64,000 bases of DNA from the NCBI GenBank assembly GCA_002633005.1, contig NMRA01000689.1:124001-188000 (forward strand), given 5' to 3'. The notes below the pieces were generated by a model. The model made no database searches. It was given only the letters and a program-made list of their open reading frames with translations, and was not told the origin of the DNA. The stretch comes from Phoronis australis. Lineage: Eukaryota; Animalia; Phoronida. A program made the translations under genes and the position numbers. Below are positions 1 through 64,000 of this stretch, piece after piece; position 1 is the stretch's first letter, and each line of letters starts with the position of its first letter.

Positions 1-1591
1 AACACGCCTTACTCCGTGCGGAGGTGTAGACTGTTTCAGTGCCAAGTTCAGGATTTATAATTACGGAGCTATTTTGGACTCTCTTTAGTTTTTAGTTGAT
101 CATGTTGTGTTTTGAAAAACAGAAGTGTTATTGACTGTTATATGGAGGTTTTCTCTGTTGTTATGCCAATGAGGTTGATGACTTTCGTGGAGGTGATTAT
201 AAATACTGTTGATTGTTCACCGGAGAGATGAGTCACAGAGTGTAGTGAGCTGGGAGTGTAATGGAGTCCGTGCATATGATTATAACCAGATACTAAATTT
301 TGTGGATATTTGGGCAGGCCTTACCCAACATGCCGCAGTATTTTGTTTTTACAGGTTTTCAGGTATGTTTTCATGAACAGTAATTGTTTCCAATTTTAGT
401 GATAAACCAGCAACTGGTTTACAAATTGGGGATGCATGTTTGTGTGTTTTTTTTTGTTTTTTTTTTGATAATTGGTCATATTTTTTCATTATGTGATTGT
501 TCTGTTGTGATATGTTTCAAACGTTGTGCAGTCATGCATTTCCGGCTTTAGTTGTCTGACAGGCTCTCTTCATTGGTAGCTGGAACCTTGTTAAAGAATT
601 ATTATTCTCCAGTTTGTTAATTACCGTGTAATGAGAATAAACAAAATGGTATGATGTCTGTTTATTTTACCAGGTCACCACGAAGTGTTTTGTTGATTTG
701 CTGGGGTTTTGTTATGAACGAGTTTATGATAAGCGCAGTAATATCTCTTCTCCTCTGTGTTTAATATTTATGTCTAATATTTGCTGATATCCTGTGATGT
801 GTCTGAACTCTTGTCAGTGTCTGAATTCATTGCTGTTGGGAACCATCTAATAGTCAGTATCTGCCCATGAGGTTGCTATCAGTCGGCCATTACTTTATCA
901 GAGTTTGCACTAGGGAGGTTTTCCCCACAGTCTCTCAGTAGTGGTTAGTCTCTTGAAGGGTAGACATAGGATTGAGTAGTCTAACTAATGAGACGATACA
1001 TCAGGCAGCAGGTAAGGTTGTGGATGGACAAACTTGTACAGTACGTCCAGGTTATAATGTCTAGTTTCCTGGTTATAGCCCTCTACTTTGCTTGGACAAT
1101 TTTACCCACTGGTGTACTTGTGCTGAAGTTAGATCATACTGTAAGCATTTCTCAATTGCTATCGCATTTTACCTGCAGCCGTGAAATGTTTGTGCTTTGA
1201 AGGAAACACTGTAGTCAGGTGAATTCTTTCAAATCTAGATTTTGTACCAAAAATGCTTCTTTGAACAAACTAAATGATTGTCTGATCGTAATGGTCATTT
1301 GGGTTTGTGTTCCACATTAGAATTTTTTGGTGGAAGATTTAATGAGTTCGAATTTGTTTCCTTATGGGTCAGCTGATTGAAACACGTGTCAGCACTCTTC
1401 AAGTAGTTTGCATCCTTCCAATCTGCCAATGTGTTTGTAAAAATTTGTCTAAATACTCCTGATCTTTGTGCAGCATCAGAATAGCAGTAACTTCCAAAGA
1501 TGCCTGAATGCTTTTATAGATATCCCTGTCTTGAAGCAGACGTAGTGTCGTTGGTCGCCTCGTTAAGAAACTCTTCCGTTTCTGTTTCCAG

Positions 1592-1801
1592 CTGCCACAA
1601 GAGCTGCAGAATGTACAGACAGTTCTACAACGATCTGACCAGACGCACAAGCGAAACTCACGTGCCAGCGACACGAGCTCTGCTTACTCAGGGTCGGACA
1701 TGATGCAGTCATCTGTCGATGAACAAGACATCGACTTGAGTGGCTTGGTAGAGAGTGTCGTAGACTCGGACGATGAAGAGGGCTACGTTGAGTCCAATGA
1801 C
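1592..1801 (+). CDS. RAPGEF2: PDZ-GEF exon, N-terminal acidic region
   Basis: ttccag|CTG...GAC|gtaagt; LPQELQ...[38 protein letters not shown]. Confidence 0.9.
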
Positions 1802-4800
1802 GTAAGTCGCTTTTGCGGAAATACGTAAACAATGTTGTAATGTCGTTATTCGTGGCCGGATAAATCATAAGCGATTGTTAGTGGAAATATTCTCACAATT
1901 TGGAAGGCATCAGCTATGGTTATTTTCTAACCGTCGCTGGATAAATTAAGTTCATCTCGGGAGGCGTCTAATCAGAAGCTATGGTTATTTTCTAATCGCT
2001 GGTGAGCTTTATTGATTTCGTGTTGGGAAACTAATTGAAGTCAGAAGAGTTTATTAAAAGTGTGATTGTGAATCCCCTGGGTATCTGGGCTGGTCAGTAT
2101 GTTGATCAGAGTACAAGTGCACAGTTTCAGGAGTATCATTACCTTGTTTCGGTGTTAATGTGGAGTGTATTTATCGATTTAGTCTCCCTCTGGAACACAC
2201 ATGCACTGTATCCTAATTGTAGCAGAGAGATAATTATTCTCTAAAGGGTCAATAACCTGCACTTTCTGTCAAAAACCAAGGTTTTATTTAGGTCATTTAC
2301 CATTACAAAATTGGTCCTGTTTAGTTCCTGTAGAATTGACTTATAGACCTCATAAGAACTGAGGGCTTGTTATCGCCTTGTCTCCAAGCCTCAAATGGCT
2401 AAACCGATCAGCGCCACCTTGAGGCTTGGGGACGAGGCTCGTTATTACATTGTGTTCGTCTGAGGAATTCCAGTCACTTCACTTCAACCCATCTCAATTC
2501 ACAAGCAAACATTAGTAACGCAATGATATATACCCGTGGAAGAGCATAATACACGATTGAATAAAAGCCATTTTCACCCTGGTGGTTTTAAGGAGACTAT
2601 TTGCAAAGCTTCTTGTGATCGTCAACAAAGTGTATTGACACTTTAAATAAGTGATCTGATTGTTTTATAATCGGTGCTCTGTTTTATTTCAGTCGCTCAC
2701 AGTACGTGACACAGTTCGAGAGTGTCTCGAAAAGGATCCAGTGGACAGAACAGAAGATGATATTGAAATACTGCTGGAGTTTATGCAACACTTGCCGGTA
2801 CATTTCCTTCCAAACTGATAAGTTTGCAAACAGTGTAACACTAAGTTCTAGCGTGTATGCTGAACCTAGTAAAATTAATGCATTAACATTCACATTGTTT
2901 GCCAATTTGCAATTTTGCGTTATTTAAAATGCGAGTCGCGTTAATGAAGTAGTAGTAGAGACAAGTGCACTGTTTGTGAGTAATATTAATGAGCACCGGT
3001 TTTGTCTTATAAGTGTTAAAAGTTGGGTACACTGTTATTGATTTCCTTTCCTTCACTTCAGGCATTTGCCAACATGACTATGGCAACACGGCGTTCTCTG
3101 TGCGCAGTTATGGTGTTCGCCGTGGTCGAGAAGGCGGGCACCATGGTGATGAACGATGAGGAAGAGCTGGACTCATGGTCAGTCATCATCAACGGTCTCG
3201 TGCAGATCCAAAAGACGGACGGTACTGTCGACCAGCTTCAGATGGGTGCTAGGTAAGTGTGAGACACTGGGATACCGCTGTCACGCAAGGTGTCACTTGG
3301 CTCTAGAAATAACCACGGTGGCTTGAGTGTTGCGATTATGTAGGAGTTCCAATAGTCCTAAGTTGTTTTCGTGCATCGATGCATCGTCGACCACTTGGTT
3401 GGTGAGTGAAATTTGATAACGTTGAACTATTGGTAGCGATCAATGCAGTATTCTTGCCTCTGCATATTTGATTGCGTTTCAAATTACAGGAATTGTGAGC
3501 AAAATTGAACAGCGTGGATGACATAAAAATACATTGTTTCTGTTGCTCCGCTCGCCCCTGATGGTGTTGTTTGGTAAAATTTCACCAATTTTGAACAGAA
3601 ATAATCGCCAAAACTGATCTTATTTCATTTTCAAGGGCTTGTCACATTGTTGGGAATGCCCACAATCTCTCAAACGTGCCACCAGATGTAGCTGTGGTTC
3701 AGAACTGAAACATGATAACGCATTAATTTGTTGCCACTTTTATGAAAAATGGGAAACGGTAGAATTGTTGAGATTTAACCGCAACATTTCTAGCAGTGCA
3801 ACTGGTAAATACATTTGAATTGTTGTATCTTTCTAAGCTTCGGCATCACGCCCACCATGGAGAAGCTGTATCATAGGGGCGTCATGACAACCATCACCGA
3901 CAACTGTCAGTTCGTCTGCATCGCTCAGACTGACTACTACAGAATTTTACACCAGGTGCGTGTCACAGTGTCCCCGTCTCTCAATGACCGCGTCTGCCTT
4001 TGCTTCACTTCAGGTCGCTTACTATTCAGTTTGAGGGACATTTGACCAGTCGTTGCAAGAAAATACAGACCGAGAAATTAATTCACCTGCAGTTTAGGTT
4101 TTTTTAGAAATCCATGTTCAACTTAAAAAATGACTAGTTGAACAAAAAATGTCAGTCGCGTGGTTGTAAACTCTCGTTTCAAAGCGTAAATTAAGATTTT
4201 TTAGTCGTCATGGATTCTGAAAATAATTATACACTTGTAATGCTCGAAATTTGACACCAAAAATGTGTAAAGTGATCTCACAAAGAGTGACTATTACCCG
4301 AGTTTATATCTTGCCCCTCTGTTGTACCTTGATTACTCAAAACGCGTATTTTAATTGGTTGCCTTTACCAGTGAATCCATCTTTCAATCCAAAATCTTCA
4401 GGGCGAAGAAAACACTTGTAAGCATGAAGAAGATGGGGAGGTTGTCATGGTTACTGAACATAGAGTGTTGGATGGTGGAAGCCGGCAGGGACATATAGTT
4501 ATTAGGGTAAGTCATTGACAAAGTCATGCGATGGATCAAATCAGTTTGTTATTGCCATTTATGTATGTATGCAGTTTCACCCATTGTGAACTACTCTTGA
4601 ATGGTCCTTTTTATCACTGTAACCCAGCAAAACTGAGCACATGTTCTTTGATAGTGGCATACTATAGCTGAATGTATTTATGACTTGTTTGTGACCGCCT
4701 GGTTTTAGAATCCTGTTTACATACCATGTGTGTCACTTATGCAGTCTATCAAAGAGCAATATTCTTTATCTTGATTCTGTGGCCACCAATAATAGGGAGT

Positions 4801-7800
4801 GTTTGGGCTACAGTGTTTTTGCCTTATCTTATTTGAAATTCAAATTTGTGTTGCATTTCAACACACTTGAAAGCCAAGTTACAGTGCAAACATTTTTATT
4901 ACAATGGTGGACTTGGTTCGATTACATATTTGGAAATCCTCAAGCTGTACAAGTATTTACGTGATCTTGAATGAAATTCAAATTTGTTGAGCTATAAAAT
5001 CTGTCTGATAGGCTTAACACATAACTTAATACTATAAAAGTTTATGATGGCTTGGTACATTCTGCTTTTGACGTCAGGGTTTTTTTTAAGGTTTGACTTC
5101 TAAATTATTCCCGGCTCCTCATTACAGGGTACCCCTAGCCGTCTTGTGAAGCACTTAGTGGAGGAACACTCCTCTGTTGATCCCACATATGTGGAGGATT
5201 TTCTACTTACTTACCGCACATTTTTAAATCATCCACAAGAGGTTGCCAGTCGCCTGTTGTCTTGGTTCCATGAGCCTTTGCTGAAAGACAGGGTAAGTAT
5301 TGAGAACATCTCACTACTGTGAGTTTCGTAACATTTTATTGCTGGTCATTTTGTTTGTGCTATTTTGAAAACTTAAAAAACTTCATAGAAGAAATAAGCA
5401 TCGCTTAAACTTTTTGAACATTGACATTTATCCTCAACAAGCATTTGATATGCTCTGTTTCCAAACTCCCCAGGTGTTGGGAAAATGTTAGGAATGGCAT
5501 TACATATTGTTGAAAGATGCTAAATGTGCTAATGTGTCCTGTCAATCTGTGCCTGTGACCTCCTGTTGAGTGTCAGTGACCTCAGTTTACACATGAATGC
5601 ACCACCCATTGTGTGTAACTGGGTCACTGCTGTGTCCCAGCTGGACACCTCTGCACACAGGGAAGCACCCTGCTGTGCAATATCTGGTCACTGGGTTGTC
5701 CGGGTGAACACCTCTCAGTAACAAGAGGTGCCCTACTGTGTACAAGGAGGTCTTGTAAGGTGACCTAACTCGTCCGTATCTGAGTCTTTTTGTGAATTTT
5801 AGGTGACAAGAGTTGTTTTGCTCTGGGTGAATAACCATTTTAATGACTTTGAGTCCGATCCAGAGATGATGGACTTCCTTGAGAGGTTTGAAAGTCTGCT
5901 CAAGAAAGAGGTAGGTGTTTTGTTTTGTAAATCTAGAGTCTGTGCATTATGTTTGCTGAACACTGTCTGGAATTGTATAGGTCCCTAGTTTTGTCCATTC
6001 ACTCAGATGCTGGACTAAAGCTATGTTCCCTAGAACCAAGGCAATTGCTTCAACAGGATTTCAGACCGCAGCATTTTCCTGAGAAAAAAATGAATAGCAT
6101 TTGCTGTTTTAGAACCTCTTCTGTTTGCTTATGGGAACAGTTAAATATTCAGTTGCAAAATATTTATTTACAAAATGTTACCTAATGTCTCGGTTTCAGC
6201 ATATGACTGGCCAACTCCGTCTGCTCAACATTGCCTGTGGTGCCAAGGCTCGCCCCCGTATAGTCACGCTAACACGAGGCACACGTGACGAAATTCTCCA
6301 CTTCTCTGTTTTGGGCGGACTTGAAAGGAACTGCGGTATCTTTGTTTCCAAGGTCGAGCGTGGCTCCAAGGCTCACGAGGCAGGATTGAAGAGAGGGGAT
6401 CAGGTACGTGATGTTACGTTATAGGACTGTTCAGAGAAATAACAAGGCTTTGTTTTCACAAAGACTTGCGTATGCCCAAAACGACATTGAGTTTGTATCC
6501 ACCTAGGTAAAATGCTTGTGGAAACTAGATTAAAAAATCTAATCAATCCCATAAGTCCTGTTTGCAGTGACTAGTGTTTACAACACTCATTTGATTCTAA
6601 ACTGTCTGATTGAATATTGATCTACATGACATCTATAGCTAGCCTCCCCTGCAATATTTCCAAATGCAAATCTCGCCATATTTTAATATTTCGTGGTAAG
6701 TATGCAAATGTCATGTTTGGGAATGTGTGCTATATGTGCGTGGTCTATGCTGTCCCGTTCTATCCTAGTTGTGACATGCCACCATTGTTTTTCAGGTGCT
6801 GGAAGTGAACGGTCACAATTTTGAACAGATAGCTCACAACCGAGCGCTGGAAATCTTGCGAAGCGCCACTCACCTGTCGATCACTGTCAAGTCCAACTTG
6901 TCAGGTAAGACGTGGCTACATAGAGCAGTTCAGTGCTTGTTCAATCGGTATTTCCTGTGACGATTTTCACAACATAACTTACTGCCACACGAATGTACAA
7001 GTTGAGCTTTGGTATTTGTTTATTTGAAACTTCCAACTCTATTTTAAGTTAGCGTGAACCTTTTCCATTTTTTGTGTCAAAGTTGATTGAATGCATGAAG
7101 TAGTGTCAGTTAAATAAAGCAGCCATTTTATGAAGTAATGATAATCAGGTGCATTTCGGAAAAAAGAATGTTTCACAGTGTCTTTAATTGAAGTTAACAA
7201 TGCTCTGTGTGCAAACAACAGTGCTCTGTGTACAAATGATTGACGTGAGCTAGGATCACTAGAGGACTATTTCTCCCGGGTATACACAACTATTGTTTCT
7301 CACCAGTGTGAAAGCTAAGTTGTATATTTCATTCCTTGCAGCATTTAACGACATGCTGGAGTCACCCGACTGTGACCCACGCATTAAGAAGCATGCCAGT
7401 TTCTCAGCGGGTGATGAGATAGACAGTCCCATCAAAATCCCCATGCCCGACAATGAGGGAGTGGTCCCACCTGTCATCCAGGGCAAGCTGGGAAAGAAAG
7501 AGAAGGCAAAGACCCTCGGGCACCGCACCAAGCTGCGCAAGGCTCTAGCCAAGATGAACATTCTTGCAAAACCCAGGTAATGATTGGAATGTGATGCTTG
7601 GGTATAATGTGAGATTCATATTAAAACATTTATTTATATTTGCCATGTTGGTATTGATGTAGTGTCTGGTAGGGTCTTTTGGTCATCCCTTTATCAAGCC
7701 TACTTTCATTTGGTTAGATTGCCTTAGTAACAAAATTGAGTCCTGAATGTGATTTTACTTGTTAGCTCTTCTTCAAATTATTGAATTCCACATATGTGCA

Positions 7801-10800
7801 GTGAAACTAAAACAATTACTTAATTATAACATTAATTTATATTTGTCTTAATCATTTGTGTACATATATTAAGTCCATTAAAATGTTCCAACACTAAAAT
7901 GAAAATAGTAAGTTTTAAAATAATTCGTTTCGCATGTTAATTTCACTATTCATTGTTAATATTTTCTAGTGACACAGCTCTACAGCACAATCAGTCGGAC
8001 AACGAACTCTTTGCAAAGGGTCATCGTAAAAACTCAACGTCTTCACTGTCAACATCGACCCCATCCACCCCCCTACTGGGCATCAGCTCCCCAGACACGT
8101 TCCTTGCTGCGTATGGCATTGACGACTCGCGCAGTGACTTCCCAGAACATGTGCTGAAGGTGTACAGGGCCGACCAATCCTGCAGATACTTCCTCATTCA
8201 TAAGGTACCAGGGACTCACTGATCAGGGAACAGTGGACTAAGTTGTGCCATTTTGGAAATTGGTCAGCATGTTGCTATATAGGATTTGTAATTGTGCTTG
8301 GTAAACAACCGTATTGCCACCTCCAAAATACTGCTCAGCAAATAACCACACTGTCTGCCAGTCAATCAACCATGCACTATCAATTCCACTAGGCTTGTTG
8401 ATCTGACTAGTAGCTGGACACGTCCGATTGTTAGAAATCGTGTCAGTTGGAAGTCTGCTATTGCCAAGTGTTGTTTCAAGATTCAGAACTACACAGCTGG
8501 GCTGAAGCCTAGAACATTGGTTTTTTGGCTCAGGGCTATAACCTCACGGGTACAGCTTTTAAGTCCTTTTGTCTGCTGTTGGAGCTTGTTCCATAAAAAT
8601 GTGGAATTCGGCTTAACTAAAAATCTTGAAGAATATTCATTAGGTTCTGTAGCCCACTCTGTAGTGAATTACAGACAAGTACAAAAACTGGGCATTCATA
8701 AGCTGTCAACAGATTTTTGGCTTCTGGGTGTTTCTCAATTGCATAATGCACAGTGTTGGTGATAATCCATGCATGTTGTGTCATCATAATGGCACTCCTA
8801 GTAGACTGTCTAATAGTAGGCTGTCAGTTTTGTTATAGATTGTAAACTTAAGGTGGAGCTAGTGAATGCTGGGGGGCGTTCACTTGTTTTTGTGTTACAT
8901 CTCTTGCATGGTTTTGTTTGCAGGAGACGACAGCGCGCCAAGTGGTCATGTTAGCCCTGAGACAGTTTGGCATCGTTGACCCAAGCAGGTAAGAGTGTCT
9001 CGCCTGTAGCTACCTGTAAAGGTGTGCGTCACGTGCACGAGTGTGTTACTAATGTGTGCAGAGTGTCTATCTCTGTCATCTTGTGATTTGTCAGCAAGGT
9101 GTTTTCTTATTCCGTAGCTCTGTGTCAACACGCAAACACTCCTTGTGATTTTAGACTTCACAAATACCAAGTTTCAAGGCAATTTTCTCCGTTGTACCGA
9201 CTCGTTACCATTCCTTCACTCGTTTGCTTGTAGTGTCAGCCGTTGTTAACTTGTGTGGATTAATAACGTAATGCACAGCAGTTACACTTCGGCCAGAATC
9301 AATTACATGACGTAATTTTTCTTGGTTATAACTTAAAGTCACCGTTTTTGTTATGTTTTTCCCCTTAGCCGAGCGACAAGTCAGGACATGGAGAGCTGGT
9401 AACTGTCCTTGTTGCCTGTCCCCTCTGCCTGTTTCTGTTGTTGATTGTTTTACTGAAAATGTTTCAGACACTACTTAGTCTGTGACTGTCCGTCACTGGA
9501 ATGCATTGTCTCTGTTTCCTCATCTTTGTCAATTATCGTAATGTTTTTTAGCAATGTTTGGCTAATTAATTACAACGCTTGGCGCCGAGTTGTTAGTACC
9601 ATAAGAGTATTGCTACACCATAAATCACCGTGATTTACCTGACTGTTATCACCTCTTTGCACCTGGCTACTTTAAATGCAACTCCATTCTGTTCTGAAAT
9701 GCCCGGCCTTTTAAGTCCCAGTCACAGTTCTGCAAGTAATACGTCTATTACACGCGTAATTTATATCAATGCTTTCTATCTTGAGTTGTATAATGGCCTG
9801 CTTGGGATTGAGAGTTCAGTCACACACTGAAGTAAGGTATAAAAGTGTCTTAGCGTTGCGCTTGACGGAATTCCAATGAAAACAAGAATATTGCTTGTGT
9901 TATCACTAATTCTGTGCTTCTTGAAATCCAAAGCGTATTTCATTTATAATCACCATAGTTGTATAATCATTCGTTTGGAAAGGAAACACGAACTATGACC
10001 AACTTAGGCCTGAACTTGCATAATCTTAGCAAATTTGTAAGATTACAGTCTTACTGAGTGCTTTAGGTGTTAAAATTTAAAGCTTGTTTATGACATTAAA
10101 TTCCCATGTGTATTTCGACTTCTTTGTGTTTCACTGTTACGCAGACTTCGTAAGTTGGTCTTAGTGGTTACCATCCTTTAAATAAAGTTATTTATTTTTT
10201 TCAGCAATTTGTCATCCCTGAATGTCCCCTGTAGTAACTACTCTCTGTGCGAAGTGTCTGTCGAACACGGCGGCGTGGTCAAGCAGAAAAGGTTACCTGA
10301 CCAGGTGACCAACCTGCCCGATAGGATTGGACTCAACGCCAGGTGAGTTGAACAGCATGCTGCTGCATGGTGGATCGTGAGCAACGATGGCCTGATATTC
10401 TTGCTGAAATTCTTGTGCGTTACTTCATAGCTTGATTGGTTTATTCCATTGGAAGTGTCCTTCTAATGGTTTTTAAGTGTTGTTGTGGTGAGAGATTGGT
10501 GTGTTTTGGTTCAGTTTTTTTATTCTCTTATTGTATTTTGTTGTCTCCTATTCAAGATTTTCTCCCTTTCAATCATTCTAATTGTTGTATTTATTTTGTT
10601 AATGTATTTGTTTATTCTTCTTGTGTGACGGCTGATTTGAAATGCATGGTTTTGATGCGTTGCTGCTTGTTTAACGCATAACAGGCATTCAAGTCTCCTG
10701 TAATTAACTGACAACTGGCATCTTGCAATTAACGATGTGACTGGACTGTTTTCTCTCACAGTAATATATGTGGTGTCAACCGTAAACTGCCGAAGTCTAT

Positions 10801-13800
10801 CCACGCCAGGTAACCCCATATCACACATGGGCCAGTCCGGTGCATGAGCTCCCGTAGCTGCTGAGCGTGTCACATGCTCGCCTGCGCTCTTTGATAACAC
10901 ACTCTGTTGTATTCTCCACCGCCTCTAAATTTTCTGTGTGTGAAACATGGGTGTTGGGCAATCTAACTGGGGTGCTTCTTGTCTATCTCCCTATGCCAGT
11001 TGGAATTGCGGACTCGCGTTATTTAAAGTCTCTTCCGCGTGTATTGGGGAAGTGGTACAATGATTCTAAATTAACCCGTTTCAGAATATTTGTTCCCGAA
11101 TGTCTTTGATTGGTTGATTGACAACTTCGTAGAAATAAACAAAGTTGTGCTAGTGTTCCTTTCTTGCATTTTTCTGTATGCGAACGATCTAGTCCTCCAA
11201 TATCTTCTGCATGGCATCCGGTGCTAAATATAGTGTATAATCACTTCCATTAGATTTGCAACAGTTGTTAGCGCCCCTTTTGATGATGCAGTATCTTGTT
11301 GGTAAAACACAACCTAAAGCCTATTTGTGGCTAAGCAAGAAAGAGTTCAGTGTATCTATTTGGTCACGTGATTATTCCTTTTGCTTTGAAATCTAAGTGC
11401 ATCTCCAATTTTTGTCGACTCGTCTTCATGTGACATGTGGTCTTAGTGTTGTTTACTGGAATCACATTGACCTTTGAACTTATAACAGGTATAAACCTGT
11501 CTTCCATCACGAAAATCAGTTTTTCGATTTAGACCAGTTACCGTTTTCAAAATGGTCTCAAATTGTTTCCTAGTAACATTTCACGTGATTTCAGTCGATA
11601 CGTGAGATCCCGCACCATGGTACAAGTTGGCTTGTCACGCCGTGCAATTTTTTTGCGCCGAGCGTGATCTCGCGGAATAATGATTTCTCCGTTNCCAACT
11701 TCGTAGAAATAACCAAAGTTGTGCTAGTGTTCCTTTCTTGCATCTTTCTGTATGCGAACGATCTAGTCCTCCAATATCTTCTGCATGGCATCCGGTGCTA
11801 AATATAGTGTATAATCACTTCCATTAGATTTGCAGCAGTTGTTAGCGCCCCCTTTTGATGATGCGGTATCTTGTTGGTAAAACACGACCTAAAGCCTATT
11901 TGTGGCTTAGCAAGAAAGAGTTCAGTGTATCTATTTGGTCACGTGATTATTCCTTTTGCTTTGAAATCTAAGTGCATCTCCAATTTTTGTCGACTCGTCT
12001 TCATGTGACATGTGGTCTTAGTGTTGTTTACTGGAATCACATTGACCTTTGAACTTATAACAGGTATAAACCTGTCTTCCATCACGAAAATCAGTTTTTC
12101 GATTTAGACCAGTTACCGTTTTCAAAATGGTCTCAAATTGTTTCCTAGTAACATTTCACGTGATTTCAGTCGATACGTGAGATCCCGCACCATGGTACAA
12201 GTTGGCTTGTCACGCCGTGCAATTTTTTTGCGCCGAGCGTGATCTCGCGGAATAATGATTTCTCCGTTGAACCCAGAAATTGCTTCTCACCTGAAGAAGG
12301 AACTAGTCGAGACCAATTTGACTGCGACAAGTTGTCTAAATGAAAAATTCATTTCTTTGACGGAACACGGATTTATGGCCACTTCAGTATTCAACTAAGG
12401 ATGACGGCAGGTTTCTCAAAAAGTTGACTTGTTAAAATGTTGGACACTGAGTAGTCTAGCTCTCCACCTTTTTGCGTTTCTTCTGTTGTATTTGTCTATT
12501 AAAGCTTGTCACTACGGTAGTCATAATCTCCTTAATGAACCAACCTCGCTCAATGTCCCTGTTAATTAATTTCTTTAACTTTGACAAAGCTTGGTACTTA
12601 AATGCTTGTCAATTTTTTTTTAAAAACTACAGTCGATTGCATTCCCTTTGTGCCCGCGACGCTTCTCTTTTCATGTGTTCTGTGTTTTTTTCAGGTATTA
12701 CTTGAAAAATAACATGAATTCGGAGAACCTGTGTCCTGAGGAGGTGCTGTCCGAACTCGTCAAGGAGTCGGCCACAAACTTCCTGCAGCTGAACACCATG
12801 GAGCTGGCGATACAGCTCACCCTCGAGGACTTCCAGATATTTAATGACATTGAACCCACGGAGTATGTCGACGACTTGCTGAAGCTCAATTCTCATTACG
12901 GCACCAAACAGCTGCATAAATTTGCCGAGGTCAGTGAGTGTGAGATTTTGAGCGGATGATTAGACATGGAATAGTGAAAGCTATGAAATAGTGCAGAATA
13001 GTGAGGTGTCTGTGTCATTAATATTGCATATATATGGAGCAGATGGACCTAGCCTTTAATGTGTGATTTACTTAGCTTGTTGCTACTTTGTTTATACCTG
13101 TTTTGACAAAATTTTGTGTCCATGTTTTCTGCTTTGGAAGCTTGTATTGCTGAACAGAGCACCTCATCTTGATCACATATTCCATGTATACACCAAAAGA
13201 ACCCTCTTTGGAGCTTTTTCGAACGTTGTTTCTGAAATCACCTTCCATGTGGACTATACATTGGTGCGGGCCCCTTCGGGAATCCCGCGTTGAATGCAGA
13301 TTTGTAAAGACGTAAGTTTAAGATATTGGAATGATGAGATGTTTCTAAAAACTTTTTTTGTATCACCATCTTGGGCCTTGATCTAAAATAGAAATAAACA
13401 TTTAGAGATCTCCGCTGGTGAAATGCACTTGCGTTATGTGCCCATTGTCAAAAGTTGGCTTCATATAATTCTCTCCTTTCAGCTGGTCAATAAAGAAATG
13501 TTCTGGGTGGTGACAGAGATATGCCACGAGACCAACATTGTCAAAAGGATGAAGTTGATAAAGCATTTTATTAAAATAGCCAGTGAGTTAATTCTTCATA
13601 GTAATAGTGTGGTAAAACTTGAAAAATTAAAAGAGAATGGCCATTTTCAGTTAACAGCTTCGTTCTGATAATTGTAGTTTATATGTGGATACACGTTTTA
13701 CTACTGAAATAAGTAGATAGCCCTGAATTTTGTTATGCGTTTCCTGCCTAAAAAAAGGCTTTAGCTGATACAGCTTTAAAAGGAGTTATGTTAGTTATAA

Positions 13801-16800
13801 CGAGTCTCGGACCATCTTTTTGACATTTGTGCAGTCTTGTTGAATTTTGTAGTTGTTCGGTGCACTAAGCCAGGTGTGAACTCCTGCAGATGTAATGAAC
13901 AGCTGAGCAACAAGTAATTTAACTCACTTTGAGTCAGTCGTGAAACCTTTGTTCAAAGTGGTTGTAATTTTGGGTTCAGGTATTTTGCAGATAAGAATCT
14001 GCCTGTCTTAATCGCCAATTTCCTCTCGACTCGCACAGGACACTGTAAAGAGAGCAAGAACTTCAACTCCATGTTTGCTATCATCAGTGGGCTGGGTCAC
14101 GGGTGCGTAACAAGACTACGTAACACGTGGGACAAACTGCCATCTAAGTACGTCAAGATGTTCGAGGACTTGCAGGATTTCATGGACCCATCGCGCAACA
14201 TGTCCAAGTATAGGAACCTGCTTAACAGCGAACATGTGCAGCCACCTGTGGTGAGAACTAAGAACTAGAGTTTGTGGTTAAAAGGCATGCCTTGGACATT
14301 GTGTCGGGAGCATGATCATAATGTGGTGTTGACAAAATTATTCGGCAAATATTTTTATTTCTCTAATGAAATGATGTCATTGGTGCACAATGAATGAAAT
14401 TAGCGATGTTATAGAAAAAAATGGTATTGCTTGCCATTGTTCTTAATTACCATTTTGAAAAGTCTGTATTTCCATCATTTTCATGACCCAAAATGTACAT
14501 TGTAAATTTGATGTTAGTGGACTGATTCTTACTTTTGTCAGGTATTGGCTGTAATATCTGTCCAGCTCATAAAATATCACCTGTTTCAGATACCTTTCTT
14601 CCCCGTTGTCAAGAAAGATTTGACCTTCATCCACCTCGGAAACGATTCCAAGGTCGAAGGCCTGATCAACTTCGAGAAGCTACGGATGGTAGCCAAAGAA
14701 GTGAGGCATGTGTGTAACATGACCTCATCGCAATACGTAAGTAGCGCCGATGAAGCAAATTATAATGACACAACTTGATTAGTTTTTATTTCAGTGCTGT
14801 CGTGGTCATTTCTTGTTTGTTGGTTCAGGTTTTTGTAGTGTTGTATTCTTACAAGTCATGATTAGATATAGTGCTTGAACCAAAGCGGCATTTGAGATGT
14901 CCTTTCTCTCAAAAAACTCTTGCAGTCATGAATTTGGTCTTATCTTCGTTACTCGGTTTAGAAATGAAGTCTGGGCTCATGAAGAAGTGACAGCTTGTTA
15001 TTTCTTTAGACCAAGCTCGTGAAGTTTCGGGTCATCGTGTGATCTGAAATTTTATGAGCTCCGCTTCAAGAAATAACGAGCTGTCGGTTTCTTCCACACG
15101 CAAGAATTGTCTCCAATCTGAGTAATGACCAAGTCATGGCCAGATTTATAGTGTTAAGTTGGTTTACGTCCACTTCAAGTTGTTGAGTCAAAGCCCAACA
15201 CAGAAATGACATTTGACAAATAGTTCAGTGATTTTCTAGTTTTTTGTACTATGTTGTTTATTCTGAGCTTGCTTTTGTTTAGTGAAGAAAAAACATTTCA
15301 AGAGAAAGTGTTGGTGACTTCTCTGTATCAACCCTGCCAAAGGATTGACTGTCAACTAATAAGACTTTTTGTGTTATATGCAACTGTCGAAGTACTCTAG
15401 CGTAAATTCTAAAAGGTGTGATAATCAAACGATGAACAGCTTTGTGTCCCTTTTTAATTCTTGAAATTGACTGGTACAGGAAAAGTGTGTAAAAAAACGA
15501 TGCCTTTTAACGAATTGGCTCAATTTCAGGATCCATGCAACATGTTCGGCCACTCCAACATTCCATCTGGCCTGTTCATGTTTGGCAACAACCCCAACTA
15601 CTCGGCATCGGGCATTGCCACGTTAAGAAAGAAGAAACGAGGCTCGTCCCTACCTAATCCTAAGAGGATGTACGAGGAGGTGAGTTAAACTCACTAGCAT
15701 GTTGTTATCTGTTGTGGCTGGTGTTCCAAGTGCTTGATGTCTAGCAGAATAATTTTCTCATCAACGTGAAAGGAAAAACTATTACTGAGTTCCAACCAGT
15801 GGTTCGAGAGACGACCAGAGAGAGCAGATGTTACTAACAACATTTGATACATCAATTGATTCAAATTTCCGGATCTTTTTGCAATGAAGACAATTATTTG
15901 ACAGCGAATGTTTTGAGATGAGAGTTGTTGTCACACTGGTCTGTGATTTTGTAGGCCCAGATGGTGAGACGTGTCAAGTCCTATCTGAGCAATATGAATG
16001 TCGTGACGGATGAAGAGAAGTTGAACGAAATGTCGTGCTCGTGTGAAACACCAGGTAAAGTGCAGTCAGGCAACATACATGCTTTTTGTAAATGGGACAG
16101 TAGTTTTGTTTGCTGTGAATGGCCAGTGAAACCACACTTGGCGTGAAATCCATGATAGCAAATTGATAGTAGTATGATTTTGTGACTCGAGGCCAACTTG
16201 TTTGTAGCTGACATTGCATGTGCTTTGTAACTTCTTCACTTGGCTCAACGAGTAAGAAGGTTCTGAAGGCTTTTTCAGTTTATAAAACTGAATTTTGAGC
16301 GTTGCCATTGCTAATGGTTGGCCTGATCTTGTTCCTGTTATAGCCAACAAGAAGGTCAATAATGACTCGGGCTCAGACCAGAAGCCACCCACCGTGGTCA
16401 TTCCCAAAGGACCCATGTTTGGCGCTGATGACCCCAACGCTGTCAGAAAGCTAATGTCGCTGTCGGAGAAGGCACGACCTTTGAACCCCAAGCACCACTA
16501 CCAGCCTGTGACCAGCCCACTGGTGATGCGCAAACCCCCATCTCCCAGGCAGTCGAGGTCATTACAAGCCCCATCTTCTGGGTTATTGCCTGAAACCTCT
16601 TCACTTGGGGCCTTGAGAAAGTCACAGACATTACGTAAGTGTCTCCTATGTGGTCACCAGTTTTCTTGGACTTGAAATTCCATTTTTGTCTGCAGGCTCT
16701 GATATTTACCTACTTATGCAGTAAAGCTTCAGGTAATCTACTCTATGGTTAGTTATATTATTCTGCATTTATGTTGATGAGTTTGGACTTTACAGTACAC

Positions 16801-19800
16801 ACCCATCCTCCCCATTTCAGACTCCATCGGCAGCACCTCCAGTATTGAGACAGTGGGGCCCTCTGTTGGCCAGCACCATTATGACACAGACTCTGGCCAC
16901 AACAGTGTGGCTTCCTCAAGTTTTGATAGTCGCAGTATTAGCTCTGTTGGCTCGGCAAGTTCTCCTCTGCAGACGCGGCGCCCCCTGTCGAGCAGTCTTC
17001 CGCAGTCTGGTGAGTCTAATGTCCTCTGTTGTGAACTTGGCACACTGTTTTGTGTATGCAGTAATGTTTGTTGCTTTTTCTTTCCGATTCATTAACACTG
17101 GCAATTAGTGTGACCATTTACTTTTTAATTTTGCTTAGCTATTTTATTTATTTTTGTCATTTAATATCTCCTCTTGAGCAGATTAGAATTAATAAACAAT
17201 TGGTTTCCACGTTGTCAAATTTTCTTGTGGCTTTGTTTGTTTTAAGGCAATTGTCAACCTTGGTGGGTTGTGAAGTGGACAGTTAAAAAGTCATTTGATG
17301 AAATGTGGAAAAGACTTCACAATAGTTGACAATTATCTGAATTCGATGAAGCTTAAAAACATTGTAACAAAATCTGCTTGATTTTCCTTCCAAAGTTAGT
17401 GCTTTCGTTTACCCTTGTTCAGTGAACTAGGAAACTTCTTCCAATCCTGCAAGTCGATAATCTCAAAAAGTATCAACATTTGCAATTACTCAAACTGTGT
17501 CTGTTTGAGATAAATATATATAATTCCATTACGAGTGCCCTGCTACTGCATTTTTCATTGTAAGGGTAGATGCGTTAGACTTCCCGTACAAATTGCCGAT
17601 CTACAAATCCCTATGTGCTTGCCTGTTTCCAAGACCAGTTTCTACTAAGTGGCTTTGTACCTTTCACAAATTGTGTGTAAATGTTTTGAATTAAAATGTG
17701 CAATGTACGCTGTAGTTCTCCGTGTGTGCTGTATGGTACTGTTAGCCCTGTACAAAAATTGTTATTTTTCAATTTGAGCAATTATGCATTAAAAGTTTCA
17801 GCCAAGTCCTTAGAAAAATTCGGGAGTGTTCCATTCAATATTAAGTATGGGTGAGCCATATTAGTAGAGGTCATGACCCTGCCATAGCTAAGACAGTTAT
17901 TATCGCGTTATTGCAAATGTGATGTTGCATTTACAACTGGCGTAAACTTGACCGTTGTCTAAATTCAAATTTAATGTCTACCTTCATAAACCACGTTAAT
18001 CAACTTTGTGCATGTAAAAATAAAAAATACGAACATCTTAGATAAGATCAGAGGCTTGGCTTTGATAAAATTGACCCCAGGTCTTGCAAAAATGTGTTTT
18101 CATTAAACCTGTCTCCTTTCAATTTAATTTTTGGTTTTCTAAGTTCGATTTCACGGGTGTTTTCAGATACTAGTGCCATACTGTTTTGTGAATATTTTGT
18201 TCGTTGTTTCTGTTATTTTCCTGTGTTTAGACGCCTTTGTGTTTGTTCCCCATTTCAGTGGTGTTTAAATTAATTGTTTGTTTCCAGCGTCGATTGCCAA
18301 CGGAAATGCAAGGCCACCTCTTCCACCTTATCACGTAGTCGTTCAAAATTCGGCAGGTTAGTCCGCAGCAGCAACACCGTTGGCTGTTTGCACCCAAGTC
18401 TCAGATTCTGTCTGTATGACCTACTGTTGTCTGCTCATATGCCTCTTGTGGCGACATCTGTTGTGTGTTCATTAGTGTCTCTTGCTTGCATTCTTGCTTG
18501 ACACTTAACATATGACATGTTATGACACATCTTTGGTGGAGGCTTTAACTGTTGCGACTTGTCTGCCTGCTCTAACTCTTAGTCAGATTGTTGTATGCAG
18601 AACGTATGATGAAAGAGCGCCTCTTGTGTCAGTGACATTGCCCGATGCGTGATTTTATTATGGAGATGTGTTCAGGCAACTCTGTTGCTACTTTTTTTGA
18701 CTGGTCTGCCCTCTGGGAAGCTCAAGTAGTTTTCTGCCTCTCACCTTCCTTGTTTGGCAGAAGTCTACTGCTCCCTCAGCCTTTACTAAACTAAAGGCAG
18801 TGGTCCGTTGTAATTAGTTCTCCGGACAATTACTAAAATTTGTGAGCATAGTTGACATAGCAACAAAATCTACATGGAGTGATTACTGTTCCTGGTCTGA
18901 TTCATTTCATTGTATGCCATCTGCATGTTAAGGCTATCTGCTGTTTATACTTTGGCATGCATTGTGTACTCTAACAGCTACTGCAATGCACTTCTCATTA
19001 CCTCGTGTACATGCATGCATAATGCCTAGGTAATGTTCATCTTCTCTTCCTTCTTCCTATTGTCATCTCACTGCTTTATTTTGGCCTTTAGTCGATTTGG
19101 GGCAATATTGTATGACTCTTCAACAAAGTCTGGAAGGTGTAGTTATGAAAACTGAAACATTTATTGCAACGTAATTCATAGCACTTGGTCTTTGTAAGTT
19201 GTTATCGGTGGCTTTTTTTTAACTCTAAAGATCACGTGTGATATAAATTACTTGTGGTTGCTGTCCATTTTGCATAAGCACGTCACTCAGTGTTTCTCGT
19301 CTCTGTTACAGCTTACAGTCAGTTCATTCATCAACAGTATACTCAGATGCCGCACCGACCTCTCCCCGACTACCACAGCGCCACGCAGTTGACAAACAAC
19401 AAACCGCCAGGGAAGATGGGACGATCATATTCGCATGAGGTGGTACCCTCCAAGTATTACGAAGTCTCTGGAAATACGCTCAATGGCAGTGGTGAGTGTC
19501 AGTCAATGTTTGGTAACAAATATCAAGAGTCCTGTTGAGTATTGGGGGAGGAGTCGTGTTGAGTATTGGGGGAGGAGTCCTGTTGAGTATGGGGGGNNNN
19601 NNNNNNNNNNNNNNNNNNNNNNNNNNNNNNNNNNNNNNNNNNNNNNNNNNNNNNNNNNNNNNNNNNNGGGGGAGGAGTTGTGTTGAGTGTTGGGGGACGA
19701 GTTGTGTTGAGTATTGGGGGAGGAGTTCTGTTGAGTATTGGGGGAGGAGTCCTGTTGAGTATTGGGGGAGGAGTGTTGTTGAGTATCGAGGGAGGAGTTG

Positions 19801-20302
19801 TGTTGAGTATTGGGGGAGGAGTTCTGTTGAGTATTGGGGAGTAGTTGTGTTGGGTATTGGGGGAGGAGTTGTGTTGAGTATTGGGGGAGGAGTCCTGTTG
19901 GGTATTGAGGGAGGAGTCCTTTTGAGTATTGGGGGAGTCCTATACAGACTTGTGGTGCTGGATGTGGACTGGTGGTTCAACTGTTGAAGTTCACTATACA
20001 AGTGCAGGTGAACTGTGTTACAATGAACCTTCCGGGGACTCCTATAAAACATTCATTGTAACCGAAATTCGCTTTAACCAAATGAACTTGTGTGCAGTAC
20101 AGTTGACTTGGGATTTGTGTAATAAAATGTTACAAACCTGGTTTGTTGTTCATAATTTAACTTTGGCTGTACAGTTACATTGTTCATTGTGTGTGTCATT
20201 GGAACATCTTTGCAGAGGTATCCATTGTAGTGATGTGAAGTTTTTATGGCTGGTGTTATCTTTTCAGAGAGTGGTGAGGAAGAGCAAGTGTCAGCCGTAT
20301 GA
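1592..20302 (+). CDS. RAPGEF2: Rap guanine nucleotide exchange factor 2/6 (PDZ-GEF / dizzy ortholog), spliced, 5'-partial, 24 exons, ~1221 aa visible
   Basis: Exons 1592-1801, 2693-2797, 3062-3252, 3838-3955, 4402-4506, 5128-5292, 5803-5910, 6200-6403, 6796-6904, 7342-7576, 7970-8204, 8924-8988, 10235-10342, 12695-12929, 13483-13582, 14039-14250, 14590-14736, 15530-15679, 15955-16054, 16344-16634, 16821-17009, 18288-18356, 19312-19491, 20268-20302. All are GT-AG with consistent phases (3666 nt). Domain order cNMP-like, REM, PDZ, RA, CDC25/RasGEF, PY-like motifs, C-terminal EQVSAV* as in vertebrate RAPGEF2/6. Confidence 0.95.
2375..2438. mobile_element. Short palindromic (MITE-like) element
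   Basis: GCCTTGTCTCCAAGCCTCAA ... TTGAGGCTTGGGGACGAGGC, 20-bp inverted repeat (18/20). Confidence 0.55.
2693..2797 (+). CDS. RAPGEF2: PDZ-GEF exon
   Basis: [39 protein letters not shown] bounded. Confidence 0.93.
3062..3252 (+). CDS. RAPGEF2: PDZ-GEF exon, cNMP-binding-like domain
   Basis: [45 protein letters not shown]. Confidence 0.95.
3838..3955 (+). CDS. RAPGEF2: PDZ-GEF exon, cNMP-binding-like domain
   Basis: [39 protein letters not shown]. Confidence 0.95.
4402..4506 (+). CDS. RAPGEF2: PDZ-GEF exon
   Basis: [35 protein letters not shown]|gtaagt. Confidence 0.93.
5128..5292 (+). CDS. RAPGEF2: PDZ-GEF exon, REM (RasGEF-N) domain
   Basis: [33 protein letters not shown]. Confidence 0.95.
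5803..5910 (+). CDS. RAPGEF2: PDZ-GEF exon, REM domain
   Basis: [30 protein letters not shown]. Confidence 0.95.
6200..6403 (+). CDS. RAPGEF2: PDZ-GEF exon, PDZ domain N-half
   Basis: [15 protein letters not shown]...[34 protein letters not shown]. Confidence 0.95.
6796..6904 (+). CDS. RAPGEF2: PDZ-GEF exon, PDZ domain C-half
   Basis: [35 protein letters not shown]. Confidence 0.95.
7342..7576 (+). CDS. RAPGEF2: PDZ-GEF exon, linker
   Basis: FNDMLESPD...[24 protein letters not shown], phases match neighbours. Confidence 0.88.
7970..8204 (+). CDS. RAPGEF2: PDZ-GEF exon, start of RA domain
   Basis: ...SSPDTFL...[23 protein letters not shown]. Confidence 0.92.
8924..8988 (+). CDS. RAPGEF2: PDZ-GEF exon, RA domain
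   Basis: [21 protein letters not shown]|gtaaga. Confidence 0.92.
10235..10342 (+). CDS. RAPGEF2: PDZ-GEF exon, RA domain
   Basis: [35 protein letters not shown](R). Confidence 0.93.
11122..12268. repeat. ~570-bp tandem duplication centred on a single N (probable haplotype overlap artefact)
   Basis: 11122-11693 vs 11696-12268 near-identical, N at 11694. Confidence 0.9.
12695..12929 (+). CDS. RAPGEF2: PDZ-GEF exon, end of RA / start of RasGEF domain
   Basis: [12 protein letters not shown]...[26 protein letters not shown]. Confidence 0.95.
13483..13582 (+). CDS. RAPGEF2: PDZ-GEF exon, RasGEF domain
   Basis: [33 protein letters not shown]. Confidence 0.95.
14039..14250 (+). CDS. RAPGEF2: PDZ-GEF exon, RasGEF domain
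   Basis: [18 protein letters not shown]...[13 protein letters not shown]...[11 protein letters not shown]. Confidence 0.96.
14590..14736 (+). CDS. RAPGEF2: PDZ-GEF exon, RasGEF domain
   Basis: [39 protein letters not shown]. Confidence 0.96.
15530..15679 (+). CDS. RAPGEF2: PDZ-GEF exon
   Basis: DPCNMFG...[20 protein letters not shown]. Confidence 0.9.
15955..16054 (+). CDS. RAPGEF2: PDZ-GEF exon, end of RasGEF domain
   Basis: [33 protein letters not shown]. Confidence 0.93.
16344..16634 (+). CDS. RAPGEF2: PDZ-GEF exon, C-terminal tail
   Basis: [19 protein letters not shown] motif (FG..SP.A..KL.SLSE type); phase 1-1. Confidence 0.88.
16821..17009 (+). CDS. RAPGEF2: PDZ-GEF exon, Ser-rich tail
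   Basis: [18 protein letters not shown] (DSG-type degron-like motif), phase 1-1. Confidence 0.85.
18288..18356 (+). CDS. RAPGEF2: PDZ-GEF exon with PY-like motif
   Basis: ttccag|...[22 protein letters not shown]|gttagt, 69 nt, phase 1-1. Confidence 0.7.
19312..19491 (+). CDS. RAPGEF2: PDZ-GEF exon with LPDY motif
   Basis: YSQFIHQQ...RPLPDYHSA...NGS|gtgagt, phase 1-1. Confidence 0.82.
19530..19940. repeat. 24-bp G-rich minisatellite (GAGTATTGGGGGAGGAGTCCTGTT)n with assembly gap
   Basis: At least 12 visible degenerate units in the last PDZ-GEF intron; N run at about 19597-19667. Confidence 0.95.
20268..20302 (+). CDS. RAPGEF2: PDZ-GEF last coding exon, C-terminal PDZ-binding motif
   Basis: ttttcag|...[13 protein letters not shown]. 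Confidence 0.92.
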
Positions 20303-21609
20303 CTAGTAGCTCCCCCTTCTGGCAAGTAACAGTGCCTCCAATCTGTGATTAATGCCGTAAGACCCAAGTCAGAGAAATCGCGATTGCCAAAATGTTATTT
20401 CTCATTATTGATGTACACGATCTCATTACTTTGACTAAATATCGTGCTTCGTATGCCATAATTAAGTAAAACTAGCACAAATTATATTAATTTTGGTTTT
20501 GTATCTTGAATGTCTTGAATTATGCTAAAATCTCACCGATTTTGGAAACATAATTGTCAAAGTAGTCCCTTTTTTCAAAGGATTCTAACATTGTCGTGGA
20601 AACCTTTAACTTTTCCAAATATTGCCTGATTGTAGCTATAATGGTAAACAGTGATGTGGTGGTACTTATCTCTTACAAAAATGAGAAAGTGAAAATTCAC
20701 TTGTCAATCCTATGTTTAATCATTTGGTGAAATTTACCATAAATGTTATGACCAAAATCGCATTTAGTTAAATTATAAAAAGTGAAGTGTAAAGTATGTT
20801 TCACTTTGTCAATTGAAATATGACGTGATTTATTTTCGAACAGCAGGAACAGTTTCACACCAGATTTTTGTGTGGTAATGTTTTCAGCGTCTAAGTAGAC
20901 TATTTTGTTAAGCCACTGTTAATGTTAAGTTGGAAGGGGGAAAAAGTTGATTTATAAAATGTATTGTGACAAGTGATGTACAGGCATTTGTGATGAATAT
21001 TTATTTATTCTTGGTACAACATTGTAGAATAATTGTATTAGCATGTGGTCGCTGATTCACGTGTGAATAATCCTCCAACTTAAGTAATATTGTGGTCCGA
21101 CATCTTGGCAAAGGCTTGCATTTAATGATGGAGTCTGGACAATGAGCCCATGAAATTGTGCTGCTTTCCTAAAAGAAAGCTATCAATTTGTGAACAAGTT
21201 ATTTACTGTCAATGTTTGTTCAATGTTTGAGACAAGTCACTGCAGGTAGTTGGAACTTACAGCTATGTTGCAGTGACAAGTTTCACACAGCTGAAGTCAG
21301 TTTCTTACAAGTCGCTAGTTCCAAATCTGTTCACTTGTGTACTTTTATGAAAGTGCGCTTCAAAAAGAGGTGCATTCATAAAAGTTGCATTTCTTAACGA
21401 TGTTTTTCGTTGGGACCTAGCCAATATGTATTGATTTCAGATGTGTTGACCGTCTCGATACTTTGATGGAGTTAGTCAGCTGATCCCTGCTAAGCTTTAT
21501 TTATTTGGTTTTGACCAGTGACTTTTTGTCACATTTTATTGTCCTGTTATCATGCTTTGTTTGTACATGTGTATTATTTGTAGATAATGTAAATAGCAAT
21601 CATTTTATT

Positions 21610-21615
21610 AATAAA
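21610..21615 (+). terminator. Putative polyadenylation signal of PDZ-GEF
   Basis: AATAAA ~1.3 kb after the stop, at the end of an AT-rich 3'UTR-like tract, followed by TG-rich sequence. Confidence 0.45.
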
Positions 21616-22936
21616 AAGTCTCTTCAACACAACTTGTTGTTCTGTCATAGATTTTTATGCTTCCAAACATGTGAGGCTGCATATTGACATCATTTCTGTC
21701 GGGTTCTTTAAAGCAGAGGTTGTGTATTGTCAAAGTGTGAAAGGATCCAACTTTTGCTATGCCTCCTAGTGGAATTTTGTTGTTATGGTGTTCATCTTCA
21801 AAAACCATGTATGGATCTTCAGGAAACTCTTCCAACATGTTTGTATCAAAAGTGGTTGTCACCGGACAATTTTCTGACCGTTCCTTCGTGTTGTTCGCCC
21901 CTAGTAGCAGCTTTTGTGTTTTGGTATTGTCTTGTGGTGTCTGCTTTTCTATCTAACAAACGTTTTGAAGAATGGTCATGAAATTAGGCAGAAATGTTTC
22001 TATTGGAATGAGCATGGCTGACATCAACTCTCGGTCGGTCCAGAAAACTGATGTGACCCCCTAGTGGCAGCTAGATTTTTGCGCCTGTCTCGATGTCTAC
22101 TAGTACTACAATATATGCGAAGGTTCGTTGTGACATTTGGCGAAGATTTTATGAATGAGGAGAGCAGAACTATGTTGCTTTTTGGACGAATGATGCTTTG
22201 TCTCCCAGTTGCAATTTCAATTTGTTNGATATAGTTTCCTTCATTCGTCTCTTGGAGACAGGTGGCCCACACTAGAGAAGGAAATGCTATTGACAGGATC
22301 CACCTCGGCACCCTTTTGGAAACTCACATACTAGTTTGTGCCGAAGTAGGCCCTACTCATCTATTTTTCTATATAATCACTTTCGCATTTTACTGACTAC
22401 GACCGTTTTAAAAGTATATCAAACCCGATTCTGGCCTATCAACAGATATTAAAAACAACATTCACATCCAATTCTCTGAAGCAAAATAGTGCTCTGTAAC
22501 CCTTGACAAGCCACAAAAGTTTGGAGAAAATTTTGAAAACTTTTCAAAGTCTGCTAAACGGGCAAGCGTGAACTACACTTTTAGCGAATTACACTGCAAC
22601 TGTGGGGAAGACTTCACACCAAGAACCATAATATGTTATTTGTGACAAACGGAGTAGGCCCCTGTGAGTTTTTAATTGATCCTTGCCTTTGTCTAAAGAT
22701 TAGCACCATTGATGTATTAGCAGGTGAGAACGAGGATTGGTTGAATCAAAACAGGGTTTAGTATCCTTAGTGGCGAAGGTAACAAGTTATGTACCTTGAT
22801 AACGGTGCTATCGAACGGTGACCTAACTGGAGAAGCGATAGTACATAAATCGACACGTTTTAGTTGCATTTGTCTCGCACCGGATTTTACCGACTCGTTT
22901 CTCTTAGTAATCTTACTGGTTGAGCGGAGTTGGAGC

Positions 22937-23003
22937 ATGTCATGTCACTGGATATTCACTGCTGTCGGTCTTGTTGCATTTCTCTTACTGAGGTGTTTAA
23001 CAG
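22937..23003 (+). CDS. SIAE: SIAE exon 1, signal peptide
   Basis: MSCHWIFTAVGLVAFLLLRCLT then CAG|gtaaaa; phase 1 matches exon 2. Confidence 0.72.
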
Positions 23004-26000
23004 GTAAAATACGTGTAGCCACTCATTTGATAGAAACCTTGCAACGACTAGGTTAGGTCGTCCAGTAGCGCCGTCGATCCCTTGAAATTTGACTCTTGTA
23101 TTCCTGCATTTGGCTTCGATGTCACTAAGCCCTAATTTGCTTGTCGTGGTCTTTGCCCGACACTCACGATCGTTTGAACCAGTTTTCGTGGTTTTGGACT
23201 TTAAAAAATAAAATGTAGAATGTGTCCTCATGACCTACAAAAACGGGACCCCTTCCGGCGAAGTCCTTGACCGTACGTCCCATCTTCAACGTGCCCTTCT
23301 ACGACGCCTGAGGCTAACGAAGGAAAAAGGTATGCCTCCATGGATTTTCATACTTTCTAGAATTTAGTTGGGCTACGTTCTGTAGACACAAAAGTTTCGC
23401 AAACAATGCTAGTGTGATAACGAGCCTCCCTTGTAACGATTAGCCGCTATCTCTCGACGTTTAGCGTGGTCGTGCGTTTTCAGGAGTTTCTTGGGTCTCA
23501 CGAGTACGCTCTGCCGGGGTTCGCGTCCAGACAGGGAACATTGATCCGGCTGCGCAGCTGTTGATTTAAATAGCTGTCTCTAGTGAGCACCTGCAAAAAC
23601 AGTCGCACCGCAACACCGACTGTGAAGTATAGCCTACACAGAATGCAATGCTGTACTATCTATGCAGGGACCGTCGTGTGCAAAAATCAGTGTAAGACAG
23701 ATAAGAGTGTCCCTGCCCGGTTGCATGAAACAGACCCAAACAGGAACGTAACTAAGTTCTCTTAATCTACTACGTATATGTGGATTTGTGAAAACACTGA
23801 TTGTCCTTTTTTATGATGTTTGAGTCAGCAGTTTTTGGCTTTGAAACAAATCGAGAGCGAAGTCAAAGTTGAGTTCTCAATATTATTAAAAACAAGTAGG
23901 CATCTTTTCATGCAATGCGCCTAATTTAATTACAAAGTCCCTAATTATTTTGAATGAATTAAGGGCTCAGTTTTTAGTTATGTTAATAGGAAATGTTATT
24001 AGTCACAGAGGAGCTTACAATAAATACGAAATAATGAAAAACACTGCATCTCTGATCAAAGAACGAAACAAATACCAAAAAGATTTAGGGAACTTGGTGG
24101 AGTCCCTATTTGGGACTGCTTCATTGAACCGGGCACTGGGCCACTGGTTTCCACATCATATCACTGTTTCCAGGTGTAATTTGTCCCAATCATGCACACT
24201 CGTCGTGAAATTAGACTTAAAGCCCGACCCCTTGCCAACATAAACACAGAAGCAAGATGTCAAAGTTACAGACTGACAACGATGTGCTTCATTTGTTAGG
24301 AGAACATGTAGTTCAAGGGTTCCGGTAATTAAGTTCACCTGATGCAGAGATTTTCTGATCTCAACTTTTAGTCATAAAAAATATTGATTTTGAACATTTC
24401 TCATAAAGCAAATGAAGGACAACATTCCTTTTTGTATAACTGGTTTGGAATTATCTAAGTTTTTAACATTTTTGAAATAAAAATTTGTGAGAATTTTTGT
24501 GAAAATTTTATTGAAGCGAAACTGGATATCAGAGATAAAAAGAATAAGAAATACTTCTCACTTTGTCGCGATGATGAAATATCATTTCACCCTTTACACA
24601 GTCTGTTAGTCATTTCTTATATCACTGAGATTAAAAATTAGAATTATATTTTTGAATATGCTCCACAATATGTTCATTTTTACAGCTGGAAACAAATTAT
24701 CGTTTGCCAACTACTATGGTAGTTACATGGTGTTACAACAAGCGCCTGCCAAGGCTACGGTATGGGGGACCGGAAGTGTCGGGGACCATCTTACGCTTAC
24801 TGTAACCATGGCACAGGGACAAAACAAATCGATGCAAATTTACAAGACAACTGTAGAGGAAGGTAAATGTTGAGAAAACGTAAGTTCCATCTGCTCAACA
24901 CATTTGAACAAATTTTTTGACATAATCACGACAAATATCTTGGAATTCGTTATTTCTCAATTATTTTCGGTCAGCCAAATTGGTTAGTTCTGCAACGAAA
25001 ACTCATTTTGATAACACAGCCATACATGCCGCCATTTTTGTCGACTTACGCAGACTGTGGTTCGCGCTGGATTTCACGAAATTTTACGTTTTCACATAAC
25101 CATGGTTACAAACATGTAGAATATACACATTCTTTGCGTTCTTTTAACGTTCCGGTAATGGCCGACTGGGTAATGACAGTGTTGGCTTAGTGTCGTGAAA
25201 TGTATGCCTTGGTTTATTAGTAATTAATGTTGATTATGAAACCCTATACCAATCCTATACCAAGGGCCCAAGAACATTTACCACGCGGTGGAACACCTAC
25301 CTTAGGAGTAGAACAATTATCACTCTCCACAATGCCTTTACCGCAAGATCTTATCACAACCAAGAAGCTTTACCACTGAACCGCAGGCACACTCATCACA
25401 CATCACACGGGAGCAAGTGCTCATTGCATGTGATATGTAGTATTTTGCAGCCTGTGGTGCGAGTTCGATTGATATCGCTGAAACGAGAATTCTTGGATAT
25501 TTTAGGGTTGTACCCGGATGTTTCCACAAAAGGTGGCGTTTGGAGGGTTCTGTTGAATGCTATGCCCGCAGGCGGTCCTTACTCGATAGAAGCACGCGGC
25601 TCCAGCGAGCTCGTTGATATTCATGATGTTATGTTTGGTGACGTTTGGTTATGCGCTGGACAAAGTAACATGGAGTTTACGATGTCGATGGTAGGCCAAC
25701 AATTGTGTTCATACCAAAAGTTATATAATGGCATCGGAAACGGTACTGGTTGGTGGGAATCATAAGTGGATTTACGATGTGGCCCAAGGAGGCTACCTCA
25801 ACCCCCCCCCCCTTATTNATACACATTCTTTGCGTTCTTTTAACGTTCCGGTAATGGCCGACTGGGTAATGACAGTGTTGGCTTAGTGTCGTGAAATGTA
25901 TGCCTTGGTTTATTAGTAATTAATGTTGATTATGAAACCCTATACCAATCCTATACCAAGGGCCCAAGAACATTTACCACGTGGTGGAACACCTACCTTA

Positions 26001-29000
26001 GGAGTAGAACAATTATCACTATCCACAATGCCCTTACCGCAAGATCTTATCGCAAACAAGAACCCCTACCACTGAACCGCAGGCACGCTCATCACACACC
26101 ACACGGAAGCAAGTGCTCATTGCATGTGATATGTAGTATTTTGCAGCCTGTGGTGCGAGTTCGATTGATATCGCTGAAACGAGAATTCTTGGATTTTTTA
26201 GGGTTGTACCCGGATGTTTCCACAAAAGGTGGCGTTTGGAGGGTTCTGTTGAATGCCATGCCCGCAGGCGGTCCTTACTCGATAGAAGTACGCGGCTCCA
26301 GCGAGCTCATTGATATTCATGATGTTATGTTTGGTGACGTTTGGTTATGCGCTGGACAAAGTAACATGGAGTTAACGATGTCGATGGTAGGTGTCGCCAA
26401 AAATTGTTTTCATACCAAAAGTTATATAATGGCATCGGAAACGGTACTGCTTGGTGGGAATCATAAGTGGATTTACGATGTGGCCCAAGGAGGCTACCTC
26501 AACCCCCCCCCCCTTATTCGGACAACACTACAAAGAGTCCACGGTATGGGATTTTAAGGCCTACAAATTTTCTTTTTCTTTGAGAAGAATGGTTGGACTC
26601 CCCTGGCCCTTTCGCGAGATCCTAATATCCGCCTGTGGGAATGATACTCCAGAACACGTGACACAGTTTCAACTGATCATAACACAGAGGCATGGCGATA
26701 ATTTGGCAATCACGATGAAAATGTTGCCTCTGAAAACTTAGACGTGGAGGCAGAGAGTCAACTTCTACCTTTGTGTGTATGTGGTGTGGGACACAACAGA
26801 CCATCCAAAAATTACCCAAACAGTTGTTTCACAGGAACAATTTTACAGTGATGGAGAGCCTGAAAATAGGCAAATGAATGAAATAAAATTGTGGTAACTA
26901 CCCCAGGCGATGCAAACTCAAACTTGACTCCGCCCAGATCTCATTAATTCCACAAATTTAGGCTACGTCAGCCACTAAGCGCGGGTTTGTACGGTGTTGT
27001 GGACTTGGTTGAATCTAGCGTCGGTGCGTTCCGCAGACGCGTTTTCCCCGAGGTTCTCGCGGAGCGCACGTCTGGTTACGAATGGAACGTGGATCTGTTT
27101 CCAAATGGTCAGTGCATTCTCAGTATTGCGAACAGCCTGAGTTACCCTTTTGAGTTTACGGTCGTGGTGACAGCGGGTGTAGCAATGGTTTTTGAGGAAT
27201 AAAATGTATTGTTCAGTGTAGTTTGAATGTGTAGTGGGTCGGGTGATGATTAAGTCACCACTGCATTCTGTTAAAGGTGTTTAATGCGTCTGAAGAGATT
27301 GCCACTGCTGGAAACTTTCCTGACGTGAGAGTGTTCACCTTGAAGCCACAGTCTGGGATGATACCACATACTGATGTCATCGAAGTGGCGCAGTCGTGGA
27401 CAATGTCCAGCAAAGGTAAGCCCTTTGAAACAGCGCTTGCTAATTTGAATTTTTGTTGAAATAGAAACTAAAATTTATTTCAGTTACTTGCACGGTGCCT
27501 ATGGTAAAATTAATGACCAAAATTGTATTTTTTCATTTTTCAAATGCTCATTGCACTGCCAAAACTGTCCAAAATTTCAATGGGTGTTTGTTGCTGACAG
27601 CCATTCCATAAAAAAAAATTAATTAAACAAGTGAAATCGTCTTCTGTTTCATTCTTGTTGAAATATTGATAAAATAAAATTTTACCCTTCCGCCATAGTG
27701 TGTTCCAATTTGAAGAAACTTTTTGCTCTACCCATCATCTTATAAAGTACTGTAGTCTCTTTTGTCATTTTCTTCTTTTCTCCGTTCTCCGTAGCAACAA
27801 TTGGTGGACCGGATTGGAAGTATTTCTCCGCTGTCTGCTGGCTTTTCGGCCGCTATCTGTATAAACGCCTGAACTATCCAATTGGTTTGATTGCTTCGAC
27901 TTGGGGCGGTACGCCTATAGAAAGGTGGTCCTCGCCCGCGGTTTTGAAGTCGTGCAGCATACCTCACGAGGCAAGTATATGTGTACTCTGCAACAGGTTT
28001 CACATAGGCGAAGTAGTGTCTGGAAATGACCACCGCCAGTAATAATCTCGATGCGTCGTGTCTTTGTATTCTTCACCTTTTGCTGTTCGTATTTTGTACA
28101 CTTGTTTCTGTATTTCACACCTGAAGATTGTCTCGCAATTATTTAAAGCTACATTTCGCGCTGCGATTTAACTGGCAAAAACAATGAAAATCGATTGATG
28201 TCCTTTACTCTCACGAAATCGGTCTCACAATATTCTTTTCCACAGTAGGATTTTGTTTCCAGCACCAACAAGTACACCAAAATCGTCAGCGATTCAAGAA
28301 AACGCCTCAGAATTTATTGGTGTTGATCGACCCTAAGATTGTGGAATCGAAAATGGCGCATGCTGGCATTGCCTGTGTTTTTGGTTACAGGCTCATTCGG
28401 CAATAATTTGATGAACATGACTAAGTTAATGGATGTTTTTAAACCCCAATGGGCTTCGGTTCAGTGTTCAACATTCACAGTTAAGCAGCGGCGAAATACA
28501 GCTGTATCGGTGTGTGTTCGCTCCAATGCTTAACGATCCGTTTGTGTGCTGCATAGTTCCCTCTACCTATGGTTTACCTATAACGTGACGTACGAGTAAT
28601 TTGAAAGATTGTTACTTGTAAACTGGTGCAAAATAGTCGCATTAAAATACATTTTAATTAAACCATTGCATAAAACGTAACTGTCAAGGAACAAAGATCG
28701 TTTTGACGAATAGCTGGACATCTTTTAAGCATCTCGTGATATTGTAGGAACACGACAGTGAAATATGGAACGCCATGATTTTCCCTTTGTACAATATGAC
28801 CATCAAAGGCGCCATCTGGTACCAAGGAGAATCTAACACCGACAAGCCCGATTCTTACAACTGTTCGTTTCCCGCAATGATCAGCGACTGGCGAGCAGGT
28901 TTCAATAAAGCTAGCAGCCGACAAACACAGCAGTTGTTGCCGTTTGGCTTTGTTCAGGTACCCGAGTGTTTGAAATTTTGACAGATGGGCCAACATCGCA

Positions 29001-32000
29001 TATAAGTTTGATTTTGAGACTACTTCAGTTTATGCTTTTTATCGTTATTGACCAGGACGGGGATGGTGGTAATTATTATGAATATTCATGCCTCCGTCAT
29101 TGCCCTCGGCTCTGCAACCAGCACAGCAAAAATAATGTATGTGCACATTTCAGTAAACGCTTTGGGTTTTCATTTTGTCTTGTGTGCTTATGGTCCTTAA
29201 TTAGGGCGTTAGTCGTAGCTCACTTCTTACCATCCTGTGACCATGTCAGGAGGCCAACTTCATGTCCTCAAGCCTTTCTCGCGTTGCTAATTTTTTATGC
29301 CTCCAAATTTTACATTATTGGTCAAGAGGTGGCGCTTTATGATGCTTCTTCACAAGATCAGAATTTGAGGTGTAGAACTATTTTTGCTGTCTCCGTATTT
29401 ATTGAGTCAAATTTCTAAGTTTAAACACGGGGACTTTATGCTTTAATAAAATAAATGGATTCAGCAATCAAAAACATAAAAGCAAAAATGTCTCTCCCAT
29501 GCATGGCCTAAACGTGGTGTTATTGGGAGCCCCATCAATGATAGTTGTAGAAGGAATGGTGATGGTGATGATGACGGTAGTGCTGATGACTGTGACAATG
29601 GTGACACTGGTGATGGTTAGAGGTGTGGATTAAAAGTAGTCAGTGTTGGCGGCTGTGGTAGTAGCGATGGTGCATGGTGGAAGCAGTTGTGGTGGAATTG
29701 TGGTGGTGGTGGTGGTGGTGGTGGCATTCAGATGGAGATGATGGTGGGTGTGGTGATGATAAAGGAGGAAGCGGTGGTGGTTGTGGTATTGGTGGTTGAA
29801 GAGATAGTGCTGATGGTATAGTGGCGTTCAGGTGGAGATGATGATGGTGGTGGTGGTGCTGGTGGTGATACAGGAGGCGGTGGTGGTGGTGGTGGTGGCA
29901 GTCTGTGTAGAGATAGTGGTGGTTGTAGAGATGGTAGTAGTTGAAAGATAGTGGTGATGGTTTAGTGGCTTTCAGGTGGAGATGATGGTGGTGGTGATAG
30001 AGGAGGAGGTGCTTGTGGTGGTGGTGGCGGTTGTAGAAATGGTGATGGCTGTAGAGATGGTTGTGGTGGTAGTGGTATTCAGGTGGAGATGATGGTGGTG
30101 GATGTGGTAAACACGATGGTAGTGGTTGTGGTAGCGGAGGAGATAGTGGTGGTGTTAGGGATGGTGGTGATGGTGGTACTTGTGGTGGTGGTACAGTCAG
30201 TGGAGATGGAAGAGTTGTTGTTGTTGTTGGTGGTGGTTGTGGTGGTGGTGGTGGTAATGATTACGTGATTGTTCGATATATCTGGATCATCACTACAACA
30301 ACAATGTAGGACCAAATCCCAAGTGTCTGAAGCGTACATGAATTTTCCGCTAAATTTCAACTTCCCGCTTGCAAGCAGTAAAGGTTTGAGGAAAGCCATG
30401 ACTGAGCAAAAGGTGGGGTTAACAACTGGCAATCTATAGCTTAGAACAGACTCAAAAATTATGAAATTGACATTCCTAGTCTTCATATGCAGCACAAAAC
30501 TTAAAATGCGTGTTAACCCAGCAGGTACCAATTTTTAATAGAACTGGAGGAGGCAAATTCAGCCGTGGTTCAAACAAATATTGAATGTCACCTTAAGGGA
30601 CCTGGGACCAGGGTCTTATCTTCGTCCTCAAAATTATTCGAAAATTGACCAATGGCATGACACGTTTCCAGTTAACTTATAAATTTGACCAACCATGCGG
30701 CCTGATGGGTCAATATTCGAGCCTGAACTCAGAAATTAGATTCTGGTGTTTTTGCTAATATCTGCTAATAGCCTAAGTAAAGATGGTTTGTGTGGTTTAC
30801 AGCTGGCTCCCTATCGCCCACCGCCTGATGGTGACTCTCCACGTGGATTTCCTGATATTCGCTGGCATCAAACTGCCGACATGGGCGTAGCTCCTAATCC
30901 TAAACTGCCAAACGTGTTTATGTCTGTAGCCGTGGATCTCCCTGACTACAAATCACCGTATGGTTCGTAAGTACGCATACTTTATCATTCGTAAGAAGGT
31001 ATACTCACACAAAAACTATCAAAACTTTCATATACAAACATCCATACAACTGAAAACTCAACACTTACGAGCAATTCCATATAAAAACCAGATGGTGGGC
31101 TATATATGCGAAATCACTAATTTTTTTGAAACTTAGCACATCAGCTGGCCTTGTCAAAAGAAAGCTGAGCCTGATGTTTTAAGAGTTTCTGAGTTTTTTT
31201 TAACCCTTTTTAACACCACTTTGTACTTTTTCTGAAAAATAGCAAATAATAGTACTCGGAAGTAGGTAACTTTTTGCCAGCAACAACACAGCAGAAAGAA
31301 GAAAGAATAACATACAAGAAAAAATAAATCGGATGGATTTATTGATTTTTTATGTCCTCCCATTTTAGCCTACAAAAATGTCATTTTCACTGCTTATTAT
31401 TAAGGCCATTTTTACGCATTTTTATCGCTCTCCCAAATCTATATCGGCTTCTTTTGGAACATGAGTTGACTTCCGTTTGTTACTGCTGTCTTTGTTCCGC
31501 CCAACACAAGAATAAAAAATCTTGTCTCTTTCATAGTTTTTGTGCAGTCATTTTTTACATAACTCACTTACACAATTTTCTGTCAATCTGTGACTGTCAG
31601 TTACATTAAAAGACTCTAGGAGGCGCTACTCGATTGTGCAATTATCTATCGACCAAGATGCCAAATAGAACAAACATCATTTGTTTTGCTACATCAGTGA
31701 CGAAGGAGATCATGGGAAGCTGTATGAGAGATTTTTTCTTCGCGGATTTTCAGTTTTGCTGGTGCAAAAATAAAAATCTATTATAGGATTACAGAACTAA
31801 AGAAAGTCAATTTTTATGTACTGATGGGTTAATAATACAACCCCCATCACCATCTCATACTTCAGAGAAGAAGGTTTTATTCTTATTAAGGGTGCCCAAT
31901 GCCCATTCCCCCTTGCTTGGTCAGTTTTTGAACACCGTAATGGACTAAGAATCCCACGCACTGCCTGCAGTGCATGCTGGTCCATTTTTCAGACCTGGAC

Positions 32001-35000
32001 AAGTCCCTGTACATGCGCTTGAAAAAGTCCTCAGTCTCAAACTAATAGCAAAGTTCATACTAAAACTAATCAAGATCTTCGAGATCGCAAGTGAAAAGAG
32101 GACGGTGGATACAAGCAGAGGTGTCGTGTTATTGGACATACAAAGGGTCACGCAATGCTTTAANNNNNNNNNNNNNNNNNNNNNNNNNNNNNNNNNNNNN
32201 NNNNNNNNNNNNNNNNNNNNNNNNNNNNNNNNNNNNNNNNNNNNNNNNNNNNNNNNNNNNNNNNNNNNNNNNNNNNNNNNNNNNNNNNNNNNNNNNNNNN
32301 NNNNNNNNNNNNNNNNNNNNNNNNNNNNNNNNNNNNNNNNNNNNNNNNNNNNNNNNNNNNNNNNNNNNNNNNNNNNNNNNNNNNNNNNNNNNNNNNNNNN
32401 NNNNNNNNNNNNNNNNNNNNNNNNNNNNNNNNNNNNNNNNNNNNNNNNNNNNNNNNNNNNNNNNNNNNNNNNNNNNNNNNNNNNNNNNNNNNNNNNNNNN
32501 NNNNNNNNNNNNNNNNNNNNNNNNNNNNNNNNNNNNNNNNNNNNNNNNNNNNNNNNNNNNNNNNNNNNNNNNNNNNNNNNNNNNNNNNNNNNNNNNNNNN
32601 NNNNNNNNCAGCGGCGAAATTAGGGGTCATTGAGTGCACAAAATTTGGCATTTGGGTTTATGTTAGGATACCTACCCATGTACAAAAAATGAAGTTGTTT
32701 TAAATTTTGACGTATAGACTGATTTTTGAAAATCTACTGGTTTTTATATGGACTGTCTCTTAATTCTTGTATTACACAAAAGCGGCCGAGCATGGTGGCA
32801 GTGAGCCAATGGAATTTGCAGTTTCAGAAAAATAACAGGTACGGATATTTACTATTGAAAACATAATACTTTCAGTGATATCCAAGTTACCGGCTTCCTA
32901 AACCAGTATTTAAACAATTGGGTGTTGTTGCGACTTACCAGCTAAAAGTTTCACAATATGTAAATTCCGTTCATGCGGCGGAATCAAAACCACAGTTTCT
33001 TTAAGGTATGCTAGGTTTAGTGTATGATGCATTTCCACACAACACTTCAAAAACTAACCGCAAAATACGTTGAATCCATCCCAAAACGGGAACATGTCAT
33101 TGTTTCTTTAATAGAAAGCTATTTACCAAATTCAGTAAAAATCCGTCAAGGAATTTAGAAGTAAAAGAGGAAAACAAAAAAAAAATTGCCACTAGGGGGC
33201 AAAAATTCATTGGAAAGTCATCTTGGTCCGTTGTTTACTTCACATAAATACACTTACTAAAATTAATCAAGATCCTGCAGTGGGTTCAGGAGATACAGCT
33301 ATGGGCGCAAAAACAAAACTGCCACAGTAGTCGATGTCGTTGGAAAATCATCATTAACCGTCCCCTTCACACTAAGAACATATATGCTAATTTTCAAAAT
33401 TATGCTTAGAGTGGTTTGGTTGGCAGAGGAGAGGACGCCAAAAGCAGACTAGGAAACAATAAGAATGGCCCTTAGATGGCGTAAAATATGTCGAATCATC
33501 CAAAAACGCCGTTTCTGTAATGGAAAGCTGTTTACCAAATTTCATAAAAATCCATCAAGGAACTTCAGAGAAATGGGGGATAACGGAAAAAATGAAATTG
33601 CCGCTAGTGGGCACAGCGTTTGTTGGATCCGTCTGAAAGTCGTCGTCGTCCGCTGTCAACTTCATATAAATGCACTTGCTAAATTTAATATAGATCCTGC
33701 AATGGGTTTAGTAGAAATAGCCATGGGCGCTACAAAAAAACAAAACTGCCACTAGGAAGAGTCAAAGTCGTCGGAAGGTTATCGTCAACCGTTCTCTTCA
33801 CACTAAGAACATATATGCCATTTTTCACAATCATTATATGGATGGTTTGTTTGATAGGGAGGCAGACTCGAAAACAGCAAAAATGGCCACTGGGTGTAAC
33901 ATAATACCTCAAATACATCCGAAAATGGGAGGATAACGCCATCTCCCTAATAGATGGTTATGTGCCAAAATTCATGAAAATCCGTTGAGGAACTTTGAAG
34001 ATACAGAGGTAAATGTATAAAACTAGGATTGCCACTAGGGGGCACACCAGTTGTTGGATCCATCCGAAATTTGTCGTCATCTGTCATGTGGGCTCATAAA
34101 AACCCGTGTTCCATTCAGAAACTGATGAGGTGCACATCTGAATACGGCTGACCGACAAGTCAGACATGACTGAATGACAAAAAGTACTGAATAAGTGAAA
34201 AATTATGATAAACTGCCATTACAATTTTAAAGGGAAGTGAACTGTATTGTCAATTTTTGAGTCGTGGGGTATAATCATGAGAGGAGCTTCTTTCCATACT
34301 TAAAAATATATTGACGTAAACATTAAAATACAAATTACGGCAAGCAATCGCCTCAGGGATGGTCGCCATCATTGCTCTGGCATAATCTACTCGCTTCAAT
34401 GGCGACCCGAGCAGACTAGTTGAAAGGCAAATCTGGTGACGATTTCACCAGCTATCACAAGTCATATGTACTAAAGATGTGTATAAAGATGGGTCACGTT
34501 TTGTACAAGTATGGTACACACTTTTTCGTGGTCTTTCGGTATAAACATGGGTCACACCTTTGAACCATTTGAATAAATATGGATCGCAATTTTCAGACTT
34601 GCAAGGTATAACATGGTTGCAATTTTCAAAGTCCAGCAGCCCATCCTAACCCGCTTAGGCCTATCAGGTTTGTCCCCCTGAGCAATCAGTAAGTCGTAAG
34701 TTGTCAGTGAGAGCTAATACAATATTCTGAACTCAAGTCATGACCTGTTGACCCAGGCCAACAGTTGTGATAAATATGAAGTAACGTTTTAGCAACTACT
34801 AATATCTTACTTGCACCAACAGGGACTAACAAATCAAACTGGCGAAAAATCTTTTGCGACATGCGAAAGTCAAAGCCCCGTTAAATCTTTCGCTTCGTTC
34901 TAGCTGTGTGTTTTCGATAACAGCACATTAATTTTTGTCTAAAGCCAAGTCCAAACTTATGTCGATATGTAAAACATATGAGGGCGCTTTTCCATTGATT

Positions 35001-38000
35001 TGTCAGTCCAGCTCTGGCAAGAATCAACTGTAATTCCGATATACTTTCAAACTTCAGTGGCACTTTGCACGACCTCAGATAACTTCTGACGTCTTTAACA
35101 CAGCCAATGAAGGCCACATTTCCTCCGCGATCCCACTTTAGTGACGAAAATTGACCAAATGTACAAGAAGGAAATTCCTCCCTATTCTTTGCAGTGACAG
35201 GAAGTGCATGTAATTTCGAACCCTAAAGTGCTATTGGTAAAGTGTTTCAGAAAATTGGGGTCTCAAAAGTGAAACTTAAAATTTTTGTGATATTGCATTG
35301 TTGAAATTAAATCATATATTTTTGGTGATATCTCTGAACTAAAAGAGTAGCCTCAATTCTCTTGTCAGTCAGAGTAAGGCCACATCACAAAAATGCCCAA
35401 ATTCGAGGGCCACGTTAAGCACTAAATACAGCATATAAGAGACAAGTTTTTTTTAAAAGCAATTACCTAAGATGTGTCTTAGAAGTGTCTACACAGAGAA
35501 TTTCAACTTCAAATATCTTCCGATATAGCAGGCAGGTTAAGCAACATCTTTCCACTTCTGACTGGCCTGAAAAGTGGTCTCGGAGTTTTCTTCCCTGCTG
35601 TAAATTTAAATGTACCTATGAGTCTCAAATTTCATTTTCTTACTAACCTTACATGAGTCTTTATGACCATCAATGTCAAACTTTGTCACCAGTTTTCCAA
35701 GTTTGATCTTTTGCCGTTCCAAAAGGGCAGTTTTACTGACATGAAAAAATGCAAAATATGCCTTTGTAGCCAAACAGGTCATATCCCGGTAACCAAAGGT
35801 CACTGAGTGCAAATATTGCAGCAGTGTACATTGGGCCAACATCCCAACACATGCACAAAATATTAGCTCTGTATGAATTTTTGAGTATATAGTGATTTTT
35901 CATTTTCATATGCTTTTTATATGGAATCATTCTTACAACGTGATCTTATCGCCATCTTGGCTCTGCGCGCTGTTTTTTTTTTATTTTGTCAGTAATTATA
36001 TGTATGTGTTCGCTCTATACCTGCTTCGAACAAAATGCTTTGTATCGCGACTCAGTTACGATTTTATATATGTCGATTCACAGTAAGGTGAAAGGTTACA
36101 CTTCCTGTCTAACACAAAAGGTTATTCTGTCACCATACGCAATGTTATAGCAAAACAGGGGAACTTTTTGAGAAATCACAAGCTACGTATTTGCTGTACT
36201 TCCTAGATAACGACAGTTTGACTTTGACTTTTCGTAGAATACATCCAAGAGATAAGCTAGATGCGAGCGAACGTCTGGGACTAGCAGCAATGGGCGTGGC
36301 GTATGGTCAAAACGTGGACTATACTCCACTTATGCCGAGTGCGTTCTACGTCGATCTTGTGTGGTGCAACATGACAATTGAGTTTGACAAAGGCCAACGC
36401 GCTCTTGACGTGCGCCGAGTGACAACAGGATTTGAGGTATTGTNACCTGCTTCGAACAAAATGCTTTGTATCGCGACTCAGTTACGATTTTATATATGTC
36501 GATTCACAGTAAGGTGAAAGGTTACACTTCCTGTCTAACACAAAAGGTTATTCTGTCACCATACGCAATGTTATAGCAAAACAGAGGAACTTTTTGAGAA
36601 ATCACAAGCTACGTATTTGCTGTACTTCCTAGATAACGACAGTTTGACTTTGACTTTTCGTAGAATACATCCAAGAGATAAGCTAGATGCGAGCGAACGT
36701 CTGGGACTAGCAGCAATGGGCGTGGCGTATGGTCAAAACGTGGACTATACTCCACTTATGCCGAGTGCGTTCTACGTCGATCTTGTGTGGTGCAACATGA
36801 CAATTGAGTTTGACAAAGGCCAACGCGCTCTTGACGTGCGCCGAGTGACAACAGGATTTGAGGTATTGTTTTATCACTGGGATTTCGCCGGATAACCAAC
36901 CGTTGGTGGTTGTGCAAATACCACGAATCTAGTCCGACAGCCACCAGCGAAATTCTCTGAGCTGGTCTACTGAAAATTGATTGGCGAGTGCGTTTTTGCG
37001 CAATTGATACTAAATTCCATCAAAATTTTTGTATAACTTATAAAAAGAATTCTTCAAAGACGATAATGCACGTCACAGGAAAGCTCATTTTCGCGCCTTT
37101 CAGTCATTCACCTCTACAATAGAGAGTTCATTTGCTCAACATATCATTTACATAGGCGGATTTAGGGGGGGAAGGGGACCCCCCCTTTAGTTAGCTGCCG
37201 CAAAAAATAAAAAAGCAAGAGCGTAGGGGAATGTTGAGTTTATTAATTAACCCCGGTAAATAACATTATACGGCTGAAACAAGATTTAAATGTGTGCAGT
37301 TTTAGTGTGTTTGGGGGGCGGGGCTCAGATCCATTTCAAGTGTCAAATTCGGAACATGGCGCTATCGTAACGGAACTATGGCTAAGTATAGGCTCTCCCG
37401 CGATAACCCAGACGACCGGTAGTGGCGCTGCGCACTACGACTCGTTTCCGTCGTCTGCTTCACTGTGCAATGAAGAGAATTGTTTCATTTTTTAAAGAAA
37501 ATGGAATATGAGTGACAATGAAAAAAACAGAGGCTGCTGGTAAGATGTGAATTTTAATCGAAGCCTTAGTGAATCACTCAGAAACTCATAATTCTCTCTT
37601 TGTCAAACCTTAAGTTAAGACGATTTCCAAAGAAATCGCGTCATTATTTCCAACAAAAAAAACGGATTTGGTCTTTTGGGCAATTGAAGACTATTTTAAA
37701 TACAACAAATTTGTTACGAACTGATTGCACAAAATATAAAAAGTGTAATAAGCATTACAAAAAGAAGTAGGTTTCGCGCGCAAACGTTGTGGACCATAAA
37801 CAAGTAGGTCTTTTAGGTAGGAATAACTAACGAGTGAAGTCGTGGTGGTACAGTGGTAACGCAAGCGTGCTCTATCCGCCAGGTCGTGAGTTCGAGTCTG
37901 TGATAGTTGCAGTTTTTCAAGTTTGACACGTTTTCCGTTTTTTTAATCGTTGCCCTTTTTTCTTGGATAATACTTCAGGAATCAAGGAAAATGCTTGATA

Positions 38001-38717
38001 TTAGAGGAAAAAACAGAAAAATTTGCCTGGCGGCAGGGTGCCATTCGGTACTATGTGCATCTACAATCGTGCTTGCGCAAATGTTTACAAACAAAATTCT
38101 GGGCCCTCCCCCCTTGTGATATCCTAGATCCGCCACTGCATTTTGCTTAAATTTCATTGTTCGTAGAAAGGGTAAACATGCATGCTTGCGACAAAAGTTA
38201 ACTCGGTGAGTTTGGGAGCCTGAGCTTACCATGCCAGTGATTGAAAAAATGTGACAAGCGTAGCTTTTTCAAAGTATGTCTCATTTTTGTTCAGGGCCAA
38301 TCAACATTAGGTGTACGACTTAACTAGATAGAATTTGTAAACAAGCTTATCGTGTCAGTAGCAAGTAAATGTTTTTATCAACAATTCAGGTAAATCAGTT
38401 CCAGTCCTCCTCAAATTACTTGAGTGCTTTTGAACAACAGACCTGCCTATTTCCAGATTTGCTGCTCTACACAAAACACCACCTATTGCCCTGATGGTGA
38501 TGCGCATTGGGTTCCGGCCAAAATTACTAATTCCACCAACACGTCCGTAACCATTCTTTACAAAGATACTTGTGACCAGAAGTGGGTTGTTGGCCTGCGT
38601 TACTTGTGGAAGGAGTCCCCATGTACCTTCAAAAACTGTCCGTTGTATGGCGCTGCAAGTCAACTTCCGGTGCCTCCTTTCAAGATGGATGGTATTTTCA
38701 ATAATGGATTAAAATAA
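22937..38717 (+). CDS. SIAE: Sialate O-acetylesterase (SASA/SGNH family), spliced, 9 exons, ~525 aa
   Basis: Exons 22937-23003, 24686-24862, 25506-25690 (duplicate 26202-26386), 27277-27415, 27795-27970, 28748-28957, 30803-30966, 36238-36436 (duplicate 36664-36862), 38457-38717 = 1578 nt in frame. Motifs GDVWLCAGQSNM (catalytic Ser), FSAVCW.FG, WGGTPIE.W, WYQGESN, PFGFVQL, IRWHQTAD, SIHPRDK (catalytic His). Confidence 0.94.
24686..24862 (+). CDS. SIAE: SIAE exon 2
   Basis: LSFANYYGSYMVLQQAPAKATVWG. Confidence 0.92.
25506..25690 (+). CDS. SIAE: SIAE exon 3 (copy A), catalytic Ser
   Basis: WRVLLNAMPAGGPY...DVMFGDVWLCAGQSNMEF. Confidence 0.9.
26202..26386 (+). CDS. SIAE: SIAE exon 3 (copy B; probably the second haplotype)
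   Basis: Near-identical copy (4 substitutions) across the single N at 25818. Confidence 0.7.
27277..27415 (+). CDS. SIAE: SIAE exon 4
   Basis: VFNASEEIATAGNFPDVRVFT...QSW. Confidence 0.92.
27795..27970 (+). CDS. SIAE: SIAE exon 5 (probable GC donor)
   Basis: [39 protein letters not shown]; ends GAG|gcaagt. Confidence 0.9.
28147..28503. mobile_element. TTAA-type MITE, family copy 1
   Basis: TTAA|AGCTACATTTCGC ... GCGAAATACAGCT; internal similarity to 45.0-45.3 kb and 55.5-55.8 kb (TGTTTTTAAACCCCA, AACATT.ACA). Confidence 0.65.
28748..28957 (+). CDS. SIAE: SIAE exon 6
   Basis: IWNAMIFPLYNMTIKGAIWYQGESN...FPAMISDWR...PFGFVQ. Confidence 0.95.
29540..30265. repeat. Degenerate (GTG/GAT)n low-complexity tract
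   Basis: Long GGT/GAT triplet-rich run with recurring TTCAGGTGGAGATGATG subunit. Confidence 0.92.
30803..30966 (+). CDS. SIAE: SIAE exon 7
   Basis: LAPYR...GFPDIRWHQTADMGVAPNPKLPNVFMSVAVDLPDYKSPYG. Confidence 0.95.
32164..32608. other. Assembly gap
   Basis: Run of N. Confidence 0.99.
33050..34085. repeat. Degenerate tandem array, ~2.5 units of ~410-430 bp with internal sub-repeats
   Basis: Recurring TTTACCAAATT(T)CA.AAAAATCC.TCAAGGAA, AGATCCTGCA.TGGGTT, CTTCACACTAAGAACATATATGC, GCCACTAGGGGGCA. Confidence 0.85.
36238..36436 (+). CDS. SIAE: SIAE exon 8 (copy A), catalytic His
   Basis: IHPRDKLDASERLGLAAMGVAYG...GFE. Confidence 0.88.
36664..36862 (+). CDS. SIAE: SIAE exon 8 (copy B; duplicate across single N at 36444)
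   Basis: Coding sequence identical to copy A. Confidence 0.75.
37151..38138. mobile_element. ~990-bp non-autonomous DNA transposon (GGCGGATCTAG-type TIRs)
   Basis: CATAGGCGGATTTAGG ... CCTAGATCCGCCACTG; no clean target-site duplication seen. Confidence 0.6.
37839..37905 (+). repeat. tRNA-derived (SINE-head-like) fragment
   Basis: A-box TGGTACAGTGG and B-box GTTCGAGTC at tRNA-like spacing; acceptor stem not intact. Confidence 0.5.
38457..38717 (+). CDS. SIAE: SIAE last exon
   Basis: ICCS...WVPAKI...GLRYLWKESPCTFKNCPLYGAASQLPVPPF...TAA. Confidence 0.93.
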   Translation: MCCSTQNTTYCPDGDAHWVPAKITNSTNTSVTILYKDTCDQKWVVGLRYLWKESPCTFKNCPLYGAASQLPVPPFKMDGIFNNGLK

Positions 38718-41700
38718 AGGAAACTAAGTCACATTGATATTGTTGACAACAAACTTCCAAGTAATGATTCGAAATTAAATTACCACGCTGTTGTTTGCTT
38801 TCACCAGCTTCAAAAGAGCATAATTAAACCTCTAAAAATATTCGGGGTACTTTTGTTAGTTTCCTCTACTTAAATTCCCATGCATCCCTGATCAGTTCAA
38901 GCAAACACTCGCAAATTCAAATTGCCATAAAATAACGGCGACGAATCTCCCCGTCAAGGTGATCCATTAACTCCATTCGAGCCACTTTGTTATGACGTGT
39001 AATTAAGAAGGCTTATTCCACAAATTAGAGCTCGATCCCAAGCAAGAGTTTCCACGCACCAAAATCGAATCAAAGTAAATGTGCAGCTGCGTGTCACTTT
39101 CACCGTACAGTTTAGAAATCCTTTGAAAGGTTTGTACATTTATCTTCCAAACAATACCACTTATCGTCATGAATCCAGTCAATTTCTTCAAAAGGTTGAC
39201 GACCACAATGGCGTTGTTTTTCAACGAGTAGGTAATTAGTAGCCTAACCTTTCTACAGTAATACAACACTTGACAAAATACTGACTGCAAAACATCGATC
39301 TCGAGTGCGTACTTAGAATATAACGCTCATGAGCGGAATAATATCACTAAGCTAGGAACCTTTTCTAAGTTACAGCCATGACTACAATTTTCATATCAGT
39401 GATTTCTCCAAGATGATGCGCGGAATGAATCTTTCTAAACGCATTTTCTTGAATTTTCTCGAATTGGCTGCCAATTTCAAATGTTAATTTTCATACGTAT
39501 TCATTTATAATTGAAACGAAGGCAGAATTGGAAACCATCTTCATTGTCATAATTTGCATTGTCGTCAACATTGCTTATCTTTTGGTTGTCGTTAGGATCT
39601 TTCGCCATGGTGACATTGAATTACCACCTGGCATTGTCAGATTTTTTTATTAAGAGCGTGCCAAATCAAACTTGGTCTTAAAATCATGGTTTAAGTGAAA
39701 CTTGAAGATACGGGGAAAAGGTGAAATCGTTACAAAATATAGGTATCATGACAACAAATGGCGCTTAAATGAAAACATCGAGGTTTCGGTGAAATACATC
39801 TAATGCAACTTCGCTGGCAGTATAGAATTTCCATCCATTTGTTTGTAGTGTAACTTCATTTGTTCCCTTTCTTATGAAAACAAATTACTTTCTTTTCTTG
39901 TCATTTCAGCTCCCTTTGTTATTGTATTCGCGTCATTTTGTACAAGTAAAAAGTCTCCGGGGCTCTTCAGGTGTCTTTGTGTGCAGATAACTTTATTTTT
40001 AGTCCACGTTTTGATTCTCAACAACACAACAAGAGACATTCAATCACACACCTCCAAAACAATCTGAATGTTTTGTCGAGAGTCATTTCATATCCTTGCC
40101 TTTAAGCTAACTGTTTGATTTCTTTATAGTAAAACGCACGCTGATAATGAAAACAACAGCTTTTACATAAAGGAAAATAAACCATAATGTTCTATTTCGT
40201 GTTGTTGTTTCTATTCTTCGTCTCTGCGCTTTTATTTTGCTTTTGTCTTATTGTCATATCGCATACCAGGTGTGTTTCATTCTATCAAAAAGGCCGGCCA
40301 GTGTCAAACAGCCCGACCCCTTCAGGGAGGACGCTTTCCCAGGTAAAATATCGTCTACAGGTGTTTGTGTACATACACCTCGTTGTAAGGGTGTGGTTGA
40401 CAATTGCTCAATTCTATTTACATGGACTGTTTTGACCATTTACCAAATCTTTTGAAAACGGGGAATATTTACGTTCCATCAGTGCGAAAAAGTACTGAAA
40501 AACCTTAATATACTCACGCCGTGTAATCTGATTTTTAACTAACTCCAATAACTTTTGGTGCTGAGATCGCATGGTGGAGATTAATTGGTGTAATGTTTTT
40601 GGCAGTGAATAAGCAAAATGTATCTAGTTCTTTCTAACAGCGCTAAGGAACATACCATCAATGGTAGTGATTCTATAGTCATTGCAGTCTGTGTATGTTG
40701 GTAGCAGTGTTATTTATTGACCAGCTACATATATCATAGCTATTCTAAAGATGATGGCAATAATCGCAATTAACAAGAGCGACGAGAATGATAATTGTCC
40801 CTCATGATCAATACTATGTTGAAATCACATCTCCAAGGTGTGATAATCACCTTTCAGTACCTGGGAGCATACAGTTCTGACTGGTGTCAAACAGCCGTGA
40901 GAAACTGAATGCTAGCTATGAACAAAACGGGTGCAGTTTCTTTCAGGTTGCAAAAATATTATGCGACACAATTCCAAAACTAAGTTTGAGTTTTAGATTC
41001 ACTTGTTTAGGTTTTGATTATTTTTTAAAATTGTTTTTTTAATAACTTGTTCCAAGAATCGAAAGCAAGGAATTGAAATGACTCTTCTGTATGCATTTGC
41101 ATTTTTGTAAAAGAATCCAAGGTAATGAAAAACGAAGTGCGTAGTTCTTCAACGCCCCTCCATTTTGTGGTGTATCACCAGAATTCAAGAATTGAAAATC
41201 TCGTATTCTGCGAATTTTGAAAAAATGATGTTTTCTTGAAAGAAGTTGGGAATAGTTTTGTCTAAATTTGCTTGCGTTTAAATCCATTTTATGAAGATTT
41301 TATCTGAAATGAATCTGAATGAGTGTCGCTGAATGGGAATCAATGGGAGTATTCATTTTTTCAAACACATGCAAGTTGCAATCAACCCTCATTACAGGAA
41401 GAGTTGCGGTCGAATCGATTTGTGGCACTGACTATACCACATTCTTTCAATCACGGCGTCATGTTACGCATAGTGATCAGGTTTGCAATACAACAATAAT
41501 CAGTTTCACTGGGATCCATATAATAACACGTTGAGCACTCTGCGATGTTTTTTGTTCACAGTTCGAGCGTTCTCACTCGTGTTTGATTGTGGGCTTAGTT
41601 CACAATCAATGGGCGATTCTCAATGACGAACGAGACTGAGTTGATAAATAGCGGTATCATTTATAAAAACTATACTTCGAATACGATGTCACCATTTTAT

Positions 41701-43410
41701 GAATTAATCAGCTACTTATACTCCATTGTATTTTCTAAATTTCAATTTTGCGGAATACAAAGTGCCGCCTATTCTTTGCTTACGTGAATTTAGACATAGT
41801 ATTAGTTTTAGAAAATGTTTCTGCGATTGTTTCAAACACCATGTAGCTGTCTCGTTTTATAAAGCCAACGATAGTCAGATGACAGCACTCCAACATCAAA
41901 TTCACTACAATGCAGACATGCGCACCATCACCCCTGCGCGCTCTTTTCTCAACCCTGTCGTTAAACTGAGTGACCCTATAGGGGCACAGGGACGCAGGCA
42001 ATAAACTGAGCAACGTTTATGTTCGTGGTCGCCATACCTTTCACTAGTTCTTTACTTTTCTTCACAAATCTCGTTCCTGTATTGCTAAGCTTTTAGAATA
42101 TTTTCTCCCGCCAGGCTTTTAATGAAAATTAAAAGCCGTTCGTGTGAAAATGTGTTTGCAATGCAAATCATTAAGAGGTTATGTTGCCTCTCTTCCTGTA
42201 TACCGGATTCTGATGGCCTTTCATTCCTGTACATACATTTGACACGATTCATAGGAGACTTTTCAGATAAAATACTAAATTTCTTAGTCTCTATAATGAA
42301 TACTGGTTCAGTCCGTTCACTACATTTCACCATGTTTTCTTACATGTCGTGATACATAAAAACCCGTCGGATCATTCGCAGTGGTCAATTTCGTCACCTT
42401 TGTGTCGTTACCAAGTTTCGGGTAATCAAAAATGCTTTCATACATAAACAAATTTCAATTACCTCAGCAGTACACGTTTACTTGGGCTTCAAGTTGACGA
42501 TATTTACTTTTCGCGTCATCTTACGTCAACACATCCTCACACCCATATTGGCAAAGCATGACGGAAACATGTTTATATGTCACGGGTGGCAAATAATAGC
42601 AGATACTTTGCCTAAATTATTGCCACCTGACAAACAGCAACAATAAATTAATGAACACAAGAGCTGGGCCACAGTAGTATTATAAACAAAGAACACATTC
42701 GAGATAATGCGTGTAGCTACCAAATAATACATAAACAGTTTGGATGTAATAAAACAAACACGAAACTGCTAATATCACATTTTTACTTTTTTTTTTAAGA
42801 AACTACAACCAGTGTTGCCATTTCCAGCTGCCGCACGTGCTGGGAGTTTATATAAGGCATGTATTCATTTACGTAATCGCCACTGTTCGCGTTTTCCACG
42901 GTAGTTGCGAGAGTTGTTGAAACAGGATATAACGAGATCCGATTGCGTTGATTCGTGACGAAAATTGAAAACTGCTTGTTAGCGGTACCGGATGTTTTAC
43001 TACGTCTACAAGGTTATGGCGAAAAATTTCATACAAACCCACCTGCAATTGTTATATGGTGAAAGCGCAAGCGAGGTGAAATTTCTGCTGAATCCTGTTA
43101 TCTTTATTTTTTGTATAATTTAAAGTTCTCAGCCCACTTTGTTGAGCAGTTTTAACCGCATCATACCAAATATAGTTTGAGAAGAAATACAGTCACGTGT
43201 AGCAGCGCTACCAATTTGACGTATCAATTTCTAAAATATTGATGTTTAAAGTAACCCGTTTAATAATATGTCGTTGTTTTTTCTTTGGTTTCTTTTTGTT
43301 TGTTTATACAAGAACGATCAAACTGTGTTCGCTTGCATGCATGGTACAACCTAGCGCCATTACCATTACTTGCTGAACCAACAGTCTCTGCCATGACTCG
43401 TTTTATTTCG

Positions 43411-43620
43411 AGGAGACATTGTGGCGCAGTGCTCTGAGACCCCGGTTCAAATCCTGGCTTTACTGGCAGACAATCAAGCATTGCACAAAGATGTCTCTTA
43501 CTCCTCTTAGCTTGGTCTTAGTGAACGTATGCAACGGAGTAAATGATAACCTGCGGGATGTAACGCGAAAGCGATTTCTGGGAGTGTGCCCATATTGAGT
43601 ACTAAAGAACTTCTATTATT
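43411..43620 (+). mobile_element. Degenerate tRNA-derived SINE
   Basis: TGGCGCAGTG (A-box) and GGTTCAAATCC (B-box, spacing shortened), tail ending TATTATTT. Confidence 0.45.
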
Positions 43621-44989
43621 TAAAGTTAATTTTATTTTTCACAATTCAAAAGCTAATGACGTTGAAATGAACTGTAACTGTTAAACAGTACGTTAGTTAT
43701 ATCGGCGTTTTTTAAGAATTTAACAAAACAGAAATTTTAAAGCGTTATCCTGATTATATAGCACCATGTTATATACTTCAACTTTGTGCTATTCACCAGA
43801 CAAGATACGGAAATACACTGTCGGTAAAAATCTACCACTGTCCATTTTCTTGTTCATTATCTAATCCACGAAAACCAACATAGCTTCTGAGAGTTTTGCG
43901 TTAGTAAGACAATTCTAATAAACGCTTTGTCTAAACTAATTGGATTTATATCTTATTTGTATTGATTATGGAATGAAGACAGTTGAGCACACGTTGCACG
44001 TTTCATTTATGTAAGGTATTTCTTCCGAGCTGGGGAAACTTTCAGCGAATATGTTCTTTTACGACAAACTGCCCCATAAACGTGTTTTTTGTCAACAGTA
44101 TGGCACGATAGACGTTAACGCCCGCAACAGAATTTGTGGGAGGGGTTTGTGTAGCCTCGCATCATAATTTGTTAGGTCGAGGTGTAACGTTGTTTGTAGA
44201 GGCTCGAGGGTAGTGCTTGGGCATCTATTCTCTTTTGATCCCAACATGTGTTGTCCTCAAAGTCTCTGCTATGGTAAAAAATCTACCGGGCATTTCCGAT
44301 AAAGCACCACGTGCACTTTTTCTTCCTACAGTTTCGGCAATTCCCGGAATATGGTAAGTTTATATCGTATATGCGCAGCCCCTGCGCTTGTGGCGACGCT
44401 GCGCATGCTTATCCGAATTTAGTCTCGGGAGGGCCAAAAATGTTACCCAGTTTGACTGGGCATCCTATTTTTCCGTGGAAAAAGAGCCAGGGAGTATTGG
44501 GCGCCCGCTGCAAGATCGATGTGCGACATGTTGCGGCAACGCCACAGGGTCTGTGCCATTTTGTGCCACTGTGTACAGTACGATAAATATGTCGTCGACG
44601 TTGTTGTGTCAGAGGAATGTCTTGTTGTAAACTTACACCATGACGTGCTATCGTCATCGCACCAATATAATTTGTGATTGCTTACGTCAACTAAGTGGTT
44701 TAATGTGAATTCATTCTAATGTGAAAAGGAAGGGCAGTGTCATTTTCGACATCAACACAGGCACTAGAAACGATTTATTCGTTCTAAGCTCTTAGATTAC
44801 GTGTAGTTATTCTCTCTGTCGCCAATGGTGTTTGTCTTAATGGAGTTTTCGGTGAAGTTTCGCGTCACTTTAATGCATTAGACGCTCCAGTTATTAGCGC
44901 CATTGACTGGGATGGTCTATAACTGTCGTTAGACAACGTTAGGCTCAAGAAATGCTATTGTTTCATTTTTAGTCTTAACGCTGTTTGTT

Positions 44990-45295
44990 AAGGTGGCTAA
45001 AAGCGGAAATCGAATTCAACCGCTTACTGTCATAAAATCGGTCTTTGAGTCCTTTTCTTGACATGATTCTATTTTATTGGCCAAGAAGAAAACATCGAAA
45101 CCATCAGCGGCTCAAAAAGCTTCAGAGTTTTTTGAATTGCCCAACCATTAAATTTTGGTTCGAAAATGGCGCACGTACGCATTGCCTGTCATTCAGCAAA
45201 TATTCAAGATTGGATTTACGTGGTCGTGTTTTTAAACCCCACAGCGTTTGCGTAAGAATTGAACATTGACAATCAAGCAGGAGAGAAATGCAACT
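44990..45295. mobile_element. TTAA-type MITE, family copy 2 (left end eroded)
   Basis: Ends GAAATGCAACT|TTAA; shares CGAAAATGGCGCA..GCATTGCCTGT and TGTTTTTAAACCCCA with the 28-kb copy. Confidence 0.6.
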
Positions 45296-47820
45296 TTAAG
45301 TTAACACACATTACGTAACAAAACAGGTGACTTGCGGGTACGCGGCAGACAATGTGTGCTCTGAAAAAACAACAGAGAATTAGGAAGCGAATGGCAGGGG
45401 CATGTCGTCTGCTCCTGAATAGCGTACACGGTAGAGCACGTGCGAGCATGCGCGGGATAAACAGGTGATAAGTAGAACAGCAATGGAGGTGATCATGAGG
45501 CCGGGTGACAGCTACGGGTAAGGGCGAATCGCGAAATTTGTATGACAACGGGTTATTAGTATTGAAAAATATTTACCAATATGTTCATGAAATGCCCATT
45601 TTGTCAATTTTCCTCCCATTGTCTGCGAAGTATAGCCTACCAACAGTAGTACAAAAAGAACACGTAAAACGGCAATAAACGCACACATGTAACAATGATT
45701 CTGGAATTCCTTCATGAAATTGGTGAGCCACTGGGCACTACGAAAGTGTCAAAACCATTAAAAAAATTGGATTTGTACCTTAATCAGATTTGTGAATTGT
45801 TCAGTTAATGATACAAACATGCCATTTACAAAAACATTTTTGCAAAAAATATGACTAGTCATAAAAAATCTAATATGGCGACCAGTTTTTTAAGATCGCC
45901 GATAGTGGATAGGAAAACAACTACTAACCACAAAAACAATCGATTTCTTACAACTTGGGCAAAAGTTATTAGTTTTTAACATCTTCAGCTGATTTATTAC
46001 ATCACAAATCTTAGGGCCAATAATTGCATAAATTCTTTACACTGAACAAAAAATTCACCCGATGGCTTAATGAATCAATTTCATGCTTACGCGATCTTGA
46101 GATCAAGCAAAATTTCAAGTTCAAGCACAACAAAAGTACCGGAAGGTGCACTTATAGGAGTGCCGAAATAAAAAAAAAAACGTACCGTAAGTTTGCAGTA
46201 AAATTGTCTCATGACACCATTACAGAGATCGTAAGAACTCTAGGGCCATCGCACGCCAGCACAACACTTGGTTTTTCTGAAAAATGCTTCAAGCTGTTCG
46301 TGCAAATATAACGGCGTCCGTATGTCTGAACTTCGTATGTAAGCCGCAAAACATTCTACTCCGTCTGCGAAGGTCTGCGATCGTCGGTATTCCGAGAATA
46401 AAGGGGTTTCATACGAACCTATCGTTCGTAAGAAACTTTTTACCGTAGCCTTTTCTCTCCGTTTGCTCGTGATTACATCAGCTGATGGTGCATCAATAGT
46501 CAACTTGTCGGACTAATCACAGTATGAATATGTACCCTTTCGGTGAATAGTGCGAGACGTGCACGAAACAAATATTTTATCGGAATATTCCGACAACGAG
46601 AATAAAGATGAAGAACACAGACCAGATTGATGGCGTTCAGATTAATGTGCTGTTGGCTAATCCGCTATCGGAGAGCACTGCCTCCCGTTCAGTAACGCTA
46701 GGACCTCGCTAAAAAAACAAGACTTCGCGAGATTACGTGATAAATTGCCGTGTATTTTAAATGAGAACACATGACTCTGACTAGGTTTTATCTAGGTCCT
46801 AGCGTAGATCCTAGCGTCCACTAAACACACGCCTGCTCTACTGTCAACCCCCACTAGCTAATTCATTATCGGTTTCCGGAGATCACGTGACAAAAGTCCC
46901 GCGCGCTTGGAGATGTGATAATTACATTATAATCAGAGTTCAACGTTGACTATAATGTAATCCTAAATTCTTTAAGTAACAAACTCGAACATTTTCTGAC
47001 GTCACAGTGACATCATGGTCATTCAACTGTAATCTTAATAATACATTTTTCAGTGACTGTAAAGCGGATTATGCTCCTTTAATTGTGACGTCTTTGTTGC
47101 TCTATTTAATATACATGGACTCATTACTCAGGAGATGTGTTAGTGTACATCGCATTGCTACATGCTTTCTCACAGTAAAATTCATATTCTTGTAATTCTC
47201 AAATACTGAAACAAAGACAAAACAAAAACATAAATGTTTTGTGTTAATAAAAGGTCCCCTTCAATACTTGGAATATCCACTGTTTTGTGTTCATTGTATT
47301 ATAGTTGCTCTTTGCTGCTACATCAAGGACTATGAACTATGGTGGCTGGGAATGTCAATTTGTTCAAGGTGTAAAGTTCGATATATTGTTTATAGTTTAA
47401 TGCAAGACGTGGATCAAAGTCTTTTCATGTAATACTTTGCATGTAATTGTATCATTTCTGAAAACAGTAGAAAGAAACCTTTTTTCGCTGGAGAATCGTC
47501 ATTGGTCGAGGGTCTTTAAACAGGAACCCCACATGACCACTGTGAGAAAATGAGCTTCTTCATTGTCGTTATTTGAGAAGAGGAACTCACAGATTTAGAA
47601 TTCTCATAGAACAAACTGTCACAATAGCCCCAATATGGTATACCGTTGGCCCATGCCTTTGCACATGCCCGGAGGAGGGCACGTGGTAAGTTGTACGTGG
47701 ACTCGTTGTACATCTATTGTATCAACATTACGATCATTTCCTCAGCAAATGGTAGCATTGAACAGTGGTGCAAATCGATGAAAAACACAGTGCAGAAGCT
47801 AAAGTTGTCCGACTCGTATA

Positions 47821-47960
47821 CAGAGGCGGATTTAGGAAGCGACCGTTCCCTCCCCCCTCCTACTACAGAAACGACCGAAAAAAGCACTCGCCATGCCGAC
47901 TTTAGGGCCTTTTCTGTTGTTGCCGCTCCCTCTCCCTTACGACATATTAGATCCGCGAGT
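47821..47960. mobile_element. Short GGCGGAT-TIR MITE
   Basis: CAGAGGCGGATTTAGG ... TAGATCCGCGAGTG. Confidence 0.55.
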
Positions 47961-48378
47961 GCGCGCATGAGAAATCATTGATCTAGGTAACATTGTTAGT
48001 TCCGTTATATGAACAATTCCACGGATTAATTTAGAAGTGATCAGTTGACATGGCACACTGTTATTTGAGTCACAGGTACGGGTTGTCTTTTGGCGCAACC
48101 TTTCGTCTCTGTGGAGCGTATTGCTACTGTTCATGAGTGAACGTAAACAAATCTCCGATTGGTCAATCAACTCAGGAGACTATAATTTTTCCGCGAATCA
48201 AAATCCAACCGCCTTGTCAGTAAGTATTTACGCACAAATGTGAGCGAACGTTCTCATAATCTCAGATGATCTTGTGAAAAGCACAAGCAAGATCTGCGAA
48301 AATTTAATTGTAGACGTACATCACCATTTCGAGTTTGTTGTTCAATAAACAACAGTATTAGCGTTGACCAAGGCAAGA

Positions 48379-48649
48379 ATGCTTGTGGCAATTGTTGAGA
48401 TCTTGCTTCTTGCAAGTTTGCAAGTTGCTAAATCAAGGACAATTCACGCTTCTTCTGGAAGTAAGAGTTCGACAGAAAAACCGACCTATCTGAGTCAAGC
48501 CATTGCTAAATATGTTGAAACTGCTAACGCAAAAGACCATGCGAATTCTGTGCTTCCCGAGAGCGAAACAGTTATAACGCGAGGCGGACGAGCCATTTCA
48601 GATGACGTGTTTACAAACATAGAAGTACCTCGCAGGATGTATCGAAAAG
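48379..48649 (+). CDS. Probable first exon of EGFR-like L-domain gene: signal peptide plus pro-like segment
   Basis: [19 protein letters not shown]... open for 90 codons to AAG|gtaagt; phase 1 joins 59828 to give ...RRMYRK-E-CNGT. The link spans an 11-kb intron and is inferred. Confidence 0.65.
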
Positions 48650-51600
48650 GTAAGTTGATGGTGCCAATAGATTTTTTCGGTGAAAATTGAGTACAAGAAG
48701 TTGCGTAAAAAAGCAGTCACCTCTCATGTGAGTAAAAAACCACCTGAAACCAGTTTTACAGCGGTAGGTTTACTAAATCACAAGTTAGCTTCTTGAGCGG
48801 AACGCGCAGGTTTATAGCCGATTTAAGGCCAACAGAAAGCAAGGTCTNCGCGTGTAATAATTAGCCTGGATTTCTTAGTCTGTCGAAGTCTCATCATTGA
48901 AAAAGCATTGGAATGACGATACGCCAAATCGATTTGTACTTTTGATTTGATTTGTATATTGTCTGTGGTACTAAATGCCGTTTGTTCATGGGAAATGAAT
49001 TTACGTATGCATGTCGTGGTTTGAAACTATAGACGTAACGGTGTGAAACTAATGGACAGCGAAATACTCCAGCAGACTTGAAAATTGAGGTTGTCCAGTC
49101 AAACAGAGGCGCAGGGTCCAGTCGTGCACTAAACGACCAAAAAATGACATCACCTGGTGATCATATTCCATACTCTGATCGTTTTGACCTTGGCTGCAAC
49201 AGTCAGTGTGTCTACCGGACTAGTCTACCAGTTGTTTTCTCATTTCGGGGCACTGTAGAGCTGGGTATACTCTAACAACCATGCTTAAATTAAATTTTGT
49301 TTAAATGCGACCTTAAGCACTTATTGTGAATTATCGCTTGGAACTGTTTTGCTCTGACAAGCGTGTCAACGGTAATTGATAAAATTTGTTAGTACTCTAA
49401 ACCGAAATGATTTTTAAAAACCTTTAAAATTGATCCTAAATTGGTACTTTGTTCAGAATTTGTGGATTTGAATGTAACCAAATTTTGTTAAAAACACGAT
49501 TTTGACCTATATCGTCTGGAAGGCTTGCAGCTCGTGTGTTAAACTGGTACAGAACGACAAAACACTGTAACGCGCAACAAAACGGAGAGTCTTTTCAAGA
49601 GTCGCTCACGTCATAAAATGACGCGTCATACTTTCCACAATTTGCACTGAACATGATAACTAACCTCTCACGAGCACTTGCATGACCCAATCAGAGCCGA
49701 ATGTTCGAAAGAAGAATTTTTGTCGCTCATCGAACAAGAGGACCTTTGGACCACGGGCGGTCCTCCGCACTCTGGAACCACCAATCTTTCGACACTGGAC
49801 CGCTGACATACGCTTACCACTTGGATATGTATCAGTGTTCGTTACCACGTGACTGGCACACTTAGCGCAGACCATAGGCGTTACCAATAATTGCGGTTAG
49901 CCACATTTTTTCCCGCTTGTTTTAATTAGCTGACGTGCAGCTCGGCTAATTTAGTACGTTTTACTTCACCACCGCTAAAACTAAGGCGTCGTCCGCCTAT
50001 TTATATACTTCTCTGTGCAGCTTTGCTTTTATAAGAATAGATGTTAGTAGTAATTTCACTGTTGTGACTTCTGTAAAGGGAAAACTCTGGGCAAGAAAAG
50101 TAATTTTACAGAAATCAGCAGTAGCGCGAGCTCGAACGCTCTTCCGCTGAGTCAAATCCCAGGCATTAAATAACAGAGTGTTTCAAACGTATTTAAGAAC
50201 GGTAAAGACACAGGCCTTGATTTCAGCGAATGTCTGGCAGACGACAGTAAAAACTGACCATTTGTATTAAATCATAATAATACAACGGGTTTTGTTTCAT
50301 AGCTCTGCTTAAAGCTAATAACTTCAACAAGTCTTTTCCAATCAACAGTAATCTCAAAATTGCGTTTTTCGCCCGCAAAAACGATAACATCCCTTTAACG
50401 ACCTCTATTGTGGTAATGAATACTGAGACTTTCACAATAAATAATTCGTTATTTGTTTAACAAATTGTGTATTCGCAGTAGTTTGGAACAGGGAATCAGT
50501 TAAATAATAACGACCCAATACCCCTTTTGACGAGCAGTGGGCATTGACACGACATAGGTCGATAACGATGCTGATTTCAACGAAAACGTACGAGTAGTTA
50601 GAAATATGCTGCAGACGCGTGAACTTTTTTGATTTACGATTTGCTTTCGCAATAATTATTCACAGTATCAATGACGTCATCATATAATAGATTTCGGTTT
50701 AAACAATGATAACCGATGTAATATATGAACACAAATATTTACTTGATGGTATTAAGTTAAATTGTAGAAAACACTTACGTCAAACAATATTCACTTAGGT
50801 TTAAATGCTTAGTACCATGGGCCGATTTACTTCGACAAATTTCATGATAAAAGTTACGCACCTCGCTGTCGCGTGTGTGCATGACTGGATTCGTGTTTTC
50901 TTAAGCAAATAAGAGCTTGGAGCGGTTTTAATCAGCCAACAAATTAGGGCAGCGTTAAAGTTCAATAACTGTGTATGGCTTTGTTTTTTGTTTAAATTAA
51001 CACCACAGTCTATTTCCTAGGTCATTGGCACTCAAAGTTCTTTTCAAAACGGTTCCAAATTATTCATCACCGTCACGCAATCGAATGCGTACACTGTGTT
51101 CATTGCATCACAATTTTTGTAAGCTAGGTCAAAACTTCGGAAACATTGATTCTAAAAAGTCGCCCAATGCAATAACCGTTAATACCACCTGTCTTGTGGG
51201 TCGGCTGTTGGCTATCAAACGACCAAGTTTCTTGGACTTGGTTCTGTGAGTTACATAAGGATCAGTTGTAAGTATTTCCCGTCATAACGCGTTCAGGGTT
51301 CACAATTGCTGTGTTTATGTGTATTATGTTTTCCATGCAAAAAGGGCCACCTGGTGGAATCCTGTAAACTATCTCAGATCAGGAAATATGACCACGTTAG
51401 ATACTAACTGTAGATAAAGAGATAGATGGACGGACGGTTGGATGGATGGATGGATGGATAGATGGATGGATGGATGGATGGATGGATGGATGGATGGATG
51501 GATGGATGGATGGAGTGGATGAATGGATGGGCTACAGGCAGACAGACAGGCAGGCAGGCAGGCAGGCAGACAGACGGACGAACAGTTAGGCAGACAGACA

Positions 51601-54600
51601 GACTGACAGTCAGGCAGAAAATGCCAATAAGACTTTTAAAAGACTTCGAAGCCTCTTGCACGAAATCCACCTAGTTTATCTAGTTTAAACAAAATAACCT
51701 ATTTAGGCCTAAGTAGTTAACGTGTCGGACGAGTGCAGTCGTTAGTACTTTAGTGAGTAATAATAGAGTTACAGAAAAACTGACAACTGAACTATGAAGA
51801 CAACATACAGAGAGATAAAGACTAAGATAAACAGAAAGAGTCCTGTCATCTAGGTCATTGAACTATTACAATATTTTGAGAAAACAATTAGAAAGAGAGG
51901 TTAATCGCTGAGATACCCGATACAGCAACTGCGTCAGCTAAAAATAAAACCCTGGCCAATCCGAGTGTTCTCCCATAAGTGGGTGCGTAGGAGCGTGCTG
52001 AACTCGGGTGGACCGTATTTTGCGCTCTCAGGCACAATCGTCCAGGGTGGGTATCTTGGTTTGGTGGTGTTGCTCGTGGTATTGTTTCGTGTAAATATGC
52101 GGAGGGTCGGCAAAAGTAGTATTTTGTCTCGGGCAGGGTTTGCCGTCCCTCGCATGGAGTGGTCTCGGGTACTCATCTCCCTGATAGTGCATGGTCCATG
52201 CATTGCATTGGCGAGCATTTTGATTGTGTCGCGGTACCCCATACCCATTATGCGGAAGGAAACGCCCTCTCACAAACAGCTAGTGCTTTGGTTGGATCCA
52301 TGAATCTGAGAGGGGAAGCTTGTGGCAATTTATGACGGAAGTGATAAAATCCACGAACGCAGCTGTTGCGTGCGCCATCAAAATCACAAGCTAAACGATT
52401 GGCTACATGCACCATTGTGGCGAAATAAATTGGGCGGCGTACTTTTATCTCACTTTCTGCATAGAGAGGCTCCTGGGACTAAACGATAAGAAGTTTGTTT
52501 TGTAGCGCCACCTATGGCAGTTTCACCAACGCTTTCGCCTTGTCGGCAAGTCAAATATCTAATTATGTAAAAGTATCAAATGTGCATTCTAAGCAAAAAA
52601 GGTATAAACAAAATGGCAAAATCTTATTCCGTGACATCTAAAAACATAGTATGCAAAAGTTTCGTATGAATCTCATCGCTATTTATTACATATGGCATTC
52701 GTAAGTTAGTAAAATTGAGGTATTTTTCTAGGGACCTACATAGCTATAACAATGTGTTCTGCAAAAACATGAAAATTCCAGATTTCGGTAAACGTTCTCA
52801 CGTATGATTTCCAAAATATTATCACAGTGCGGTGGGTGTCTGTTGCTAGGTGTTACCGGAAGCTGCCTTACCAGCTGAGCCAGTTCCTGCCTTATAAAAC
52901 CTACATAAGAGAATGTAATAGCGAGACAAATTGCACAAATGCGGTTAAAAATCTGGCACAATTTTTAGGTAGTACGCAATTATGAGCAAACGACAACTAG
53001 CTTCGATATTAAAACCAGCTGTGGCGCTCTTTGACGGAAGCAGGAATGTGCCTTCGTCGATTGCAAAGTCATAAATCATGTCGTGCATGAAACATTCATT
53101 TTGGAAAATAGCGAACTGAAATGCCGCCTGGTAGTTGAATTGCAGGTATTTCTAGAAATCAAAAAACTTTAAAAACGTGTTGAAAGGGATTCGAAATCGA
53201 AAAATCATTCATGATGTTCAGTAGGCTTAATCTTGCAATAACATTTTGGAAAGCATTATTGGGTACAATAGGATCTTATTAATACGTTTCGGCTAAATCT
53301 TTTGGCCTATGTGAGGAATTCACACAGTGAAACTCAGTAAATATTTTGAACTTAACTTTACCAGCGTATGTTTTCAATAGCCTGATTGTAATTAGAATCC
53401 ATAGTTGCCCGTAACAGCGTTCGTCAGTTCGACATATGATAGCGAACAAAAGTTCTTGATGCCGACGAAAACCAAATTTTTTTTAATTGCGCAACTTCTA
53501 TCTTTTTGCTTCAGCTTATATATTACGTGTCTATTTTTTATTTATTTATTTATTTTGTTTATAGTGGCATGGACGGATCAATATGTATTGGAATGCAAAT
53601 GGACTTGATAACTGTCGTCGTCATTAAAACTATTTTCATACATACTGTCAGTTACTTATTTCATAAGAGACCTGATAGTTTGATGATTAGTGAGTTCAAG
53701 GTTTCATTACCTGCGTCATTTGCGTAATTAGCAGCTGTATTGATACAGGAATGTGATCTTTCGTATGGCATTGAAACTCTTCTCGTTGGCAAAAACAAGA
53801 ACCACCGTCAAATCCTTGTCACCATCACTATTGCTGCCCACCGTTACCATTAGTGCCTAGTACAACGAGTGCTGCAACATCACACTACCAGTGCGGCCAT
53901 CACCACATCTATCACCCCTGCCACTACCGTCGCTATTAACCCCATCGCTAAAAGTCAGTGGCGGTTAACACTATCATTAATCCCATCCCAGTGGCGGATC
54001 CAGGATTTTGTGTTGGGGGGGCAGGGCAGAGTATTGGCCAGAATTTTGCCCTTCAGACATTCTCACCCCCGAACTGCCAAATGGAATCTGGGAGAATTTT
54101 AGGGGAGCCATGTCTCCCTTGGCTCCCCTCTAAATCCGCCCATTACATGGGCAGCGCAGCGCTGAAAAAAGTGGTTGCTATAGCCCCCTCAGCCCCCCTG
54201 TGGTGCACCGCCCATAGACCGTGGACGACGCAGCACTCAAAAAAGTGGGGCTATAGCTCCCTCACCAACCCCCTATGGTGTGCCGCCCATGTCATTAGGA
54301 CACTAAAAGAATGCAACATCCGCCATTTTCATTATCGTCGTCACTTCTTCTACCATTTCCCATCCCAACCACTACTCATTCACCCAACTGTTATGGATCT
54401 GCCACTTTCACCACCACCACCACCAGCACGACCAACATCACTACTCACTGCACAACCACTATCACCATCAACAGCTGCCACCATCAACACCACCGCTCAT
54501 CACCGCAACCAGCACCACTTCCGCCGTTACAAAATCCACTACATCATTAGTTTTCACCAATTCATCTACACGAATCACCACCGCTACACATAGCCTTTTC

Positions 54601-57600
54601 CGACACGTGCACCGCCTTCAACGTTATATCGTGAGAACATCTCTTGTGCTCGCAGCTCCACTTTCAAGACGACTGGGCCTTAGGTCCAACAGTTGTTTAT
54701 TTTCATAAAAGGTCTCACTATCAAATAGCGATTAAAACAGCACGTTGTACATGTGTATTTTCACGAGTTTTGCTTTTCTTGTCAAAAGCAAACGTGTTTT
54801 CGTTATGTCGCTTTGGGAAATCTTCCCCAGTGGTTACCCCGAGGCACGATATCATTAAAGATCAGCACTCGCGGGAAGTCTGTAGACTTGAAGCATCATA
54901 ACAAACGTGATGTCTTTTTTGAAAAACCTTGCCCTCCTACCTTTGAGATAATCGCTCAGCGTGATGCGTTTGATCTTATATTCCTTGCTGATAAAAGTAA
55001 AACAAACTTTAGGCTGTTTTTTCAACAAAACCAGCTCTTGCTGTAGGTTCTCTTGCGGTTTGGAACTATTGATTCACACTGGATATTTAGTTGAAGAAAC
55101 GTGTCCGGGCCAGCACTGTCAGTCATTTGAGTTTCCAAACAGAACCATATTTCTTTTAAAGAACGCTTTTTAAAGATTTTACAGCGCAAGGTGGAGGTCG
55201 CAAAAACACTTGTTGGGCAATTAGCATTGCATTCATTGTGGTGAAACGCAGCCGCCAATCTTTCTGCCTGCTCTCGGTTCGACCTGAAAAGTGAAATGTT
55301 GTAAAAGGTACACGAACGCGGCAAATTTCAGGAACCTTTTGATCACAATGATTGAATCCTGTAATATTTTCAAAGCCACTCAAAGCTTTGGCGCATCGTC
55401 AAACAGTTGTAGAAATAAACCCCCCACTTCGAAGTCTCTATGATGGGAGGTCTAAAACTGCATTTCTTAGAGGAAACCGATCTGCTATCATGAGAGGGAA
55501 ATATTTGATAGGCGTTGGTTTTAAAGTTGCATTTCGCCCTGATTATGTAGCTTAAAACGAAAGTCGTCTTTCACTCTGGAAATTTGGTCTCATAATGTTC
55601 TTTACCCTGATAGGATGTTATTTCCATTACCAGCAAGACGATCGGAATCATCTGATCTGCGACTTGAGAAAAGGCTTCAGAGTGTACTGGCGTTGGCTAA
55701 CCCTTGAGTCGCCAGATCATTAGACAATAATTCAGCATCAGATGAGCGTGGTAATGTTTTTAAACCCCAAAGCGCTTTGGTTAACATTGACAGATAAACA
55801 GGAACGAAATGCAGCTTTAATAGTTGTTCTACACGTCTACGTGGCTGTTGCATATGAATGAATTCCGACAACACTGGCCAGCAATTAGACATGAAATAAA
55901 ATTGTCTCTAGTTTCTTCGATTCTGTTATTAGTGGGTGGAACGGAGGGAATGAGAATATAACGTCAAAACGATTTCTGGGCTCTATCATACTTATGAGTC
56001 CTCGTATTTGTAGTGCGGATGTTACTCACAAGTACTGCGATGTGTGATTTCGGGTGCATAGGGAGTGCAACTTAAAATTAAAGCCTTCGTTTCTACATGA
56101 GCCAGCCGCCAATCACTGAACTAATAAACAAACACGAATCACTTAGTGCTACACTTTTGCTGAATATCTCGAATTTCTAGTTGATGCAAGCAGTGCAGCC
56201 ATTGGTTCACAATTTGAAAAGAAATCATCATTACAAATTGCCTTGCGTGACGTTCGTGATTTGTATTTGTAATTCTTATATTGCGTTGATTGTTGTCAAC
56301 GGAGGAGCCAAATGATGGAGGTTGGATTATTACCTTGTATTAATACATTGTCATGGAAACTAAGGATCAAACTTTTATCATTTGCCGGTGCAGGTGAAGG
56401 TGAGGAGGTAGTAAAATCTAATTACGTAGGTGGATGCAAAAAATAGCAGATCTGTCAACTGACTCGTGACACAGTGAAATCGACAACCCGACTCTGTGGC
56501 GTCTGCATCAATGTTGACACGCGTGGCGCATTTTAAATAAGCCTTCGTGTTTGCATTTGAGTTAGGAGTATTAACTGGTCTGCGCGCTGATCGCAAAAAA
56601 TGATCGGATGTTGTCGCAATGGAGGGGTTCACTGGCTGGTATCCAAATGGGCTGGTACATAGTCTCACAAACCTAGAAAAAGTACATCGGGACACATCGA
56701 CATTAATACTTTTGGGAAGTGAGAGTACAAATACGTCCCCAAAGTCCGTAGTGTGCAAAAAAACATGAGCAAGGTTCTCACGCCTTTGGAAAAATAAGGG
56801 GGTGTCACTAAATCAAGTGTCGTGCGTATAGTCTCAGGGGCGGATCCAGGATTTTAAGTTGGGGGGGACAGGGCAGAGTGTTAGCCAGCATTTTGCCCCT
56901 CAGACATTCGCACCGCCCCAAAGCCGGTGCCAAATGGAATATGGAAGAATTAAACCCGCCACTGAGTTTCACGTCTGAAATGATGGTAACTTACGAGTCT
57001 TACACGCTTGACACAAATGGAAAGTTTTAGAGCAGGTTCTATCCAATGCGCACCTGTACGGGCTCATTCGACATGCGCACATTCTGTGAATGAGAAACAA
57101 ATCAAGGCGCTGAATGTCTGGGCTGCTTTCAGGAGACACAAGACACTCGCCAAGCATTTGCGCAAAGGAATCTTCACTCATGTGAGGTCTGTCCAAACAC
57201 TTCAATATACCGACATCTCTGACCAATCACTAAAATGGCCTCTAGTTTGCTATGCTAGGTCAGGGTCAGTGAGGTTCTGAGCATTTACACTATTTACTGC
57301 TACGAAAGATAGAGCTACACTTTCATATAGGTGGCGCTGTGACAGAGAAAAATCCTTACATTGAACCATGCTTCATTTACTTCGTAAGCCAACACTATCG
57401 CGTTATCATTCTTAGATACATCCACGAGTAACCAGATCATGGGCGACGTAAAACTGAAAAAAGTGGGGGCTATAGCTCCCCCACCCCCAGCCCCCTATGG
57501 TGCGCAGCCTGCGAAAAAGCATGACATTATCTTTCAATGTCGGGCATCAAAGCAATGACAAGCGCCTGTCTGTGCTTTTGATAACTTCCGTAGCTTCCAT

Positions 57601-60600
57601 TCTTCGTAAATTATCCCGTTGTCGAACAATTTTGAGAGACCAAATCACGAAATGTCACCGATTTTCCACGACTGACATGTTTGGTGAGCCGGCTCGTGAA
57701 TGCCGGTCTCGCCACCTAGTGACTGCATAAGATTTGATCCAGCCTTTGTTTGATTACGCCGGGCTGCGAAGTGACGTAACCAGTCCTGATATGGCCTCGT
57801 TCCGGCCCCAGGCTCCAGCTCGCAGCCAGCCGCTCGTGTAAGCCGAAAAAAAACAGTCAAATTCCCCCATTGTATACTTCCTTATTTGGAAAGTCACGTG
57901 AGTTGACTAGCCTGGTGGGTGTCGTTGCTTTAAAAAGGCTATAGAGAATACAAAGAACATCGTTTGCTTGTTATTTTGTTTTTGTTCTATACATAATGAA
58001 TTGTGCTAGGCATCCCATAAGCAGTGTAATACAAAGACAAGTGTACAGCCTGTAGGACAAGTTTTGTCTATTTACAACGATCTGACACCAACGCAGGTAG
58101 CGTAAACGGAAAGTGAGCTTATGGTGGTGCTGCCATTCCCCGTGTGGACACCAACGTGCAATTAAACTAGCAAAATACAATTTGGGATGATGGAAACTAT
58201 CTGTGCTCGTGTTGGGAGCCCCACATTATACATATGCCTTGCTTCATCCAAAGATAGAGATGTTCAAGACCCCATGATTGTTGCCTACATCAAACGATTA
58301 ACCTCGAGCATGCGCAATAAATGGCGTCTACACCAAAAACCCTGGGTGGAATGAAGTTAACAATTGCAGCCTCNTTTTTGTTCTATACATAATGAATTGT
58401 GCTAGGCATCCCATAAGCAGTATAATACAAAGACAAGTGTACAGCCTGTAGGACAAGTTTTGTCTATTTACAACGTTCTGACACCAACGCAGGTAGCGTA
58501 AACGGAAAGTGAGCTTATGATGGTGCTGCCATTCCGCGTGTGGACACCAACGTGCAATTAAACTAGCAAAATACAATTTGGGATGATGGAAACTATCTGT
58601 GCTCGTGTTGGGAGCCCCACATTATACATATGCCTTGCTTCATCCAAAGATAGAGATGTTCAAGACCCCATGATTGTTGCCTACATCAAACGATTAACCT
58701 CGAGCATGCGCAATAAATGGCGTCTACACCAAAAACCCTGGGTGGAATGAAGTTAACAATTGCAGCCTCCGTCTTTGTCAATTTACACGCGCACTGTGAA
58801 GACACGTGTGTGAGGTTCCGTATTCATTGCAAAGTTACTCGATTTCATTTTTATGACCAACATGAACCTGAATAGATTGAAGCCTTCTAGTTTCATATGT
58901 ATACTCATGAAACACTGCATTGCGTCATCTTGCTTTTTGGTGAGTTTCTTGCGTCCACGGAACGTACCCCCAGTGGGTGCCAGTCTTCTCGTGCCTTTAT
59001 TGCATTATTCACTTTATTCATCGCTAGTGCTCAATGTCGTTTCATTTTGTCACCAACACTGAGAGCGGAATTTTAAGGATGGTTTACGGAGTGCGAAATG
59101 AAGTTTAAAAAGGGCGAAATACGTGGGAAGTAAAGTTCAATTTTATTCGTTAAAATTGGATTACGCTTCGTGAAACAGGAGTAGCAGGGCATTTATGAAA
59201 CTACATTGAAAAACACGAGAAAACTACAGTTAAAGAAACAAGCGTTAACCTGGCGAGTTAAATTACTAACGTGTGCGTTGTATTGTTTTTAAGTTGGCCT
59301 ACCCAAATGCAATTACAGAAGTCCACCGCACTTTGGTAAACCCACTTTGGTTTCGATACTTCTGTGGGTTCAATTATTTCCTTGACACTGGGAAGAGCAG
59401 TGATGAGGCGTTTGAACTATAAAAATGCGGACAACCATAGCATTTCAAAAATGAAGAGAAATTTGAACTGAATTGTGGAACTTTTTATACGATGGCCGCA
59501 TTGGTTTCGGCGCCTTAGAGCAATCATTGTAAGGTTGGGGTTTTGTCCGGAGCAGCGTTTGTTGGTAATGCCCGTATAGAAATATAACAAATGGCATTTT
59601 TAGAAATAGCTCATGTTTAATAAAAAAAATACACAGGGTCATTAAAGTTTGTCTACATTGCGTCAAAACAGAGCCAACGAGGTAGAGTGATGGTAAAAAT
59701 ACAAATAATTCTTATTCAGTTACTGTTACTTTTATTATCAATATCACTGTCAATTGTTGCCGAGTCTCGGTTGGCACTTCCTTGGGATTTCAACCTCAAA
59801 TTGATTATCTTCGGTTTTTGTCTTCAGAATGCAATGGGACAAACACAAAGCTCAATACCCGAACATCAGACGTCAGACGGCGCTATAGGTTCTACCGAAA
59901 ACGCTACGCCGGATGTGAAATCGTTCACGGGAATTTGGAGCTTGTCTTTCTGCACAACACTAACATGAACTACGACATGAGCTTCTTAAAGGACATTCGA
60001 GAAGTTACTGGATACATTCTTATCGCTGTTGTGTTCGCCAAAACTATTCCGTTGACTAGCTTGGAAGTGGTCCGGGGCGAGACGTTGTTTAGGGGCAGCA
60101 GTCTGTACGTTGTGCTTACCTACAGCTCCTTGCAGGACGTCGTTGGCCTTTGGGAGTTGCAGATGCCGTCGCTTGTCGGTGAGTTTCTGTGACATCATTT
60201 AATGAACGTATTTCAAAAGAATATAACTTTCCGTGTCATTAGTACACGGTTGTTCAATAAACGTTGTCATTGATATATTCTATTTTGGTATGGCCTCAAT
60301 CTAAATCACTTTCATGTTTTATAACAAATAAAACAGAGGAGAAGGTCGAGTAATAGAACTACAACTGTTTATTGCATTTTTCTTCGAGATTCAATTAATA
60401 GTCAAAACTGTGTCTCTGGAGAGATTAATTCATAAATTTAAAGTGATTTTCGCACATGGGTTTTGTAGAAAAAATGGTATTAGTTCGATGTTACACATTG
60501 TCAGCATTGAGCCTCTAAGTCACAATTTTTTGCCCCTTGTCTAACACTTCGGTAATGTGGTAAAGTTTACATGAGAAGGTGTAAGGTGGACTTGAAACCG

Positions 60601-62192
60601 TTCAAAAGTCTATGAAAATGCATCACTGCAGCTGACAAAGTCAGGGACAACGTATTCGGTTAGACCATTTCCACTTGCTATCATTCCTCCGATTTCATAC
60701 TTTTTTACAGAAATAAGCCGTGGTGACGTGGTGTTCCGGAGGAACAACTATCTGTGTTTTATGGACACTATTGTTTGGGGTACAATCATGAAACAACCCG
60801 ACTCGAGACTGTATCGGCGACGGAACCGAGTAGGAATCGTGCGTCAATGTAAGATACATTTTATTGCACTACATTTGCCTTGTCAAGCGCCCAATTTTAC
60901 CAATTTTTATTGAACTTTTTACAGACAGACGAAAATCATGGGTGCTTATTGCGAAGCAGAGTTTATGCCACGGTAGGGCTACGAAGTGAGACAATTATTT
61001 TAATTGGTTACTTTTTACCGAGTTCCGCTCTAGCGAACATCCGGCAAAGGCACTTTCGAGAGACAAATTATAGAATATTGTTTTTCAACAACACCACTTT
61101 GCTTTGCAGTGTTAAAGTTTGTGCAACAAAATTATGCAAAAACGATCTGATGGTAGAATTAAGATACCGTTTTGGCGAGGTGCACAGGATGATACAACCG
61201 TAATTATTTATTTGATTGGTTTTAAGTGATTATGTGTGTCGGTTGCAAGAATGTAATAGGGAAAATTAATCTTAATTGTTTTATTTTTTGGGCAAAATTT
61301 CTCTCACCAAATTACAGATGATTCAAGGTCACTGCCATTTCGAAGAAATTGCTTTCGTGGAACTATTTCATACTGAGTGACACAGCTGCTTTCATCTTCA
61401 TACTCAAAGCATTGCTTTTACGCTATGATTTATTAGTATAGCACAGTAAATATTTTCAACGAGAATTTTCAGAGCCACTCGCATGTCGCGTTTTTTCACG
61501 AAGAAAACGTGATATTTCTCGAATATATCGTAATGGATAGAGGATGTGATGTGTTTCACCTAACATACATGTATGTCCAACGGCAAATCGAACGTGTTTT
61601 AATTAGCGACGGAATCACATGTTTTCATTTACCAATGCATTTTTGGCATTTTTCACCTTACTTTAATATGTCTGATCTGACACATTATGTCTCATTGTAT
61701 CAATTTCAACCCCTTAATTCCAATTTTGGCCCATTTTGTCTATTTGCACTAGGCAGGTCCATTTCATCCTTAAATCCATTTCCACTCGTTGTGTAGGTTT
61801 TATCCGTTAGAATAATTGTATTTCAAAAAGGGGTATTAAAACGGTTATTAATTCCGTTTCGATAAATTATGCTGAATTCAATGGAAGTAATGGGTCAAAA
61901 CATGGGCGGCGCAGCACTGAAAAAAGTGGGGGGCTAAAGACCCCTCAGCCCATGCAAATTGAGTTACGAAATTTGGTGAGTTACTGTGTTCTATTCAAGC
62001 TCTTGAATTCTCCTTCACAGGCAGCCATAAAAAGAAGTCTAACCTACCGTTGACCTTCCCAGCCATTAGACACATGGTAATTCATGAAGTTTTCTATTTT
62101 TAGGTGGGTCATGCGCTTACAAATGCCACGATCATTGCTGGGGTGAAGGCGACAACATGTGCCAGGCCAACCCCTACTTCTACAGCTATTAG
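48379..62192 (+). CDS. Secreted EGFR/ErbB-like single receptor-L-domain protein (no TM, no kinase), 4 exons, ~282 aa
   Basis: Exons 48379-48649, 59828-60178, 60711-60848, 62104-62192; three phase-1 GT-AG introns, 849 nt ending in TAG. EGFR domain I motifs [60 protein letters not shown], then C..C...C...CWG.G...CQ. Confidence 0.78.
51410..51618. repeat. Compound microsatellite (GATG)n-(GACA/GGCA)n
   Basis: Direct reading. Confidence 0.95.
53989..54144. mobile_element. GGCGGATCC-TIR MITE (homologous to 56835-56964)
   Basis: CAGTGGCGGATCCAGGATTTT...GGGCAGAGT.TT.GCCAG.ATTTTGCCC.TCAGACATTC...TAAATCCGCCC. Confidence 0.75.
54146..54291. mobile_element. Two tandem ~70-bp CATGGGCG...CGCCCATG mini-elements
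   Basis: CATGGGC.GCGCAGC.CTGAAAAAAGTGG..CTATAGC...TGGTG..CCGCCCAT; further copies at 57438-57511 and 61901-61954. Confidence 0.7.
54320..54590. repeat. (CAC/CAT)-rich low-complexity tract
   Basis: CACCACCAC/CATCAC runs (also 53815-53950). Confidence 0.7.
55525..55816. mobile_element. TTAA-type MITE, family copy 3 (complete, 292 bp)
   Basis: TTAA|AGTTGCATTTCG ... CGAAATGCAGCT|TTAA: 12-bp TIR (11/12) and TTAA target duplication. Confidence 0.8.
56835..56964. mobile_element. GGCGGATCC-TIR MITE
   Basis: CAGGGGCGGATCCAGG ... TAAACCCGCCACTG; internal match to the 53989 copy. Confidence 0.75.
57438..57511. mobile_element. CATGGGCG mini-element copy
   Basis: CATGGGCGACG..CTGAAAAAGTGGGGGCTATAGC...TATGGTGCGC. 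Confidence 0.6.
57979..58769. repeat. ~395-bp tandem duplication centred on a single N
   Basis: 57979-58373 vs 58375-58769, few substitutions. Confidence 0.92.
59828..60178 (+). CDS. EGFR-like receptor L domain exon
   Basis: CNGTNTKL...[16 protein letters not shown]...[19 protein letters not shown]...[10 protein letters not shown]...[10 protein letters not shown]. Confidence 0.93.
60711..60848 (+). CDS. EGFR-like L domain exon (C-terminal part)
   Basis: ttacag|[27 protein letters not shown]...|gtaaga. Confidence 0.92.
61901..61954. mobile_element. CATGGGCG mini-element copy (internally deleted)
   Basis: CATGGGCGGCGCAGCACTGAAAAAAGTGGGGGGCTA...GCCCATG. Confidence 0.6.
62104..62192 (+). CDS. 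EGFR-like terminal exon: first furin-like Cys module then stop
   Basis: ttttag|[32 protein letters not shown]. Confidence 0.85.
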
Positions 62193-62911
62193 ATTACGGA
62201 GAGATGGTTCAAATCGCATACCAGCCTCTGCTACAACCTTGATTCGCCATGTGTCATGAACATATTGCATAACGGTACAGATCTGTCGGACATTTTCTGA
62301 CTCAATGCATGTTGCCCACCTGTAACATAACTTGAAAAAAATACATGTTCAATTGCCATGCCAGCTTACGATGCCACGACATGTTGCCGATGGCTGGCCA
62401 CTGTACAGACACACGGAAGTGTGGCGGATGACACGAAACTGAAGACCGTGAACGTACGTTAATAGCAACACGGTGGCTGAACATTACGAACAAATTGTCT
62501 TTTCACAAAGAGAAAAGTTTTAGTTGTAAAAGTTTACTATTGGTCTATGGGTGACGTAGAGTTTTGAGGCTTTTTCCGAAAACACACATAAGTACACTTG
62601 TATTTGTGCGCACATGCACAAGCGTGCATGCATTGCTTAGCCGGCTAGTCTTATGTTTAGATAGTGTGATTAATTAAAAACGTGTCCGCCCTTGTCTGTA
62701 TTCTGCAAGTCGGTTCCCGCTTAGAAATTATTTGGGAATACATACGGCTTGCATAGTAGACTCTAAACATTTACGCAGAATATGCAAAAATAATAAGTAA
62801 TATGTATATTTCCAGACACAATCATATAGTTTTACGTTGGGTTTTATAATGTGTATTTATTTTTGTGAAGTAATATATTTTGAAATCTCTATGGTGTAAA
62901 TGGAAGTTTGG

Positions 62912-62917
62912 AATAAA
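62912..62917 (+). terminator. Putative polyadenylation signal of the EGFR-like gene
   Basis: AATAAA ~720 nt after the TAG, followed by a GT/T-rich tract (ttttgtttcctgtgtctttgtc). Confidence 0.5.
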
Positions 62918-64000
62918 GCTACATATTTTGTTTCCTGTGTCTTTGTCTTTTCAGAGAAGCGGTAAACAATTCATTGGGCTTTTATTTTAAAACCGATTAT
63001 TGTGTTTTAGAAACTATTGAACTGGAAACAAAATTTTAAAAACGTTTATCATTTGATAAACAACGAGCAATCATCTTGTAGAGGCGTAATCTTGCAAAAA
63101 GTCAATCAAAAACTATAATTATATTGACCAAAACTGTTCGCCCAAAGGCACTGTTTCTGAGCATGAACCAAAGACCTAATTTTGTTTGAGTGCAACGCAA
63201 AAACACCATTTTTTCTCATAACCCATGTATTATGTTTTAGTCTGCATTAATAGTTGGATTTTGCGTGTTGACTAAGAACAGGTTCATGCCGTGATAGCTG
63301 TTGTTATTGCTAATTGCACTATTTTGGTGGAGGCGTTTATTTCCAAATTGCCTGTTTTCCAATCTTCAATTTTCGGCAAACACTTCCGCATTCCCTAGAC
63401 GTTGTTAAACTCGGATTGGATGATTGCCATGCCTGTCGTGTCAGCCTACAATACTGGCACGTAATAGCGCCTTCTCATTGGCCGGAATGTATGCTTGATG
63501 ATCTTTACCTAGTTGTCATGCGCCCAGAAGCAGTGGTCTCAGTTGCGCGATGAAATTTGAAAGGTCGTATATGACTATACCGCACCCCTGTAACAAAAAT
63601 GTTATGTAGAACGAATCGAGTTTTCCCGCCTTAAAAAGTTTTCTCGCATCCCATCGGCATTAGTCATTATAAAGTTTGGCGAACTACTCGAAAACGAGGC
63701 CATTCGGTCATAATTTTAGCATACTAAGCTATTGTCTCCCATTTCTCTCATTTCTGTATTTTACAGACCAATGTTTATTCGTTTTGATTGAGGCCAGAAC
63801 AGAAGCACGAACTTTAAAATTGGCCCGTAAGTAAATAACGACATATCTATCCACCGTTTCGGTTTATTACTCTAAAACATTCTCATTACCTCAATAGAAA
63901 CATTGGTTCATTTGAGCTCCAACTGTTGTGATTTCTGGTCTTTTTCCCCTCACAATGCATTTGACGTGTACCTGTACAGTCTCCTCTTTACCTGTGTCGC

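Follow-up and report, generated by a model that had tools for sequence, protein, structure and literature searches.

A 64,000-nt stretch of Phoronis australis DNA, referred to here as the window (assembly GCA_002633005.1, contig NMRA01000689.1, positions 124,001 to 188,000 of the forward strand), contains a transcribed and spliced gene derived from EGFR. Since its message encodes one ligand-binding domain and then stops, the product is likely to be a small secreted protein that would hold or soak up a growth factor rather than signal. The gene is probably an EGFR paralog dedicated to this kinase-less product, which would make it a variant of the theme of modulators built from secreted ectodomains. 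For the complete reading, in which such a paralog is likely secreted, binds EGF-type ligands weakly through one site and buffers or localises them, we consider the chances to be even. The features of the locus are as follows.

48379..48649, + strand: candidate exon 1, encoding a signal-like N-terminus and an extension (ATG opening 90 codons, in-frame stop before it, GTAAGT donor)
49871..49895, + strand: 3′ boundary of an exon that had not been predicted, joined straight to exon 2 (loose end of 3 reads in RNA run X2, unique match in the window, GT donor)
59828..60178, + strand: exon 2, EGFR domain I (L1) except its C-terminal quarter (Pfam PF01030, 1mox match, RNA depth and joint)
60711..60848, + strand: exon 3, closing part of domain I, a basic linker and the initial base of the codon for the first module Cys (profile match, both joints in RNA)
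62104..62192, + strand: coding part of exon 4, first domain II Cys module, 8-residue tail and stop (profile match, RNA joint)
62193..62935, + strand: 3′ UTR, end approximate (stranded RNA depth)
62912..62917, + strand: AATAAA, likely polyadenylation signal (sequence, G/T-rich tract, end of RNA depth)

Joining candidate exon 1 to exons 2–4 in the DNA reproduced the four-exon frame proposed by the sequence-only reading: 849 nt without a frameshift, encoding 282 aa plus a stop, with 8 Cys in the predicted product. All three introns are GT..AG and of phase 1, and lie at what we take to be vertebrate EGFR intron positions. Past the N-terminus the predicted product has no hydrophobic 19-residue window above 1.6. 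Exon 4 contains GT at 62104, 62108, 62143 and 62159 and none from the last Cys-Gln to the stop, which confirms the claim that the frame, lacking a donor there, runs on to its end. The AATAAA expected downstream is present at 62912 with a G/T-rich tract behind it.

Transcription was followed in three raw-read runs (X1, X2 and X3; same species label, one study) and a contig run (X4). Reads were mapped onto 59.7–64 kb and 59.7–61.9 kb; candidate exon 1 lies outside both. The joint 60178>60711 was crossed by 2, 2 and 6 reads in X1, X2 and X3, respectively, and the joint 60848>62104 by 11, 0 and 13, the 11 and 13 junction reads comparing with depths of 12 and 15 immediately upstream. All listed exon-3 overhangs (9 reads in X1 and 12 in X3, agreement 1 and 0.99) read as exon 4, and no alternative splice partner of exon 3 was found among these 21 reads. 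Depth continued beyond the stop to ∼62.9 kb and ended near the AATAAA. Stranded depth was present in X1–X3 through the bin 62724–62867, was 0.4 at 62868–63011 (X3 only) and was zero in all four runs at 63012–63443, in agreement with the transcript end expected near 62.93 kb. The UTR depth equalled the exon depth in X3, while in X1 the depth of 12 at 62111 dropped to 3–5 past the stop. No poly(A)-bearing read near the AATAAA was present among the reads listed, and X4 had no depth over the coding exons. Expression was low, with 19, 10 and 38 reads over exons 2–3 from 11–13 million records in X1, X2 and X3. The path of splicing through exons 2, 3 and 4, the stop and the 3′ UTR are thus directly observed. 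An untranscribed locus and onward splicing to downstream EGFR exons had been named in advance as evidence against a dedicated gene; exons 2–4 are transcribed in X1–X3, and no onward splicing occurs among the joints and overhangs listed from these three runs of one study.

Exon 2 matched the Pfam Recep_L_domain (PF01030, E 1e-13) and residues 7–115 of human EGFR (1mox, E 7e-20), and was 50% identical to an EGFR-like protein of Haliotis rufescens, its best named long match. With a profile built from 22 long proteins of the EGFR family, exons 2–4 were all three of the matches at E<0.001 among 4222 six-frame fragments of the window (exon 3, E 3e-7; exon 4, E 4e-4); they cover profile positions 24–207 of 1222. 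No further EGFR exon, including those for domain III, the transmembrane helix and the kinase, was detected with this profile in the 64-kb window. Exon 4 had no Pfam match. Of the features of an EGFR, L domain I is present and the full furin-like domain II with its dimerisation arm is absent from the message. Together the profile matches and the RNA uphold the claimed architecture of an EGFR-type domain I and a single Cys module followed by a stop, and the observed message has no dimerisation arm, domain III, membrane anchor or kinase, as had also been claimed.

A maintained gene is favoured by two observations: the listed coding SNPs are synonymous, and a distant relative departs from EGFR at the same point. 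All three coding SNPs in the complete table for the exon 2–3 region are synonymous (chance 0.012–0.023), as are 4/4 when one listed in exon 4 is included (chance 0.002–0.006). The GC3 of exons 2–4 (0.53–0.71) is similar to that of neighbouring genes. The relative, P0018, is 333 aa long, with a signal-like start and Recep_L_domain as its only Pfam domain. In BLAST with the core it scored highest of 155 proteins (162 bits, 44% identity over 183 aa), with a small lead over full-length Haliotis EGFR (155 bits). P0018 departs from EGFR homology at the same Cys-Gln as the window gene, and its tail may be a retained intron. It has 19 rare residues in common with the window gene, compared with at most 10 for each of 32 others. 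The two formed a sister pair in two trees (98/83, starred; 92/73, star lost), in which P0018, a single sequence, sits on a long branch (1.6–2.1).

A predicted structure was made for P0018 as a proxy of the window protein. It was confident at residues 51–240 (block means mostly >90, with a minimum of 69), and its best structural match was the crystallised HER2 1–192 fragment (3h3b). The model and this crystal match therefore indicate that domain I plus one module can fold alone. Word-index searches for further orthologs brought back P0018 alone (1 of 7996 candidates in one search and 1 of 196 in another) from an insensitive index that gave only 2 EGFRs for exon 2, and a metagenome scan gave 76 pattern matches, 0 of them confirmed. 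The Atlas matches of P0018 were generic L-domain clusters only. Two ENA proteins that end after the first module, P0156 and P0158 (271 and 281 aa), were rejected as orthologs: they lie elsewhere in the tree and resemble donor read-through. Many BLAST matches of 100–220 aa were likewise rejected as short proteins, as each looks to be one genomic exon translated as far as the following stop.

We propose that the 5′ part of an EGFR gene was duplicated and that the donor after the first module was lost, so that the old intron would now be read as tail and UTR. The duplicate would be old and under purifying selection. Its product would likely be secreted through the putative signal exon at 48379 and would fold autonomously. 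A one-site fragment should, by analogy, bind ligand weakly; the KD of HER3 domains I–II is 68 nM versus 2.3 nM for the whole ectodomain, as cited in PMC4319926. A basic surface could place the protein on matrix or cell-surface glycans and so make its action local. The short product would neither undergo arm-mediated dimerisation nor signal.

A dedicated secreted protein might instead act without trapping ligand, either on the ectodomain of the full receptor, as proposed for herstatin and HPA-1/2, or by binding matrix or glycans. We consider this rather improbable, although several findings suit it. High-affinity ligand binding requires domains I and III (PMC4319926), and HPA-1/2 may oppose either receptor or ligand (PMC3227454). 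In the comparison with 1mox, the N-terminal ligand-contact strand of the window protein has diverged from EGFR, and the pI of 9.2 and net charge of +8 of its core are the highest of 20 aligned cores. Yet the dimerisation arm, the would-be receptor contact, is missing, and P0018 is much less basic (net charge +2), so the charge is not a common trait of the pair.

The 5′ end bears on a further alternative. The start of candidate exon 1 is the most hydrophobic (3.09) of 11 phase-1 ATG-to-donor candidates, and 0 of 11 minus-strand controls reached 2.4 or more. The putative signal has an acid residue inside its hydrophobic core. A second in-frame phase-1 donor after 48460 would yield a 27-codon signal-only exon that leaves out the extension. 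The GC3 of candidate exon 1 is 0.33, compared with 0.48–0.72 in 12 neighbouring segments, and its codon score lies under all 15 reference exons, with 8% of random frames scoring equally well. It had no Pfam match at the cutoff, and its match to the P0018 extension is confined to the junction residues. The sole listed loose end before exon 2 leads elsewhere: in X2, 3 reads (agreement 1) matched uniquely to 49871–49894, with a GT donor after 49895. The claimed signal peptide and 70-aa extension are thus only putative: a hydrophobic start is there in the DNA, but the listed RNA partner of exon 2 is another exon and the codon use is atypical.

The exon ending at 49895 had been missed by the sequence-only reading. 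It may be a micro-exon of 30 nt, in frame and starting at 49866, or else an alternative first exon that is non-coding. Upstream of it the frame meets a stop 14 codons away without an in-frame ATG. With a start at 49700, four ATGs, each opening a short ORF in another frame, come before the first one in frame, which would yield a 146-aa product; CCAAT and TGACG motifs are present at 49609–49785. Were this the main 5′ exon, and non-coding, the locus would be a poorly translated or decaying partial duplicate with a signal-less product starting inside domain I, and the finding would shrink to a transcribed partial duplicate. The low expression and the near-background codon use of candidate exon 1 fit such a duplicate as well. 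We nevertheless regard it as unlikely. The frame is intact across three exons with 8/8 Cys kept, the GC3 of these exons is close to that of neighbouring genes, the listed SNPs are exclusively synonymous, and a 44%-identical relative has the same end point. Moreover, 3 reads from one run are too few to name a dominant 5′ exon, and the micro-exon reading retains the signal.

Least likely is that the window holds the 5′ part of a longer, ordinary locus of the EGFR family, with its other exons beyond 64 kb, the short message being an intronic-polyadenylation isoform like soluble ErbB3: the window ends 1.1 kb past the AATAAA, intron 1 is ∼10–11 kb, soluble HER3 forms come from intron read-through (PMC13107152, PMC5462353), the RNA comes from three samples of one study and the X1 depth falls past the stop, but a GT donor is missing at the homologous site, exon 3 has no other partner in its listed overhangs, the X3 depth is sustained through the UTR and the gene groups in trees with truncated P0018 rather than with full receptors.

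The window gene has domain I, the Cys pattern and the first domain II module in common with the EGFR/ErbB receptor tyrosine kinases. Its message lacks the remainder of domain II, domains III–IV, the transmembrane segment and the kinase, and encodes ∼280 aa versus 1200–1500. ErbB3-S/p23, p45 sErbB3 and herstatin are N-terminal ectodomain fragments that arise by intron read-through and use their own polyadenylation site, and p45 sErbB3 inhibits heregulin signalling (PMC13107152, PMC5462353). These soluble forms come, as alternative products, from a gene that makes the full receptor and has kept its donor, whereas the window DNA lacks that donor and the short form was the only one seen in the three runs; none of the listed soluble ErbB forms is cut, as the window gene is, after module 1. 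Drosophila SDR is a separate gene for a secreted InR decoy and proposed ligand buffer, for which ligand binding was shown (PMC7357564). Unlike SDR, the window gene is EGFR-derived and has a single L domain, and its binding is only putative. The C. elegans IRLD family comprises kinase-less L-domain proteins with weak receptor homology, of which HPA-1 and HPA-2 genetically antagonise EGF signalling, possibly at either the receptor or the ligand (PMC9262388, PMC3227454). As with SDR and the HPA proteins, no kinase and no transmembrane segment are encoded by the message observed from the window. Going by descriptions of the IRLD family, the window gene is set apart by 40–50% identity to EGFR domain I. 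It presumably also keeps the EGFR exon structure.

In SDR the insulin receptor thus already has a secreted decoy with a gene of its own, and the known soluble ErbB forms are isoforms. A dedicated gene of EGFR origin, reduced to a single ligand-binding domain and retained over a long distance, would offer a natural test of whether EGF ligands can be regulated by domain I on its own. No literature on a stand-alone secreted EGFR paralog in invertebrates was found in a search outside which most subscription papers lay. The main animal EGFR survey counted kinase-domain sequences only (PMC4914847), and kinase-less EGFR genes would therefore have been missed by design.

The window gene is less isolated than had been implied, since short kinase-less EGFR-like proteins are deposited for several molluscs: Lymnaea CAL1535380.1, Ostrea XP_048775764.1, Lottia XP_009047530.1, Liolophura XP_064614336.1 and Gigantopelta XP_041373552.1. 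An octopod protein of 642 aa is ectodomain-only. Like the window gene with its candidate exon 1, these proteins begin with a signal-like stretch, and they too have a single L domain of EGFR type (octopods have two) and no kinase; unlike it, most have several further domain II modules. A Pfam Furin-like match was present in 4 of the 6 short mollusc proteins scanned and absent from exon 4 and P0018. All are predicted gene models, and the literature search gave no function for them. It is possible, though doubtful, that spiralians have an old and so far overlooked set of stand-alone secreted EGFR paralogs that tune EGF ligands extracellularly, with the window gene as its smallest member. The set would be cut to graded lengths: the whole ectodomain in octopods, domain I and the part of domain II that leads to the arm in snails, bivalves and the chiton, and domain I with one module in the window gene and P0018. 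It would have been overlooked because surveys demanded a kinase domain. The short mollusc proteins form their own starred clade (98/89 and 99/97), with the window gene outside it in both trees, and on the sequences compared a common origin is neither shown nor rejected. In one tree the window gene is adjacent to that clade (79/78). One tree also places the window gene, P0018, the mollusc short forms and the octopod form on one side (94/91) and the other 17 rows, mostly full receptors, on the other.

The window gene is real and expressed, and it is probably maintained as a kinase-less paralog of EGFR. Its exons are:

48379-48649, plus strand, candidate exon 1
59828-60178, plus strand, exon 2
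60711-60848, plus strand, exon 3
62104-62192, plus strand, exon 4

Spliced together, they form 849 nt encoding 282 aa and a stop, with 8 Cys, and 3/3 introns are GT..AG and phase 1; the structure described in the sequence-only reading is thus present in the DNA. We take the intron positions to be those of vertebrate EGFR. Genomic read-through fragments among the search matches end at places matching the window introns. Exon 2 matched Pfam Recep_L_domain (E 1e-13), residues 7-115 of human EGFR (E 7e-20) and an EGFR-like protein of Haliotis (50% identity). A profile built from 22 long EGFR-family proteins was run on 4222 six-frame fragments of the window. Three fragments (3/4222) fell below E 0.001, namely exons 2, 3 and 4, all within positions 24-207 of the 1222 in the profile; no further EGFR-family exon was found among the fragments of the 64-kb window, the next best having E 1.6. 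In line with the donor loss proposed after the first Cys module, the window DNA has no GT from the last Cys-Gln to the stop.

The exhaustive search with exon 2 gave 418 representatives, 150 of them listed. Among 155 proteins compared with the spliced core (domain I and the first Cys module of domain II), the top match was P0018 (162 bits; next 155), an unnamed database protein of 333 aa in a cluster of one member, on a contig of 1815 nt. It has a signal-like start, ~30 more residues, domain I and one module. The EGFR homology of P0018 stops at the same Cys-Gln as that of the window protein; additional sequence searches gave no further ortholog. The 96 unrelated residues that follow in P0018 may be a retained intron. 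The two proteins have 19 rare residues in common (next highest of 33 compared, 10). In trees whose rows were selected by hand from the 155 proteins, P0018 was sister of the window protein with 98/83 (42 rows) and 92/73 (25 rows, unstarred), on a long branch (1.6 and 2.1 in the two trees). The closest relatives that carry a name are spiralian; tree support for this is weak.

Among the exon 2 matches listed are named short EGFR-like proteins of 269-333 aa from Lymnaea, Ostrea, Lottia, Liolophura and Gigantopelta, and a 642-aa ectodomain-only protein occurs in four octopod records. All are predicted gene models:

P0041, P0054, P0066, P0070, P0122, P0025: short or ectodomain-only mollusc EGFR-like proteins

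A partial Furin-like match was found in 4/5 of the short proteins and a kinase match in 0/5; in three, the end lies at a matching point close to the dimerisation arm of domain II. They form their own starred clade with the window protein outside in both trees; a shared origin is possible, the joint grouping receiving 79/78 in the 25-row tree. That spiralians carry secreted EGFR paralogs of graded length, the window gene and these among them, is the boldest reading and less likely than not. The Gigantopelta protein has a hydrophobic stretch at its C-terminus, and the octopod protein ends in a basic tail.

P0018 was folded as a proxy for the window protein, using an alignment of 58 rows. Residues 51-240 were confident and the tail was disordered; the top structural match was a HER2 crystal structure covering a 193-residue fragment (3h3b, E 4e-14). 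Based on this match, domain I plus one module is predicted to be a unit able to fold alone. The window core is more basic than the other 19 compared (pI 9.2, net +8; next +4; P0018 +2). For HER3, PMC4319926 cites a KD of 68 nM for domains I-II versus 2.3 nM for the whole ectodomain. Absence of domain III would leave a single ligand site on the window protein. From this single site, the HER3 values and the basic core we infer, with about even confidence, a secreted, matrix-held, low-affinity buffer of ligand that would be unable to dimerise via the arm or to signal. A dedicated protein acting on receptor or matrix rather than on ligand is a less probable account of the same core.

By analogy, the buffer would work in like manner to Drosophila SDR, a decoy of the insulin receptor (PMC7357564), nematode HPA-1/2 and IRLDs (PMC9262388, PMC3227454), and soluble ErbB3 forms and herstatin (PMC13107152, PMC5462353). 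The window protein is not a receptor kinase, is far closer to EGFR than are the IRLDs (compared by description) and, unlike soluble ErbB isoforms, comes from DNA without a donor at the cut point. EGFR expansions and inactive kinases occur in spiralians, according to a survey that counted kinase-bearing sequences only (PMC4914847). The literature searched, whose coverage was incomplete, yielded no paper describing such a stand-alone, secreted paralog of EGFR.

All coding SNPs in the complete table for the exon 2-3 stretch are synonymous (3/3; chance 0.012-0.023). Adding one listed exon 4 SNP gives at least four, with 4/4 of those listed synonymous (chance 0.002-0.006). RNA reads from three runs of one study (X1, X2 and X3), carrying the same species label as the window, were placed on window stretches around exons 2-4. 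Here the proposed joint of exon 1 to exon 2 was not confirmed: the sole loose end listed 5' of exon 2 (X2, 3 reads, agreement 1) has a single match in the window, at 49871-49894 and not at the end of exon 1, and a GT donor stands after 49895. Read in the exon 2 frame, an exon ending at 49895 would meet a stop 14 codons upstream, with no ATG between that stop and the exon end. One possibility is a 30-nt micro-exon starting at 49866, which would preserve the frame after exon 1 and give 292 aa and 9 Cys; its acceptor is weak (4 T/18 versus 10-11 for true acceptors). It may instead be a non-coding alternative first exon, in which case the first in-frame ATG falls within domain I; CCAAT and TGACG motifs lie nearby at 49609-49785. 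Of 11 phase-1 ATG-to-donor candidates at 38.7-59.8 kb, exon 1 is the one whose start is most hydrophobic (3.09); 0/11 minus-strand controls reach 2.4. The GC3 of exon 1 is 0.33 versus 0.48-0.72 in 12 neighbouring segments, and its codon score, matched by 8% of random frames, is under those of all 15 reference exons. A further in-frame donor is present after 48460; its use would leave a 27-codon signal-only exon and no extension. Because of the 49895 partner in RNA, the odd codon use and this second donor, secretion and the 70-aa extension, as predicted from the DNA, are only plausible. A leaderless or decaying duplicate is an unlikely alternative. A multibasic stretch at 48631-48649, immediately 5' of the first domain I Cys, is a possible convertase site, provided that the long form of exon 1 is the one expressed.

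Downstream, exons 2-4 are spliced in RNA, confirming transcription. Exonic reads have their first mates on the minus strand, as expected of a plus-strand message, and both joints are GT..AG. For X1, X2 and X3, respectively, joint 60178>60711 had 2, 2 and 6 reads and joint 60848>62104 had 11, 0 and 13, the corresponding depths at 60827 being 12, 2 and 15. When exon 4 was omitted from the reference stretch, exon-3 overhangs read as its start (9 reads in X1, agreement 1; 12 in X3, 0.99). Since all overhangs listed read as exon 4, no alternative partner of exon 3 was seen among them; the message had been proposed to end there rather than splice on to EGFR exons. Beyond the stop, depths over bins 62148-62867 were 5.0, 4.9, 3.5, 0.9 and 1.6 (X1), 2.0, 0.01, 1.0, 0.7 and 0.4 (X2) and 8.3, 15.9, 13.3, 3.7 and 5.6 (X3). 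Bin 62868-63011 had 0.4, in X3 only, followed by zero up to 63443, which fits the AATAAA at 62912 previously picked out as the message end. Expression is low (of 11-13 million records in X1, X2 and X3, 19, 10 and 38 reads, respectively, fall on the exon 2-3 stretch), X1 depth falls from 12 at 62111 to 3-5 beyond the stop, and no poly(A) reads at the 3' end are among the reads listed. For these reasons, and because loose ends and joints are listed in part, with 162 rows of the former and 5 of the latter hidden behind a transcribed repeat, a minor onward splice may exist beyond those listed; that the message is an isoform of a longer locus is doubtful.

The rest of the window contains the following features:

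1500-17100, plus strand, multi-exon gene in which Pfam identifies PDZ and RasGEF pieces, presumably RAPGEF2/6-like from its domain set
24600-38720, plus strand, multi-exon gene whose pieces we take to resemble sialate O-acetylesterase; no Pfam match in the pieces scanned
11122-12268, 25123-26518, 36019-36869 and 57979-58769, four tandem duplications, 395-700 bases long and 96.6-99.8% identical, with one N splitting each

In the assembly these probably represent overlapping haplotypes left unmerged rather than real duplications. A short dispersed repeat (61896-61951, 54145-54287, 57434-57509) is abundant in RNA from both strands, where it shows many head-to-tail joints, and another repeat (63730-64000) has RNA depth on both strands with fold-back joints. 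A second dispersed repeat lies within intron 1 (53986-54098 and 56832-56951). There is a 4-base microsatellite at 51420-51530 and a tandem array of period ~24 bases at 19527-19937. CpG observed/expected is ~0.9-1.1 at 40000-54000 versus 0.4-0.8 over 1-22 kb, which suggests gene-body methylation in the first gene and little near the 5' end of the mini-EGFR gene.
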